Assembly: GCA_030603385.1 (NCBI GenBank)
Contig: JAUVXW010000018.1
Location: forward strand, 8,499 to 72,498
Direction: 5' to 3'
Length of the DNA: 64,000 bases
From: Promethearchaeota archaeon
GTDB lineage: Archaea; Asgardarchaeota; Lokiarchaeia; Sigyniarchaeales; SOKP01
Each line of letters opens with the position of its first letter. Positions within the stretch are counted from its first letter, which is position 1. The notes under the pieces were generated by a model. The model had not been told where the DNA came from, made no database searches, and worked only from the letters and a program-made list of their open reading frames with translations. Both the position numbers and the translations under genes were made by a program. Shown here one piece after another: positions 1-64,000 of the stretch.

Positions 1-141
1 TTATATTTTCTTTATTGATAATTAAGTAAATTTTAAACTGTTAACTATATATAAGTTTTTTACTCAAGGCTAATCAAAAAGAATTAAAGTTATAATATAT
101 TTTAAAATCCAAGCTTTATTAAATTCATATTTGATTACTTC

Positions 142-318
142 ATGAGCTCTTATAGAAAGAATACCTGTTTTGGTTGTGGGAGGCCTATAACTCCATTCGA
201 ATCTGCTGTGCACTTTCCTTGTCCTCAATGTGGAGATGTTACTATTTGGAGATGTGAACGCTGTAGAGTATCAGGAAACTCCTTTCGTTGTTTAAAATGT
301 GATTTTGAAGGACCTTAG
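142..318 (+). CDS. Small zinc-ribbon protein (DUF1610/HVO_2753 family), 58 aa, absent from the ORF track
   Basis: Manual translation MSSYRKNTCFGCGRPITPFESAVHFPCPQCGDVTIWRCERCRVSGNSFRCLKCDFEGP: four CxxC pairs and C-terminal FEGP; directly upstream of EF-1beta as in other archaea. Confidence 0.9.
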   Translation: MSSYRKNTCFGCGRPITPFESAVHFPCPQCGDVTIWRCERCRVSGNSFRCLKCDFEGP

Positions 319-344
319 AGAAATAAATAGGGTATTTGATTATA

Positions 345-611
345 ATGGGAGAATTTATAGCTTTAATTGATGTTGTTCCAGAAGATACAGATGTTAATTT
401 TGATGTCTTTGTAGGTAAATTAAAAGAAATATTACCTGAGACTTGTACTCTCGAACGTTATGATATACTTCCCGTTGCATTTGGTTTGAACAAAGCGAGG
501 GTAAGAGTGAGATATCCTGAGGAATGGGGTGGTACAGATAAGCTTGAGGAATTGTTTGGTCAAGTTGAGGGTATACAAGGTATAGAAGCTATTGCTTTTT
601 CAAAAGCATAA
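345..611 (+). CDS. ef1b: Translation elongation factor aEF-1beta
   Basis: PVAFGL motif, GGTDKLEE, ~88 aa; ATG at 345 preferred to TTG at 336. Confidence 0.9.
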   Translation: MGEFIALIDVVPEDTDVNFDVFVGKLKEILPETCTLERYDILPVAFGLNKARVRVRYPEEWGGTDKLEELFGQVEGIQGIEAIAFSKA

Positions 612-627
612 AATATCTCTGTTTTTT

Positions 628-2478
628 TTAACCTGTTCTTTTAAATAGTTTATCTAATTCATTGTATGACAGGAACCTTAAAGTAGGCCTTCCATGAGCA
701 CAATGATAAGAATCTTTACAGGCTGCTAAATCTATAAGTAGATTTCGTATGTCATTTAAGGATAAATCATCTCCTCCTCTAATAGATTTATGACAAGCTA
801 GATAGTTAATAATTTCTTCTTTTACTTCTTTGAAGCTTTTATCCTTTCCTATTTCAGTAATATCACTAATAATTTCTTTAATAATATTAATATCAGGAAG
901 TTTATTCATTATTGTAGGGATTTCTCTCAAAATAAAAGTATTTCCCCCGAAATGTTCAAAATCGAACCCAATCTTCTTAACTTCGTTTAAATTATCTTCT
1001 AAAAATATCTTATCACTAGGCGAAACATCAATTTTTAGGGGTTGGATTAATTTCTGTTTACTTACTTTGGCATTATCATACGCATTCAGAAGGTTTTCTT
1101 TTTTTATCCTTTCTGATGCTGCATGTTGATCTAAAATAAAGATTCCCTCTTCATTATTTTCATTAACTCCTTCTAAAACAATGTATATTTTATTTTGTAA
1201 TTGGCCTGTATAAGAAATTAAACGAATTTTTGGAAAATCATTCGAAGTTATGTATTTTCCTCTAATATAAGAGTCAGGTAAAGATTTTTTTCCGAATTTT
1301 TTTTCAACTACTTGATCCATTAGATCTAATTGGACGCCGTCTACAATTACTTCTTTTTCGTCTTCTAATATCTCCTGTATCTCTTCTAAGGATTCTTCGA
1401 TATCACCTAATTCTCTTTCATTTTTTGGAATGAAACCATCTAATTCAGTAGAGATATATTTTGCTTCTTTATCTATAAATTTTTCTTCAATAAAACCTCG
1501 TATTATGTTGTATACCTTATTGTATAATGCCTCTTCTTTTTCAAATCTAACATGGAGTTTTTTTGGATGAACATTAAAATCTAAAACCATTGGGTCAAGT
1601 TCCAGAAATAATACAAAAAAAGGGTATTTATTTATCATCAGAGTTCCTTCATAAGCTTCCTTTATTGCTCTAAATAAGACATCACTAATAACATAACGAT
1701 TATTAATGAATAAGCTTGAATAATTTCTACTTTTTTTAGCAATTTGTGGATGTCCTAATAATCCATACATTTTTATAAAAGGATCTTTTTCAATATACTC
1801 TACTGATTCCATAAATTTAGCGATTTTTCTTCCATAAATATGAAATACTGTCGTTTTTACATCATTATTAACAGGACAGTTTAAAATATCTAAATCATTA
1901 TGACGATAAATGAAATGGAGTTTAGGGAATGCCAACGAGTATCTTTGCATGAAGTCTGTAATATGGCTAAGTTCTGTAGAATCTTTCTTTAAGAATTTCT
2001 GCCTTGCAGGGATATTATAAAAAATTTTTTTAACCTTGATATTTGTTCCTACTTGGCATGAAACTTCTTTTTTACTTATAACTTTTCCTCCTTCTATATT
2101 TAATTGCACACCCCTTTCATTCTGGCTAGTTCTTGAAATAATCTCAACTTGACTTACGGCAGCAATACTCGCAAGTGCCTCACCTCGAAATCCTAAAGTA
2201 GAAAGGGTATCAAGATCTTCAATACTCCTAATTTTACTACTGGTATGTCTTTCAAATGCAACTTCTATATCTTCAGGTGAAATACCTAAGCCATCATCAA
2301 TTACTTGTATTAAAGTTTTACCTGCTTTTCTGACAATCACTCTTATTTCTTTTGCTCCAGCATCAATACTATTTTCAATAAGCTCTTTCACAATATTAGC
2401 AGGCCTTTCAACCACTTCCCCTGCGGCTATTTTTTCAGCATCCAATATCTTTCTTATTTTCGCATATTTCACAATCAT
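628..2478 (-). CDS. mutL: DNA mismatch repair endonuclease MutL
   Basis: IAAGEVVERP, KELIENSIDAGA, GFRGEALASI (GHKL ATPase); C-terminal DQHAASERIKKE, ACH, CAHGRP endonuclease motifs; ATG at 2478 chosen. Confidence 0.97.
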   Translation of the reverse strand: MIVKYAKIRKILDAEKIAAGEVVERPANIVKELIENSIDAGAKEIRVIVRKAGKTLIQVIDDGLGISPEDIEVAFERHTSSKIRSIEDLDTLSTLGFRGEALASIAAVSQVEIISRTSQNERGVQLNIEGGKVISKKEVSCQVGTNIKVKKIFYNIPARQKFLKKDSTELSHITDFMQRYSLAFPKLHFIYRHNDLDILNCPVNNDVKTTVFHIYGRKIAKFMESVEYIEKDPFIKMYGLLGHPQIAKKSRNYSSLFINNRYVISDVLFRAIKEAYEGTLMINKYPFFVLFLELDPMVLDFNVHPKKLHVRFEKEEALYNKVYNIIRGFIEEKFIDKEAKYISTELDGFIPKNERELGDIEESLEEIQEILEDEKEVIVDGVQLDLMDQVVEKKFGKKSLPDSYIRGKYITSNDFPKIRLISYTGQLQNKIYIVLEGVNENNEEGIFILDQHAASERIKKENLLNAYDNAKVSKQKLIQPLKIDVSPSDKIFLEDNLNEVKKIGFDFEHFGGNTFILREIPTIMNKLPDINIIKEIISDITEIGKDKSFKEVKEEIINYLACHKSIRGGDDLSLNDIRNLLIDLAACKDSYHCAHGRPTLRFLSYNELDKLFKRTG

Positions 2479-2680
2479 ATCAAAGTTTCTACAATTTTTC
2501 TTCAAGGAATTTATAATTCTTTAAACCTATTATATTTCACATTACAATCAAATTTAAAATAATACTCTATTAAGGTTTAAATAAATCTTACTCAAAAGCC
2601 TATAAGTAAGTCTTTTAAATTTCCTTTAATATATAAAAGTAATTTACATAGGAACAAAAACGGGAAATTAATAATTAGTT

Positions 2681-3592
2681 ATGAGTAATGAGAAAGAATA
2701 TCCAATTCACAAGTATTTCATTTTCATTTTTGTAGCAATCACAATTTCTTTTATTATTTTGAGGGTAATCTTATATTTCTTTGAAATTTCACCTTGGATA
2801 GAAGAAACAAAAGATGTTGATTTTAAAATCTTATTAGAGGGCATGGAAAACGGTCTAATTGATTTCTATGACCCTATAACCACATCCGATTGGCCTCCGT
2901 ATTATCTTTATTTTTGGTATTATTTATTTTTCTATATATTCATTATTCCTACAGAGGGTTTAATAGGTGTGTATGTTTGGGATGTGTTAAGATTGATTTT
3001 AATAATTTTAGTAATAAAAGAATCGCCTAAAGTGTTTAAAAATAAAAAAGATTTGCTCATTTTTTATATATTCGGTACAGTCGGCTATAGTATCGATGCC
3101 TATTATAATAATGTAAATTTCCTAATTGTATTCCTTTTGTTTTATTCATTTGTATATTTAGAAAAAGACAAAAAATGGATTGCTGGTATTCTCTTTACTC
3201 TTGCGTCTTTTAAAATAACTGCGATTTTATTTGTTCCTGTTTTATTGATAGCTAGAAAAATTAAATTTAAGGATCTCATCTACTATTTAATCCCTTTTGC
3301 AATTATATGCATTCCATATATGATTTTTCCTGATTACTTCTTTCAAATGGTAACAAATTGGGGTCACAGTGATGCTGAAATTCAGGGAATTTTAATTATT
3401 GATTCAATTATTTGGAAAGCTTTACAACCTTCTCATTTAATGTTTATAGCTCTATTATTGATAATCTTTTTAGAAAATATTAAAACCGAAGAGATGAAGA
3501 ACCTTTACCGGATAATTCTAGTTTCAATAATAACGCTATATTATATTTATCTGACTACGGTCGTTTTTATCCTTCCTGTCGTTTTAGGTTAG
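2681..3592 (+). CDS. Polytopic membrane protein, GT-C / glycosyltransferase family 87 (DUF2029)-like
   Basis: About 8 hydrophobic segments; DF...FY...PPYY, NNVN and AGILFTLASFK motifs resemble GT87. Confidence 0.6.
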   Translation: MSNEKEYPIHKYFIFIFVAITISFIILRVILYFFEISPWIEETKDVDFKILLEGMENGLIDFYDPITTSDWPPYYLYFWYYLFFYIFIIPTEGLIGVYVWDVLRLILIILVIKESPKVFKNKKDLLIFYIFGTVGYSIDAYYNNVNFLIVFLLFYSFVYLEKDKKWIAGILFTLASFKITAILFVPVLLIARKIKFKDLIYYLIPFAIICIPYMIFPDYFFQMVTNWGHSDAEIQGILIIDSIIWKALQPSHLMFIALLLIIFLENIKTEEMKNLYRIILVSIITLYYIYLTTVVFILPVVLG

Positions 3593-3711
3593 ATATATTT
3601 CTCTACTTTCTTTTTGAGTTCAATTATTTTCTCTTTTAAATTATCAGGCGGTAGGCTATCTATATCTAATTCTTTAAGATTATTTTCCAAATTGAATAGG
3701 TTCTCATTCAT
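3589..3711 (-). CDS. 40 aa ORF matching the MutS C-terminal oligomerisation domain, in the -1 frame relative to mutS
   Basis: MNENLFNLENNLKELDIDSLPPDNLKEKIIELKKKVEKYI; its ATG overlaps the mutS TGA (ATGA). Confidence 0.7.
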   Translation of the reverse strand: MNENLFNLENNLKELDIDSLPPDNLKEKIIELKKKVEKYI

Positions 3712-6470
3712 TTTTCTTTCTTTATAGAAGGTTCAAATAAACTTGTTTGCACATATTTTTTCTTAGCTGAAGCTTTACTTTGAGAAGCTTTTGCTTCATT
3801 TGCTTTAATTTTAGTATCTAATTCCTTCATCTCATTTTTCTTTCTGGCTAGCTCTTTTCCTTTTCTTGTTAATTCCTCATCTGAAATTTCTAATTTCTCT
3901 TTGATCAAATTTAATTCCGAGTTTAATTTTTCAAGTTCATGTTTTTTGCCATTAATAACTTTATCATAATATTTACCTGAGGAAACTTTATTGCCATTTT
4001 CTCTAACTGTCGTTCTGAAAGGATCCTTTTCTTCTATTTGTTCAAGAAGCTCAAATGCCCTTATAATAACATCATCAGGAATCCCTGCTAATTTTGCTAC
4101 ATGAATTCCATAGGATTTATCAGTACTGCCAAGTTTTAATTCTCTAACAAAATTAATACTACCATCATCATTCTCAATTATATCTAAATGATAATTTTTT
4201 ACTCTTGGTAAGTTTATTTCTGTTAATTGATGATAATGAGTGCTAAAAAGAGTTTTAATATTTAATTGATTAAGTTTTTCAAGAGTAGCCATTGCGATAC
4301 TCTGCCCATCACTTGTACTAGTTCCTCTACCCAGTTCATCGATAATTATCAGGCTTTTTGGCGTGGCATAATTTAAAATTTTAGCTGTCTCAGTCATCTC
4401 AATCATAAATGTACTTAATTTTCTCGCTAGATCGTCTGAAGCTCCGATACGTGTAAAAATTTGATCGATTATTCCAATCGTGGCAGATTTTGCAGGAACA
4501 AAGCACCCCATTTGCGCAATTATACAAATTAAGGCCACTTGTCTGAGATAAGTACTTTTACCCGCCATATTGGGGCCTGTAATAATTAATAATTGATTAG
4601 TTTCATTATCTAAGAGACAATCGTTGGGAATGAATTTTTCAGTGATATTCAATTGTTCGACAACGGGATGTCTTCCCTCCTTAATAATAATTTTTGAATC
4701 ATTATTAACAATTGGTCTGCAATAATCATATTTCTCAGCAATTTCAGCAAAACAAGCTAGAACATCTATTACCGCAATATTTCTAGCTGTTTCAAGGATA
4801 TTTTCTGTTTCTTTCTCTACCTTACCACGTATCTCATTAAAGATCTCAAATTCTAAATTACCAATTTGTTCTTCAGCATTCACGATTTTTTCTTCTAATG
4901 TTTTCAAAATCTCCGTTGTAAATCTTTTTGCATTTTTTAAGGTTGCTCTTTCTACATAATCCTCAGGCACTTTGGAGATTATTTGTAAAGTTCTCAATGT
5001 TATTTCAATATAATATCCAAGAATATTGTTAAAACCCACTTTGAACCCTGAAGTCAAATTCCACCTTTTTCTCTGCTCTTCTTCATATTTTAAGACATAT
5101 TTTTTTCCATTATTAAGGATATCTCTCAGCTTATCAACGTCCTCATTAAAGCCATCTTTGACAATATTACCTTCTCTAATCGTGGTTGGGGGGTTTTCTT
5201 TGATTGTATTTTCAATAAGATCTTTAACTTTATTAAAAGGTTTAATGTTCTCCATGAATTGTGAAATTTCAGGTATATCTGCTTTTACTAAAATTTCCTT
5301 AATTTTTGGGATTTTTTCTAATGAGTGCTTAATATTAATTAAATCGCGTGCATTAGTTCGTCCAGAATAATTTAGTTTATTAATAATTCTTTCAAGATCA
5401 CCTAATAATTTTAATTCTTCCCTTAAATCAGATCTCAGAAAGATATCATCCTTAAATTTCTGAACTATTTTTAGTCTGTCGTTAATTTGGTTAATGTCAG
5501 TTAACGGTTGCAAAATGAATTTTCTCAACAACCTTGCTCCCATAGGTGTATGAGTGTGGCTGAATACACTATATAAGGTAAAATCTTTACCTTTTTCCCA
5601 TAAGGAATGAATTAACTCTAAATTTCTCTGGGTTATATAATCTAAATGTAAAATATTTTTCTCTTGAATTACATTAATCTTAAATATGTTTGGTACAATA
5701 TCTCTCTGGGTTTCCTTTAAAAAAGCTAAAAGTCCACCCGCAGCCTGAATTGCCAACTTTTTTCCTTCTAATCCAAAACCTTCTAAATTAGAAACTTTGA
5801 AATGGCGTGTTAAAAGAGTATATGCTTCATCATAATTAAAAACATATTCTTCATATGTTTTTATAATTGCATCTGTTAAATCAGTTAATATGAGGAAAAA
5901 TCTTTCATCTTGTTTGAGTTCTTGAGGAATAATTAATTCAGCAGGATCATATTGGGAAAAGATGCTGAGTAATCTCTCTTGAGGATTTTCCTCTTTAGTA
6001 GAAAACTCAACAGTCGCAAATTCTCCAGTCGAAATGTCTGTAAACGCAACAGCAAAACCTGTTCTTTCTTTAATCATCGATGCCAGATAATTATTTCTAT
6101 TTGCGTTTAACATATTAGGTTCGATAATAGTTCCTGGAGATAAGATTCGAGTAATTCCCCTCTTTACAATCCGACCTTTTACTGTTGCTGGATCTTCTAA
6201 CTGATCAACTATTACTACAGTTTGATTAAGATTTATAAGATTATTAAAATAGTTATGACCTGAATGGTGTGGGATTCCAGCCAATGGTACATCTCCTCTT
6301 TTTGTCAATGTGATCCCTAAAAGTTTTGAAATTCTTTCAGCATCATCATAGAAAAACTCGAAGAAATCACCCATTCGATAGGAAATTAGGTAATCTGAAG
6401 GAAATCGTTTACGAATAGAGTACCAATGCTTTAACATAGGAGTTAGTTTCTTTTCGTTTATTTCCTTCAT
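3708..6470 (-). CDS. mutS: DNA mismatch repair protein MutS (MutS1)
   Basis: TPML, RMGDFFEFF mismatch-binding motif, ITGPNMAGKSTYLRQ Walker A, STFMIEM, IDELGRGT, SYGIHVAKLAG. Confidence 0.97.
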   Translation of the reverse strand: MKEINEKKLTPMLKHWYSIRKRFPSDYLISYRMGDFFEFFYDDAERISKLLGITLTKRGDVPLAGIPHHSGHNYFNNLINLNQTVVIVDQLEDPATVKGRIVKRGITRILSPGTIIEPNMLNANRNNYLASMIKERTGFAVAFTDISTGEFATVEFSTKEENPQERLLSIFSQYDPAELIIPQELKQDERFFLILTDLTDAIIKTYEEYVFNYDEAYTLLTRHFKVSNLEGFGLEGKKLAIQAAGGLLAFLKETQRDIVPNIFKINVIQEKNILHLDYITQRNLELIHSLWEKGKDFTLYSVFSHTHTPMGARLLRKFILQPLTDINQINDRLKIVQKFKDDIFLRSDLREELKLLGDLERIINKLNYSGRTNARDLINIKHSLEKIPKIKEILVKADIPEISQFMENIKPFNKVKDLIENTIKENPPTTIREGNIVKDGFNEDVDKLRDILNNGKKYVLKYEEEQRKRWNLTSGFKVGFNNILGYYIEITLRTLQIISKVPEDYVERATLKNAKRFTTEILKTLEEKIVNAEEQIGNLEFEIFNEIRGKVEKETENILETARNIAVIDVLACFAEIAEKYDYCRPIVNNDSKIIIKEGRHPVVEQLNITEKFIPNDCLLDNETNQLLIITGPNMAGKSTYLRQVALICIIAQMGCFVPAKSATIGIIDQIFTRIGASDDLARKLSTFMIEMTETAKILNYATPKSLIIIDELGRGTSTSDGQSIAMATLEKLNQLNIKTLFSTHYHQLTEINLPRVKNYHLDIIENDDGSINFVRELKLGSTDKSYGIHVAKLAGIPDDVIIRAFELLEQIEEKDPFRTTVRENGNKVSSGKYYDKVINGKKHELEKLNSELNLIKEKLEISDEELTRKGKELARKKNEMKELDTKIKANEAKASQSKASAKKKYVQTSLFEPSIKKEK

Positions 6471-6782
6471 AATTAGCTCATTTAAGAGTTAGGCGATATT
6501 ATTACTACATATAATCCATTATAACAGTAATTTTATATTAACTGTATTTGTTAAAATTTTAATAACAATAACAAATAAGATAATTAGGTTTTTTATTATT
6601 CCTCAGACTCTTCCAAAATATCATGAAACAATAATATAAATTTGATACTCAAATCCAAGGATAAATTCACTCAACATATTTATATCCTAATTTTTCTTGT
6701 AGTTTTCGTTAAGAAACGTAAAATAAATAAATATTTTCCTCTTAAGATAAAATAATTTTAGAATTCATATTGATGATTTTTT

Positions 6783-7862
6783 ATGCCAGAAAAAATTAAT
6801 TTAGCTATTGTTGGTATAGGTAATGCCGCATCTGCTTTAATCCAAGGTATTGAATATTATAAAGACGGTTCAAACGATAGTGGATTACTCCGTCCAACTC
6901 TTGCGGGATACCATGTCTCTGATATTGAAATTGTTGCTGCTGTAGATATTTCAGAAAAAAAAGTAGGGAAAAACGTTACCGAAGCGATTTATGAAAATGA
7001 ATTAGATATTTTGGTTGATTTTCAAAATGAAGTTAAAATTCCTGTTGTAATGGGAAACATATTAGATGGTGTTATTGTTGAGACTGAAAGAAGTATCAAT
7101 CCAGCAAATGTCGCGTCTAAGGATATTGCAGAATATTTTAGATCAACTAGAGCAGAAATAGTTTTATGTTTATTACCTTCTGGGGCAGATAATGCGGTCA
7201 AATTCTATGCAAATGAAACTATTAAGGCTAAATGTGCTTTTATTAATGCTACTCCTACAAAAATTGCAACTGATAAGGAATTTGCTAAAAAATTTGATGA
7301 TAGTGGTTTACCGTTAATTGGAGATGACTTACAAGACCAGTTTGGTGCAACAATTTTGCATAAAATGATCATTCAACAGATGTTAGATAGAGGAATTGAT
7401 ATAAAAGAAAGTTATGCCCTCGATGTAGGTGGTGGTGCTGAAAGCTTAAATACAATTTATCGAGCACGAGAGATTAAACGAGAAATCAAGAGCATGTCTG
7501 TGACAGGTGCATTAAATATAGATGTCCCAATTGTTGCAGGTACTTCTGATTGGGTGGAATTTCTTAATAATAAAAGGAATTCCATGCTCTGGATTGTAGG
7601 GAAAGGATTTTTAGGTTCTGATATCATAATGGATATTAAGATTCAAACTGAAGATGGGCCTAATGGTGGTTCAGTATTAGCTGATGTGATTCGAGCTACT
7701 AAAGTGGCTATAAATCAAGGTGCTAAAGGTTCTATAGATGAAATTTCTGCATATGGATTCAAAAATCCACCAAGATCTATGAAAAATCCAGCAGAAGCTA
7801 ATAAAAACTTAGCTAACTTTATTTTAGGAATAAATAGGAGGAATAAAATCCATGAAAGATAA
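6783..7862 (+). CDS. myo-inositol-1-phosphate synthase paralogue (divergent)
   Basis: GIGNAASALIQGIEYY Rossmann motif, GDD...GATILH, FKNPP; several catalytic positions altered. Confidence 0.8.
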   Translation: MPEKINLAIVGIGNAASALIQGIEYYKDGSNDSGLLRPTLAGYHVSDIEIVAAVDISEKKVGKNVTEAIYENELDILVDFQNEVKIPVVMGNILDGVIVETERSINPANVASKDIAEYFRSTRAEIVLCLLPSGADNAVKFYANETIKAKCAFINATPTKIATDKEFAKKFDDSGLPLIGDDLQDQFGATILHKMIIQQMLDRGIDIKESYALDVGGGAESLNTIYRAREIKREIKSMSVTGALNIDVPIVAGTSDWVEFLNNKRNSMLWIVGKGFLGSDIIMDIKIQTEDGPNGGSVLADVIRATKVAINQGAKGSIDEISAYGFKNPPRSMKNPAEANKNLANFILGINRRNKIHER

Positions 7863-8997
7863 TTCTGGAAAAAAAGAAATTCGAGTTGCTTTAGCGGGGC
7901 TTGGAAATTGTGCATCTGCCTTAATTCAAGGTATTGAATACTACAAGAATGTCAAGGAAGAAGATCTATACATTAACGGTATAATGAATCCAAGTATAGG
8001 TGGATATCTACCTCGCCATATTAAGGTAGTTGTTGCTTTTGATGTAGCTACAACAAAAATAAATAAAGATATTTCAGAAGCAATATATGCTGAGCCCAAT
8101 TGCTGCCAAATGATTATAAAACCAGATGAAATGCCTAAAACTGACGCTTTATGTTTTCCTGGTCCTATTTCAGATGGATGTTATGAAAGTAAAGATGGTC
8201 GTATATCCACTTTCGATTACTTTAAGGCTTATGATGAGAGCAAAGTAAAACCTGTTAATATCGCTCAGACATTAAAAGACAAGGGGGCAGAAATTTTAAT
8301 TAATCTTTTACCTGTTGGAAGCCATAAAGCCTCTAGAATCTATGCTCAAGCGGCTATTGATGCAGATTGTGGATTTATAAATGGCATACCTGAGTTTATT
8401 GTTTCTGAGCATATCGAAGGTGATCAAGACTGGGTTGCTGAATTTGAATCAAAGGGATTGCCTTGTGCTGGAGATGATATCAAGTCCCAAGTAGGGGCTA
8501 CTCTAACACATAGAGTTTTAGCCAAGATGTTTCTAGATAGAGGAGTAGTTATTAATGATACATATCAATTAAATATAGGGGGAAATGGTGATTTTTATAA
8601 TATGAAATTCGAAAATCGTTTAAGAACAAAGCGAAAATCTAAAACTTCTGCAGTCGCTTCGGTTCTCCCATATCCCATTAATTGTCGAATTGGGCCAAGT
8701 GATTATGTTCCTTTCCTTGAAGATAAAAAGGTTTGTTATATAAGGATAAATGGGACTACTTATGGTAATTTACCATTAGTCATGGATGTAAAACTTCGGG
8801 TTGAGGACTCCCCAAATTCTGCTGGAGTTTTATTAGATATAATTCGGGTCATGAAACTTGCATTAGATCGAGGAATTTCCGGACGATTAGAAAGTATTAG
8901 CTCATTTAGTTTTAAACACCCTCATCTTCAACCACCTTCAGACGTAATTGCTAAACAATGGGTTGCTGAATTTATCGAAGGCAAACGTGGGAGATAA
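7852..8997 (+). CDS. ino1: myo-inositol-1-phosphate synthase
   Basis: GLGNCASALIQG, GDDIKSQVGAT, YQLNIGGNGDF, KSKT, EDSPNSAG, FKHP. Confidence 0.93.
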   Translation: MKDNSGKKEIRVALAGLGNCASALIQGIEYYKNVKEEDLYINGIMNPSIGGYLPRHIKVVVAFDVATTKINKDISEAIYAEPNCCQMIIKPDEMPKTDALCFPGPISDGCYESKDGRISTFDYFKAYDESKVKPVNIAQTLKDKGAEILINLLPVGSHKASRIYAQAAIDADCGFINGIPEFIVSEHIEGDQDWVAEFESKGLPCAGDDIKSQVGATLTHRVLAKMFLDRGVVINDTYQLNIGGNGDFYNMKFENRLRTKRKSKTSAVASVLPYPINCRIGPSDYVPFLEDKKVCYIRINGTTYGNLPLVMDVKLRVEDSPNSAGVLLDIIRVMKLALDRGISGRLESISSFSFKHPHLQPPSDVIAKQWVAEFIEGKRGR

Positions 8998-9023
8998 GCC
9001 TAACATTCTTAAAGGAGAAAAGT

Positions 9024-9872
9024 TTATTTCAGATGCTTTTCTAGCCACACGTACATATCTTGATATACTTGAGCTCTTCCTTTTTCATTCCATAGCTCAT
9101 GAAGAAATCCTGCGTATTCTTTGTAGGTTTTATCTTTGCTCCTAACTTTATTGAAGAATTCTTCTGCTTTTTTCGTATCAACTATTTTATCATTGCCAGC
9201 TTGCATTATTAACACAGGACAAATTAAATTAGAGGCATTTTCCATGGCCCATTTTGTATATTTATCAATTTCAGAAGCAGATTTAGCCGAAATAACATCA
9301 ATTTTATGTTTATCAGCAATATGACTTCTTAATATTTTTAAATCGCTTGTTAATTGATTTTGATCAATTTCATTATTTAAAATCTTATTAGGTGATAATT
9401 TTGATATGGTGTTTGATATTGATTTGATAACTTTTTTACCTATTGATAATTTCATAAACATTCCTAATAATGGTGAAGAAATCAGTACTCCTGGTAATGC
9501 AGGGTGATTAATGGCAAAAATCAAGCTGATTAAACCTCCAAAAGAATGGCCCATTAAAAAGATTTTCTTATCTTTTGCAACCTCACGGACTGTATCCATA
9601 AATAAAACGATATCTTTTTGGATATGGTCCATACTATCAATGTGTCCAGGAATCTCACCAGTATTTCTATAATGTCCTCTAAAATCATATGCATAGACAG
9701 CATATCCTTTCTCTGTTAAATATTCAGCAGGCAGTTTCAATCTATCAGAATGAGTACCCCATCCATGAAAGGCAATTATGTAAGCTTTGATTTCCTCATC
9801 ATCAGGTAACCAATATTGATAGAATAATTTTTTTAATTCTCTTCCTTCAAAAAAACCCTCTACATTTTTCAT
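9024..9872 (-). CDS. Alpha/beta hydrolase, lysophospholipase/monoacylglycerol lipase family
   Basis: HGWG, DFRGH, GHSFGG nucleophile elbow, DKIV, HEL. Confidence 0.9.
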   Translation of the reverse strand: MKNVEGFFEGRELKKLFYQYWLPDDEEIKAYIIAFHGWGTHSDRLKLPAEYLTEKGYAVYAYDFRGHYRNTGEIPGHIDSMDHIQKDIVLFMDTVREVAKDKKIFLMGHSFGGLISLIFAINHPALPGVLISSPLLGMFMKLSIGKKVIKSISNTISKLSPNKILNNEIDQNQLTSDLKILRSHIADKHKIDVISAKSASEIDKYTKWAMENASNLICPVLIMQAGNDKIVDTKKAEEFFNKVRSKDKTYKEYAGFLHELWNEKGRAQVYQDMYVWLEKHLK

Positions 9873-10081
9873 TGCTTTATCACTTCAAATATTAATTAGA
9901 GAGAAGTTAGATAAATTATAATTAATAATATTAAAACTCTCTTATTATAATTGCTTTTAATTATTCTAAGATTTTGTGTTCTTTAAATAATATTACTCAT
10001 AAAAGAAATTTAAAAAAATTTTATATTATTCGGTAAACTTCATAATAAATAGCAAATATTCAATTTTCTTTGGCTTTTCAT

Positions 10082-10669
10082 ATGAAAGAAACTGAAAAAT
10101 TAGAAATCAGTATCCATGGAAGAGGGGGAATGGGAGTAGTTACATGTGCAGAAATAATTGCAGAAGCAGCGTATTTAAGTGGTAACTTTGCTGATGTGCA
10201 TGCATACCCTTCATTTGGAGCTGAAAGAAGAGGTGCTCCTGTTCAAGCATATGCTAAGCTTTCTCGAACAGACACTATTTGGGATAGAGCTCAAATAGAA
10301 AACCCTAATATCTTGATAATATTTGATGAAACTGTATTAAATCAAGAAATAACTTCTTCCCTTAGACAAGGGGGTATATTCATTATTAATTCAGAAAAGG
10401 ATCCTAAATTTTTTGTAGAGAAGTATAAAATAGGTAGTGAGTCAAAAATTGTTATCGCAGATATTAGTAAATTAGCAATAGAGAAAAATCTTACAATTGA
10501 TGGAAATCCAGTTATCAATACGCCAATCTTAGGATTGCTTTCTAAAGCACTTCCAGATTTAAATTTAGATAATTTAAAAAAAGTTGTTATTAAACGTCTG
10601 GGCGAAAAAGTTGGCACGCTGAACTATGAATTAATAGAAAAGGGATACAATTTAGCTAAAATACTATAA
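10082..10669 (+). CDS. porC: 2-oxoacid (pyruvate/ketoisovalerate):ferredoxin oxidoreductase gamma subunit
   Basis: HGRGGMGVVT, PSFGAERRGAPV, NTPILG; ATG at 10082. Confidence 0.92.
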   Translation: MKETEKLEISIHGRGGMGVVTCAEIIAEAAYLSGNFADVHAYPSFGAERRGAPVQAYAKLSRTDTIWDRAQIENPNILIIFDETVLNQEITSSLRQGGIFIINSEKDPKFFVEKYKIGSESKIVIADISKLAIEKNLTIDGNPVINTPILGLLSKALPDLNLDNLKKVVIKRLGEKVGTLNYELIEKGYNLAKIL

Positions 10670-10691
10670 ACTGAATTAAAAATATAATCAC

Positions 10692-12191
10692 TTAATTAAG
10701 CGGTAATTTAACAATAAAAGTGCTTCCTTTACCTCTCCCTTCTGATTCCGCTCTAATATAACCTCCATGTAAATCAACAATTTCTTTTGATATAAATAAT
10801 CCAAGTCCTGAACCTTGGATATCAATATATTCTAGTCCTTCTTCATATCTCTCTATTTTCCCGAATCTAGTGAAAATAATACTCATTTCTTCCTCAGTTA
10901 AGCCAATTCCAGTATCATTCACAGAAAACTCAACCCAATCTTCGTTTTCTGATAAAATTATAGTTATTTTTCCATTAGGAGGAGTATTCTTTATGGCATT
11001 TAGAAGTAAATTGGTAATTACTTGTTCAATTCTTAATCTATCTATTTCAATATGGATATTTGAGGGAAGTTCTAATATAAGACTCAAATTTCTTTCTTTT
11101 ATTAAAAATCTCATTTCTTCTGAACTTTCCTTAATTACTATTGTGAGGTTCGTTAATTCTTTTTCTAGCTTAAGTTTATTATATTCTATTCTTGTAATGT
11201 CTAACAAATTATCAACTAGAAGATTTAACCTTTCTCCACCTTTTTGAATCATTTGAATTAATTCTAATACATCTTCTCCTAATTTATCTTTAAATACATC
11301 TAGTAAAAGCTCAGAACTTGCGAAGACCAACACAAGGGGTGTCTTTAACTCATGAGAAACTCTTGAAATTAAATCCTTTCTTAATTGATCTAATTCTTTT
11401 AATTTTTGGATTTCTTCCTTTATTAAGAGATCTGCTTCCTTCCGTTTAGTTATATCATGTAAAATTACTTGGACTAAAGTTTCACTCCCTAATTTTACTA
11501 AGGATGCTTGAAGATTTGCCCAAATTAAACATCCGTCTTTTTTATACAATTGAATATCTATACGGTGTATCACTTCTCCTTTTATAAATCTATCAAATAA
11601 ATCAATTAGCATCGGAAGAAAATCCGGATGAATAAATGTAAGATCTTTAAATTTTTTACCTTGTAAATCAATTCTGTTATATCCCACTAATACTTCAGCA
11701 GCAGGACTACTATCAATTATTTCACCTTTTGAATTAATTAAAATTATAGCAAATGGTGAGTCTTCAAATAAATATCTATATTTTTCCTCAGATTCTCTTA
11801 ATTTCTGCTCCGCTAGCTTCTTCTCAGTAACATCATTTCCAATCCCTAAAACGGCATAGATTTTTTCATTTTTTTTAAATGGAATAGCATAGGTTTCAAC
11901 ATATATAAATTTCCCTTCTTTAGTTTTAAGCTTATATTCACTGCGTTCTGATTGTTTTCCCGTTTTTCTAATTTCATTTGTAACTTTTATTGCTTTCATT
12001 AGATTCTCTCTATCTAGTAAATCTATGAAAGAAATATCTGGAATTTCATCTCTTTTAAATCCTAACTTTTTTAATGCGACATTATTAGCATCCAGAAAAT
12101 TTCCTCTCAAGTCATTAACATAAATTAAATCTAAAGAAAACTCAAATAGATCCTTATACTTTTCTCTTATCTCTTCCTTGTTAAATTTCAT
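10692..12191 (-). CDS. Cytoplasmic two-PAS sensor histidine kinase
   Basis: Two PAS/PAC units; SHELKTPL H-box; NLLLNAIK N-box; DTGIG, GSGLGL, GSTF. Confidence 0.95.
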   Translation of the reverse strand: MKFNKEEIREKYKDLFEFSLDLIYVNDLRGNFLDANNVALKKLGFKRDEIPDISFIDLLDRENLMKAIKVTNEIRKTGKQSERSEYKLKTKEGKFIYVETYAIPFKKNEKIYAVLGIGNDVTEKKLAEQKLRESEEKYRYLFEDSPFAIILINSKGEIIDSSPAAEVLVGYNRIDLQGKKFKDLTFIHPDFLPMLIDLFDRFIKGEVIHRIDIQLYKKDGCLIWANLQASLVKLGSETLVQVILHDITKRKEADLLIKEEIQKLKELDQLRKDLISRVSHELKTPLVLVFASSELLLDVFKDKLGEDVLELIQMIQKGGERLNLLVDNLLDITRIEYNKLKLEKELTNLTIVIKESSEEMRFLIKERNLSLILELPSNIHIEIDRLRIEQVITNLLLNAIKNTPPNGKITIILSENEDWVEFSVNDTGIGLTEEEMSIIFTRFGKIERYEEGLEYIDIQGSGLGLFISKEIVDLHGGYIRAESEGRGKGSTFIVKLPLN

Positions 12192-13350
12192 TTAAGACTC
12201 ACATTTTTCATAAATTTGATTTAGCACTACTTGGAAAATGGTAACTTTATTATAAATGTACTTCCTTTATTTCTCCCTGCTGATTCCGCCCAAATTTGAC
12301 CCTTATGTAAGTTAATAATCTCTTTAGAAATAAATAAACCAAGACCAGAACCTTGAATGTCTATAAATTCTAATCCTTCTCCATATCTTTCTATCTTCCC
12401 AAACCTAGTAAATATTCTATCCATTTCCTCTCGAGTTAAACCAATACCAGTATCATTGACAAAAAATTCAACCCAATTTCCTTTTCTATATAATTTTATC
12501 AAAATTTTTCCATTAGGTGGTGTATTTTTTATAGCATTGGATAAAAGATTTAGAACTACTTGTTCAATTCTTACTTTATCAAGGTTTATAATTAATTCAT
12601 TAGGAAGTTCAAGTTTTAAATCTAATTTCCGCCTTTTTATTAAATACATCATTTCATTAGCGCAATCTTGGATTATATCACTTAAATTAGTTAAATCTGT
12701 TATTAATTCAAATTTATCATACTCAATTCTAGTAATGTCAAGTAGGTTGTCAACTAAATATTTTAATCTTGAACCTCCTTTTTCAATCATCTTAATTAAT
12801 TCTTTACTCTCCTCATTAATCTCATCTTTAAATAGTTCTAAAAGTAACTCCGAGGCTCCACAGACAGAAACAAGTGGTGTTTTTAATTCATGAGAAACTC
12901 TTGAGATTAAATCTTTTCTAATTTGATCTAGCTCTTTTAATTTTTGAATCTCCTCTTGTACTAGAAGATCAGCCCTCTTCCGATCTGTTATGTCATGAAG
13001 AATTGCTTGAACTAAGAAATTCTCACCTAATTTGATTAAAGTTGTTTGATAATTAATCCAAACTAGATCTCCATTCTTTTTATAAAACTCTGCATCGAAA
13101 GGAGGTAAAATTTCACCTTTTAGTAATTTTTTAAATCGTTCAAGCATCATAGGTAAATAATTTGGATGAATTGTTACAAGATTCCTATACTCATGACCTA
13201 TTAATTCTTCTATATTATATCCTAATAATTTTTCAGTTGCAGGATTACAATAAATGATTTTACCTTTTTGATCGATAAGAGCTATTGCAAATGGCACAGA
13301 TTCAAATAGGTTACGATATCTACTTTCAGATTCCTTTACTTTTTGCTCCA
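10692..13350 (-). repeat. Tandem duplication of the last PAS plus kinase module (about 10692-11820 versus 12227-13350)
   Basis: Near-identical stretches such as EEIQKLKELDQ.RKDLISRVSHELKTPLV and IFTRFGKIERY.EGLE.IDIQGSGLGLFISKEI; DNA similarity visible. Confidence 0.8.
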
Positions 13351-14944
13351 AATCAAACTTTTCAGTGATATCTGATATTAATCCTTGAATCTTAATAGGC
13401 TCACCATCAATATTCTTAATTAAATGGGAGTTTAGCTGTAAAATAATATTTTGACCATTCTTTTTTTGTGAGTGTACAATATAATTCTTGATAAATCCAT
13501 CTTCTTCTAATTTTTTTAAATAATCATCACGCTCACTCGGATTTTGCCAAAACTGCTTCACATTTATTTTTGATAAATCTTCTGTAGGTCCAAAACCTAA
13601 TAAATAGCTAAATGCAGGATTATAATTTAACAAATCACCTTCCCAATTTACCTGATAAAATCCTAAATCTAATTTATTAATCATATTTCGATATTTTTCT
13701 TCAGATTCTTTTAGCTTTTGTTCAGATTGCTTCCGAATTGTTATATCACGAACTTCTCCTTGAATGAATTTCTTTCCACCTATAGTAAAAAGACTTGAGG
13801 ATACTTCAGCAGGAAAAATTTCTCCGTTTTTCTTTTTAAAGTTAATGTCAAACCTTACAAAACCTTTTTTCGAAATTTCTTCAAAAGCTTTTTTTGATTC
13901 TACAAGTTCACTTATTGGATGTAGTTGGGTAATGTTAAGAGATAAGATCTCTGCTTTTGGATATCCAAAATGATCTAATACTTTCTGATTAACATCTATT
14001 ATTTTACCTTCTAAATCATGTAAAAAAATTCCATCATTTGAATGTTGAAAAAGATTACTGTATTTTTCTTGGGATTCTTCCAATTCTTTTGTTCTCAATC
14101 TAACTTTTTGAGTGAGTTCAATCTTAAATTTCTCCTCTAAATCTTCTTCTTTCTTCCTCTCAGTAATATCTCGTACTATACCATAAAAACCTCTTTTTCT
14201 GCCTTTAGGATTATACTTTAAATATACTGAAGTTTCAAAAAACGCTTTTTCTCCATTTTTTCTAATAACAGGAAACTGAAATATATTCTGCTGAATTTCT
14301 GTTCTAAACACCTTATTAAAGGTTTTAAAAACTAAATCACGCGTTTTCTCTTCAGTAGTTATAATATAATTTTCTTTTAACAATTCTTCCTTTGAATATC
14401 CAATAAATTTACATAGAGCATCGTTAACATACGTAAAATTTCCTTTCAGATCAACTTCATAATATCCTTCTTTAATGTTTTTGATTATACTTTGATATTT
14501 TTCTTCTGAATCTTTTAATGTAAGTTCAGTGAGTTTTTTTTCTGATATGTCTTTTGAAATTAAAAGAACTCTTTTACCTTTCTTCCTATCTTCTAATAGC
14601 TTAATCTTCACTTCAAACCAGACTTTCTTACCATCTTTATGGTAGATTTGTATATCAACTATTTTTTCGTCAGTATAATCAATCTTTTTAAGGATTTCTT
14701 GTATTTTATTAATACCCTTAATATCGATGAAGTGATTAATGTTCTTGCCAATTAAATCTTCATTTGAATATCCTAATAGTTTTAAATAGATTTTTTCATT
14801 TACAAATTCAATTTCAAGGTTCAGATTTATAATACAGATTAAATCATTTACGGTATTGGATAATAATAAATAATTTTCTTTTGAAATTTCCATGTCAATC
14901 CCTAAATCCATCCTTTTTTTATAACTTATATAAAAGAAACACAA
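12227..14944 (-). CDS. Cytoplasmic five-PAS sensor histidine kinase
   Basis: Repeated SEEKY...DITE PAS units; SHELKTPL; NLLSNAIK; DTGIG; GSGLGL; start may be a downstream ATG. Confidence 0.95.
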   Translation of the reverse strand: MCFFYISYKKRMDLGIDMEISKENYLLLSNTVNDLICIINLNLEIEFVNEKIYLKLLGYSNEDLIGKNINHFIDIKGINKIQEILKKIDYTDEKIVDIQIYHKDGKKVWFEVKIKLLEDRKKGKRVLLISKDISEKKLTELTLKDSEEKYQSIIKNIKEGYYEVDLKGNFTYVNDALCKFIGYSKEELLKENYIITTEEKTRDLVFKTFNKVFRTEIQQNIFQFPVIRKNGEKAFFETSVYLKYNPKGRKRGFYGIVRDITERKKEEDLEEKFKIELTQKVRLRTKELEESQEKYSNLFQHSNDGIFLHDLEGKIIDVNQKVLDHFGYPKAEILSLNITQLHPISELVESKKAFEEISKKGFVRFDINFKKKNGEIFPAEVSSSLFTIGGKKFIQGEVRDITIRKQSEQKLKESEEKYRNMINKLDLGFYQVNWEGDLLNYNPAFSYLLGFGPTEDLSKINVKQFWQNPSERDDYLKKLEEDGFIKNYIVHSQKKNGQNIILQLNSHLIKNIDGEPIKIQGLISDITEKFDLEQKVKESESRYRNLFESVPFAIALIDQKGKIIYCNPATEKLLGYNIEELIGHEYRNLVTIHPNYLPMMLERFKKLLKGEILPPFDAEFYKKNGDLVWINYQTTLIKLGENFLVQAILHDITDRKRADLLVQEEIQKLKELDQIRKDLISRVSHELKTPLVSVCGASELLLELFKDEINEESKELIKMIEKGGSRLKYLVDNLLDITRIEYDKFELITDLTNLSDIIQDCANEMMYLIKRRKLDLKLELPNELIINLDKVRIEQVVLNLLSNAIKNTPPNGKILIKLYRKGNWVEFFVNDTGIGLTREEMDRIFTRFGKIERYGEGLEFIDIQGSGLGLFISKEIINLHKGQIWAESAGRNKGSTFIIKLPFSK

Positions 14945-15191
14945 TACTCGAAAGGTTATACAACATTAAGAAACTGTATAACTTTTACTTATTAGACTAA
15001 TGATATATTAAGTATTTATTTTTAATTTAAAAAAAAGTAATATCAAATTATTCTCATGTTCTACATATCATTCTTGATAAATTAAACGAAATCCTCCAAC
15101 ATTCTTTATTTTTATAAATAATAAGAATTAAAAATTTGCTTACGTTTGATTTTATACAAGAATCTGATATTAAATTAATTTTGATGAATAG

Positions 15192-15491
15192 ATGACAGGC
15201 TCGAAAAAAAAATATCAAAAAATATTAGGCTCAGTTCAGAAACCTGTTATTGGGGAAGCAGGTCAAACAGGAACTTGGAGTTCAAAAAAACCAATAATTG
15301 ATTTAAAGAAGTGTATACCCGTTAAATCCGGAAAACCTAGTTGTTTTAATTGCTGGCTATATTGTCCAGAAGCCGTAGTCTCTAGAACAATTCCACCTCA
15401 AATAGATTTTAATTACTGCAAAGGATGTGGTATCTGCATGGAAGAATGCCCAGTTAAAGCAATATCAATGGAGGAGGTGAAAAATGAATGA
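15192..15491 (+). CDS. porD: 2-oxoacid:ferredoxin oxidoreductase delta subunit (2x[4Fe-4S])
   Basis: TGTW...P, CFNCWLYCPE, CKGCGICMEECP. Confidence 0.93.
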   Translation: MTGSKKKYQKILGSVQKPVIGEAGQTGTWSSKKPIIDLKKCIPVKSGKPSCFNCWLYCPEAVVSRTIPPQIDFNYCKGCGICMEECPVKAISMEEVKNE

Positions 15492-16780
15492 CACTTACTG
15501 AAAATGAAGAATCAACTACCGATGAAAATATCATGATTTTGACAGGAAATCACGCTGCTGCACACGCATTTAGACAAGCAAAAGTAGGTGTTGTTTCTGC
15601 ATATCCAATCACACCTCAAAGCCCAGTAGTTGAAAAAATTGCTGAATTTATAGCTGAAGGTAAACTAAAAGCAAGATTTGTAAAAGTTGAATCTGAACAT
15701 AGTGCGATGGCCGTTCTATGTGCTGCCTCTGTTACGGGATCAAGAGTATGTACAGCAACTTCTGCTCATGGTTTAGAATTGATGTATGAAATGTTACCTT
15801 GGGCTTCAGGGAATAGATTACCAATAGTTCTTAATTTAGCGACTAGGAGCTTAGGAGCCCCTTGGTCAGTTTGGACAGACCATCAAGATTTTATAACAAT
15901 TAGAGATGTTGGATGGATTCAATTGTTTTGCGAGAATAATCAAGAAATCTATGATACCAACCTTCAAGCATTTAAGATTGCAGAAGATTCAAGAGTTCTC
16001 CTACCTGTAGCCTGTGCTTACGACGGTTATGTGCTTTCACACACGGCAATGCCAGTAAAGTTAGAAATACAAGAGTTAGTAGATAAATTCTTACCACCTC
16101 TCAATCATCATATTAATTTGTCTGATATTTCTACTGTTAAAGGAATTGATCCGGTAACCACACCTCAAGTTGTTAAGCGAGATGAGGGTGTCGTTCCAGG
16201 ATATTATGAATATAGATATGCATTGCAAAAAGCATTAGAGAATTCAATTGATATCATTAAAGAAGTTCACAATGATTTTGCTAAAAAGTTTGGAAGATCT
16301 TATGGAAATGGTATATATAAAGCAATTCGAACGGATGACGCAGATATTATAATCTTTGGGATGGGATCAGTAGCATCACAATCAAGAGTTGCTGTAGAAA
16401 AACTTAGAACTGAAGGTCTAAAAGTTGGCTTACTGAGTCTGAAATTATTTCGTCCCTACCCTGCAGAGGAACTAAGAGAATTTTTCAAGGATAAAGAAAA
16501 TATTATAGTATTTGATAGGGACATTGGATATGGATATGAAGGTACTTTATCATATGAATTAAAAGCAGCCCTTTACGGATTGAAAAATCGACCAAATATC
16601 AAGGGTTTTATTGTTGGATTAGGTGGAAGAGATGTTAAAACAGAACACATAATAACTGGTGTTTATAAAGCTTTGGATGAATTTAAGAAGGGGATCTTTA
16701 CAAATAAAACAGACTTTTTAGGATTAAGATTAGAAGAATTGGAAGATTATGATGAAGAAACTTATTTTAAAGGAGGATGA
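15488..16780 (+). CDS. porA: 2-oxoacid:ferredoxin oxidoreductase alpha subunit
   Basis: GNHAAA, AYPITPQS, VESEHSA, TATS, DGYVLSH, FRPYP, GLGGRD. Confidence 0.95.
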   Translation: MTLTENEESTTDENIMILTGNHAAAHAFRQAKVGVVSAYPITPQSPVVEKIAEFIAEGKLKARFVKVESEHSAMAVLCAASVTGSRVCTATSAHGLELMYEMLPWASGNRLPIVLNLATRSLGAPWSVWTDHQDFITIRDVGWIQLFCENNQEIYDTNLQAFKIAEDSRVLLPVACAYDGYVLSHTAMPVKLEIQELVDKFLPPLNHHINLSDISTVKGIDPVTTPQVVKRDEGVVPGYYEYRYALQKALENSIDIIKEVHNDFAKKFGRSYGNGIYKAIRTDDADIIIFGMGSVASQSRVAVEKLRTEGLKVGLLSLKLFRPYPAEELREFFKDKENIIVFDRDIGYGYEGTLSYELKAALYGLKNRPNIKGFIVGLGGRDVKTEHIITGVYKALDEFKKGIFTNKTDFLGLRLEELEDYDEETYFKGG

Positions 16781-16786
16781 GAGATA

Positions 16787-17686
16787 ATGGTAAATGTAAT
16801 GGACATTCCTGAGGAAGAATATATTTTTCCTGGCACACGCGCATGTGCGGGTTGTGCTATGGCGTTAATATATAGGATCGCACTAAAAGCTCTTGGTTCT
16901 AATACAATCGTAACAGTTCCTGCTTCTTGTTTAACCGTTCTCCATGGAATGCAAGGTTTTTGTACTACAAAGATTTCTGTTTACCATACTCCATTCGCAA
17001 CTACAGGTGCATCTGCATCTGGTATCTTAGCATCATTAGAGGATAAAGGCTTAGCAGATGAAATTACTGTCCTTGCTTTTGCAGGTGACGGCGGAACAGC
17101 TGATATTGGAATACAAGCTCTAAGTGGTGCTGCAGAAAGAGGCACAAATTTTATTTATGCCTGCTATGATAATGAAGCTTATATGAATACAGGAGTCCAA
17201 AGAAGTGGATCAACGCCAATAGGTGTCCAAACAACAACAACACCAGAAGGAAAATTAGTTCATAAAAAAAATATGCCCAAAATTTTAGAAGCTCACGGGA
17301 TTCCATATGTCGCTACTGCCAATGCCGCATACCCACTTGATTTATATGAAAAATTTAAACGAGCAAAGGATATAAAGGGTCCAAAATATATTCATATATT
17401 ATCGCCTTGTCCTCCTGGTTGGGGATATAACCCAAAAGATACAATGTTAATTGGTAGGCTAGCAAATGAAACAGGATTTTGGCCTCTTTACGAAGTTCTT
17501 GATGGAAAGTTTGAGCTGTCAAATTCAAGTAAAAGATATTTAGACTCCTCGAAAAGAAAACCAATAACAGATTATTTGAAAGCTCAAAAAAGATTTAAAT
17601 CAATCGATGAAAAGATAGTAAAAACTTATGAAAAATATATTGATAATACTTGGAAAGAAATAAAGAGTAGGCTTGAAAGTAGCTAA
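16787..17686 (+). CDS. porB: 2-oxoacid:ferredoxin oxidoreductase beta subunit
   Basis: ACAGC, GDGGTADIG...DNEAYMNTG TPP motif, SPCPPGW. Confidence 0.95.
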   Translation: MVNVMDIPEEEYIFPGTRACAGCAMALIYRIALKALGSNTIVTVPASCLTVLHGMQGFCTTKISVYHTPFATTGASASGILASLEDKGLADEITVLAFAGDGGTADIGIQALSGAAERGTNFIYACYDNEAYMNTGVQRSGSTPIGVQTTTTPEGKLVHKKNMPKILEAHGIPYVATANAAYPLDLYEKFKRAKDIKGPKYIHILSPCPPGWGYNPKDTMLIGRLANETGFWPLYEVLDGKFELSNSSKRYLDSSKRKPITDYLKAQKRFKSIDEKIVKTYEKYIDNTWKEIKSRLESS

Positions 17687-17793
17687 CTCTTTAGACTTAA
17701 TTTGAGAATTTCCTATTTTTGAATTCTTTTTTCTTGTTATTTTGTTATGGAAAAAAATAAAAACTAATTTTAGTTAAGTTAATTAGATATTAT

Positions 17794-18576
17794 ATGCTGA
17801 GAACATTCATATTTGACGATTCTAAATCTAAATGGGTAGAAGAGAAACAACAATTATTATCAGAAGATATTTGTGTATTATTGGATGATGAAGAAGAAAT
17901 TCTATATTTATGGAGGGGCTTAAAAACAAGTAAAAAAAGGTTTAAGAAGGGATATAAACAATTAAAAGAACTAATTTCTAATTTCCCTGATTTAAACCTC
18001 CAATTTATGATGGTAACAAAAAATTTCCCAATCCAAGTTCAAGAGAAGCTTGATTCCATGTTAGAAACAGCTAAGAAAGAGAGGAGTGGGATTTTACTAT
18101 TTAACAGATTTATTACTATACGGATTTATTTTATTTTTTTATTATGTGCAATTATTTTACCAATCGTTTCTTTATTAAATTTGAGTTCCTCCTTGCTATG
18201 GACGATTTCTAATGGAAATTATGAAGTAAATAATAATACCTTCCGATTATGGATATACTACTCGGAAATTTTAACACTTATAACTTTAATTTGCTTTATC
18301 ATTAATTTGGTTATTGGAATTATTGAATTTGAAAATCAGGTAATTGTTTTTTCTATTGTTGGGTTATTAATTTGTGTTGGATTATTTATATATTTAAATT
18401 TTGACATTTATTTATTTCTATTTCAAGAAGGATCAACCTTAACTAATTATTTAATCTCAAGAAAGGATATTTTGTACTTTATTATAGTAAACTTAATCTC
18501 AATTTTAATTTTTGAAATCCCAAATACAATTAAATTAATATCATTTCTGAAAACATACCGAAAATTTATTTTTTAG
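17794..18576 (+). CDS. Gelsolin-like N-terminal domain fused to four predicted transmembrane helices
   Basis: LLSEDICVLLDDEEEILYLWRGLKTS followed by a long helix (gelsolin-fold pattern); four hydrophobic segments from about aa 110. Confidence 0.6.
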   Translation: MLRTFIFDDSKSKWVEEKQQLLSEDICVLLDDEEEILYLWRGLKTSKKRFKKGYKQLKELISNFPDLNLQFMMVTKNFPIQVQEKLDSMLETAKKERSGILLFNRFITIRIYFIFLLCAIILPIVSLLNLSSSLLWTISNGNYEVNNNTFRLWIYYSEILTLITLICFIINLVIGIIEFENQVIVFSIVGLLICVGLFIYLNFDIYLFLFQEGSTLTNYLISRKDILYFIIVNLISILIFEIPNTIKLISFLKTYRKFIF

Positions 18577-18586
18577 CTGAAGTAAT

Positions 18587-19462
18587 TTGGAAGCCGCAAA
18601 ACTTCTCAAGAGTTTGGAAAAAGAGGATTTTAGAATCCTCATGGCAATTGAGATTGGAATGAAAAGATCAGAATATGTTACAATTAATAATATAAAATTT
18701 TATTCAAGATACAAGATGGAAGAAACACTATTTCGCTTGAATAAAGTTCATAAATTTGATTTAATAATAAGAAACACTTCAAAATATGAAATTGCTTACA
18801 ATCTTAATTCAAAAGCATATGATTTGCTTGCTCTACACACACTAGTCAAAAAAAATGTGATTAGCCAACTCGGACCTTTAATTGGAAAAGGAAAAGAATC
18901 TGATGTATATAGTTGTATGGATGATAATGGAAAAATCTATGCTTTAAAATTTTATCGTATGGGTCGTACGAGTTTTAGAAACATTAAAATGTACAGAGAC
19001 ATCATAGGTGATAGAGGGCACCTTTCATGGCTTTATGTAAATCGACTTGCTGCTAGAAAGGAATTTGAGGCATTGACAAAAATCTTTAAATTAAAATTAA
19101 ATACTCCTAAGCCAATTGCATATAATCGACATGTCATTGTTATGTCATATTTGAGGGGTAAGGAATTAGTTTATTACAAGCAAATTAAAAAACCATTAAA
19201 AATTTTTAGACGTATTATTAAGCAAATTAAAATCATTTATCAAAAGGCGCATATGATTCACGGAGATTTAGGTGAATTTAACATTGTCTTGAGTGAGAGA
19301 GGAAATATTTTGATTATTGATTGGCTACAATGGGTTCCAAGTGATCATCCTAATGCCAATACACTTTTAGAAAGAGATATCATTAACATCTGCCATTTTT
19401 TTCAAAAGAAATTCAATATTGAGAGTAACGTGAATGAAATCATAACCAGTTTTTATAAATAA
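18587..19462 (+). CDS. rio2: RIO2-type serine/threonine kinase
   Basis: EDFRILMAIE wHTH, IGKGKESDVY, GRTSF, HGDLGEFNI, IIDW.Q. Confidence 0.93.
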   Translation: MEAAKLLKSLEKEDFRILMAIEIGMKRSEYVTINNIKFYSRYKMEETLFRLNKVHKFDLIIRNTSKYEIAYNLNSKAYDLLALHTLVKKNVISQLGPLIGKGKESDVYSCMDDNGKIYALKFYRMGRTSFRNIKMYRDIIGDRGHLSWLYVNRLAARKEFEALTKIFKLKLNTPKPIAYNRHVIVMSYLRGKELVYYKQIKKPLKIFRRIIKQIKIIYQKAHMIHGDLGEFNIVLSERGNILIIDWLQWVPSDHPNANTLLERDIINICHFFQKKFNIESNVNEIITSFYK

Positions 19463-19482
19463 TGATATAAATAAAATTAAAA

Positions 19483-20094
19483 TTATTCTTTTGAAATTAT
19501 ACCTTGTATTATAATATCTTCTAAGAATTCCTCGTTAATTATCTCAAGATCCTTAACATTCGGCTTTAAAAAATCAATTAAAGCGCCTAACTCTAGTTTC
19601 TTCTTTAAGATTGAGAATTTCAAATCACTGTTTATTAAGGCTACTCTAAATAATTCTTGAATTCCTTCATAAGTTCCTGGTTGATTTTGAAAGGATGTAA
19701 ATGAAAAAATTAGATTAAAAATATTATCTCGAAAAGGTAAATTTTCTATGTCTGATAAAATTAAAGAAATATTAGCTTTATCTTTTAACCTAAATAGTTT
19801 TGATTTAAATTCTAACAGCATATTCCATGATATATCTATTGCTACAAAATTACATTTTAAATTCCCGTTATAAAGATCACTGTTTAATATAAATTCAATT
19901 AAAAGCCCTGTACCACAGCCAACATCTAAAACTTTTTTCTCTTTTAATTGATAATTATTCAGTACTTTATTGTATTTTTTTTCTTGGATTTCCTTGTATC
20001 TTTTGTCATAAAAAGATGCTGATAAGTTATAACTTTCAATAATCTTTTTCTTCTTATTTGAGGTTCTAAAATGTCTTTTCAATAATAAAACCAA
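19483..20094 (-). CDS. Class I SAM-dependent methyltransferase
   Basis: VLDVGCGTG, DIS..ML, DIENLPF. Confidence 0.88.
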   Translation of the reverse strand: MVLLLKRHFRTSNKKKKIIESYNLSASFYDKRYKEIQEKKYNKVLNNYQLKEKKVLDVGCGTGLLIEFILNSDLYNGNLKCNFVAIDISWNMLLEFKSKLFRLKDKANISLILSDIENLPFRDNIFNLIFSFTSFQNQPGTYEGIQELFRVALINSDLKFSILKKKLELGALIDFLKPNVKDLEIINEEFLEDIIIQGIISKE

Positions 20095-20213
20095 AGAACT
20101 TTAATCTTTCTATTTTTAATATCGATAAAAAGGTTTTAATTGAAAAAAATCTATCTTTAAATTATCTTTTCAATAAATATAATTAAAATTTTTGTTAAAA
20201 AAAAGGTTTTATA

Positions 20214-20477
20214 ATGTCTTATAGGAATAACAGTCAACAGAGGTCAAAAAACCCTCTCTCCATATTACAAGCTGCGCAAAACAGCATTATTTTGCTTAGA
20301 TTAAAAGATGGTACAGAATATAAAGGATTACTAAAGGAGATCGACGCTTACATGAATTTAATCTTAGAAAATGCCACAGAAATGCTTGAAGGAACGCCGG
20401 TGGCTAAATACAACGAGATATTCATTCGAGGCAATAATCTTCTCTTCATAAAGCCAGACGCCTCACAGATTACATAA
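20214..20477 (+). CDS. Sm-like (SmAP/LSm) RNA-binding protein
   Basis: LKDG..YKG.L..ID.YMNLIL.NA.E (Sm1) and IFIRGNN (Sm2). Confidence 0.93.
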   Translation: MSYRNNSQQRSKNPLSILQAAQNSIILLRLKDGTEYKGLLKEIDAYMNLILENATEMLEGTPVAKYNEIFIRGNNLLFIKPDASQIT

Positions 20478-20478
20478 T

Positions 20479-20835
20479 TTAGGGATATAGGTTCTCATGT
20501 CCTTTACGATTAAACTCGTAGCATCCTTCACAATACCACGTATTTAAAACAGGATTATAAATTAAATCGAGTTCTGTTTTACCGCATAGTCTGCACCCAA
20601 CTACGGAGTGAAGAAAAGCTCTTTTCAATTCCTCGCTTTTTTGATAAATCTGCTGAATTTTTTTCTTCTTAACTTCATATTCTAATGACTTATCATATCT
20701 TATTTTGTTGATCTGTTCATGTAACCTTGAAGCATGATCCTCAAATGCTTGACGTAATAAGTTCCTCAATTCAGTTCTAACCCTACGTAACTGAGGGTTT
20801 TTGAGGGTGATTGATCTCTTTTCCTTCGTTCTCAT
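20479..20835 (-). CDS. Hypothetical protein, N-terminal helical region and C-terminal zinc finger
   Basis: CRLC...WYCEGC. Confidence 0.7.
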   Translation of the reverse strand: MRTKEKRSITLKNPQLRRVRTELRNLLRQAFEDHASRLHEQINKIRYDKSLEYEVKKKKIQQIYQKSEELKRAFLHSVVGCRLCGKTELDLIYNPVLNTWYCEGCYEFNRKGHENLYP

Positions 20836-20967
20836 AATTGAATAATAAAGAAATGGCTATTTAAGTATTACGCTTACATGGACATGTCCATGAATATTAG
20901 AAGATGCATCGGAACTCTTAGAAGGAACTCATAACATACCTGACAATACCATCGGTTTAAAATAGGA

Positions 20968-21867
20968 TTATAATTCTAATAGTTTTGGAATTATTTCATC
21001 ATTTTTAATTATTGCATAAGATGCGGGGGATGGAGCAAACATCCCTCGATAATTGGCACTTGAGAATATCGATAACAAATGGTTGTGAAAAAACCACCTA
21101 TATCCTTCTGGGAAGCATTCGTGAGATCTAATAAGTAATTTAAGATTGTTTTCCTTCATAAAATTATCAAAAACATCTTCACCAAAAGATTTAATGCCAG
21201 AACCTCTAAAACTTTCTGTAAATCCTTTTAATCCTGCTTTAGGATCATTCCACATAATCTGAAATAAACCAAGTGAGACTGATTTTAATAATGATTTTCT
21301 CTCTTTTGTTTTAATGCCTCTTAATTCCTTGAGAATATCAATATCTTGGGGAATTCCACCATGGAGACATAAAATAGTGTCATTAATAATTGCACATATA
21401 GGAAGTACATTATATAATTTTAATATCTCATTAAAATTGTCAGAATTATTGAATCTATTAACGAAATCTTGAAAAAACCCATAGTATTGATTCATTTCTA
21501 AAGTTTCATGATTTCCTTTTAATATATAATATTTTTGAGAATCAAGAATCTTTAAGGCTAATATAATCAATAAACATTCTAACTGTTTTGGACCACGATC
21601 AACGATATCTCCTAAAAAGATAACTACTTCTGGATTATTTTTATTTATAATTTCAATTAATTTCAATAAAGTGTCTAAATTTCCATGAATATCCCCAATT
21701 ACATAAATCTCCTTATCTTTATCTTTTAAATTGAACTCTAAAAGTAAATTTTCTTTTTCAAAAAAATCTTTAGCATTTTGTAGAATTTTTGAAATATCAT
21801 CAAATCTTAAATCAGATAATAAAAATGGATTATTAATCAATTCTTTCAAAAAAGCATGTTCAATCAA
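20968..21867 (-). CDS. PPP-family serine/threonine protein phosphatase, eukaryote-like
   Basis: GDIHG, GDIVDRG, KGNHE, HGGI, WNDP, RSHE, SIFSSANY. Confidence 0.92.
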   Translation of the reverse strand: MIEHAFLKELINNPFLLSDLRFDDISKILQNAKDFFEKENLLLEFNLKDKDKEIYVIGDIHGNLDTLLKLIEIINKNNPEVVIFLGDIVDRGPKQLECLLIILALKILDSQKYYILKGNHETLEMNQYYGFFQDFVNRFNNSDNFNEILKLYNVLPICAIINDTILCLHGGIPQDIDILKELRGIKTKERKSLLKSVSLGLFQIMWNDPKAGLKGFTESFRGSGIKSFGEDVFDNFMKENNLKLLIRSHECFPEGYRWFFHNHLLSIFSSANYRGMFAPSPASYAIIKNDEIIPKLLEL

Positions 21868-22012
21868 AATTTTCCTCTTTTAAGAGCTTAATAAGAAAAT
21901 TTTTCTATTAATTATCTTCTTATTTTTAATATTATTTCTATAATTTTTATTAATAAGGAAATCTAAATTAAAAACAGAATTAACAGAAAATTCTAAAAAT
22001 TGTTAACTATCA

Positions 22013-24094
22013 ATGGATAAGTTGCCATCTCAAGATTTTTTAACGTATCTAAATAAGGTTATTAGAGACTTTGAGAATGAAAAAGTTAATGGAAAAACTA
22101 ATAATAGGAGTTTAGGAGTAATATATACTCCAAAGTTTATTGTTGATTATATTGTTTCAAATGTCTTCAAATTATATTTTGAAGAGTTTTTCAATTTTCC
22201 ACAAACCTCTAATACAAAATCCATTTTTGAAATTTTACAACATTTTTTATCTAAAAACCATTATCTAAAAACTAAATTCATCAAAAAACTCAAAAATATT
22301 AAAATATTGGATCCTGCTTGTGGATCTGGAAGATTTATGATTTCTTCCGCTGAAAAACTTTATCATTTTTATAAAACTCTAAATTCTGGATTAGATGATT
22401 ACGAGGTAAAACGAGCCATATTACAAGAAAATCTATATGGGATTGAAATTGAGAAATCTGCTTACATTATCACAAAATTGCAATTAATATCTTGGCTTTT
22501 TTCTGATAATGAAACTCAACATAATCTTCCTAATTTTAATACAAAAGATTTAAACCTAGAAGAGATTAACCAATTAATTAATGAGATTGACATTAAACTC
22601 AATCTATTCAACTTAGACTTTCTTTTAGAGTTTGAATTTGGAGAGTTTGATATAATAATAGGAAATCCTCCTTATGTTGAAAATAAGAAAATAGATTCTG
22701 AATATAAAAATAAATTGTATGAAAATTTCAAGTCAGCATACAAATTATTCGATCTCTCTGTTATATTTATCGAAAAATCGATTGAATTAATGAAAGAGAA
22801 TGGCTATCTCTCCTTTATTTTACCAAATAAATTTTTATCGGCTGATTACGGAATTAAAATCCGAGAGCTATTAATAGAGAACATTGAACTTAGAGAAATT
22901 GTTAATGTTTCTTCTTTATCTGTTTTTCAAAAAGCATCAACGTATCCAATAATTATATATTTTAAAAAGGGCAAATCTAGTGATAAGAATGAGATTATTA
23001 TAAGAAGATTTGATGAACTTGATGATCTTCTGACCTGTAATGATTCAAATTTAATAAAATTGCCTCAGAAATTAATCAGTGGCCTGCCTTCTAATGTTAT
23101 CCCTATTTCAGGTAATATTGATTTAATTGAATTTTTGTATAATAAATTTAAATCATTCAAGGATACCTTTAAGGATTTAAAAATCATATATCGTCCCTTT
23201 GGATTTTTGAAATACAGTAAAAATTTTGATAATATCAGTGAAGAACCCCGTTCTGATAAGGATCTCTTGTTGATCGGGACGGGAAATGTAGGAAAGTATC
23301 ATATTAAATTTAATAAAAGAATAAAAATCGCCAAGAGAGATCTTGAAATTTCATATTTTAATTATAATCCTACTTTTAAACCTATTTGGCAAGACCTCAA
23401 CCAAGAAAAGATTATTTTTAGAGAAATTGCTAAAGAATTAACATGTGTCTATGATCCCGGAATCTTTACTAATATAACTGGTTTATATTTCGTAAGAATC
23501 CCTTCGATAAATACTGAGAAACTATATTGTCTCTTAACAATATTAAACTCAAAATTATTGGATACAGTGTTTAAAACATTATTTAGTTCTCTTCACATGG
23601 CTGGAGGTTATTTACGATTTAATGGTAGTTTCATTAAAAGATTACCATTACCAAGAAAATTTCCTGTGTTTTTATCACAATTGGGAAAAATTCTACAACT
23701 TCTTTCACAATTAAAATATGATTTTGATTCAAAAGAAATTGTAAGAAATCCTGTTATCGAGAGATCTAATAACAAATACTATAATGAAATACAGTGTTAT
23801 CTTAAATTTTTTACAAGATTGAGCAATTCTTTGGTGAATTTATTGTTTTTAGATGATTTTTATTTAGAGTCTAATTTAGATTATTATTTATTAAGAGAAT
23901 TATTCGATTTAAAAATAGAACCACAAAAAGTTCCATACAAATTTTTAACTCCCCGATTCGATATTTATAAAATCTTTTCATTAAATGAATTAGATTCTAT
24001 TTTAACTAAAATAAAAAAACTTTATAGCCGATTACATAATAATACAGGTTTAATAAATCAAATAGATGACCTAATGAAAAATAATTTTAGTTAA
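22013..24094 (+). CDS. N6-adenine DNA methyltransferase (gamma class, TaqI/Eco57I-like) with target recognition domain
   Basis: YTP, ILDPACGSGRF motif I, FDIIIGNPPY motif IV, ILNS...GGYLRF...IKRLPLP C-terminal region. Confidence 0.88.
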   Translation: MDKLPSQDFLTYLNKVIRDFENEKVNGKTNNRSLGVIYTPKFIVDYIVSNVFKLYFEEFFNFPQTSNTKSIFEILQHFLSKNHYLKTKFIKKLKNIKILDPACGSGRFMISSAEKLYHFYKTLNSGLDDYEVKRAILQENLYGIEIEKSAYIITKLQLISWLFSDNETQHNLPNFNTKDLNLEEINQLINEIDIKLNLFNLDFLLEFEFGEFDIIIGNPPYVENKKIDSEYKNKLYENFKSAYKLFDLSVIFIEKSIELMKENGYLSFILPNKFLSADYGIKIRELLIENIELREIVNVSSLSVFQKASTYPIIIYFKKGKSSDKNEIIIRRFDELDDLLTCNDSNLIKLPQKLISGLPSNVIPISGNIDLIEFLYNKFKSFKDTFKDLKIIYRPFGFLKYSKNFDNISEEPRSDKDLLLIGTGNVGKYHIKFNKRIKIAKRDLEISYFNYNPTFKPIWQDLNQEKIIFREIAKELTCVYDPGIFTNITGLYFVRIPSINTEKLYCLLTILNSKLLDTVFKTLFSSLHMAGGYLRFNGSFIKRLPLPRKFPVFLSQLGKILQLLSQLKYDFDSKEIVRNPVIERSNNKYYNEIQCYLKFFTRLSNSLVNLLFLDDFYLESNLDYYLLRELFDLKIEPQKVPYKFLTPRFDIYKIFSLNELDSILTKIKKLYSRLHNNTGLINQIDDLMKNNFS

Positions 24095-24212
24095 AAGGCA
24101 ATTTTCAAATAGTCTTTCTTTAGGTACAATCGAATAAAAATTAAATTTTAACAAATATTATATATTTAAAATATTAATTAGTAAAAATCAATTAAAATTG
24201 GGAGTAAGAATT

Positions 24213-24527
24213 ATGGCTAAAAAAAAGAGCGCTCCACGTGAAGAAAAAGATCTTGAACTTCCAAATGGAAAAATAGATGAAGATGGAGATGAAATAATAG
24301 ATCTATCTGATTGGGAAGATAATTTAGAAGAAGATATTATTTATGAAATCCCAGATGATGATGAAATGATCGCGGAGGAGTCTGAGGATGAAGAATTTGG
24401 GATGGAAGTTGATGATATTATCAAAATGTTACGAGATGTAAAATGTAAACCTTGCCCAGGTTTGAAGAGCAAACCAGATTGTAAAATTGCTCATGATTAT
24501 GGGTGTCCAAAACCAAAGAAGCCATAA
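24213..24527 (+). CDS. Hypothetical highly acidic protein with C-terminal Cys cluster
   Basis: D/E-rich core; CKPC...C.....C tail; ATG at 24213. Confidence 0.7.
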   Translation: MAKKKSAPREEKDLELPNGKIDEDGDEIIDLSDWEDNLEEDIIYEIPDDDEMIAEESEDEEFGMEVDDIIKMLRDVKCKPCPGLKSKPDCKIAHDYGCPKPKKP

Positions 24528-24588
24528 AAATTATATTTTATTTTTTTATTATTTAAACGCTTATATCATTCTTGATTAGTGGAATATT

Positions 24589-25587
24589 TTGCTTTCAAAT
24601 ACACACAAACGCATTATATTAATTATTATTGATGTATTATTTAGCTGGTACATCTGGGAAATAAATATTTCGTTAGGTAATCCATGTTATACAACTGCTT
24701 TTTCAAAATGTTTTATGTTATCAATAACCACCTTCTTAATCGTCTATACTCCGTTTGAAATTTATTTTTCGTTTCGTGATCTCTGGTTTGATCGTTGGCC
24801 AAAACTTTATCATAAAGATTTAGAAGTATCAACCATAAAAATTAACGTTTCAGATGGATTTTTATCAGCAAATCTGGTAAAAAACCAGAATCAAGCAAAA
24901 ATTGAATTAAAAAATGCTATAGTTATAGTTTGTCATGGGTTTTCAGACACGAAAGAAACGCTTGAATATTTCTATTATCCGCTTGCTTACCAAGGTTATG
25001 TTGTTTTAGCTTATGATGCCAGAGGTACGGGAAAATCTAAAAAAGCAGGAAAAAGAAGTAATTTTTTAAAAAGAATTGAGGATTTTAAAAAAATAATTGA
25101 GTGGGTTAAAAATCAAGAAGAATTTTCTATTATGAAAATCTCTTGTGTTGGTTTTAGTATAGGTGCAATAACAGTTTTATCTGGAGGTTTTTTAGATAGA
25201 AATATCGAAAAAATTGTTGCAATTTCTTCAATGTCACATTACAAGCAAAATATTCCTAAATACAATCCTATTATAAGGCTTAGTTACTTTTTAAAAGGAG
25301 TAAATTTGTTCCCTAATGATGTGGAAAATAAAATGTTATCTCCTTATTTATTGATACAAAATGCAAAAAAAGAACTAACATTAGAAGAGTGGAAAATTTT
25401 ATCTAAAAAGGTTATGTTAATCCACTGTATAAATGACAGAGTAATAAAATTCAAGAATTTTAAAGAAAATAAAATGATTTTAGAATCTCCAGAGAAAAAT
25501 GTGCTTATATTGAAAAAAGGAGGACATTCCCAAAAGAAAAACGAAAGTGTATTGGTTGGGGCAACACTCAAATTCTTAAATTCTTAA
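24589..25587 (+). CDS. Membrane-anchored alpha/beta hydrolase
   Basis: Two N-terminal hydrophobic segments; CHGF, YDARGTG, GFSIG, D...GGH. Confidence 0.85.
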   Translation: MLSNTHKRIILIIIDVLFSWYIWEINISLGNPCYTTAFSKCFMLSITTFLIVYTPFEIYFSFRDLWFDRWPKLYHKDLEVSTIKINVSDGFLSANLVKNQNQAKIELKNAIVIVCHGFSDTKETLEYFYYPLAYQGYVVLAYDARGTGKSKKAGKRSNFLKRIEDFKKIIEWVKNQEEFSIMKISCVGFSIGAITVLSGGFLDRNIEKIVAISSMSHYKQNIPKYNPIIRLSYFLKGVNLFPNDVENKMLSPYLLIQNAKKELTLEEWKILSKKVMLIHCINDRVIKFKNFKENKMILESPEKNVLILKKGGHSQKKNESVLVGATLKFLNS

Positions 25588-25681
25588 AACGCAAGAAATC
25601 AGATTAAATTTCATATTTTGTTTAGTTTAAATAACTTGATCCTAAACTTCTTCTGAAAAAATCTACAATATCATTTTTCAA

Positions 25682-25864
25682 ATGTATGAATGTAAAATTT
25701 GTAGAAAATATATTAAAGCTGAAAATTTAAAAAATACATTTCAATTCACTTTAGGAAATGTAAAATGCGGAAAATTTCATGGTGTAAAGTCTTATTACTA
25801 TCATGTAAAATGTTTAAATAAAGTTGACTCTAAAGAAGTAAAATTACTAGTTCCTATTACTTAA
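25682..25864 (+). CDS. Small zinc-finger protein (CxxC...HxxC)
   Basis: CKIC ... YHVKC. Confidence 0.6.
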   Translation: MYECKICRKYIKAENLKNTFQFTLGNVKCGKFHGVKSYYYHVKCLNKVDSKEVKLLVPIT

Positions 25865-25906
25865 AAGCTCATAACCATAAAAAACTAATTTTTTTTTTTT
25901 TAATAT

Positions 25907-27355
25907 CTAAGCAATAACTTCATCCCATTTAGAGAAATTTACGATTCTTTTATAATTTTTGACAATATTAGCAAATATTACACAACCAATACAAAACATA
26001 TTTACAAAATCTTCTTCAGTTAAGTTTAACAATTTGCTCGTTTTTTTAGAAAAACCAATCCCTCGTTCCACTTCAATTCGACCATTGTATCCTGATAAGT
26101 TAACAACAAATTCTTCCTTATCTAACCCAACTGTAAAATTTCCTCGTGCGATTCTTCCTAACCCTCCAATCGGTATAACCATTCCTTTACATTGAGCTAA
26201 ATATATCCTTAAGTCAAATGTATGTTTTCCCCCACTCCAATCAATTAAAGAAAAATTGGCCTTTTCTTGTATAGTGTATGGATACGGATTACGATTTTTC
26301 ATAAATTTAGCAAAAAACTCGTTCTTGCTTGTCTCAATAATATTTTTTAAATTAGTTGGTTGTTCATCTTTAGAAACAGGGATAACCCCAGCCCCTCCTG
26401 ATCCTCCACTAGGTTTAATAATAAATGATTTATTATAATTCTTTAAAAGATAACTTAACTTATCTATTAAATCTTTATCATCAAAAGCTTTAGTAAATAG
26501 TAGATATCTAAGATTATATTTTCTTAAAATATCTTTACTAAAAAAGCTCGCGAGGTATGTTAAAGATTTATCGTCTGTGACTTTGAAAATTGGGTTTACA
26601 ACTATTGTTTTAATATAGCGAAAATCTTTCTTTATCTGCTCGTGAAAATTTTTATTGTTTATTCGTCTTGTAATACCATCACCGATTAAAACACTTATTT
26701 TTTCACCTTTATATTTAATAAAATTCTCAGAAAATGAGAGAGAAGTAGAGAGTTGTCTATAATCTGCTATTAGAAAAATGATATTAGCTTTAAAATCGAT
26801 ATTAAAACTTTCTCTGTTGAAAATTTTAACACTATGTCCTTCTGATTTGAGTGTTTTCCTGAAATATTCTATCATGATTACTTTTTCATGGATTAAAGCA
26901 TCATCAACCGGTACTCCAATTAATACAAAAACTTTATCATCTTTTCTTTCATTTTTCTTAATTGCTTGATAGATAGCTTCAAGGTATCCATTATATAATC
27001 GGGCTTGCTGGTTTTTAGTAAGAATAGAAAGTCCTCTATGTGATCCGCCATTAGTTTCTAAAAGAAAAAATTTTTTTCCTTCAGGTTCATCAGATACCAT
27101 GAAATCAATACTCCCAGAGTAAAAGCAGTCGTTATTAGCTAGAATATTGTCTTCATTTTTTTTCATCTTCTTTAATGCTTTATCTCTAATAAGATCTACA
27201 AAAAAATCTTGCTGTGAAGCTCTTAATTCTGCGAAAGATACCAAATCTAAGCCTAATGAGTTTCCAAGTTTGATTAATTCAAGATCAGAGGCTGTAATCG
27301 TGGAAGACATTAATTTAAGAAACCTAGTAAGCAAATCCTCTTCCATATAAATCAT
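25907..27355 (-). CDS. Circularly permuted ATP-grasp ligase (YheC/D- or TTL-like motifs)
   Basis: SIDF...FLLETN near the N-terminus; IIKPSGGSGGAGV, IQE, FDLRIY, RIA...VVNLS near the C-terminus. Confidence 0.75.
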   Translation of the reverse strand: MIYMEEDLLTRFLKLMSSTITASDLELIKLGNSLGLDLVSFAELRASQQDFFVDLIRDKALKKMKKNEDNILANNDCFYSGSIDFMVSDEPEGKKFFLLETNGGSHRGLSILTKNQQARLYNGYLEAIYQAIKKNERKDDKVFVLIGVPVDDALIHEKVIMIEYFRKTLKSEGHSVKIFNRESFNIDFKANIIFLIADYRQLSTSLSFSENFIKYKGEKISVLIGDGITRRINNKNFHEQIKKDFRYIKTIVVNPIFKVTDDKSLTYLASFFSKDILRKYNLRYLLFTKAFDDKDLIDKLSYLLKNYNKSFIIKPSGGSGGAGVIPVSKDEQPTNLKNIIETSKNEFFAKFMKNRNPYPYTIQEKANFSLIDWSGGKHTFDLRIYLAQCKGMVIPIGGLGRIARGNFTVGLDKEEFVVNLSGYNGRIEVERGIGFSKKTSKLLNLTEEDFVNMFCIGCVIFANIVKNYKRIVNFSKWDEVIA

Positions 27356-27492
27356 TCAATATTATAGTTATGTAATAATTCTAATACAATCTTATTTTAT
27401 AATTTTTTACTAAATAAAATCCTCATTCTTATTATTTTAATAAATTAGAACAAGATATCTTGGATTTTGGTTATTTTAATTCATAGTAATAA

Positions 27493-28725
27493 CTATAAGT
27501 ATAAATAACCTTGATGATTACCTTTTGTAGATAATCTAAGACTCCCAAGCAAGATTTTTTTTATTTGAAGTTGCTGTTTATAAGTCAAGTCTGAATAAAG
27601 TAATATAAAGTTTTTCTCAACATTTATAGTAAAAAGAAGTCCAATTTCCACTAATTTAGAATTTTCTGTTAATAAACCAATTATTACATAATGATAAGGT
27701 AACTTCACTAATTCATTGATGTTTATTTCTGTTTCAACAATTTCGTCTATTTCCGTATCATAATCAGTTTTTATAAATTTCATATCATTTAGCGGGATAG
27801 AAATTTTTCTAAAAACCTCAAATTTCTTTGAAAATTGACTTTGTCTTAGAAATCTTCTTTCTTCTTTATCTTTTTCATAGAAATATTCATTTACCTCCTT
27901 TATCAAATACATTTTTCTATTTTTTCTTTGATTTGAGGCTGTCTTTTCAATATCCTTTAATTCTTCAATAGTATCATCATGAAAAGCAATTAAAACATCT
28001 GGATCTACTGTTTTTATGAAAAAATTCTTATATAGGATACCTGCTTCAGTTTTTATCCAGCCATCAGTATCAATCAAAATAAAATCAATATTTTTATGTT
28101 CTGCGATGTAATCATCAATCATTTTCCTACATGAAAGTGATACAATGTATTTATAATCCCCCTTAGGGTATGTTGCTCCAATAAATACAGTATTTTCGGA
28201 ATGAATATTTTTATTCGAAATAATATATTCTTTTATTGTACCTAAATTGAGAGTGGTAGGAATATAAATAATTTGTTGTCCAAGATCAGAATCTAGGTAT
28301 CCTCCTTTTAATCCTTCTTTCATAAAACTATTTGCCAAGTATTTGATGAGTGTTGTTTTTCCATTACTAAAACCTATCACCATTATTTTTAAAGGAGTTT
28401 CTTTTTCCTTTTTTAGTTCTTTTAATATCTCACTTTTAATATCAACCCATGTTGACGAAATTGAATTTTCTTTGACTAATTTTAGATTTTTTTCATTACT
28501 AGTATAGATTTCTAGTTTTGCATCCTCATTTGCATAGAGGGGATAACATTGGGCACTAGGTATTATTAAAACATTTTCGTCTTCAATATTGGATATATCT
28601 GATGTTGAGCTTTCCTTTTCTGGAAGAACTAACTTTCCAAAAACGTCTAATTTTCCCTCTAATAATGTTACTCTCGCGGGGCCTTTTACTATTAAAGTAT
28701 TTCCTTTATCAATATTCTTAATCAT
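27493..28725 (-). CDS. Clp1/Grc3-like polynucleotide 5'-kinase
   Basis: VKGPA N-domain, GKTT, DSDLGQ, IDTDGW, ERRFLR lid. Confidence 0.85.
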   Translation of the reverse strand: MIKNIDKGNTLIVKGPARVTLLEGKLDVFGKLVLPEKESSTSDISNIEDENVLIIPSAQCYPLYANEDAKLEIYTSNEKNLKLVKENSISSTWVDIKSEILKELKKEKETPLKIMVIGFSNGKTTLIKYLANSFMKEGLKGGYLDSDLGQQIIYIPTTLNLGTIKEYIISNKNIHSENTVFIGATYPKGDYKYIVSLSCRKMIDDYIAEHKNIDFILIDTDGWIKTEAGILYKNFFIKTVDPDVLIAFHDDTIEELKDIEKTASNQRKNRKMYLIKEVNEYFYEKDKEERRFLRQSQFSKKFEVFRKISIPLNDMKFIKTDYDTEIDEIVETEININELVKLPYHYVIIGLLTENSKLVEIGLLFTINVEKNFILLYSDLTYKQQLQIKKILLGSLRLSTKGNHQGYLYL

Positions 28726-28969
28726 GAGTTATTCATCTAATGTACAAATTAACTTAAAAATATTATTTTTTGAGTTGATTATGTTTCCATACTTCTTTTT
28801 TTTTATTTCAGAAACTAAACATCTTTGAAATAGGATTACCGGACATCCCCTCTGGGTGTTATATATGTCATACAAACCTAAAGTAATATATTTAAATACA
28901 TTTCATTTATATAAAAACGGAAGTTAGAGAGATTTGAACTTCATAAATTAACAAAATATAACTCTTTCT

Positions 28970-29497
28970 TTATTTTCTCTGAGCTTTATAGCATGGAATA
29001 CACATACTACTATTCTTATAGAACATAAGTCTACTATTCATAGTGGGCTCACCACAAATGTCACACGGTATAGATTCTTCTATCTCTGCTAGACCAGGAG
29101 GATTAAATTCTATTTCATATATTGAAAATATATTTTCAGGTTTTGAATCAAGTAAATGTTTAATACGTTCGTGTTTTGATAACTTCTTTTTTCCAAAAGC
29201 TTTACTTTTTAAGGATAATTTTATAGCTTTTTCAGTTTCTCTATTATAGAAATAATAATTAAGTTTACCGTAATCTTGATGAATTAGATTTCCTTTGCCA
29301 TATGTAGTTCCTAATAAAGCTTGAAATGCATCAATGCTACAATTATCATTCTCAACAACCGCAACCACCTCTTCATTGGGAGAATATTTGAAACCATGTT
29401 CTAACACATATTTAGCAGCTAAAACACCTATAGCTAAACCGGGACATATATGCCCATGAAACCGTGTTGCCTTTTCCATTAATTCTTTAGTTTCCAT
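28970..29497 (-). CDS. FmdE/FwdE family protein with C-terminal zinc finger
   Basis: FHGHICPGLAIG, ENDNCSIDA, TYGKGN, CDICGE...CIPC. Confidence 0.92.
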   Translation of the reverse strand: METKELMEKATRFHGHICPGLAIGVLAAKYVLEHGFKYSPNEEVVAVVENDNCSIDAFQALLGTTYGKGNLIHQDYGKLNYYFYNRETEKAIKLSLKSKAFGKKKLSKHERIKHLLDSKPENIFSIYEIEFNPPGLAEIEESIPCDICGEPTMNSRLMFYKNSSMCIPCYKAQRK

Positions 29498-29602
29498 TGG
29501 GGGTGATACATTTTTTTTTGTTAAATACCAGATATATAATTTATTACATGTTTTAAATATATTTAATCTATAAGAATTTAATTAAATAATAGTCATAATA
29601 AT

Positions 29603-30097
29603 ATGAAATTTTTAGTCGATTCAATGTTAGGTAAACTAGCTCGATTCCTAAGGATATTTGGCTATGATACTTTATATGCAAACGACTTAGTAGATTTCTT
29701 CAAGATGGATCCTGTCCCTGACGAAAAATTATTAGCTTTTGCAAAGAAAACTAATAGGTTTGTTATAACAAAAGATTATCCATTTTATAAGAGTTTTACT
29801 GAAAATACCATATATTTGAGAGGAGAGGGTGTATATAATTATTTAAATCAACTAAAAGAAACTCTGAGATTGAATTTTAAATTCAATATTCAGAATGCAA
29901 GATGTTCTATCTGCAATTCAAAAATGAAAAAAGTTAAGGAAAAAAGCGATATTAAACATCTTGTTTTACGAGAAACTTTTAATCAATATAATGACTTTTA
30001 TCAATGTTTAAATTTGCAATGTAAAAAAGTCTATTGGAAAGGTTCTCATATTGATGATATTGAGAATAGATTAGGATCAAATTCTATTCAGGATTAA
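29603..30097 (+). CDS. Mut7-C RNase (PIN-like) domain protein
   Basis: FLVDSMLGKLARFLR.FGYD, ITKD, RCSICN, C..C.KVYW.GSH. Confidence 0.9.
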   Translation: MKFLVDSMLGKLARFLRIFGYDTLYANDLVDFFKMDPVPDEKLLAFAKKTNRFVITKDYPFYKSFTENTIYLRGEGVYNYLNQLKETLRLNFKFNIQNARCSICNSKMKKVKEKSDIKHLVLRETFNQYNDFYQCLNLQCKKVYWKGSHIDDIENRLGSNSIQD

Positions 30098-30102
30098 TAA
30101 AA

Positions 30103-30339
30103 TCACACTTGCTTTTTTTGAAAATATTTTTCTTTAATTTCCATGAATCTTTGTTTAGTTTGTTCAGCAAGTTCAGTGTACTTTCCTTTCGTATACATAT
30201 TATGGGCTTGATTTAATAATTCAAGGCATTTTCGATATTCTACATTCTTGAAATGATTTTCTGATAAAGATACTAAGTAATCGCCCTTTTTCTTATAGAA
30301 TTCAATGAATTGGTCCGAAGTGTCAATTTTCCATGCCAT
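30103..30339 (-). CDS. Small helical (TPR-like) hypothetical protein
   Basis: 78 aa ATG-started ORF with helical pattern. Confidence 0.6.
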   Translation of the reverse strand: MAWKIDTSDQFIEFYKKKGDYLVSLSENHFKNVEYRKCLELLNQAHNMYTKGKYTELAEQTKQRFMEIKEKYFQKKQV

Positions 30340-30444
30340 TTTATTTTAACTACATAAAATCTAGTTTAAATAATATAATATTTTGTATTCTAGATTATAA
30401 TAACTTAACTAAAATTTATACATTTTCTTCTACTATTTCTATTT

Positions 30445-30670
30445 TCAGAGATGGTCTGCTTTTCTGCCGAATTCTTCCATATCAACAACTATATTTTTTA
30501 ATCGGACTTATTTGCTGCGAAAACCATTAAATGACTTTCACGTCTCTTTTTTATGGGTTCTGCTACGGCTATAAAATTTAATTTATTTCTATATTTTAGA
30601 GTATAATTTCCATAAACTTCAAAACCTCTTCTTCCAGCTCCGATTAGTATTTCTAAACCAATGCTTTTGT
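30445..30670 (-). pseudogene. Remnant of a Gfo/Idh/MocA oxidoreductase with a large internal deletion
   Basis: ILIGAGRRGFEVYGNYTLKYRNKLNFIAVAEP (N-terminus) joined out of frame to ESHLMVFAA and VVDMEEF (C-terminus). Confidence 0.65.
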
Positions 30671-30694
30671 AATTAATTTAATCAATTTAGTAAA

Positions 30695-30940
30695 TTAATC
30701 AATCTTCTCGTTATCTTTTTTGTTTTCAAGTTGATCTCTGTGTTCAAGAACAATTTTAGCAATTTCAACTAAATAATTAACAGGGTTCATAGTCTTTCCA
30801 CATCTACTACATTTATAATCAAGCATACCTTCTATTGAAACCATGGGTCCATCTTCACAAAAAGCACATTGTTCAAAAGACCATCGATCTATTACTTTTA
30901 TAATTGCTCTAATAAATTTTTCTTGAATTAGTCTTGTCAT
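30695..30940 (-). CDS. Small zinc-ribbon hypothetical protein
   Basis: CAFC ... CSRC. Confidence 0.7.
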   Translation of the reverse strand: MTRLIQEKFIRAIIKVIDRWSFEQCAFCEDGPMVSIEGMLDYKCSRCGKTMNPVNYLVEIAKIVLEHRDQLENKKDNEKID

Positions 30941-31036
30941 AGTAAATCATATCTCATTTTGTTCTTTCTGTAGTTAACTATTTTTTTTTGAACTTTATGA
31001 TATTTGATTGAATAATACTAAATTAAGTGGATACTT

Positions 31037-32146
31037 CTAAGATTTAAAAACTCTTGGAACAAAACCGTCTATTAATAAACAATCAAGTAAAACAACTGAT
31101 GTCATAGCTTCAACTACTGGAATTACTCTTGGTACTATACACGGATCATGACGACCAGAGAATTCAATCTTTATATTTTCCATTATGTCAATATTTACAG
31201 TTTTTTGAGAAATACCAATAGAAGCAGTAGGTTTTACAGCAACCGTAAACTCGATAGGCATACCTATAGAAATTCCACCAATGATCCCTCCAGAATCATT
31301 TTTAATAGTTTGTATCTTACCATCTTTGAGGATCCAAGGATCATTATGTTCAGAACCTTTCATACTCGAAGCTTTAAACCCTGCTCCAAATTCTATGCCC
31401 TTTATTGCTGGGATTGAGAATATTGCTTTGCTTATGTTTGATTCGATACTATTAAAGATAGGACCACCTTTTCCTGCTGGAAATCCACTAACTATACATT
31501 TTACCAATCCACCAATTGAATCTTTATGAGCTTTAACCTCATTTATCAAGATTTCCATAAGTTTTGATTTTTCTTGATTAAGTGTTCTAACAAGAGAATT
31601 CTCTCTTAATTCAAGAAGGCTCTCATAATCACTTGTATTATACACTTCCTCATCGATAATATTTCCAATGCTCTTAGTATAAGCAAATATTGTAATATTA
31701 TATTTTTTGAGGATTTGTTTAGCTATTGCTCCAGCCATAACGAATCCTGCAGTTATCCTCCCAGAAAATCGTCCTGATCCTCTATAGTCGTAATATTGTC
31801 CGTATTTCATTAACGCAGAATAATCTACATGAGAAGGACGCAAAATTCCTTTAAATTCTTCATATTTTGAAGAATCTACATCTTTATTTTCAATAATCAA
31901 GCAAATAGGGGCTCCTGTTGTTTTTTTATTGAAGATACCTGATACAATTTTAACTTTATCTTTCTCCATACGAGGTGTTGTAAGAGACGATTGTCCGGGT
32001 TTTCTCATATCTAATTCTTGTTGGATTAATTCTAAATCTAACTCAATCCCTGCTGGAGTACCATCTACGATTATCCCAATTAAATCACCATGACTTTCAC
32101 CGATTGAAGTGATGGTGAACAAGGTTCCGAGGGTGTTATCTCCCAT
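31037..32146 (-). CDS. aroC: Chorismate synthase
   Basis: GESHG, RKPGQS, RPSHVD, GRFSGR.TA, GGIIGGIS, GRHDPCIVPR. Confidence 0.97.
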   Translation of the reverse strand: MGDNTLGTLFTITSIGESHGDLIGIIVDGTPAGIELDLELIQQELDMRKPGQSSLTTPRMEKDKVKIVSGIFNKKTTGAPICLIIENKDVDSSKYEEFKGILRPSHVDYSALMKYGQYYDYRGSGRFSGRITAGFVMAGAIAKQILKKYNITIFAYTKSIGNIIDEEVYNTSDYESLLELRENSLVRTLNQEKSKLMEILINEVKAHKDSIGGLVKCIVSGFPAGKGGPIFNSIESNISKAIFSIPAIKGIEFGAGFKASSMKGSEHNDPWILKDGKIQTIKNDSGGIIGGISIGMPIEFTVAVKPTASIGISQKTVNIDIMENIKIEFSGRHDPCIVPRVIPVVEAMTSVVLLDCLLIDGFVPRVFKS

Positions 32147-32235
32147 AAGGATCACATTAATTAAAATTTAATTTTACAATAATATTTAATTAATATTATA
32201 TCTATTATTTTCTATTTATCATTTAATGGATTAAA

Positions 32236-33552
32236 ATGGAATTGGAAATAACACCATTAATAAGTAATTTAAATGGTGAAATCACAGCATCTGGGTCTAA
32301 AAGCTATACACACAGAGCTTTTATTGCTGCAAGTCTAGCTGAAGGGATCTCCGTAATTAAAAAACCTTTAACAATTGGAGATTCAGCAATAACAATTAAT
32401 AATTTAAAAGCTCTAGGGATTAAAATATTAAAATCTAGCGAAAATTCTTATGTCGTTAAATGTGATAAAAAAGGATTTATACCAATCAAGAAACCTCTAG
32501 ATTGTAAAAATTCTGGAACCTCCTTTAGAATTTTTTGCGCTTTAAGTCTTTTAGTTAAAGGAGGGCTTCTATTGACAGGTGAATTTTTAAAAAGGAAAAG
32601 ACCAATTATTCCACTCCTCAATGCTTTAGAGGCTTTAGGAGGAAAATTTAAAATATCAGAGGATAAAATTAAGATAGAACGTAAGAAAATGTTATGTAAT
32701 AAAATAAAAATCCCTGGAGATATTAGTTCTCAGTTCATAACCGCCTTACTATTTATCTGTCCTCTATTAACATGTAAGGATAAAGATTTCATTGAAATAG
32801 AGCTAACAACTCCATTAGTTTCTATTCCATATATAAAAATTACTCTAGATGTATTAAACACATTTGGAATTAATATTCAAGAAGATCTAGAAGGAGGGAA
32901 ATTTTATATAACAATTGAACAAAATTATAGGGCTCAATCATATGAAATTCCTGGAGATTTCTCCTCATCAGCATTCATTATCGCAGCAACCGTTTTATCT
33001 AGTGAACCTACTAAAGTTGTAATAAATAATTTAAGCATGGAAAATTACCAAGGAGACAAAAAGATTATTGAGATTCTAAGGGAAATGGGTGCTGATATCA
33101 AATTTGATGAAAATCAAAAACAAGTAATTATACGCGGGGATTTAACCCATAATACCTTAAAAGGAATAGAAGTTGATTGCGGTGATATCCCAGACTTATT
33201 CCCGATTCTATCCGTTATTGGGGCATTTGCAGAGGGTCAAACTGTTCTCTATAATGCTGGAAATCTTCGACTAAAAGAAAGTGACCGAATTTCTGCTATG
33301 GCAAGAGAATTAAAAAAAATGGGTGTTAGTGTCAAAGAAGAAGATGAAAAGTTAACAATTTATCACTGCGATAAATTAAATGGAGCTATAATAGATCATG
33401 AATATGATCATAGAGTAGCAATGGCATGCACTATTGCTGCCTTATATGCTTCTTCAAAATCTCATATAAAAAATATTGAAGTTGTAAAAGATTCTTACCC
33501 TTCCTTTTTAGATGATCTACAAAAATTAGGTGTTCAAATAGAAACAAGGTAA
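32236..33552 (+). CDS. aroA: EPSP synthase
   Basis: GSKSYTHR, NSGT, SSQF, GDFSS, LRLKESDRI, DHRVAM. Confidence 0.96.
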   Translation: MELEITPLISNLNGEITASGSKSYTHRAFIAASLAEGISVIKKPLTIGDSAITINNLKALGIKILKSSENSYVVKCDKKGFIPIKKPLDCKNSGTSFRIFCALSLLVKGGLLLTGEFLKRKRPIIPLLNALEALGGKFKISEDKIKIERKKMLCNKIKIPGDISSQFITALLFICPLLTCKDKDFIEIELTTPLVSIPYIKITLDVLNTFGINIQEDLEGGKFYITIEQNYRAQSYEIPGDFSSSAFIIAATVLSSEPTKVVINNLSMENYQGDKKIIEILREMGADIKFDENQKQVIIRGDLTHNTLKGIEVDCGDIPDLFPILSVIGAFAEGQTVLYNAGNLRLKESDRISAMARELKKMGVSVKEEDEKLTIYHCDKLNGAIIDHEYDHRVAMACTIAALYASSKSHIKNIEVVKDSYPSFLDDLQKLGVQIETR

Positions 33553-33564
33553 CCCTATTAGAAA

Positions 33565-33975
33565 TTATCTAAAACTTTTCTGCCTACGAGCACGGGCTTT
33601 TTTACCACCAAATTTCTTTGGTTCTACCCTTCTAGAATCTCCACTTAATAATGAATCGTCATAATCTCTAAATGCCCGTTCTATTGTTTTTGTTCCTATA
33701 AATTTATGGATTGATTTAGCAATGGCCATCCGAACAGCGTCCGTTTGCCCACTTATCCCACCACCTTTAACTCGAACATTAATATCACATTTTTCAAGCT
33801 TTGGGTGATTTACTATTTCAAGAACTTCTTGGATCCTCAACCGTGCTAGTTCAGGTTCATATAGATTTAGAGGAACATTATTAATTCTAATTTGTCCTTT
33901 TGAAGGATGTTTCAATACAGCTCTCGCTATGGCACTTTTCCTTTTACCCGATGCTTGAACTACTTTCATTGACAT
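33565..33975 (-). CDS. rps9: 30S ribosomal protein S9 (uS9)
   Basis: GKRKSAIARA, GGGISGQ, EPKKFGGKKARARRQKSFR. Confidence 0.97.
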   Translation of the reverse strand: MSMKVVQASGKRKSAIARAVLKHPSKGQIRINNVPLNLYEPELARLRIQEVLEIVNHPKLEKCDINVRVKGGGISGQTDAVRMAIAKSIHKFIGTKTIERAFRDYDDSLLSGDSRRVEPKKFGGKKARARRQKSFR

Positions 33976-33980
33976 ATTGA

Positions 33981-34460
33981 TTACACCTCAATTTCCTTTT
34001 TATTCCATCCTATTCGCATACAAAGATTTTCTAAAGTAATATATCTGTTATAATAAGAAAGACGCTTTTTTTCAGCATAAAAGATTTCAGTTGGTGTTAA
34101 TTTTTGATATCTGTTTTTAAAACGTTCAGGAATGTCTGAAATATATACATGAACTCTTTTGAGAGCTTCTTTTCCCCGAAATTTTTTTCGTGGAAGCATT
34201 TGTTTTATTACCCTTCTCATAAAAGTATCAGGTCTTCTTTCGTGAAATGGACCTCTCAGGGGATTTGTAGCAGTTGAAATTTTTAATTTTGCTAAATATT
34301 TTTCATGAATATTTCTCTTAGTCCCACTTATTATCGCATCTTTAGCATTAATTATTACTATATTATTACCCAATAAAGCCTTTTTGGCTATTTGACCGCA
34401 AAATCGTCCCAAAATCTTATCTGTAGCATCTATTAATTGAAATTCTATTCCCATAATCAT
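33981..34460 (-). CDS. rpl13: 50S ribosomal protein L13 (uL13)
   Basis: IDA..KILGR, GPFH.RRPD, MLPRK..RG. Confidence 0.95.
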   Translation of the reverse strand: MIMGIEFQLIDATDKILGRFCGQIAKKALLGNNIVIINAKDAIISGTKRNIHEKYLAKLKISTATNPLRGPFHERRPDTFMRRVIKQMLPRKKFRGKEALKRVHVYISDIPERFKNRYQKLTPTEIFYAEKKRLSYYNRYITLENLCMRIGWNKKEIEV

Positions 34461-34479
34461 AACACACTCTATTATTTTA

Positions 34480-34836
34480 TCAATAAAAAACTTTTACTCC
34501 ACTACCTTTAGGGTTCTGTTCTAACAATTCCTCTATAGAAATCAGGTTACTTCCTGAAGATTCAATTTTTTGTCTCGCTGATTTCGAACAATCTAAACAA
34601 GCAATAGTAATTGTATGATCTAATTCCCCCATTCCTAACACTTTTCCAGGTATGACAACAATATCATTTTCCTTAGTTTTTTTGTTTATACTATATAAAT
34701 TAGGGGAAACTCTATTTTTTCTTGAACCTTTTAATTTTTTAGAGATTTTTCGCCATATCTTAATTTTAGTTTTCCACAAATCTCTTATCAACTTTCTAAC
34801 ATAATAATTACTTGGGCCAGTTATCTTATGAGACAT
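34480..34836 (-). CDS. rpl18e: 50S ribosomal protein L18e (eL18)
   Basis: VVIPGKVLG.G, S.SA..KI...G, NPKGSGV. Confidence 0.95.
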   Translation of the reverse strand: MSHKITGPSNYYVRKLIRDLWKTKIKIWRKISKKLKGSRKNRVSPNLYSINKKTKENDIVVIPGKVLGMGELDHTITIACLDCSKSARQKIESSGSNLISIEELLEQNPKGSGVKVFY

Positions 34837-34903
34837 TAGGAAGTATTACTCTCGCTTTATTTATTATTTTAAATTATTGATATTTTAATAAATTTTTGTA
34901 ATT

Positions 34904-35737
34904 TCACGATTCCAACTCAATAGCTTCAAGTCTTTCAACAAATTCATCGATTTTTTCTAAAAAGATTTCAAATGTTTTCTTAATAATTGTGTCAAAGGGT
35001 AAAACTCCGTCACTTTCGATAGAAAAAAAATATGTGTTATCTCTTGATCCTACTTTGATAGCTTTTTCTGGACAATCTCTTTCACACGATTTACATAATG
35101 TGCAAGTTTTCCAATAGTCTCCCTGTAATTTTACCGTTTTCCCATCTGAAAAATCATATAAATGTTCAGGACACATTCTCGATACCACACACCTTTCTAA
35201 ACATTTTTTACAATTTTCATCGTTAAATTCTATTTCTGGATAAAATCTATAAAAAATATTTGATACAGCTTGCCATTTCACATGATCTTTTGCTTTACCT
35301 AAAATCGCATATGCTTCAATAATTAATTGGTTATTTTTATCAATTTTCACAATTGGGATTTTTGGATTAACAGGCACTATTTTAGGATCATTTGATTTTA
35401 AATCGCCCGAATAAACCTCTAAAGGCATATTCGTAGTGTTAGTGACTTCGCATGTTAAAGAAACTTGGCATAAAGCACACCCGTAACCCTCACATACGCA
35501 TTCCTGTGGTAGTTTATATGTTTCTAAATCAGTAGTAAGTGGTATCATCCCAAGTCTATGAGAAATTATCTCATCATAGAGAGGACTATCATTCTTCAAA
35601 ACAATAACCTCATCAACTGCCATTACAAGGATTTCAGACATAATTATCCTTCTGATTGCATTTGCCATCTCTATAGAAATGTTCTGTACAACAAACACTA
35701 ACTTATGATCGGATTTTTCAAGAACCTCGATATCCAT
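34904..35737 (-). CDS. rpoD: RNA polymerase subunit D (Rpo3) with Fe-S domain
   Basis: ANAIRR, DEIISHRLGMIPL, VYSGDL, HVKWQ, CTLCKSCERDCP, ESDG. Confidence 0.96.
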   Translation of the reverse strand: MDIEVLEKSDHKLVFVVQNISIEMANAIRRIIMSEILVMAVDEVIVLKNDSPLYDEIISHRLGMIPLTTDLETYKLPQECVCEGYGCALCQVSLTCEVTNTTNMPLEVYSGDLKSNDPKIVPVNPKIPIVKIDKNNQLIIEAYAILGKAKDHVKWQAVSNIFYRFYPEIEFNDENCKKCLERCVVSRMCPEHLYDFSDGKTVKLQGDYWKTCTLCKSCERDCPEKAIKVGSRDNTYFFSIESDGVLPFDTIIKKTFEIFLEKIDEFVERLEAIELES

Positions 35738-35886
35738 GATAATGTAAATTAAGTTATTTAATATCAAATTTATGAATGTAGTCTTAAATGCATTATATAA
35801 GATAAGTTTTATTGTTATATTTATAGCAAAAATATGGATACTTAGCGAGAACTCTTAAAAATTTGTTCAAAAAAAAAATTTAAGAA

Positions 35887-37215
35887 TTAATAGAATTTTA
35901 AATATTCATAAGCCTTACTTGGAGTTTGAAAACAATATTTAATTTCTTGGAATTCTTTTCTAAATTCTACGACTTCGTTTCTTATTTTTTTAGGATCTAT
36001 CTTATCAATAAGTAGTTTTTTAATTAGCTCTGCAATATCAATCATTTCACTTTTACTCATGCCAAGTCTGGTGATTTCAGATGTCCCGATTCTTAATCCT
36101 CCAGGATTTTGATAATGTCTTCCTTCAGCAATATCATATGGTAAAAGATTTCGATTGAGAATGATGTTTGCTTTTTCTAATAATTTTTCAATATCTCCTC
36201 CTAATCCAATTGTTTTCTCGAATTCTGAAATATCAACAACAATTTGGTGTGACTCTGTAAAACCTTTATGTTCCATTAATACTTTAAATCCCCGTTCATA
36301 TAATGCTTGTCCAAGACCTTTAGCATTCTCAATAACATTCTTATGGTACTCTTTTCCAAATTCTAACATTTCTGCTATAGCAATCGCTAATCCCGCTACA
36401 TTATGAAGATGGTGATTAGATAATAATGCTGGAAAAGCACAAGATTTAAATGTATCAATTAAATCTTCCCTATTCGATACTAAAGCTCCATGTTGAGGTC
36501 CAGGAAGTGTTTTATGAGTGCTCATTGTCATAGCATCTGCTCCTTCTCTTAAAGGATCTTGAAAATATCCAGAACCTATTAAACCAGATACATGAGCTGC
36601 ATCATACCCAACATAGGCTCCAATCTCTTTTGCAACATCACCAAGCTCTTTAACAGGGTGTGGGAATAAAAATACTGAACCACCAAACAATACCAATTCT
36701 GGTTCAAATTCTCTTATCTTCTTCGCAGAAGCATCAATATCTAAATTCATTTCATCATTGTCAAATGCTAAATATTCAATATCTAAACCCCTTGTCGTTC
36801 CTGCCGTCCCAAAAATTTCTCGACCACTTTTTGCAAATCTTGGACCATGTGAAATATGTCCTCCTCTAACAATTGACATACAACACATTTTACCGTTATT
36901 ATCTGATGTGAATGCATTATACATCACTAAATTTGCTACAACTCCAGAGATCGGGCGTACATCGCAAAATTTTGCGCGCCAAAACTCTCTTCCGAGCTCC
37001 ATGCAAATATCCTCAACTTGATCGATATACTTACAACCTGCATAAACTCTTTGGCCTGACCATCCTTCGGCATATCGATGTGAGAAATCACTAGCACAAG
37101 CTTCATCTACAGCAGGACTAGTTATATTTTCCGAGGCAATTAAAGGAATTGATTTTTTAAACCAGTCGTGATGCTCCATTAAAATTTCTCGGATTTCAGT
37201 TACTTTTTTCCTCAA
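35887..37215 (-). CDS. glyA: Serine hydroxymethyltransferase (archaeal type)
   Basis: LIASEN, RYAEG, GGHISH, YDAAHV.G, STHKTLPGPQ. Confidence 0.96.
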   Translation of the reverse strand: MRKKVTEIREILMEHHDWFKKSIPLIASENITSPAVDEACASDFSHRYAEGWSGQRVYAGCKYIDQVEDICMELGREFWRAKFCDVRPISGVVANLVMYNAFTSDNNGKMCCMSIVRGGHISHGPRFAKSGREIFGTAGTTRGLDIEYLAFDNDEMNLDIDASAKKIREFEPELVLFGGSVFLFPHPVKELGDVAKEIGAYVGYDAAHVSGLIGSGYFQDPLREGADAMTMSTHKTLPGPQHGALVSNREDLIDTFKSCAFPALLSNHHLHNVAGLAIAIAEMLEFGKEYHKNVIENAKGLGQALYERGFKVLMEHKGFTESHQIVVDISEFEKTIGLGGDIEKLLEKANIILNRNLLPYDIAEGRHYQNPGGLRIGTSEITRLGMSKSEMIDIAELIKKLLIDKIDPKKIRNEVVEFRKEFQEIKYCFQTPSKAYEYLKFY

Positions 37216-37424
37216 TTTTGATCAATTCTTCCGTTTTTTCTAAAGCGTTGAAAAAAAATAAATCTTCAATTTTTTTAAATTTATGCCAATTCTATTAATG
37301 ATTTAAGTAATAATTAACAGAAGAATTAGAATGAAAATCAATATAATAAGAATAGAATTAATTGCTGTAGATTTATAATTTAAGAAATTAAACTATAAGA
37401 TGATTTTTAGTTTTAAACTAGAAA

Positions 37425-38333
37425 CTATCTTTCAGATTTCTCTAAGATTAGTCGAGCTTCAAATAAGTTTAATTTTTTGCCCGCTTTTTGTTTTTCTAAA
37501 GCTTCTGCTAATTTATCTTTCTTCATTTTTTCAATCATTTCATTTCTCTTTTTGAAATGATCCGATCTCGTTCCAGGATTTTTAATTGATCTATAAGGTC
37601 TCTTACCTTTCGATATTTTCTTTCTTTGATTCATTGCCTGCAAATATTGTTCATGGTAACGATCCGCAGATTTTTTGTTTTCTATTAGTTCCTCTTCCAT
37701 CTTTTTCTTCTGTTCTCTTAATTCATCAACGTTTTGGAAGATTTCTAACATCTTGGTATGATTTTCTTGAGATTTATTCGACCACTTATTTAATTGTTCA
37801 TATATCTTGTTTAAATTTATTTTTACAATCTCAACTTTTCGCTCTACTTTGAAGAGATCACTATTTTCCTGTTCTGATAAAAAATCTTGTTTTGATTTTG
37901 CTAAATCTCTTATTATATCAATAATGGAATTTTCTTCTGCAATATCAAGGTTTTCAGTCTCAATTCTTCTTTCTAAATTATCAATTTTTCTTTCCACTTG
38001 CTTTATAGAAACGAGCCTATCTGAGTTTTTACTCTTCTTCTGATTCGATTTTTTCTCTTCTAATAATTTATCAAATAAAGTTTTATATTCCACTTTTTTT
38101 TCTTTTAACTGCTTAACTTTATTATTCCAATAATCTCTTCTCTTTTTATATTTTTCTTTGGCCGATTTTAAATTTACATTAATTTCAGTTTCTATCTCCT
38201 GCAAACCGTTAATGAATTTTTTAGTTTTAAGGTTAAGATCGTCTCGGCTTTTCCTTAAATCATCACTTAAGATTTGAAGACCCCTAAAAGAGGTTTGAGA
38301 ATTTTGCGAGTTTTTGGAATTATTTCTACTCAT
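37425..38333 (-). CDS. Archaeal coiled-coil protein (COG1340-like)
   Basis: Long heptad pattern, ADRYHE, C-terminal KAGKKLNLFE. Confidence 0.75.
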   Translation of the reverse strand: MSRNNSKNSQNSQTSFRGLQILSDDLRKSRDDLNLKTKKFINGLQEIETEINVNLKSAKEKYKKRRDYWNNKVKQLKEKKVEYKTLFDKLLEEKKSNQKKSKNSDRLVSIKQVERKIDNLERRIETENLDIAEENSIIDIIRDLAKSKQDFLSEQENSDLFKVERKVEIVKINLNKIYEQLNKWSNKSQENHTKMLEIFQNVDELREQKKKMEEELIENKKSADRYHEQYLQAMNQRKKISKGKRPYRSIKNPGTRSDHFKKRNEMIEKMKKDKLAEALEKQKAGKKLNLFEARLILEKSER

Positions 38334-38505
38334 AAATTCATGCTTTAAAGAGTATTTATAAAAAGGAATTTATTTAAAATGGTTAAATATGACAATTTTA
38401 TATGTTTTATATATTTTTTGTAAATAAAATAATAATAAAAACAGGGCTAATGAAAAAAAATTTAAGATTTATTAACTTTAGAAATAATAAAAAATAAAAC
38501 ATAAA

Positions 38506-39372
38506 ATGACCTCTGAGAAAGTAAAAGAAAACGATTTAATCTTTTTGATCCTTGATGGTAAAAGAAGGTGGTTAATTCAAGTGAAAGCTGGAGGCAGTTT
38601 TCACACCCACAGAGGAATTATTGAATTTGATGAGATAATAGGAAAAAATTATGGAACAGTAATATTCTCAAAACCATATGAAACTCAAGGGTACAAATTT
38701 TTTGTGCTGAAACCGATGCCCTCCGATTATGTGCTTCATATGACTCGCAAAACTCAAATAATATATCCTGAAGATGCCGGATTTATTTTACTTTACTCTG
38801 GGATTGGACCGGGCAGCGTGGTTATTGAAGCGGGATGTGGGTCTGGGGCTTTAACCTGTATTTTAGGCAACTATGTTCGGCCTAGTGGGCATATATTCTC
38901 CTTTGATATTCGTGAAAAATCGCTCAAGAACGCTAGAAAGAATGTAGAAAGAGCTAAACTGGAAAATATTGTGTCGATAGAATATGGTAACATTATTACT
39001 GATAATTTAAATTTGAAAAATGTGGATTCTGTTGTCTTAGATCTTGCTGAACCATGGAAAGCAATCGAAAAAGCAATGAGTTATCTCAAATTGAGCGGGG
39101 CTTTAGTTTCTTTTTCTCCAACGATTGAGCAAGTAAAAAAAACTACGTTCGCAATGAGGGATAATAATTTCGTAGAAATCAACACGTATGAGCTGATTAA
39201 AAGAAAAATCCAGGTTAAGGAAAATGCAACTCGTCCTGAAACGCGGATGGTTGGACATAGTGGTTACATAAGCGTAGGGAGAAAAATCAGAAATAAGAAA
39301 AACCCATATCGCGAAAGAAAACCAAAAAAAAAAGAATTTATTGATTTTACGGGAATGCCTTTACGAAGTTAG
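38506..39372 (+). CDS. trmI: tRNA (adenine57/58-N1)-methyltransferase TrmI
   Basis: FHTHRG, RKTQIIYP.D, EAGCGSGALT, LDL.EPW, FSPTIEQV, H.GY. Confidence 0.95.
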   Translation: MTSEKVKENDLIFLILDGKRRWLIQVKAGGSFHTHRGIIEFDEIIGKNYGTVIFSKPYETQGYKFFVLKPMPSDYVLHMTRKTQIIYPEDAGFILLYSGIGPGSVVIEAGCGSGALTCILGNYVRPSGHIFSFDIREKSLKNARKNVERAKLENIVSIEYGNIITDNLNLKNVDSVVLDLAEPWKAIEKAMSYLKLSGALVSFSPTIEQVKKTTFAMRDNNFVEINTYELIKRKIQVKENATRPETRMVGHSGYISVGRKIRNKKNPYRERKPKKKEFIDFTGMPLRS

Positions 39373-39412
39373 AATCTTATAAAGATTGATAACTAAGGTC
39401 AAAAATAAATAG

Positions 39413-39829
39413 TTAAAATCCTTTTAACTGGGCCCCAGTTCTAAATTCTTTCTTTTTCTTATATCGCTCGGTTTTAAAAAAATGCTTCTTCTTTTCAGGT
39501 AAGATATCTAGGTATTTTCTTAAAATGTTTTCTATATATTCTTTGGTTGGTTTATTTCTAATTTTATTTGGATCTGATAAATAAGTTAATATTTCTTTGT
39601 CCTTAGAATCATATGATAGACCTAAATTCTTTAAGGGAATATGTACAGAATGAAGAAACCACCCAGTCTGACTTTCTTCATGAGCAATTACTTTTAAAAT
39701 ATTTTCATTTTCTTTTTTTATTTTAATAGCTAAAACTTTTTTCCCGGGTTTTATTATTATACTTGCGTATTCAGGGATTTGAGATTTAGGATTGTGTATC
39801 TTCTTAAAGAATTCTTCTAATTTTTTCAT
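39413..39829 (-). CDS. Hypothetical basic protein
   Basis: 138 aa ORF filling the gap; no recognised motif. Confidence 0.65.
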   Translation of the reverse strand: MKKLEEFFKKIHNPKSQIPEYASIIIKPGKKVLAIKIKKENENILKVIAHEESQTGWFLHSVHIPLKNLGLSYDSKDKEILTYLSDPNKIRNKPTKEYIENILRKYLDILPEKKKHFFKTERYKKKKEFRTGAQLKGF

Positions 39830-39939
39830 CAGTAATTCATAAAGTTGTAAGTGTTTAAAATGAATAAATTAAAATTCATAAAAAATTTTATTATTAAATG
39901 GATTTATATTAAAATCTATAACACTTAGAGGAAGTCAAT

Positions 39940-40983
39940 TTGAACTCTTATGAAACTCTAGAAACTTTCCAATTCTATTTCAAGAAAAAGGTAGTGTTGT
40001 TAGGAGGGACTGAAAAATTCAAAAATGAGTTTCAAAAATGTTTAAGTTCAAGTTGCTTACCAATAGAGAATAAACAAAATATTGGTGTGAATATTAGTAA
40101 AATCGATTATTTTTACGAACCGAAATATAAATTTGAATATCTTCTATGGAATATAGATTGTGGTCAACGTAGGGCATTCTTACGTACAATTTTCTATTCT
40201 GGTGCTGATGCAATAATAATTTTTATATCTGAAACTAAAATCGATCAAATTAGACAATATTTTGATGAACTTCAATTAAAAATACCAGAAATACCACTCA
40301 TTTTTTGTATCATTCTTGAAAAACACTCTAAAAAAGAGATAATAAATTCTTATTTTATAAACGAAGAGTTTAGCTCAATTATTAGTGAAAATAGTTTTAA
40401 AATAAACGAGCTTACCGATCCTATTGAAATACTCAATCAGGTTTCTAGTATTTTTAAGAAAAAAGCAAAAATTAAAGAATTAGAGAATAGATTTTTTATC
40501 GACTTTATATCACTCACTTCTTTGTTTGGTCATAAAGGTATTAGAGATGAGTGTAATGATTATTATGAACCAGAAACTCATACATTAAAAATTAGTCAAA
40601 TTATTAATACGGATTTATTAATTAAATACCTTCAAAAAATAGATTTAGCGATTGATTTTGACTACCTTAATTGGATTAAAATAAAAAATAAAATTTTCGG
40701 CACTTTCTCTATTTACTTAAAAAATGGTAATGTTTATTATTTTCCTAAAGTCTGTGAGAAATGTAAAGATAAAAATTGTTCAAAGTTTAAAAAGGCCCCA
40801 TATTATATATGTATTGAGGCGGGGGATTCAAACGGATGGACGAATATTAAAGGATTCAATCAAAATGAACTCCTCATTCTTACAAAGGTCTTTGCTTTAA
40901 AAGAAGGGGATGAAAAAAGTTTACCTAAATCAGTAATAAAACAGATTAAAAACATAAATATTTGTGAATATAAACTAAAATGA
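39940..40983 (+). CDS. Degenerate Rab/Ras-like GTPase domain plus C-terminal Cys-containing domain
   Basis: FKKKVVLLG, NIGV, LLWNIDCGQRR...IFYSGADAII resemble the Rab fold; no GKS/T or NKxD. Confidence 0.65.
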   Translation: MNSYETLETFQFYFKKKVVLLGGTEKFKNEFQKCLSSSCLPIENKQNIGVNISKIDYFYEPKYKFEYLLWNIDCGQRRAFLRTIFYSGADAIIIFISETKIDQIRQYFDELQLKIPEIPLIFCIILEKHSKKEIINSYFINEEFSSIISENSFKINELTDPIEILNQVSSIFKKKAKIKELENRFFIDFISLTSLFGHKGIRDECNDYYEPETHTLKISQIINTDLLIKYLQKIDLAIDFDYLNWIKIKNKIFGTFSIYLKNGNVYYFPKVCEKCKDKNCSKFKKAPYYICIEAGDSNGWTNIKGFNQNELLILTKVFALKEGDEKSLPKSVIKQIKNINICEYKLK

Positions 40984-41402
40984 CTGTAGATTTTCAAACT
41001 TTTGATTTAAAGTCTAAGGCATATTGTGATGTTATTAACATCACTAATCAAGTTCAAAATTCTATTAAAAGAAGTGGAATAAAAAATGGAATGGTAAATG
41101 TACATATAGCTGGTTCGACGGGTGCAATATCCACTACTGAGTATGAACCAGGTTTAGTAGATCATGATATCAAAGATATATTAGAAAAGTTAATTCCTTA
41201 TGAAAAAAACTATGCACACCATAAGACTTGGCATGACTACAACGGAGCAGGTCACTTAAGAAGCTTTCTCATTAAAACTTCACAAACCTTTCCTTTTAAA
41301 AACCAAAAATTAATCTTAGGAACTTGGCAGCAGATAATTTTCATCGAATGTGACGAAAAACCTCGCTCAAGAACTATTCATTGTACGATTATAGGTGAAT
41401 AA
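40980..41402 (+). CDS. yjbQ: YjbQ (UPF0047) family protein
   Basis: NIT, ST.A...E.EPGL, YAH....NGAGHL, LGTWQ.I.F.E.D..R.R. Confidence 0.93.
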   Translation: MTVDFQTFDLKSKAYCDVINITNQVQNSIKRSGIKNGMVNVHIAGSTGAISTTEYEPGLVDHDIKDILEKLIPYEKNYAHHKTWHDYNGAGHLRSFLIKTSQTFPFKNQKLILGTWQQIIFIECDEKPRSRTIHCTIIGE

Positions 41403-41443
41403 AATCCATCTTAATTTTTTTTAAAAAAATAGAAAAGAAATTT

Positions 41444-41686
41444 TTATTTTTTTGATTGCTGTATTAATTCTTCCAATTCTGTAATTATAATCTGATATTT
41501 ATCTCTAAGATGTATTTTTTCAAATTTTCCTCTAAGATCCATAACAGATTTATCAAATTGTTTTAATTGTTCTGTAAAAACTGGAATTTTCTTATAAGAT
41601 TCTTCAGTGTTCTCTATTATGCTTATCTGATATTCTAAATTTTCTAAAAAATTATTCTTAACTTCAGTCAATAATATCATCCTCAT
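41444..41686 (-). CDS. Hypothetical protein, possibly the 3' part of a decayed gene
   Basis: 80 aa ORF; upstream sequence looks coding-like but is interrupted by stops. Confidence 0.4.
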   Translation of the reverse strand: MRMILLTEVKNNFLENLEYQISIIENTEESYKKIPVFTEQLKQFDKSVMDLRGKFEKIHLRDKYQIIITELEELIQQSKK

Positions 41687-41970
41687 TAAAAAACTAGTTC
41701 ATTTAGTAAAATCACACTAATCTCTTTAAAAAATATGAATATCATTTATATGTCATCATTTTCGCTTCTAAATCGTGGATCTTTAAGTAGATTCTCATAG
41801 AAAGAAGAAATTATTAATATGAGAGTAATATTTAGATAGCATCTCGATATTATAACAAACAATATAATAAATTATAACAAGTTAAATACATAAGTCTGCA
41901 TTCCAAGAAGTTTAAATTAGTATAGACTATTATTTTATTAAATCTAAAAAACGTATATGAGTTAAAATCA

Positions 41971-42897
41971 ATGGAAAACCTTTTAAAAATAATCATTAGT
42001 GGGCTCGATAACGCAGGAAAAACTTCTATATTGACAGCTTTGGATAAAAAATATGACTTTCAAAAGGATATTGTCCAACTGAAACCAACTATTAGGGTTG
42101 AATATCATAAAATGAATTTCCTGAAGAATAATTCGATATTCTGGGACATGGGAGGACAAGATCAATACCGAGACATTTATATAAACTATCAGGATGTTTA
42201 TTTCGACGCTACTGACTTACTCATCTACGTGATTGATATCCAAGATCCTGAAAGATTCGAGAACTCGCTTGAGTATTTAGATGCAATTTTAACTTTTTTT
42301 ACTGAAAGTAAAATGGATGTACCACTAATAATAACTTTTCATAAGTACGATCCTGATTTAAGAGGAAATGAAGAGATTTTAAAAGATATTGATGAACTAA
42401 GGACGAGGATCTTGGATAATTATTCTAATTTTAAAATCCTATTTCAACAAACATCTATTTATGATATTATTTCCATTGTCCAGTTAGTATCATATGGTCT
42501 TTCTGTTTTTGACGAAAAATTCTTCGAGCTTTCTGAATTATTAGAGAATTATATAGAAGTTTTCAAGAGTCAAGCTCTACTTGTATTTGATCGAAATGGT
42601 ATTATTATTTCTGAATATTACAGTGATATAGAACCCGAAGTTTATGTTGAATTATTAGAATCAATCAAAGAACACCTATTCTTACTTAAAAGGATGGAAG
42701 AGGAATCGACATATGAATATGATCATGATATTTCTTCAATTGAGCACACGCTTTTCTCCTATTTACATAGATTGAACTTAGGATCAGAATTGTTTTTTAT
42801 TTCAGCTGTAACAAAAGAAAGCCAAAAAGACGATCTATTAATAAATTTTCCAGAATTTCTTGAAGACTTAACACAGATTTTAAAAGAATTAATTTAA
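41971..42897 (+). CDS. Rag/Arf-like small GTPase fused to a C-terminal roadblock-like domain
   Basis: GLDNAGKTS, PT, WDMGGQ, HKYD, TSIYD; C-terminal LLVFDRNGIII. Confidence 0.88.
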   Translation: MENLLKIIISGLDNAGKTSILTALDKKYDFQKDIVQLKPTIRVEYHKMNFLKNNSIFWDMGGQDQYRDIYINYQDVYFDATDLLIYVIDIQDPERFENSLEYLDAILTFFTESKMDVPLIITFHKYDPDLRGNEEILKDIDELRTRILDNYSNFKILFQQTSIYDIISIVQLVSYGLSVFDEKFFELSELLENYIEVFKSQALLVFDRNGIIISEYYSDIEPEVYVELLESIKEHLFLLKRMEEESTYEYDHDISSIEHTLFSYLHRLNLGSELFFISAVTKESQKDDLLINFPEFLEDLTQILKELI

Positions 42898-42906
42898 TAG
42901 AAAAAT

Positions 42907-44007
42907 TTAGTCAATCTTCAAAAGATCTTTAGCTTTGTCGATTAATTTTTCCTTTTTCTTTCGATGGTTTTCAATGAATTTTAAAACCTTTTCGATACAT
43001 TCTTGTTTATGATCTCCACACATTAATTCTCCTTTAACACACATTTCAAAATCATTCGCTAATTTTTCATCATCTTCTTCAAAGTGATACATCAGAATTT
43101 TGTAAATCATGCATTTCTGAGGTTCTCCGCCTAACTCACGTTGCTCTTTCAGGTTTCTCCTTCCACCAGTTAAAGCACCCTTAATTTTTCTTTCAATTGA
43201 TTCATAAGGTTCATTAAATGTAAAATAACTATTCGGATTTCTCTTAGCCATTTTTTCTGAGCCATCTATACCTGCTAATAAATAATGATATGTCGCACCT
43301 GGTAAGAAAAATTTCTTGTAGTTTCTTCGAGTTAAATCTCTAGTGAGACGTATATGTGGATCTTGATCAATACCTACTGGTACAACAGTTGGTTGTAAAC
43401 CATCTAATACTTGGGGTAAAATTATGTCACCAACTTGAATCAATGAGGAAATGTAAAGTCCAAATGTTCGTTCTCCATAAATAGCGTTTAACATATTCTG
43501 TGTGACTAACCTACTTACCTTAAAACACACGTCCTTTACAATTGGTTCTTTTGATTGTCTCCAAATATACGCCTTTTCTGGAGAAGGATCTAAACCTAGT
43601 GCTAATATATCAGCAATGTTATCGACTGCTGCCGCTTCGGCTTCATCCCATGGTATTCCATTATCTTCCCAACTTTCAATATCTGCTATTGCATAAAACG
43701 CTTTACCTCCCATTTTCTGAAATTCAACGATTTCTAAGGCTGTTGTTAGTGTTCCTAAATGGAACGGTCCGGATGGTTTAATTCCGCTCATTACAGCCCA
43801 AGGCTGTTCCTTTTCAATAGCTTTAAAAACGAGATTCAAATCACGATGGCCAAAAATTATCTTCCTTCTAATAAATCTGTTATTAAGCATTTTTTGTCTT
43901 AACGGCTCTGTTATTTCTTCGATTCCAAACTTCTGTATGAGTTTTGAATAATCCTCATCTTCAATAGCACTTGTCCCCCATGGATCTATTTTAAAATCGT
44001 GCGTCAT
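42907..44007 (-). CDS. trpS: Tryptophan--tRNA ligase (archaeal type)
   Basis: IDPWG, GHRD, GIKPSG.FHLG, PVGIDQDPH.RLTRD, KMAK, TGGR. Confidence 0.95.
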   Translation of the reverse strand: MTHDFKIDPWGTSAIEDEDYSKLIQKFGIEEITEPLRQKMLNNRFIRRKIIFGHRDLNLVFKAIEKEQPWAVMSGIKPSGPFHLGTLTTALEIVEFQKMGGKAFYAIADIESWEDNGIPWDEAEAAAVDNIADILALGLDPSPEKAYIWRQSKEPIVKDVCFKVSRLVTQNMLNAIYGERTFGLYISSLIQVGDIILPQVLDGLQPTVVPVGIDQDPHIRLTRDLTRRNYKKFFLPGATYHYLLAGIDGSEKMAKRNPNSYFTFNEPYESIERKIKGALTGGRRNLKEQRELGGEPQKCMIYKILMYHFEEDDEKLANDFEMCVKGELMCGDHKQECIEKVLKFIENHRKKKEKLIDKAKDLLKID

Positions 44008-44075
44008 GCTTTTCTCCTATTTGATGTTTGATGTTAATAATAATATAATAAATAATATAATAAATTTTGATAAGT

Positions 44076-44489
44076 ATGAAAAAATTTTCTAAAGAGGAAA
44101 TCAGAGTTTTAATAAATTTATTAGACTTTTCGAAAATTAAAGGTGAATTAATACCAATAATAGCCCAAGATCACGAAACTAATGAAGTTTTAATGTTAGC
44201 TTTTGCCAATAAAGTAGCGATTGAAAAATCTTTAGAAACAGGATATATGCACTATTATTCAAGATCAAGGCAGAAAGTGTGGCAAAAAGGCGAAACTAGT
44301 GGACATTTTCAAGAACTACAAGAGATATTTGTAGATTGTGATAATGATTCCATCCTGATAAAGGTAAGGCAAACTGGAGCCGCTTGTCATGAAGGATATT
44401 ATTCTTGCTTTTATAGAAATTTTAAGAATGGAAAATTTAATGAAATTAGAAAAAGAATTTTTAATCCTAAAGATGTTTATGGAAATTAA
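44076..44489 (+). CDS. hisI: Phosphoribosyl-AMP cyclohydrolase
   Basis: YYSRSR..W.KGETSGH, DCDND, ACH.G..SCF. Confidence 0.96.
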   Translation: MKKFSKEEIRVLINLLDFSKIKGELIPIIAQDHETNEVLMLAFANKVAIEKSLETGYMHYYSRSRQKVWQKGETSGHFQELQEIFVDCDNDSILIKVRQTGAACHEGYYSCFYRNFKNGKFNEIRKRIFNPKDVYGN

Positions 44490-44610
44490 ATTTAAACAAT
44501 TTTCATAAAAAAAGAGATTTTTATTTAGAATTTCTAAAGTTTTATATATTTTTTACAATAAATTATATTGGTTTTAATTAAAAATCTTTTTTAGGCAAGG
44601 GTTGCACTCC

Positions 44611-45069
44611 ATGAAAAAAGAGAAGGCTCTGGATGATATTGATAAGAATATTATAAGAATTCTTCAAAATGATGCGCGTACATCATATCGAGAGATTCAA
44701 GAAAGGTTAGGAATCTCGATTGGGACTATTCATAATAGAATTTCTAAATTAAGGGAATCAGGTGTTGTCCAAGGATATACCCTACGACTAAACAATGAAA
44801 AGCTAGGATATAAATTGACATTTTTAATCAGAGTTAACGTAGACGGAAAACACACAGAAGAAATATTAGAAGACCTTACAAAAATTCCTGAAGTCTGCTC
44901 TATTTTTCATACCACGGGTGAACAATCTGCTGCATTAATCTGTAGATTTATAGATAGTGATTCAGTCCATCAGTTTATCAGAGAGTTGAATCAGAAGGAG
45001 TATGTTACACGAACTAACTCGAATATGGTTCTGAAAGAGTATAAAAACAACTCCTACGTCAATATCTAG
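44611..45069 (+). CDS. Lrp/AsnC family transcriptional regulator
   Basis: LDDIDK.I...LQ.DAR.SY.EI...LG.S..T.H.RI HTH; TG in RAM domain. Confidence 0.93.
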   Translation: MKKEKALDDIDKNIIRILQNDARTSYREIQERLGISIGTIHNRISKLRESGVVQGYTLRLNNEKLGYKLTFLIRVNVDGKHTEEILEDLTKIPEVCSIFHTTGEQSAALICRFIDSDSVHQFIRELNQKEYVTRTNSNMVLKEYKNNSYVNI

Positions 45070-45218
45070 AATGTTAATCTTTACTCTTTAGTGCCATAGA
45101 TAAGTAGCTATAAAAGTCATCTTCTACCCCTTTTACCTAAAAAAAGTAAACTTTTTTTAATTTTGATCTAAAGATTTTTTGCTAACATTTTTCTCTTTTT
45201 TAATCTATCAAGTGATTG

Positions 45219-45389
45219 TTAGACTGTCGTAATCGAATTTAACTCGTTTACAATAGTTTGTATTAATTTTTTGCCTGTAGATGTTAAAAAAATCTTTTGG
45301 GGGCGGCGGTCTTTTTCCCTTCGTATAAGGTTATCTGCTTCTAACTTTGTAAGGATGGTGGAGATTTGATTAAAGTACGAAAGTTTGCT
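45219..45389 (-). pseudogene. 5'-truncated MarR-like winged-helix gene fragment
   Basis: Frame without a start codon: ...QISTILTKLEADNLIRREKDRRPQKIFLTSTGKKLI...*. Confidence 0.6.
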
Positions 45390-45418
45390 AAATTAGAAAT
45401 TTGTAAAATCTAAAAATT

Positions 45419-45428
45419 AAAAAAAAAA
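45419..45428 (-). terminator. Oligo-T tract after the giant gene, candidate archaeal terminator
   Basis: A-run on + strand about 10 nt beyond the stop at 45438. Confidence 0.4.
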
Positions 45429-45437
45429 TAAATAAGG

Positions 45438-48400
45438 TTAGTCTTTAATTACTTGCTCTATAGCGTCAATTATTCTGGTAATTTCTTCAATTAAGTAATT
45501 GGCTAACTCTTCAGATACTCTCCCTTTATTAAGATCCCAATTAATTTTCGATATTATGTGTCCCAGTTTCCATTGAGTACATTTTAATAAGCATTCAATA
45601 TCCTCACCCTTCGTACTCATAAAGAGCGCTTTTTCTAACATCTTTGAAGCACAATGAACTTTCCAGCTAAGATATCTACCGGAACAATATGGAATTTCTC
45701 TATTTATCAAATCACCCAAATTCAATAAATCAACTTCTAGATAAGCGATATCATATGCTTCATCGATACCAGTAGAAGCACCCATCAAAATCACGATGTT
45801 GTTCCTAATAGAGTGTAACGCCACTATAATATAATCAGTTAGTTCTTCGCTTATTCGACAGTGTCTATTATAAATCTCAGCTCTTACCTCAGTGATTTGT
45901 ATAAAAACTTTAGCAATCTTATTATGGTATAAAGCACAGGTGATTTCGCCCTTTTCAACCAAAGTGAAAGCTTCAGCTAAATGTTCTTGGGCTTTTGAAA
46001 GTTTCCAATTAAGACATCGACTTTTTCTACAGGACAAATTCTCCTCAATATATGCCTTTAACTCCTCTATTTGCCAATCAATATGTTCATACATATCGAA
46101 TAAAACATTTTTAAATGAACCAGAAATTATCGTCATCAATGAATCATTCGGTCTATCATTATCAGCATCAAAAACTTGAACCTCTAGTTGTGAATATCCT
46201 TTCTGGAAAAGCCAATTATTCGTTATAAGGAAAGTGTAGGTAGTTCCCTGCTTAATAAAACTAATCGGTTCGACAACTTCTCCATTAACATATATTATCA
46301 TCTCTCCTATTTCACTCAAGTCTATTGCATTCAGTGATACATTTATTTCAAAAACATCAGGGATTATTATCAAATTTGATAATTCAGGAGGAGTAATGTC
46401 ATCATCCAGTATCTCCTGATATATTGAAACTTCTACGGTAAGTGAATCTACTAGTAAAGTTCTATCATCATCTTTATCTCTCGCGATAATAGCCAATGTA
46501 TAATATCCTAGATTAGAAGGTAAATCCCATTTTCCTGTGGGGGAACCAGGAAACGCTAATTCAAAATCTTCTGAACCATCGGTGGAACTGTATGTTATCC
46601 TAACTTCAATTTCACTTAATCCCGAATCAACATCCCACACATTCCATTCAAAGTAGCCAGGATTATTGTCAAATCCTCCTCCGATATAATTTATCACTGC
46701 TTCAGGAGGAGTTGTATCATCATCATATATAGTAATTGATATAGACAAACTGCTTGTTAATGAATCATCAGGATTATCAGTATCATTATCTGTCGCATAA
46801 AATTCAAAATTGTGGGTTCCAAGACTATTGGGAACTGAATAACCCCCGCTAGGATCCACAGAAAGACCAGATTCATCCCAAGCAGTTACGATGATTTCTC
46901 CAGGATTTCCATCCGTTCCATCTCCTGTATATACATAACTGATTTCGGGGTAGGATATGTCATCATCAGTAATACTCACTGAGGCTACACTCCACGCAAA
47001 TTCAGGTGCGGTTGTATCATTATTCCATACTTCAACTCTAATTGTATGAGTTCCAATGTCGTTTGGAACACTGTAATACCCAAGTGCATTCCCAATATAG
47101 TTATCATCAATAAAAATTTTAAGTTTACTTTCATTAATTCCGCTTTCTCTATCATAGGCAAATATGTCCCATTTACCAGGAAGCCCATCTGTCTTATCAC
47201 CATCTTTATATTCAATAGATATAGAGGGAGGCGTAAGATCATTATCTTCTATTAATTCGACAATAATATTTCTATATGAAATTACGTCCCTCTCAACTTC
47301 TTTAAAAATTACATCAAGAGAGTAAGCACCATAGTGGTCAGGAGTCTGACATGAATACTCTAGATAAACTGTATGTATCTCTTCGGGATTTATCATTAAT
47401 TGAGTTATTTCACTTCCATCTTCATCCAAGAATTGATATGATCCGTCAAAATCTCTAACATTTAGTTCGATAGTGCTTGGAGTAGTACTATTATACAATT
47501 CAAGATAAATTTTAGCCAATTTTTCTTTGTTTGGTTCTATTCTTTGGATTTCCGAGAACTCGGGGCTTGATATTAACACATATTTGTAATTATTTTCAAT
47601 TGCTTCATATTTCTTGATATTCGCATAATTATTATATGATAATAGAGTAGGATGACTGTGATTCGATATTTCTATCATCAGTTCATTTATTAGTCCAATT
47701 AACTCATCACAGACTTGAATAGCTTGAGTCCATTCCTTTACATTTATGTGACCATCTAATTCTTGCTTTAAATCTTCTAAATTTTCAAGATCTGATTCTT
47801 CTAAGTCAGTCGGTATACTGCCATTTAAAATTAAGATATCAACATAATTAATGTTTATATTTTGAAGTTCATCTTCAAATGCATTATTACTTATTTGCGT
47901 TAGCTCTTCAGTCTCAATGTTTAGTTCCTTATAATAATCTAAAAAAGAATCTTCATTCGGATTTTCAAGATTAAATAGATTGCATTCTGAAGTATATTTA
48001 ACATTATTTTCAATTTCCTCCAGTCGTTCTGGATCGGTAACTCCTAGAATATCCTGAAGTTCTGGTGAAATTCCATTGTTTTCAATCTCCGATTCAATGT
48101 CTAAAAAATCTTGATTTGTAAGATCCAAATCCTCGAAATCTTCTGTAAATAGGATATTTAATTCTTTAATATTATTCATGAAGTTATTGAAGAATTCCTT
48201 TTCCCTTTTTCTACTTTCAATCAAATCTTCCATTTGAAAGAGTTGCCATCCATATTCTCCGTCTTGCTCAGCGGCATTCATACGTCTCATAATTTCCTGT
48301 TGAGCTTCTCTCTCAACTGTAAGATTTGCATGAGTTTGCTGTACAAGATATATTTGTAATGAATAACGGGGATTTTCCTCAAATTTTCTCGGCAGGGTGA

Positions 48401-50828
48401 CTTCATAGAACTCTCGCTCAACATGTTGGGTATAATCTCCTGCGGGAGGATCGGGGTCATCACACCTCCTTCTTGCATAATCTCGTTCTTCTTTTACTGA
48501 TATCGAAGCAATAAAACAGATTATTCCCCCTATGGCACCAATAACAGCACCGTAAGGTCCTCCAAACGTTCCAACTACACTACAAACTACGCTTGCTATA
48601 TCATAACCAATAAGATAGCCATGAAGTAGCCAAAATTCTGAGATATCAGATAGCTGTTGGGCACTTACCGTAGTAAAGATGGAAAAATCTAACTCAGTCT
48701 CATCAATAATATCTTTATATTGATTTTGAAAGATTGGTACAGAATTAATATCATAATAGAAATCACAGTAAAACGGATTTCCGTTGGTAAAAAAGTCAAC
48801 CTCATAGAAATTATACATATCGAAATTTTCTTGCATATAAAATATGTCACATACGTCCTTTATGAGCCCATAAGCATCAAATATTAATCCTACCCCACTT
48901 ATAAGCTTACCAAAACCACTCCCAATCCCTTTGATAAGTTCCTCAACACCAGATAGGGCTTTACCTAGTTCAACTACATCGTCAGCAAATCCAACCCAAT
49001 CGAAAATGTCCAGTAATATCGAGCCAATCGGGTCCCAATCGGGAGGGAAGACGGGATCATCTTTTATAGAAAATAAATTTCTGTATTCTTTTTCTGAGCA
49101 AGGGTCCACTATTACGTTGATATCATCTTCTCCATTAAAGCTTAGTCGATTAGGATTTCTTCCTTCTGTATGAGCTATATTAAATTGTAGATTCTGTGTC
49201 AATTTTAATGTTAATCTTGCTCTATTTATGAAGTTAATGCCCCAATCGATTTTTGTATATTGCGTTCGAGAATACTTGTAATACATTAGTAATGCCATTT
49301 TTTCATCTATCGGATTTTCCTTAACATTTTTAAAGCTAAATCTAATCTGTGGTCTCTCTGGTTTAATAACGCTAAATAAAGCTGTAGAATATACTTGCAT
49401 TTTCTTTTGATGTTCTAACGTAAGATTTATAGTAATGAATACTTTGTAATCACCATAGACATTTTGAAATTGACTTAATAATTCAGCAGATAAAAAGGGA
49501 GTCGACCATTTTATACTATGCTTATCAACGAGAAATTCATTAGGAACAAATGTCTGATCAATATAAGTCTTGCCACCAGCAGAGGAAATGAGCTCTGTTG
49601 CATAACTTATACAGTCTATATTTATTCTCTCCCCAAGTCCATTCACCATTTTTACTAAGAAAGCAACATCTTCTCCTTTATAAGGGTGATAGGTAATAAG
49701 AGGGTTTAATAAACTAGGATCATCTGGGTACTCGAATTCCATATCAAAACCATCAACAACAACCTCTTCTCCAATTATTCTTGCCACAGTAGTCCATTCA
49801 GTCCAATCAGACCAGAGTCGATCATTATCACGATCATTATCATAATCCTCAAACCTGCTACAAACTTCAATGGCTGAAAGTCCATGCTGAAGATATGATC
49901 TCCATCCTTTCATTGTATGAAAATTTCCCCAAAAACTTACCGTCCAATCATCTGCAGGTATTGTAAGAATATCAGTTTTTGTTAAGGTTCCATCTTCACC
50001 CCAAATGAGGTCAATAGGCGAAGGATATTCATAATCATAATAGGGGTATAACTTGAGCAGATCCCAAAACCGTTCAGGAAGATTATATAAAACATTACCA
50101 CTTCCATCTAAAAATTTATATCTCCGAAGATAAGTTCTAATTCCAGTAGAATCGTCATAGTTAAATTTAATTTTTAAATTTTGATCACATTCAGGAATTG
50201 GATTATCGTTTTTATCCTTGAAGATATATACTTTTTGATTGACTTTCTGATATTCTTCATCATATCTGAACTTTACATTAACACCTTTATAATCTGGGGC
50301 GGCTGCATCATCATCGAAAACTGTTATTGCTGCACTTTGCGATTCACGTACTTCACTTGTATGCCACAGGTCAGTCCACCCTATTTCTACCCGAAGATCA
50401 CAATCCCAAGGAGGGTTACTACTATAGGAGTCATAAAATAAACTTTCCTCGAATTCAAAGGTATAATCAAACCACTCTCCCCATACATTCCAAGCTGATT
50501 GTTTCCAGATCCAATCCCATTCTATATATAAAGCTTCACCTTCCGTTGTATGAATAAAAACCCCTACATATTTCCAGGTTGTGTCTGGTGATTTCAAATA
50601 GGCACGAACTTTTATTTTAAAATATCCATCTGTGATTATGTCGTCGTCATTCAAAATATCAAAATTCCAAGGGTCGATATTTGACGTTTTGGGTTGTTGT
50701 TCTTCCTCTACAATATCTCCTTTCTCTATTAAATCAATCTTTGGGACGTAAGAATTTGTAAGACACATACCAAATAAGACGACAAAAACTAAAGTTAAAC
50801 CTTTTATTTTTTTTATAAATGTTTTCAT
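45438..50828 (-). CDS. Giant secreted/surface protein (~1796 aa) with central Gly-rich hydrophobic helices, coiled coil and Asp-rich Ig-like repeats
   Basis: MKTFIKKIKGLTLVFVVLFGMCL signal-like N-terminus after GGTGA; repeats DDDxxPP...GxxDxxPG...D.ESG...DxDxDxxxDSL. Confidence 0.85.
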   Translation of the reverse strand: MKTFIKKIKGLTLVFVVLFGMCLTNSYVPKIDLIEKGDIVEEEQQPKTSNIDPWNFDILNDDDIITDGYFKIKVRAYLKSPDTTWKYVGVFIHTTEGEALYIEWDWIWKQSAWNVWGEWFDYTFEFEESLFYDSYSSNPPWDCDLRVEIGWTDLWHTSEVRESQSAAITVFDDDAAAPDYKGVNVKFRYDEEYQKVNQKVYIFKDKNDNPIPECDQNLKIKFNYDDSTGIRTYLRRYKFLDGSGNVLYNLPERFWDLLKLYPYYDYEYPSPIDLIWGEDGTLTKTDILTIPADDWTVSFWGNFHTMKGWRSYLQHGLSAIEVCSRFEDYDNDRDNDRLWSDWTEWTTVARIIGEEVVVDGFDMEFEYPDDPSLLNPLITYHPYKGEDVAFLVKMVNGLGERINIDCISYATELISSAGGKTYIDQTFVPNEFLVDKHSIKWSTPFLSAELLSQFQNVYGDYKVFITINLTLEHQKKMQVYSTALFSVIKPERPQIRFSFKNVKENPIDEKMALLMYYKYSRTQYTKIDWGINFINRARLTLKLTQNLQFNIAHTEGRNPNRLSFNGEDDINVIVDPCSEKEYRNLFSIKDDPVFPPDWDPIGSILLDIFDWVGFADDVVELGKALSGVEELIKGIGSGFGKLISGVGLIFDAYGLIKDVCDIFYMQENFDMYNFYEVDFFTNGNPFYCDFYYDINSVPIFQNQYKDIIDETELDFSIFTTVSAQQLSDISEFWLLHGYLIGYDIASVVCSVVGTFGGPYGAVIGAIGGIICFIASISVKEERDYARRRCDDPDPPAGDYTQHVEREFYEVTLPRKFEENPRYSLQIYLVQQTHANLTVEREAQQEIMRRMNAAEQDGEYGWQLFQMEDLIESRKREKEFFNNFMNNIKELNILFTEDFEDLDLTNQDFLDIESEIENNGISPELQDILGVTDPERLEEIENNVKYTSECNLFNLENPNEDSFLDYYKELNIETEELTQISNNAFEDELQNININYVDILILNGSIPTDLEESDLENLEDLKQELDGHINVKEWTQAIQVCDELIGLINELMIEISNHSHPTLLSYNNYANIKKYEAIENNYKYVLISSPEFSEIQRIEPNKEKLAKIYLELYNSTTPSTIELNVRDFDGSYQFLDEDGSEITQLMINPEEIHTVYLEYSCQTPDHYGAYSLDVIFKEVERDVISYRNIIVELIEDNDLTPPSISIEYKDGDKTDGLPGKWDIFAYDRESGINESKLKIFIDDNYIGNALGYYSVPNDIGTHTIRVEVWNNDTTAPEFAWSVASVSITDDDISYPEISYVYTGDGTDGNPGEIIVTAWDESGLSVDPSGGYSVPNSLGTHNFEFYATDNDTDNPDDSLTSSLSISITIYDDDTTPPEAVINYIGGGFDNNPGYFEWNVWDVDSGLSEIEVRITYSSTDGSEDFELAFPGSPTGKWDLPSNLGYYTLAIIARDKDDDRTLLVDSLTVEVSIYQEILDDDITPPELSNLIIIPDVFEINVSLNAIDLSEIGEMIIYVNGEVVEPISFIKQGTTYTFLITNNWLFQKGYSQLEVQVFDADNDRPNDSLMTIISGSFKNVLFDMYEHIDWQIEELKAYIEENLSCRKSRCLNWKLSKAQEHLAEAFTLVEKGEITCALYHNKIAKVFIQITEVRAEIYNRHCRISEELTDYIIVALHSIRNNIVILMGASTGIDEAYDIAYLEVDLLNLGDLINREIPYCSGRYLSWKVHCASKMLEKALFMSTKGEDIECLLKCTQWKLGHIISKINWDLNKGRVSEELANYLIEEITRIIDAIEQVIKD
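46100..47250 (-). repeat. Four tandem ~80-105 aa Asp-rich repeats within the giant protein
   Basis: Units start DNDLTPP (~47246), DDDISYP (~46967), DDDTTPP (~46724), DDDITPP (~46406). Confidence 0.8.
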
Positions 50829-51029
50829 TTCAATTTCACCAAAAATAGTTAGATAAAAATTATTCAATTAAGTATTTAACAGTTAAGTATTTAATATTTA
50901 CGAAAGAAAGTAATTATTTATAATAAGATTGGAAGGGCAATCAATCTTGTATATAGATTTTAAATCATTAAGGAGTTATTTTAACTCTCTTCCATTTTTT
51001 TTCTAAGTAATGAAATTGCAATGGCACTG

Positions 51030-51310
51030 CTTACTTGCTGTTTTTGGATAAAATCAATAAGGAGATGAGAAAGGTAAAAGATATTATGCGGTTAAATTAA
51101 CATTAAAGGGAGTCGCTTATGTTGAGACTGAATATGCTAAAGTAAATCCAAGTACTATTTTTAATAAAAATTCTACACCTATTTCTTTTTCTGATGAATT
51201 TACCCAAGACCTTAATAAAAACTTGAATACTCTATTTGAGAAATTTCCAGATCTCACCCAAAAAGAAATATTCTTAGTAATTTTAGAAAACTTTTTTTAT
51301 TTTTATGACT
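51030..51310 (+). pseudogene. Probable decayed winged-helix gene fragment
   Basis: Open frame from 51061 with no start at its beginning: GDEKGKRYYAVKLTLKGVAYVE (wing-like LT.KG motif). Confidence 0.4.
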
Positions 51311-51373
51311 TAGAGATCTTTATATATATTTTAAATTTTAAATTCTTAAAAAAACATAAAATCGTGAAAAAAT

Positions 51374-52948
51374 ATGTCAGGCGTTCCAATAATTATACTT
51401 AAAGAGGGAACAGAAGAAGTTCGTGAGAGAAAGGCTCGAAAACAAAATATATCGGCGATGGTTGCTATTGCTGAGGCTGTGCGATCTACACTCGGCCCAA
51501 AGGGTATGTCAAAAATGCTGGTTGATTCTATGGGTGATGTAACTATTACTAATGATGGTGCCGAGATTTTGAAGAATCTTGACATTGAAAATATTGCTGC
51601 GAATATGATGGTCAATGTAGCCAAGTCGATTGATGATGATATAGGGGATGGGACTACATCTGCTGTAATCTTTTCCGCCGCACTATTAGATAATGCTTTA
51701 GATTTAATTGAACAAGATATTCATCCAAAACCTATTACTCATGGATATAAACTAGCAGCTGATAAATCACTTGCAATTATCAAAGATATTGCTGAGACAA
51801 TTTCTGAAGATAGTGATGAAGTCCTTATGAATGCTGCAAAAACCGCTATGAATGCGAAAGATATCTCTCCATTAAAGGAATTTTTTGCAGGTTTGGCCTT
51901 AAAAGCAGTAAAACAAATAGCAGATGATGAAGGAAATACATTTGGTAAAGTAGCTAATGTAAAAATTGTAAAAGCTCCTGGAAAGTCTTTAAAAGACAGC
52001 AAGTTAATTAACGGGGTATATATCCAAAAAGAAAAAGTTAATACCATGATGCCTGAACTTATAAAGGATGCTAAGGTTGCAGTTTTGAGAAAAAAGCTCG
52101 ACGTGAAAAAAACCGAATTTGATGCTCAAGTTCGAATCACTAGCCCAACAGAGATTCAAAGGTTTCTTGACCAAGAGGAGAAAATTTTATTAGATTACAT
52201 GAAGATTTTCAAAGACCAAGGAGTTAACATGATTGTCAACAGTAGTGATATTTCCGATAAATTTGGTGCTTTTTTAGCCAAAGAGGGAATAGCAGCTATT
52301 AAGAATGTTGGCGAAAGTGACTATAAATCAATCTTAAAAGCAGTTGGTGCAAAATTAGTTGATGATTTAACCTCCTTGTCAGAAAATGATTTAGGATTTG
52401 CTGAAAAAGTAGTATTTGAAAAACTTGGCGATGATAATTACACTTTATTTTCAGGATGTAAAAACCCAAAATCTGTTTCTATTTTACTTAAAGGAGGTCT
52501 CGATAAGATTCTTAGCACTGCAGAAGTCTCTTTACATGATGTATTGTGTGTGATTAGTAAAATAATGGATACAAAGGCAGTCGTTGCTGGTGGTGGAGCA
52601 ATTTATATGGAACTCTCTAAAAGAATTAGAGCATATGCCAATGAAATTGGTGGAAAAGAACAACTTGCAGTTTCAGCTTTCGCTTTAGCACTTGAAGAAA
52701 TCCCTAAAACCTTGATTAGAAATGCGGGTCTGGAAGAAATTGAAAAGCTTACCGAACTAAGAGCAGCACACAAAACAGATAGTGACAAATGGGTAGGAAT
52801 TGATACAATTACAAATACAATTGAAGATAACTTCAAAAAAGGAATCATTGAACCAGCAGAATTATTAAATCATATTATAAAATCTGGGAGTGAATTGGCA
52901 AATCTTATCTTAAGAATTGACCGAATCATCAGTGCAAAAGGTACGTAA
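51374..52948 (+). CDS. Group II chaperonin (thermosome/CCT-like) subunit
   Basis: STLGPKGM.KMLVD, ITNDGA.IL, GDGTTS, VAGGGA, IIEP, ILRID. Confidence 0.96.
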   Translation: MSGVPIIILKEGTEEVRERKARKQNISAMVAIAEAVRSTLGPKGMSKMLVDSMGDVTITNDGAEILKNLDIENIAANMMVNVAKSIDDDIGDGTTSAVIFSAALLDNALDLIEQDIHPKPITHGYKLAADKSLAIIKDIAETISEDSDEVLMNAAKTAMNAKDISPLKEFFAGLALKAVKQIADDEGNTFGKVANVKIVKAPGKSLKDSKLINGVYIQKEKVNTMMPELIKDAKVAVLRKKLDVKKTEFDAQVRITSPTEIQRFLDQEEKILLDYMKIFKDQGVNMIVNSSDISDKFGAFLAKEGIAAIKNVGESDYKSILKAVGAKLVDDLTSLSENDLGFAEKVVFEKLGDDNYTLFSGCKNPKSVSILLKGGLDKILSTAEVSLHDVLCVISKIMDTKAVVAGGGAIYMELSKRIRAYANEIGGKEQLAVSAFALALEEIPKTLIRNAGLEEIEKLTELRAAHKTDSDKWVGIDTITNTIEDNFKKGIIEPAELLNHIIKSGSELANLILRIDRIISAKGT

Positions 52949-52973
52949 GAAGGCCAAATGTAATATTAGACTG

Positions 52974-53000
52974 TTTTTCTTTTTTTTTCTTATTTTTCTT
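52974..53000 (+). terminator. T-rich tract after the chaperonin gene, candidate terminator
   Basis: tttttctttttttttcttatttttctt about 25 nt after the stop. Confidence 0.5.
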
Positions 53001-53181
53001 TATTTGTTTTACATATAATCATGGTTTTGAAATTCTCAGTATAATTTTTATCTAAGATCGTCTTATTTTTCGCAAATTTTTATTTAAGACTTGAAAAAGT
53101 TAATATAGTTACATAATTTTCCTATAACACATTATACACTAATAGATATCAATATACAAGAACAGCTATACTGTTATCATA

Positions 53182-55059
53182 ATGCAGATCATTGATCAAG
53201 AAAATTTTGACAAATTAAGAGCATTAAATAATGAAAATGTTATAAAGATTGTAAATGAATTTGTCGAATTGTGTAGACCTTCTAAGGTTACTGTAATAAC
53301 AGATTCAATAGAAGATATAGAATATTGCAGACAAACAGCAATTAAGATTGGCGAGGAAGCGAAACTAGAGATTGAGGGACATACAATCCATTATGATGGA
53401 TTCTTCTCAATGTCAAATCACGACCAAGCAAGGGATAAGACAAATACAAAGGTATTAATTCCAAAAGGACAATACCATCCTCCTGCCATAAACACAGTTG
53501 AGAGAGAAGAAGGGCTTAAGGAAATTTTGGAAATTATGAAAGGATGTATGGAAGGTAATGAATGCCTAATCCGGTTTTTTTGCTTAGGCCCTAAAAATTC
53601 AAAGTTTTCAATCCTTGCCCTTCAGCTTACAGATTCTTTTTATGTAGCTCATTCAGAAGATCTCCTCTATAGAGCAGGTTATGAAGAATTTAAAAAATTG
53701 AATGGATCTGATGAATTCTTCTATTTTATTCATTCATCTGGAGAATTAATTGGAGATCCTCCAGTAACAAAAAACCTTGATAAGAGAAGAATTTATGTGG
53801 ATCTACAAGAAGGGCGTGTATTATCTGTTAATAATCAATATGCTGGAAATAGTCTTGGATTAAAAAAATTAGCTTTAAGATTGGCAATATATAAATCCAA
53901 TAATGAGGATTGGTTAACAGAACATTATTTTATTCTGGGTGTACACCCTAAAGGAAAAAATAGAGTTTCATATTTCTGTGGAGCCTTTCCAAGTGCTTGT
54001 GGTAAGACCAGTACAGCCATGTTGCCTGGTCAGACGATAGTGGGTGATGATATTGCCTATCTTCGCGTATGGGATGATGGATATGCTCATGCTGTAAACA
54101 TTGAGAGGGGAATTTTTGGTATTATCAAAGATGTTAATCCTAAAAATGACCCTGTTATTTTTGAAGCGTTAACAACTCCAAGAGAAACTATTTTTAGTAA
54201 TGTATTGGTAACTGAAGGTTCGCCTTATTGGATTGGTGATGGAAGATCAATCCCAGCAAAAGGTATTAATTTTTCAGGAGAATGGTATGTAGGTAGAATT
54301 GATGATGATGGAAAGGAAATCCCCCTTGCTCACCCTAATGCTCGATACACAATTCGGATTGAAGAATTAAGTAATGCTGATGAAAATTTGCACAATCCGG
54401 ATGGTGTTCCTATATCTGGAATATTTTATGGCGGACGGGACAGTGATACATTGCCACCTATCCTTGAAAGCCTAAGTTGGGAACATGGAGTTTTCTTAGG
54501 TGCTTCAATTGAATCAGAAACAACCTCTGCTACCTTAGGTGCTGAGGGTGTAAGACAAATAAACCCTATGTCTAACCATGATTTCTTAGTTATAAGTATG
54601 AGACAGTACCTCAAAAATCATTTCGACTTTGGTAAAAGGCTAAAAAGTTGCCCAAAAGTATTTGCAACAAATTATTTTCTCAAAGATAAGGCTGGAAAGT
54701 ATTTAAATGGAATTTTAGATAAACTTTGCTGGGTAATTTGGGCAGAAGGTCGAGTACAAGATGATTTTAAGGGTATAAAAACACCAATTGGCTATATACC
54801 TATATATACAGACTTAGAAATTTTATTTGAACAATATCTTGATATAGATTATAAAGAAGCAGATTATATTGAACAATTCTCTATTCGGACTAAAAAGCTT
54901 TTAGAAAAATTAGAGCGCATTGAATCCATGTATAAAAAAGAAGAAGATGTTCCACAATTTTTTTGGGATATGCTTAATGATCAGAGAAAAAGTTTGATCA
55001 ACCTAAAAAATGAGTATAATATGGAAGAAATTTCGCCTTTACTATTAAAAAAGTTATAA
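53182..55059 (+). CDS. pckG: Phosphoenolpyruvate carboxykinase (GTP)
   Basis: DQAR, YAGNSLGLKK, WLTEH, AFPSACGKTS, GDDIA, AHPNARY, YGGRD. Confidence 0.96.
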   Translation: MQIIDQENFDKLRALNNENVIKIVNEFVELCRPSKVTVITDSIEDIEYCRQTAIKIGEEAKLEIEGHTIHYDGFFSMSNHDQARDKTNTKVLIPKGQYHPPAINTVEREEGLKEILEIMKGCMEGNECLIRFFCLGPKNSKFSILALQLTDSFYVAHSEDLLYRAGYEEFKKLNGSDEFFYFIHSSGELIGDPPVTKNLDKRRIYVDLQEGRVLSVNNQYAGNSLGLKKLALRLAIYKSNNEDWLTEHYFILGVHPKGKNRVSYFCGAFPSACGKTSTAMLPGQTIVGDDIAYLRVWDDGYAHAVNIERGIFGIIKDVNPKNDPVIFEALTTPRETIFSNVLVTEGSPYWIGDGRSIPAKGINFSGEWYVGRIDDDGKEIPLAHPNARYTIRIEELSNADENLHNPDGVPISGIFYGGRDSDTLPPILESLSWEHGVFLGASIESETTSATLGAEGVRQINPMSNHDFLVISMRQYLKNHFDFGKRLKSCPKVFATNYFLKDKAGKYLNGILDKLCWVIWAEGRVQDDFKGIKTPIGYIPIYTDLEILFEQYLDIDYKEADYIEQFSIRTKKLLEKLERIESMYKKEEDVPQFFWDMLNDQRKSLINLKNEYNMEEISPLLLKKL

Positions 55060-55074
55060 GCTACAATAATTCAA

Positions 55075-55770
55075 TTAGGCTAAATACTTTAATCCACTTC
55101 TTACTTTATAGGTTTTTCTAACTCTATCCACCTCAATAAATCTCTTTATTTCAAGATTGTTTAGTAAATCCCTCATCTCAACACGGTCTTTCTTTAGTTC
55201 ATCTCCTAATCCTTGAATATCAGTTTCATGCGTTTTTAATATTTGTATAAGTGATGAATATTCTTCATAAATTACATTAACTAGATGCGTTATTGACTCT
55301 TTTATGTTCAATCCCGTTTTTGTACTTGTTGGAAAGATTTTACTTTTATCCGATAAATAATTTTGGGAATGAATTATTTCTGGAGGTCGAGCACCCTCTA
55401 TATCCTGCTTATTAGCTAGAAAAACAACAGGGGTGTTAGAAGGTAATAATTTTCTTATAGAATTTAATATTACAATTGCACTGTCATCCTTTTCAGGAGC
55501 TGCAGCATCAAAAATAAATATAATTCCATCTGAACCACTCGTGACAATATTCCTCATAATTGAAAATCTAAGAAGTCCTGGTGTGCCAAATAGATAACAA
55601 TCAAAACCATTTAATTTTATTGACCCTAAATCCATCCCAACTGTATAATACTTTTCATCTTTGCCTTTCGCTTCTACATTCAGTGCATTCTTATCTAAAG
55701 CTTTTATGTAACTTGATTTACCCGACTGTAATGGACCAGATACCAAAATTTTTATTATCGTTTCACCAAT
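55075..55770 (-). CDS. MglA-like small GTPase with C-terminal winged-helix-like domain
   Basis: IIKILVSGPLQSGKSS, TVGMDLG, LFGTPGL, ANKQD, ST; frame extends upstream of TTG 55746 to ATT 55770. Confidence 0.85.
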   Translation of the reverse strand: MGETIIKILVSGPLQSGKSSYIKALDKNALNVEAKGKDEKYYTVGMDLGSIKLNGFDCYLFGTPGLLRFSIMRNIVTSGSDGIIFIFDAAAPEKDDSAIVILNSIRKLLPSNTPVVFLANKQDIEGARPPEIIHSQNYLSDKSKIFPTSTKTGLNIKESITHLVNVIYEEYSSLIQILKTHETDIQGLGDELKKDRVEMRDLLNNLEIKRFIEVDRVRKTYKVRSGLKYLA

Positions 55771-55998
55771 TTTTTAATAATGCAAATGTAACTTAGATTT
55801 TACTTTTTTATTTATCTATTTAAAAGGATAATATACTTGGATAATATATTTTATTTATTAAATAGTTAATTTGTGGTTTAAATATTAATATCTTAACTTT
55901 CATTTCAAGTTTTTGCAAAAAATCAAATAGATATTTTGATGTATAAAGTGATTTCTAATTAATTTTGAAAAAGATCTTTTCCTATTTATTATTCAATT

Positions 55999-56195
55999 TT
56001 GACTTAATTTGACAGAAAAGTCTATCATTTAAGTATAAACTTGACAGTTTTATGATTTAATGAATTCAATAAAATTAGCAAAATCAATAAGATTCTCATA
56101 AAAAATTGATCTATAAGTCACTTTTTCCGAAAGAAATCAATATTATAATGTCTAAAATAGTCGATGTGCAAAAGCTTTATATAGAAATCTGTCGA
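55999..56195 (+). promoter_or_regulatory. hdr-met operon promoter: BRE/TATA-like element and periodic TTGAC-N6-GTCAA-like sites
   Basis: caaaagctttatata at ~56169-56183; TTGACAGAAAAGTCTA at 56009, TTGACAG at 56041, TTGATCTATAAGTCAC at 56106. Confidence 0.5.
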
Positions 56196-56309
56196 ATAAT
56201 ATCATTAAAAAATTCTATTTTTCAGATTTAATAGTAATTTTCTTATTGATTAGAATATTTCTAACAAATGGATTTTATTAGATAATTTAAAACAAAAAAT
56301 TGAAGAAAA

Positions 56310-59300
56310 ATGACAAATAACAATGTTTTAATTATTGGTGCGGGTATTAGTGGAATAGAAGCAGCATTAACTCTTGGCGAACAAGGATATCGGGTAATAC
56401 TGGTGGAAAAAACTTCTTCTGTTGGAGGTCGAATGGCACAACTCGATAAAACATTTCCAACTTTGGATTGCAGTATATGTATTCTTGCTCCTAAAATGGT
56501 AGAAGTGTCTAGACATCCTAATGTTGAGCTCCTTGCTTACTCAGAAGTAAAAGAAGTATCTGGTCAAGCCGGAAATTTCAATGTAAAAGTACTTAAGAAA
56601 TCTAGATATGTCGATTGGGATAAATGCACGGGATGTGGAGCCTGTAGTGAAAAATGCCCTATGAAAAAAATACCTAGTGAATTTGAAGAGGGTATGGGAA
56701 ATAGGACGAGTATATATATTCCCTTTCCTCAAGCAGTTCCACGAAAAGCTGTTATTGATGCGGAAACATGCTTATATCTAACGAAAAATGCCTGTAAACT
56801 CTGTGAAAAAGAGTGTGAGGCTGGAGCTATTAATTGGGATATGCAGGATGAAATTGTCGAATATAACGTAGCATCTATCATTTGTGCAACTGGAATTGAC
56901 CTATTGGATCCAAGTGTTCTTGATCGTTATCACTATGGGGAATATCCTAATGTTATTACAGCTATGCAATATGAACGGTTACTGAGTGCATCGGGACCTA
57001 CCGAAGGTGAATTATTACGTCCTTCGGATAAAGAACATGCACATAATATAGGATTTATAAGTTGTGTTGGATCTAGAAATGAGGATCTCTGTTCATATTG
57101 TTCAAAATTTTGTTGTATGTATCAAACTAAAGAGGGAGTTGTCACTAGGGAACATGCTCCTGATACAAGTGTAACAATATTTTTTAACGATATAAGGGTG
57201 ATCGGAAAAAACCAAGAGGAATTTATTGAAAGAGCTAAAGATGAGTATGGTCTAATATATTACAGAGGAATTCCTGGAGATATTCGTGAAAATCCAGAAA
57301 ACCATAATCTTTATGTTAAACATGCTAATCTTGATACTGGAGATGTAGAGGTTAGTGAATTTGACCTTATAGTCCTTGCAAATGCAGTAATTCCGCGAAA
57401 GGATGCAGATGATCTAGCTAAAATATTAGGAATTGAGCAAAATGAGTTTGGTTTTTTCAAAACCAAAGATTCTACTGAAGACCTCCGTTCTACTTGTGAT
57501 GGGATCTATGTAACTGGTTCATGTCAGTCCCCTGACGATATTGCCAATTCAGTAGCAAAAGCAGGCGGAGCTGCAGCATTAGCTGCTACTCATGCAATTC
57601 CTTTGAGTGGGGAAGAAACAAAAGTAGAACTCCCACCTCTTAAACCTGTGAGCCCAAAGGATAATCCTCGTATAGGTGTATTCATCTGCCGTTGTGGTAT
57701 TAATATTGCTGGATATATGGATGTTCCAGCATTAGTAGGTTATGCAAAAACTCTTCCGAATGTAGTATTTTCTATGGAAAATAAATATAGTTGCTCTCAA
57801 TTGACTCAAGATATTATTAAAGAAAAAATTGAAGAACTAAATCTAAATAGAGTCCTAGTTGCAGCATGTACCCCCAGAACTCATGAGCCATTATTCCAAA
57901 AAACAATTAGAGAAGCTGGCTTAAATGAGTATTTATTCAATTTTGTATCTATACGTGAATTAGATTCTTGGGTGCATATGCATGATAACCCAAAAGCTAC
58001 TGATAAAGCTAAGGATCTTATCAGAATGGGAGTAGCTCGTGTTAGAGCACAAAAAGCTGAGTTTAAAATTAGGGGCGATGTCGTTCCAGAAGCTTTAGTT
58101 GTAGGAGGAGGTATTGCTGGTATGAGTGCTGCTATAGAAATCGCTCGTAAGGGTTTTAAGGTACATTTGATTGAGAAGGATGATAAACTAGGAGGACAGT
58201 TAAATCAAATATATAAGATTAATTTTGACAGAATAGATTCCAGAGAATTCTTAGATCAAAAATTAAAAGAATTTAACGATCAGAAAAATATTATTGTTTA
58301 TTTAAACTCTGAAGTTGTTGATGTAAAAGGTTCGATAGGAGATTTTAAAGTTAAAGTTAAGGACAATAATGAAGTCAAAGATATTAGTTTGAATGTGGGT
58401 GCCATTATTGCTGCTACAGGTGCCTATGAGTATAAACCTGAAGGTTGGTATAATTGGGGCAAAAACAATAATGTATTAACTCAACTAGAATTATCTAAAA
58501 AGCTCAAAAATAATGAATTAGAAGATGGTCAAACTTTTGTGTTTATTCAGTGTGTCGGGTCGAGACAACCCGAAGATGGGAATGGTGTAACTTATTGTTC
58601 ATTAATTTGTTGTTCAGAATCGATTAGACATGCGTTGTATGTAAAAGAAACATATCCAAACTCAAATATTTATGTTTTATATAGAGACATTCGAGTAGGT
58701 ACTGATGAAGAACCTTATTACTGGAAAGCCCGTGAAAATGTGAACTATATAAGATTTAATGAATATCCTACAGTTGAAACTGTGAATGGCAAGTTAATGG
58801 TAAATGTTAAAGATATTTTAACTCAAATTGACCTTTCTATTGAAGCGGACAAAGTAGTCCTTTCTACACCATTAATACCTCATGATACTAAAAAATTGGG
58901 TGAAATGATTAAATGTGCTCGAGACCAAAATGGATTTTTTTTAGAAGCTCATATTAAACTGAGGCCTGTCGACTTTGCCACTGATGGTATTTATCTAGCA
59001 GGAACTTGCCATGGTCCAAAAGGAATTGCAGATTCAATTTCACAAGGACGTGGTGCTGCTGCTCATGCTTTGATTCCATTAATCTCAGGCGAAGTGGAAA
59101 ATGAACCTTTAGTATCAGTTGTGGATCCTGCCTTATGCATTGCCTGCCAGAAATGTGAAGAAGTATGTAATTTTGGAGCAATAGGAGTGAACTTTGATAA
59201 TGATGTATTAGTTTCAGAATCAAACCCTCTCTTATGTAAAGGCTGCGGAGATTGTTCAGCAGCGTGTCCAGCAGGGGCCATTACTATGAGTCATTTTTCA

Positions 59301-59795
59301 GATAATCAAATTTACCCAATGATTCGTGAAGCTGTTCAAGGTGAATACGTGGATGAAAGACCTAGGATAGTGGCTTTTTTATGTAACTGGTGTAGTTATG
59401 CAGGGGCAGATACTTGTGGTGTTAGTCGCTTTCAATATCCAACAAATATTCGACCGATAAGAGTTATGTGTACTGGTAGAATACCAAAACGGTTTATTTT
59501 GCAAGCTTTTTTGGAAGGTGCTGATGGTGTTTTTATTGGGGGGTGCCACATTGGTGATTGCCATTATTTAGAAGGCAATTATGATATGTTACAACGTTAT
59601 AATGAACTTCATGAGATACTGGATAGAGTTGGAATTAATCCAGATCGATATCGTCTTGAATGGATATCTGCTAGTGAAGGTAAGCGATTTTCAGAAGTGG
59701 TAACTGAATTTACTAATAAAATTAAAGAATTAGGTCCTTTACCTAATAGAGGCGATAAAATTGAAAAAAAAGAAAAAGTTAAGGAGGCTGCTTAA
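56310..59795 (+). CDS. hdrA: Heterodisulfide reductase subunit A-like protein (two FAD modules) fused to MvhD
   Basis: GAGISG...LDKTFPTLDC, ferredoxin insert, RIGVFICRCG, VVGGGIAG, FLEAHIKLRP, C-terminal ferredoxin, then CNWCSYAGAD...MCTGR...GCHIGDCHY (MvhD). Confidence 0.95.
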   Translation: MTNNNVLIIGAGISGIEAALTLGEQGYRVILVEKTSSVGGRMAQLDKTFPTLDCSICILAPKMVEVSRHPNVELLAYSEVKEVSGQAGNFNVKVLKKSRYVDWDKCTGCGACSEKCPMKKIPSEFEEGMGNRTSIYIPFPQAVPRKAVIDAETCLYLTKNACKLCEKECEAGAINWDMQDEIVEYNVASIICATGIDLLDPSVLDRYHYGEYPNVITAMQYERLLSASGPTEGELLRPSDKEHAHNIGFISCVGSRNEDLCSYCSKFCCMYQTKEGVVTREHAPDTSVTIFFNDIRVIGKNQEEFIERAKDEYGLIYYRGIPGDIRENPENHNLYVKHANLDTGDVEVSEFDLIVLANAVIPRKDADDLAKILGIEQNEFGFFKTKDSTEDLRSTCDGIYVTGSCQSPDDIANSVAKAGGAAALAATHAIPLSGEETKVELPPLKPVSPKDNPRIGVFICRCGINIAGYMDVPALVGYAKTLPNVVFSMENKYSCSQLTQDIIKEKIEELNLNRVLVAACTPRTHEPLFQKTIREAGLNEYLFNFVSIRELDSWVHMHDNPKATDKAKDLIRMGVARVRAQKAEFKIRGDVVPEALVVGGGIAGMSAAIEIARKGFKVHLIEKDDKLGGQLNQIYKINFDRIDSREFLDQKLKEFNDQKNIIVYLNSEVVDVKGSIGDFKVKVKDNNEVKDISLNVGAIIAATGAYEYKPEGWYNWGKNNNVLTQLELSKKLKNNELEDGQTFVFIQCVGSRQPEDGNGVTYCSLICCSESIRHALYVKETYPNSNIYVLYRDIRVGTDEEPYYWKARENVNYIRFNEYPTVETVNGKLMVNVKDILTQIDLSIEADKVVLSTPLIPHDTKKLGEMIKCARDQNGFFLEAHIKLRPVDFATDGIYLAGTCHGPKGIADSISQGRGAAAHALIPLISGEVENEPLVSVVDPALCIACQKCEEVCNFGAIGVNFDNDVLVSESNPLLCKGCGDCSAACPAGAITMSHFSDNQIYPMIREAVQGEYVDERPRIVAFLCNWCSYAGADTCGVSRFQYPTNIRPIRVMCTGRIPKRFILQAFLEGADGVFIGGCHIGDCHYLEGNYDMLQRYNELHEILDRVGINPDRYRLEWISASEGKRFSEVVTEFTNKIKELGPLPNRGDKIEKKEKVKEAA

Positions 59796-59797
59796 AC

Positions 59798-60328
59798 ATG
59801 GTAGAGATGATTAAAAAGAATGCAAATGAGTTAGATAGAAATTTTCGCTATGAAATTAGTGCGAAGGTTGGAGCTAAATCACTTCTAAAATGCATTCAAT
59901 GCGGAGTTTGTAGTTCAGGGTGTACTGTAACAGAATATGTTGATATGCAACCTCATAGAGTGGTAGCATCTTGTCTTTTAGGTCTAAAAAATGAAGTACT
60001 CTCAAGTCAAGCAATCTGGACATGTTCTTTATGTCATAGATGTACTGAAAGATGCCCTAAAAATGTTGATTATTCATTCATTCTTGCTCTCTTACGAAAT
60101 ATGGCAGTTAAGGAAGGAAGGATTCCCAAAGAATATTCTGGGACTGTAGTAACAATCTATAATAATGGATATGTAGTACCATATACAGGTGGATTAAAAG
60201 TTAATATTGATAGAAGACGGACTAGAATGGGGTTACCAGAACTCATACCCCCTGACCTAGATGAAATAAGGTTTATTATAGAAGAGACGGGATTGGGAGA
60301 TCTCGCAAAACAAGAAGAAGGTGTTTAA
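59798..60328 (+). CDS. hdrC: Heterodisulfide reductase subunit C
   Basis: CIQCGVCSSGC and WTCSLCHRCTERCP. Confidence 0.93.
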   Translation: MVEMIKKNANELDRNFRYEISAKVGAKSLLKCIQCGVCSSGCTVTEYVDMQPHRVVASCLLGLKNEVLSSQAIWTCSLCHRCTERCPKNVDYSFILALLRNMAVKEGRIPKEYSGTVVTIYNNGYVVPYTGGLKVNIDRRRTRMGLPELIPPDLDEIRFIIEETGLGDLAKQEEGV

Positions 60329-60330
60329 AA

Positions 60331-61212
60331 ATGGAATATGCGCTATTTTTAGGATGTACAATACCTTTAAAGTTACCTCATTTAGAGAAAGCTTTTAGAG
60401 ATGTTGCAAGCATTTTAAATGTGAAATTAAAGGAAATGGAAGGAGTAAGTTGTTGTCCTGAGCCAGTATCTTTACAATCTTTAAATATAGATACTTGGAT
60501 GACTTTGGGAGCAAGAAATTTAGCAATTGCAGAGAAAATGGGTTTAAATATTATGACAATCTGTTCTGGTTGTTATGAAACCTTAAAGACAGTAAGTGTG
60601 TTATTGAAAGAAGATGAGGAATATTTGGCAAAAATTAATGAAATTCTAAAGAAAATTAATTATAAATACACCGGTAAAACTAAAGTATTTCATTTTGTTG
60701 AATTATTCAGCCAACCAGAATGGTTAGAAAAAATAAAAAATATACTAGTAAAACCTCTAGATGATTTGAATCTTGCTGTGCATTATGGTTGTCATCTTAT
60801 AAGACCGAGTAAGATTATGCAGTTTGATCACCCCGAGAAACCTGAAAAAATTGATATCATACTACAAGCACTCGGAGCTAAAACAATTGAGTTTGCAACC
60901 AAATTAGAATGTTGTGGCTATTGTGCGAGATTACAAGATGAAATTGGGGAAAAATTGGTTGAGGATAAGATGACAGAACTATGTGAACTTGAAGAAGAAG
61001 TTGATGCATTAATTGCTGTATGCCCTGCTTGCATCACTCAATATGATAGAAAGGAAAAAATAATTTCTCGTAAATCGGGTAAGGATCTAGATATTCCTGT
61101 CTTATATTTAGCTGAAATCATGGCATATGCATTAGGAGTAGATCTTCAAGATCTCAGTCTGAAGAACAGAAGTGTTAAGCCATATAAGTTAATTAATAAA
61201 TTAACAACCTAA
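60331..61212 (+). CDS. hdrB: Heterodisulfide reductase subunit B
   Basis: FLGC, CCPEP, ARNLA.AE, CSGC, HYGCH, CCG, CPAC. Confidence 0.94.
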   Translation: MEYALFLGCTIPLKLPHLEKAFRDVASILNVKLKEMEGVSCCPEPVSLQSLNIDTWMTLGARNLAIAEKMGLNIMTICSGCYETLKTVSVLLKEDEEYLAKINEILKKINYKYTGKTKVFHFVELFSQPEWLEKIKNILVKPLDDLNLAVHYGCHLIRPSKIMQFDHPEKPEKIDIILQALGAKTIEFATKLECCGYCARLQDEIGEKLVEDKMTELCELEEEVDALIAVCPACITQYDRKEKIISRKSGKDLDIPVLYLAEIMAYALGVDLQDLSLKNRSVKPYKLINKLTT

Positions 61213-61284
61213 GTAGTATGATTTTTTCAAGCACATATATTATAAATAATAATAAAAAAAAGGAAAAAAAAGGAGTTTTGTAAT

Positions 61285-61980
61285 ATGATAATTACACAAT
61301 TAAAAGATTTAAACCAAATATACGATCTGATAAAACCATATAACAAGATTTTGATTGCCGGTTGCGACGGATGTTGTCAACCTCCTCGATCGCTTAACGA
61401 AGCAAAGGTTCTTGGACAACTTTTAGAATTAAAATCGAGAACAGAAAATAAAGATTTAAAATGGAAAGCAATTACAGTCCTACGGCAATGTGATGATAGG
61501 ATAACGGCTACAACATGCCGTCCTTATATAGAAGAATTCGATGCAATTTTAACCTTAGCATGCGGACTTGGGGTAGTAATGATGAATAAGGTCCTCCCCG
61601 AAATTCTAACCTTTCCAGCTCAAAATAGCATGTTTGGAGGCGTTCAAAACACAGGTGAGAATAATTTTATTGAATATTGTGAAACCTGTGGTGATTGTAT
61701 TATCGGAGAAACTGGTGGTGTATGTCCACGTGCAGGATGTGCTAAACATCTGAGTAATGGACCTTGTGGAGGTATGGTTGAAGGAATGTGTGAAGTTGGA
61801 GGTTATACGATTCCTTGTGCATGGGTACGTATTTGGGCTCGATTAAAAGAATTTAACAGGCTTGATCTCTTTAAGAAGTATAGAGGTCCAAGAGATTTTC
61901 GAACATCTACTAGTCCTGGATATATGACAGTCTATAAAGATTATACAAATATTAAAGAAGAAAAAGAGGGGAAAGAATAA
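61285..61980 (+). CDS. metV: Methylenetetrahydrofolate reductase Fe-S subunit MetV
   Basis: GCDGC, RQCD, LACG.G, C..CGDC....TGGVCP...CAK.L.NGPCGG...G.CE.....CAW. Confidence 0.9.
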   Translation: MIITQLKDLNQIYDLIKPYNKILIAGCDGCCQPPRSLNEAKVLGQLLELKSRTENKDLKWKAITVLRQCDDRITATTCRPYIEEFDAILTLACGLGVVMMNKVLPEILTFPAQNSMFGGVQNTGENNFIEYCETCGDCIIGETGGVCPRAGCAKHLSNGPCGGMVEGMCEVGGYTIPCAWVRIWARLKEFNRLDLFKKYRGPRDFRTSTSPGYMTVYKDYTNIKEEKEGKE

Positions 61981-62934
61981 ATGACAAAAAGACCGGCATT
62001 TAGCAATCTAATGAAAGCTGTCAGTGATGGTCATTTCGTGTTTACAGGAGAACTCGAGCCAAAGAAAATCTTAAATCTAGATGAGATTATACATTCTGCT
62101 AAAGCAATGAAAAAAACAGGTAGAATAGTAGCCGCCAATGTAACAGACGGTCCCCAAGGTGATGCCTATATGTCATCAATGGTACCAAGTTATATGGTTC
62201 AAGAAAAAGCAAATATTGAAGCTGTGTGGCAAGTAACTATAAGAGACAGAAATCGTGTTGCTCTCTTTGGTGATGTTATCGCAGGTGCAGTTCTTGGGTT
62301 AAAAAATATTCTTACACTTACAGGAGATCATACAGCCTTAGGAGATCATAAAAAAGCTCGTCCAGTATATGATATAGATAGTACTCAGTTTGCTGAAATG
62401 CTTTCTATGATGATAGATGATGGGACTGATTATGAAGGTAATGAAATTCAAGGTGGAAAAATAGAGATGAACTTTGGATGCGTTGCAAACCCTAACAGTG
62501 ACCCTCGTGAACCAGAAATCCTTAAGGTAGGCCGTAAGGTGGAACTAGGTATCGACTTCATCCAGACTCAAACTGCTTTTGATATTGATCAAGCAAAAGA
62601 ATTTTTAAAAGAATTAGAACAATTCAATATACCTGTTCTATTGGGCCTCTTTCCTCTTAAATCTCATGGAATTGCTTGGTATTTTGATAATTTTATTCCA
62701 GGTGTCTCGGTTCCAAAGGATCTCCTTAAATCTTTAAAAACTGCAGAAAAGGAGAATAAAGGAAACAAGCCGGGAAAATATGCAGCTATAGATAAAATCA
62801 ATCTTGAATTCTTTAAACCATTTATCGAGGAAATTAAAAAAACCACCAAAGCTGCGGGTATACATTGTATGGCAGTGGAATACGAGAGACTTTTCGCGCC
62901 CTTACTAGGGGATTTTCCGGAATATGTGAAGTAA
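61981..62934 (+). CDS. metF: Methylenetetrahydrofolate reductase MetF
   Basis: TGELEP, ANVTD, RDRNR.AL, LTGD, DFIQTQ. Confidence 0.92.
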   Translation: MTKRPAFSNLMKAVSDGHFVFTGELEPKKILNLDEIIHSAKAMKKTGRIVAANVTDGPQGDAYMSSMVPSYMVQEKANIEAVWQVTIRDRNRVALFGDVIAGAVLGLKNILTLTGDHTALGDHKKARPVYDIDSTQFAEMLSMMIDDGTDYEGNEIQGGKIEMNFGCVANPNSDPREPEILKVGRKVELGIDFIQTQTAFDIDQAKEFLKELEQFNIPVLLGLFPLKSHGIAWYFDNFIPGVSVPKDLLKSLKTAEKENKGNKPGKYAAIDKINLEFFKPFIEEIKKTTKAAGIHCMAVEYERLFAPLLGDFPEYVK

Positions 62935-62997
62935 GTAATAGCTATTAATATTTTTCTTATTAAATTTTATATTTTTTTATATTTTAAATAACCGAAA

Positions 62998-63471
62998 ATG
63001 AGGAAAAAAATGAAAAATCTTGACGAGAAAGATAAAAAAATAATTGAAATGTTATTTGAAAATTCAAGAAGACCATATCATGAAATTGCAGATAAGGTCG
63101 GATTATCTGAATCAACTGTCAGAAAAAGAGTAATTAAGCTACAAGAAGGTGGAATTATTGAAAAATTCACTATTAAGATTTGTCGTGAAGATGAGAGATG
63201 TATTTATGCTTTCCTTACACTCATACCTAAAAATGAATCGGAAATTAAAGATTTGTTAAGAGAAACTGTAATTCTTCCACAATGTGAGGAAGTATATAAA
63301 TTGGATGGTAGATGTGGAATTTTAATAAAAGTTAATGTACCTGATACTAATGAATTAGATGCAATATTGGAAATGTTTCGTTCTCGAACTGATATTGAAA
63401 GTGTTGAAAGGGTATGCATCGTCTTAAAGCCTATTAAAACAGTTTCTCAAAATTCAACTAGTAATTTATGA
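62998..63471 (+). CDS. Lrp/AsnC family transcriptional regulator
   Basis: LDEKDKKII..L.ENSR.PY.EIA..VGLSESTVRKRV. Confidence 0.93.
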   Translation: MRKKMKNLDEKDKKIIEMLFENSRRPYHEIADKVGLSESTVRKRVIKLQEGGIIEKFTIKICREDERCIYAFLTLIPKNESEIKDLLRETVILPQCEEVYKLDGRCGILIKVNVPDTNELDAILEMFRSRTDIESVERVCIVLKPIKTVSQNSTSNL

Positions 63472-63500
63472 ATAATAATAGATTAATTCCAATAATAGAT

Positions 63501-64000
63501 TTAATAATTAGCTTTCTTGACATATCCAACAAAAATAACCAAACATATTATTATGTCTAAAATTTCAGTTATAACTATAAATAACGCATTTTCTCCGATA
63601 ATATTTTGGAATAAAACTCTTAATATATTAGATATTAGGTACCCTGTAAATCCTATTGCAACGATTAGTGGTTGTATTTGAGATAATCTTTTATTGCGAT
63701 ATGAAAAGTAGAACATCCAAGTGGTAACTAACAATGACAAAATAATAAAAATAGCCATATTTATCCCTGAAATAGTTGTATTAGGAGTAACAATTATTAA
63801 AATCGCTTCTACTACTGCGATTATGGTTAAAATCTTTAGTGAAAACGCGTTTCTTTCTCGAGGGTCATTGTACTTCTTGATCTTTCCATTTGCTTGAAGA
63901 AAGATAATTATCATCATGATACTTAAGAATATCATAGGAGCTAATGTAGCGATTATTACAAGTTGCCGAATTTTTAGATATAACAGAAACACATCCTGAG
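63501..64000 (-). CDS. Polytopic membrane protein, 5' end outside the window
   Basis: About five hydrophobic segments; frame remains open to the window edge. Confidence 0.75.
   Translation of the reverse strand, partial: QDVFLLYLKIRQLVIIATLAPMIFLSIMMIIIFLQANGKIKKYNDPRERNAFSLKILTIIAVVEAILIIVTPNTTISGINMAIFIILSLLVTTWMFYFSYRNKRLSQIQPLIVAIGFTGYLISNILRVLFQNIIGENALFIVITEILDIIICLVIFVGYVKKANY

Follow-up and report, generated by a model that had tools for sequence, protein, structure and literature searches.

The stretch of Promethearchaeota DNA analysed here (64,000 nucleotides, hereafter the window), from a Lokiarchaeial genome of 94% completeness, carries a gene cluster that we judge, with a probability of roughly 60%, to encode a methylene-tetrahydropterin reductase that is coupled to Hdr, linked to ferredoxin and takes the place of Mer (the F420-dependent methylene-H4MPT reductase). 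Typical mer genes are missing from Lokiarchaeota MAGs (PMC8027215), and the cluster probably fills this gap in CO2/C1 metabolism, which earlier work on these relatives of eukaryotes had already noted. The genes, assigned with Pfam and NCBIfam, form five contiguous plus-strand ORFs in the order hdrAA::mvhD-hdrC-hdrB-metV-metF, and the relevant features of the window are:

15566-16264, por alpha-type gene, 40 kb from the cluster
36022-37206, minus strand, glyA, the only glyA of the genome, 19 kb from the cluster
53182-55059, pckG
55747-56309, AT-rich intergenic region of 563 bp between a divergent small GTPase gene and hdrA, presumed to be the putative promoter region of the cluster
56310-59795, plus strand, HdrA::MvhD fusion ORF, 1161 aa, with a tandem double HdrA
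56310-57644, plus strand, HdrA module 1 (aa 1-445), matching residues 145-573 of 5ODC_A at 467 bits in a HMMER alignment
57645-59339, plus strand, HdrA module 2 (aa 446-1010), aligned to 8RVU_a
59358-59753, plus strand, MvhD [2Fe-2S] domain (aa 1017-1148), C-terminal on HdrA
59798-60328, plus strand, hdrC, 176 aa, 2x[4Fe-4S] ferredoxin-like (dicluster ferredoxin; Fer4_8, Fer4_17; TIGR03290, 97.7 bits)
60331-61212, plus strand, hdrB, 293 aa, two CCG domains (PF02754 x2; TIGR03288, 270 bits)
61213-61284, plus strand, hdrB-metV spacer, 72 nt
61285-61980, plus strand, metV, 231 aa, FeS/Zn subunit of MetVF-type reductases (PF12225, E 2.3e-28)
61981-62934, plus strand, metF, 317 aa, flavin TIM-barrel catalytic subunit of the MTHFR family (PF02219, E 2.3e-23)
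62998-63471, plus strand, Lrp/AsnC-family regulator, 157 aa (PF13404, PF01037)

The contiguity of these genes, with gaps of 2, 2, 72 and 0 nt, and the lack of hydrogenase subunits among them had been described in the initial annotation, and both were confirmed: no [NiFe]-hydrogenase gene lies beside the cluster, and the large subunits of the genome's hydrogenases reside on two other contigs (C31 and C20). In gene content, the cluster matches the MetFV-HdrABC-MvhD complex of Moorella thermoacetica and Sporomusa ovata ('type IV', Hdr-type), with the same six protein modules, but its MvhD is fused to HdrA. Compared with the MvhADG-HdrABC and FdhAB-MvhD-HdrABC complexes of methanogens (5ODC, 8RVU, 7BKB), it has no hydrogenase or formate dehydrogenase partner, and MetVF holds that position in the neighbourhood.

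The fusion ORF scores 1184 bits against the HdrA2 model NF040770 (cut-off, 1100) and contains an FlpD/MvhD domain (PF02662, E 1.9e-52) that matches the MvhD chains of the three methanogen structures at 166-173 bits. Its tandem HdrA, which the initial annotation had not mentioned, consists of two modules that align with each other (E 1e-24). Module 1, a TrxR-like FAD domain interrupted by a 2x[4Fe-4S] ferredoxin domain, has no HdrA N-terminal domain; it keeps the DCSIC motif (C54 and C57, the latter equivalent to Cys197 of the solved HdrA) and the published bifurcating-flavin signature (E222 and K274, equivalent to E356 and K409). Module 2 contains the HdrA N-terminal cluster domain (C460, C462, C495, C520), then another TrxR-like FAD domain, this one lacking the ferredoxin insert, and finally, at its C-terminus, a ferredoxin domain of the 2x[4Fe-4S] type; here, the DCSIC motif is gone and the E/K signature has become Ser and Arg, features that are also conserved among orthologues. 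In all 21 metVF-linked fusions (21/21), 34 cluster-ligand cysteines, the DCSIC motif of module 1 and its E/K signature are invariant. The Moorella/Sporomusa type shares the tandem HdrA, with a TrxR-like FAD domain in each unit and no ferredoxin insert in the second, and in S. ovata, too, the E356/K409-type signature occurs only in the first module (PMC9430772). Module 1 of the window's protein, however, keeps its 2x[4Fe-4S] insert, which gives seven predicted [4Fe-4S] clusters, compared with the five reported for S. ovata, and a domain scan of the window's HdrA found no GltD-like NAD(P)H-binding insertion, in contrast to two bacterial Met-linked HdrAs scanned (L135 and L147) and to the Moorella HdrA, for which such an insertion is reported (PMC9430772).

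The ligands of FeS clusters and flavins are all conserved across the cluster. HdrB aligns end to end with 8RVU_b (239 bits) and keeps ten out of ten cysteines of both non-cubane cluster motifs, as in methanogen heterodisulfide reductases, with which the cluster shares the same inventory of FeS clusters along the electron path; whereas the methanogen HdrA is a homodimer, the window encodes one asymmetric fused chain. MetV has 12 invariant cysteines (alignment A1), and a search for a relative with a solved structure gave none. MetF is 85-98% identical to proteins from many Promethearchaeota/Lokiarchaeota MAGs.

The product is most likely a soluble Hdr-type MetVF reductase in which MetF would interconvert methylene- and methyl-tetrahydropterin, and MetV, with its FeS/Zn sites, would wire MetF to HdrC, HdrB and the HdrA::MvhD fusion, whose HdrA part is a pseudo-heterodimer in a single chain. 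The FAD that bears the bifurcating signature would sit in module 1, as would an insert interacting with ferredoxin; the N-terminal cluster of module 2 would be completed by Cys57 of module 1, and the C-terminal ferredoxin domain of module 2 would pass electrons to MvhD. The thiol/disulfide-type active site of HdrCB is intact in sequence. By confurcation or bifurcation at a flavin, and with no part for NAD(P)H, the methylene/methyl-pterin step would be linked to ferredoxin and probably to a thiol/disulfide couple. A point against this scheme is that with H4MPT, at about -320 mV, the energetics are unlike those of the acetogen case. Gene identities, cofactor ligands, linkage, phylogeny and the absence of Mer are observations; that the proteins form a physical complex, that its substrate is H4MPT, in which direction it runs, where MetV docks and that electrons are bifurcated is what we infer here. 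The proposal in the initial annotation that MetVF is wired to Hdr/MvhD bifurcation or confurcation thus agrees with the genomic linkage, co-inheritance, ligands and flavin signature, and remains an interpretation of them; contacts of MetVF with HdrA, HdrB and MvhD are known from S. ovata pulldowns (PMC9430772).

The contrast with the Mer-dependent route of archaea, drawn in the initial annotation, turned out to be stronger than claimed: true Mer is absent from the genome (best match to the Mer models 99-121 bits; cut-offs 276 and 349) and from all genomes of its family f1 surveyed (0/68), whereas it is found in most other Asgard families; Mtd is present in 63 of 70 f1 genomes. The genome also encodes Ftr, Mch, Mtd, CODH/ACS (CdhC) and RFAP synthase. 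Because the H4MPT Wood-Ljungdahl branch of the family lacks Mer only, the complex is most likely a Mer replacement, and this is likelier than a role in a folate pathway. Mer itself, a luciferase-like TIM barrel using F420, catalyses the step proposed for the cluster and is unrelated to MetVF in fold and cofactor. Against a plain replacement, many Asgard families hold both Mer and MetVF, and one does not simply exclude the other. For ANME-1 and Syntrophoarchaeum, substitution of MetF for Mer has been proposed before, and Asgard sequences fall in the MetF clade of the ANME-1 type (PMC9012536). As in these archaea, Mer is missing from the window's genome while the other enzymes of the H4MPT branch are kept, and in Ca. 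Syntrophoarchaeum, HdrA/MvhD likewise adjoin metVF. The window's cluster differs from the ANME-1/Syntrophoarchaeum/Bathyarchaeia type in that the complete Hdr set, with hdrC and hdrB, lies in the cluster, and its MetVF is a family-specific paralogue beside a second, stand-alone MetVF on contig C22; Chadwick et al. found MetF apart from Hdr genes in the ANME-1 genomes that they analysed. The gap could instead be filled by two distant luciferase-like (COG2141) paralogues whose weak top match is Mer, as proposed by Yin et al., or equally by the stand-alone MetVF. We know of no Mcr-based metabolism in the window's organism.

Less likely, the cluster encodes a true methylene-tetrahydrofolate reductase of the acetogen kind, with Hdr giving or taking electrons. 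Such an enzyme would make methyl-THF from serine/glycine-derived methylene-THF (via GlyA and FolD) for methionine and methyl-group metabolism, or oxidise methyl groups, leaving the Mer step to another enzyme, for instance the stand-alone MetVF or one of the COG2141 paralogues. In favour of this reading, MetF is a PF02219 protein whose best NCBIfam match is a folate-type bifunctional MTHFR model; the genome encodes FolD and a DHPS-like protein, with DHPS-like genes above the cut-off in G000 and 8 of 11 genomes of the genus, and its sole glyA lies in the window. With FolD and a DHPS-like gene in the genome, a folate-type carrier is conceivable, and the MetF-family enzymes characterised to date use folate. 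Against the folate pathway, no Fhs was found in the genome and HPPK was found in 0 of 11 genomes, which leaves a folate C1 branch incomplete, while RFAP synthase with Ftr, Mch, Mtd and CODH/ACS constitutes an H4MPT pathway. Moreover, mer adjoins archaeal metVF in several other Asgard families, and MetF falls in one clade with Ca. Syntrophoarchaeum; ANME-1/Syntrophoarchaeum members are proposed H4MPT users (PMC9012536). The survey of fhs and folD versus mer and mtd suggested at the outset thus found FolD and Mtd present, and Fhs and Mer absent. The suggestion that glyA, por and pckG reflect amino-acid-fuelled C1 metabolism fared less well: all three are in the window, but given the distances of glyA and por and the position of pckG in a flank syntenic across the family, they argue only weakly for it.

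Functional coupling of Hdr and MetVF under the Mer-replacement reading is suggested by their linkage. The tandem HdrA::MvhD lies upstream of orthologous metVF in all 20 same-family loci examined, 13 with the window's gene order (arrangement A) and 7 with hdrC-hdrB-hdrA-mvhD-metV-metF (arrangement B), which is the acetogen gene order and in which metV begins 17-39 nt past the hdrAA::mvhD stop. The HdrA paralogues differ between the two arrangements, so the linkage has outlived replacement of the Hdr module. As the flanking genes are likewise syntenic in the family, part of the conservation of the cluster is inherited. Beyond the family, linkage recurs in archaea, namely Bathyarchaeia (L117), Ca. 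Syntrophoarchaeum (L129) and the Asgard family f20 (L073, with the order metV-metF-hdrAA-hdrC-hdrB-mer-mer), and in bacteria (Dehalococcoidia, Anaerolineae, Planctomycetota, Desulfobacterota and Acidobacteriota).

It is improbable, by comparison, that the Hdr module and MetVF are mere neighbours, that is, separate enzymes, with hdrAA-hdrC-hdrB, one among some 20 sets of Hdr paralogues, working for a different donor or acceptor and MetVF being a ferredoxin-dependent stand-alone enzyme of the Clostridium ljungdahlii type with its own promoter. The genome does hold many Hdr paralogues that have other partners, flanking synteny is generally high across the family, and the stand-alone clade demonstrates that MetVF can occur without adjacent Hdr. 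The spacer is also compatible with separation: within its 72 nt, a T6 run (61222-61227) and AT-rich sequence occur and an AGGAG lies about 10 nt 5' of the metV start, and nearly all arrangement-A orthologues have a T5-8 run within about 20 nt past the hdrB stop (background in the intergenic region upstream, a fraction of 0.2 of 25-nt windows). However, the linkage persists through exchange of Hdr paralogues and three gene orders, the spacing in arrangement B is tight, a GCDGC...VLRQCD signature common to Hdr-linked archaeal MetVs is missing in stand-alone ones, and, for the linked loci of archaea, the tree of HdrA agrees with that of MetVF, as expected from co-inheritance.

In the MetV+MetF tree, the window's clade (support 100) falls inside an archaeal clade (97) with the archaeal Hdr-linked loci named above, a clade to which Ca. 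Syntrophoarchaeum, Ca. Alkanophaga, Bathyarchaeia and Thorarchaeota belong, and in the HdrA tree, the window's protein groups with L117 and L073 (99). Branches with support of 100 separate archaeal from bacterial clades in both trees, which were built without Moorella and Sporomusa sequences, and a Methanomassiliicoccaceae sequence is the only archaeal one nested among bacteria. Phylogeny places the window's cluster apart from bacterial sequences, and the label 'acetogen-type' given initially holds for gene content only. Recent lateral import of an NADH-dependent bacterial acetogen operon as in Moorella, which the shared gene content (PMC9430772) and the conclusion of Poudel et al. 2018 that archaea obtained the Met complex from Bacteria (PMC6085437) might suggest, is very improbable, being already contradicted by the trees, the missing NAD(P)H domain, a GC content matching that of the surrounding window and the presence of the cluster throughout the family.

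Whether the five genes form one operon, as first annotated, is uncertain because of the T-run 3' of hdrB. The spacer may act as an attenuator, or may terminate transcription ahead of an internal promoter, and metVF may be partly transcribed on its own. The Lrp/AsnC gene, another feature that had gone unreported, lies on the same strand directly 3' of metF in all 30 loci examined (30/30) and may regulate the cluster.

Positions 56310–62934 of the window carry five contiguous plus-strand genes, hdrA::mvhD, hdrC, hdrB, metV and metF, separated in order by 2, 2, 72 and 0 nt. The reading frames match exactly the coordinates on which the initial annotation based its claim of an acetogen-type HdrABC-MvhD-MetVF methylene-tetrahydrofolate (THF) reductase operon in an archaeon.

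Genes and features of the cluster and its surroundings
56310–59795, plus strand: HdrA with a C-terminal FlpD/MvhD domain (Pfam and NCBIfam; NF040770 'HdrA2', 1184 bits, cut-off 1100)
59798–60328, plus strand: HdrC (Pfam and NCBIfam)
60331–61212, plus strand: HdrB with two CCG domains (Pfam and NCBIfam)
61285–61980, plus strand: MetV (PF12225)
61981–62934, plus strand: MetF (PF02219)
62998–63471, downstream of metF on the same strand: Lrp/AsnC regulator (best NCBIfam match LysM-type, below cut-off)
55075–55746, minus strand: small Ras/MglA-like GTPase gene, divergent from hdrA
Between the GTPase gene and hdrA: AT-rich intergenic region of 563 bp
Directly before the GTPase gene: pckG
36022–37206, minus strand: glyA
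15566–16264: por alpha gene

Judged by its proteins, the source organism is a Lokiarchaeion, with a MetF 85–98% identical to proteins labelled Promethearchaeota or Lokiarchaeota archaeon, from contigs including Loki_b31 and Loki_b32. As first claimed, the cluster lacks hydrogenase subunits: domain annotation of the window found no mvhA, mvhG or other hydrogenase gene in or beside it, and the [NiFe]-hydrogenase large subunits of the source genome (G000) are confined to contigs C20 and C31, where they adjoin other Hdr paralogues, rather than being tied to this Hdr set as in an MvhADG-HdrABC hydrogenase. The proposed metabolic context of glyA, por and pckG held up less well, as these genes exist but lie far from the cluster, pckG preceding the GTPase gene. 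The GTPase gene itself keeps its position in many relatives, in loci with the window's gene order and in those with an acetogen-like order alike.

The source genome, which is 94% complete, encodes Mtd, Mch, two Ftr, CdhC/ACS, FolD and RFAP synthase, the committed enzyme of tetrahydromethanopterin (H4MPT) biosynthesis. No protein reached the cut-offs for Mer (349 and 276 bits), the best scoring 99–121 bits, so that Ftr, Mch, Mtd and CODH/ACS stand there without it. Among five luciferase-like candidates, three are closer to other F420-dependent LLM subfamilies, and for the other two the best match is Mer, though a weak one; a divergent true Mer was rejected, all five falling far under both cut-offs, and the two COG2141 paralogues are possible distant Mer substitutes. 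In the phylum-wide Asgard sample, true Mer occurs in 0/68 genomes of the window's family (f1) and 0/7 of family f2, whereas most other families have it (f10 5/5, f14 17/19, f15 3/3, f17 4/4, f21 6/6, f9 42/76); 63/70 f1 genomes encode Mtd. Lokiarchaeota MAGs have previously been described as lacking typical mer, with a distant COG2141 homologue as the only proposed substitute and with neither MTHFR nor Hdr mentioned (Yin et al. 2020; PMC8027215).

MetF relatives were found in 185 of 301 genomes of the sample. Orthologues of the window's MetF (at least 66% identity) are restricted to f1, apart from a single match in f24; within f1, 67 of 68 genomes encode MetF, mostly in two copies. Elsewhere in Asgard archaea, Mer lies 0.3–4 kb from a stand-alone metVF (genomes G007, G038, G012, G023, G034, G297, G047, G064 and G070). 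In one f20 genome (G025, contig C12, positions 8950–18335; locus L073), metV-metF-hdrAA::mvhD-hdrC-hdrB-mer-mer, with two true mer genes, occupy one strand. This proximity ties archaeal MetVF to the Mer step. Separately, L071:14964-16540 (G012, of the Atabeyarchaeia-like f15), L072 and L085 have a third metVF pair that is highly divergent (MetF 26–27% identical) and points towards the first pair across an intervening true Mer gene.

With a probability of about 0.6, we read the cluster as an Hdr-type MetVF reductase that would stand in for Mer. The alternative that it is a true folate enzyme has FolD and a DHPS-like gene of the source genome on its side; against it, formyl-THF synthetase (Fhs) and HPPK were not found in this 94% complete genome, and genes for the H4MPT pathway and H4MPT biosynthesis are present. 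We consider a folate enzyme unlikely, while giving it some weight. One genus of f1 (g2: G019, G030, G117 and G159) has only stand-alone MetVF and lacks Mtd in three of its four genomes. A folate route in this genus was dropped, as Fhs was found in none of the four. The joint absence of Mtd and Hdr-linked MetVF, a single lineage event, is no more than suggestive, and may reflect a combined loss of the Hdr-linked MetVF with the H4MPT branch.

Using wide flanks, we found tandem HdrA::MvhD upstream of metVF in 20/20 orthologous loci, of which 13 have the window's order, hdrAA::mvhD-hdrC-hdrB-metV-metF (arrangement A), and 7 the acetogen order, hdrC-hdrB-hdrAA::mvhD(x1–2)-metV-metF (arrangement B). 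The flanking thermosome, PEPCK and GTPase genes upstream and the Lrp gene downstream are also often conserved, and therefore the synteny within the family is partly inherited. However, the HdrA paralogues differ between the two arrangements, the metV-adjacent copy of arrangement B being orthologous to the C20 copy beside mvh in the source genome, so the linkage persisted through exchange of the Hdr module. Moreover, only 17–39 nt separate mvhD from metV in arrangement B. Outside the family, a scan of named genomes with a MetV alignment found tandem HdrA/MvhD directly adjoining metVF in Bathyarchaeia, Ca. Syntrophoarchaeum, Asgard f20 and Methanomassiliicoccaceae and, among bacteria, in Dehalococcoidia, Anaerolineae, Planctomycetota, Desulfobacterota and Acidobacteriota. 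The linkage thus holds across the family and recurs in other phyla, and the paralogue exchange, close spacing and recurrence are stronger evidence of functional coupling than the synteny within the family. In one Bathyarchaeial locus (L117:3774-5744), a gene for AMP-forming acetyl-CoA synthetase lies directly 5' of hdrAA::mvhD-metV-metF.

The competing view, that Hdr and MetVF are neighbours and not one enzyme, draws on the layout of the window's cluster, in which hdrAA, hdrC and hdrB (2-nt gaps) and metV and metF (0-nt gap) are each tightly coupled but the 72-nt hdrB-metV spacer opens with a T6 run. Almost every arrangement-A orthologue has a T5–8 run no more than about 20 nt from the hdrB stop; as background, such runs occur in about 0.2 of 25-nt windows of the intergenic region upstream of hdrA. 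Since archaeal transcription usually terminates at oligo-T tracts, it may end in part at this spacer, or metVF may have a promoter of its own. A complex prediction of MetV and MetF with HdrA residues 930–1161 (C-terminal ferredoxin and MvhD) scored 0.58, and a control with MetF replaced scored 0.55, a result that speaks neither for binding nor against it. We regard mere neighbourhood as improbable. At 30/30 loci, an Lrp/AsnC gene lies downstream of metF in the same orientation, and it is probably part of the cluster unit. Because members of the Lrp/AsnC family are typically amino-acid sensors, this candidate regulator hints at amino-acid control of the cluster.

The 1161-aa hdrA::mvhD product is a tandem HdrA, the halves of which match each other at E 1e-24. 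Module 1 (aa 1–445; aligned to 5ODC_A residues 145–573 with 467 bits) consists of an FAD domain with an inserted 2x[4Fe-4S] ferredoxin domain and has neither the N-terminal domain nor the C-terminal ferredoxin domain. It retains the DCSIC motif, with Cys57 corresponding to Cys197 of the solved HdrA, which in the methanogen HdrA dimer is a ligand to the partner's N-terminal cluster (PMC9012536), and it keeps E222 and K274, the equivalents of the E356/K409 pair by which the literature distinguishes HdrA flavins that bifurcate from those that do not (PMC9430772, citing Appel et al. 2021). With this signature, a published correlate of bifurcation that falls short of proof, and an intact cluster chain, module 1 resembles the bifurcating HdrAs. 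Module 2 (aa 446–1010) combines the N-terminal cluster domain (C460, C462, C495 and C520) with another FAD domain and the C-terminal 2x[4Fe-4S] domain; it lacks DCSIC and the inserted ferredoxin, and Ser and Arg replace the E/K pair, which is lost from module 2 in arrangement A and retained in arrangement B and in L073. MvhD follows at aa 1017–1148. Since the modules carry opposite domain sets, the chain looks like an asymmetric HdrA homodimer in a single polypeptide, with one complete electron path.

From the cysteine count, HdrAA::MvhD is predicted to hold seven [4Fe-4S] clusters, two FAD and one [2Fe-2S]. A comparison of 21 metVF-linked fusions from relatives showed no change in any of the 34 ligand cysteines, in DCSIC or in the E/K pair of module 1. 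HdrB matches its methanogen counterpart over the full length (239 bits) with none of the ten CCG cysteines missing, and 12 cysteines of MetV are invariant. Searching the PDB by sequence returned no solved relative for MetV and a weak match (25 bits) between MetF and solved MTHFRs; the AlphaFold2 model of MetV (pLDDT 77.7) gave only generic alpha/beta matches (periplasmic-binding-protein or LacI-lobe-like, TM about 0.3) in Foldseek against the PDB. The source genome has about 20 HdrA paralogues in total; contig C26 (44.7–62 kb, locus L015) encodes four consecutive tandem HdrA-HdrA fusions (1011–1031 aa) together with separate MvhD genes, two HdrC::HdrB fusions (418–432 aa) and an FrhB-like F420-interacting subunit.

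Hdr-type MetVF is already known from Moorella, Sporomusa and clusters in Ca. Syntrophoarchaeum, and the Lokiarchaeial cluster adds to that kind. The HdrA of Sporomusa ovata has an extra N-terminal TrxR-like domain carrying the only E/K signature, followed by a complete HdrA-like unit without inserted ferredoxin, with five [4Fe-4S] clusters predicted (PMC9430772); the window's HdrA has the same layout, with two TrxR-like modules. The Moorella protein is a double HdrA (Chadwick et al. 2022; PMC9012536) with an additional GltD-like FeS/FAD/NAD(P)H insertion (PMC9430772). We found this insertion (Fer4_20 plus a full Pyr_redox_2) in the approximately 1500-aa HdrA beside metVF in a Planctomycete (L135) and a member of the Dehalococcoidales (L147). 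In contrast, domain annotation detected no Fer4_20 or second Pyr_redox_2 insertion in the window's HdrA or the 1156-aa Bathyarchaeial HdrA of L117, which keep the ferredoxin-type insert in its place. S. ovata likewise lacks the GltD-like domain, which therefore marks the Moorella subtype only. With the NAD(P)H insertion missing and the ferredoxin insert kept, the archaeal Hdr-MetVF is predicted to be ferredoxin-linked and NAD(P)H-independent. Chadwick et al. (2022) grouped ANME-1-type MetF with Asgard sequences and described MetFV-HdrA-MvhD clusters in Ca. Syntrophoarchaeum; archaeal MetF(V) of this kind is a proposed Mer substitute, putatively acting on methylene-/methyl-H4MPT (PMC9012536). 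In the literature searched, we found no prior account of Hdr-linked MetVF in Lokiarchaeia or other Asgard archaea.

In a MetV+MetF tree (95 rows; IQ-TREE quick search, SH-aLRT support, midpoint root), a branch with support of 100 parts a bacterial from an archaeal clade. The bacterial clade has many Hdr-linked members and, nested inside, a Methanomassiliicoccaceae sequence, matching Poudel et al. 2018 (PMC6085437). The archaeal clade comprises two groups. One (support 96) is stand-alone, with no directly Hdr-linked member. The other (97), in which Hdr linkage is recurrent, contains the window's Lokiarchaeial clade (19 rows, support 100), Bathyarchaeia, Ca. Syntrophoarchaeum, Ca. Alkanophaga, Thorarchaeota and L073. 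A GCDGC...VLRQCD signature marks the archaeal MetVs with HdrA adjacent or within a few kb and is missing from stand-alone MetVs. In a tree of HdrA module 2 (60 rows), the window's HdrAA groups with the metVF-linked HdrAA of L117 and L073 (support 99), and therefore HdrA and MetVF were co-inherited in this archaeal lineage. The nearest 50%-identity cluster representatives of MetF and MetV bear Bathyarchaeota and Lokiarchaeota names. Neither tree, both without rows for Moorella and Sporomusa, shows a common clade with bacterial enzymes; the window's pair falls in the archaeal clade, as a Mer-replacing MetF(V) would. A recent import from acetogens is highly improbable and was rejected, as the MetV+MetF and HdrA trees both stand against it.

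The stand-alone group includes the second MetVF of the source genome (C22:16184-17759; L014:10179-11778). No Hdr gene lies near this copy, and its identity to the window's pair is 41% for MetV and 47% for MetF. In relatives, the equivalent metVF lies 8–18 kb downstream of the Hdr-linked copy on the same contig, and for that reason contigs C46, which ends 1 kb past metF, and C22 are probably neighbours.

The initial annotation was thus right in its core, an Hdr-MetVF reductase for which flavin-based bifurcation or confurcation is plausible, and needs re-framing as to type: the lineage is archaeal, the NAD(P)H module is absent and the context is that of Mer replacement. In the mechanism that we propose by analogy and inference, MetF would convert methylene- to methyl-tetrahydropterin and back, with H4MPT as the most likely pterin, and MetV would be the electron link from MetF to the HdrA pseudo-heterodimer. 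MvhD would act as the adaptor for a third-party dehydrogenase, as in the solved Mvh-Hdr and Fdh-Hdr complexes, and MetVF would probably dock at the MvhD/C-terminal ferredoxin end, since in S. ovata pulldowns MetV brought down HdrA and not HdrB, and MvhD brought down MetF (PMC9430772). The FAD of module 1 would be the meeting point of the MvhD path, the ferredoxin insert and the HdrC-HdrB path, the last ending in an apparently intact thiol/disulfide-type site. With H4MPT, at about -320 mV, the reaction would balance as a confurcation in which reduced ferredoxin and a dithiol reduce methylene-H4MPT, or in reverse as a bifurcation starting from methyl-H4MPT.

A more far-reaching version, which we regard as quite unlikely in its entirety, would have the Mer step of f1 performed by a confurcating Hdr-MetVF of archaeal lineage that is independent of F420 and NAD(P)H. 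Reduced ferredoxin and a dithiol would reduce methylene-H4MPT via HdrCB, HdrA module 1, MvhD and MetVF, which would mirror the Mvh-Hdr reaction that other loci of the genome encode. The putative Asgard 'heterodisulfide' would be a recycling carrier that brings electrons from H2, or from fermentative ferredoxin, to the methyl branch; in the opposite direction, low-potential ferredoxin would be regenerated by the oxidation of methyl groups. Hdr-MetVF would then be ancestral to the group of Lokiarchaeia, Bathyarchaeia and Syntrophoarchaeum, apart from the bacterial system.

Lokiarchaeia are central to models of eukaryote origin that rest on hydrogen and C1 energy metabolism, and published reconstructions either treat their H4MPT Wood-Ljungdahl pathway as complete or report typical mer to be missing and put forward only a distant homologue (PMC8027215). 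Given its presence across the family, the finding of true Mer in none of 68 family genomes and the Mer-MetVF neighbours elsewhere in Asgard archaea, Hdr-linked MetVF is a concrete, testable candidate for this gap. If it does fill it, electron bookkeeping moves from F420 to ferredoxin and a thiol/disulfide couple, altering predicted ATP yields, H2 thresholds and the feasible direction of the pathway. A distinct archaeal lineage of Hdr-type MetVF without the NAD(P)H module also goes beyond the view that this type arose in bacteria and was transferred a single time to Methanomassiliicoccus (Poudel et al. 2018; PMC6085437).

Some variants of the two proteins fall outside these arrangements. The closest bacterial MetVs, from Dehalococcoidales/Dehalococcoidia (L118, L119 and L120, 46–47% identity; L126, 40%), are each preceded by an MvhD-like gene and have no adjacent MetF, and may serve another partner. 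Among the cluster representatives, P0134 (1038 aa) joins an N-terminal MetF domain to an uncharacterised extension of about 750 aa, and P0123 (541 aa), with MetF in its C-terminal part (residues 239–530), is possibly a MetV::MetF fusion.
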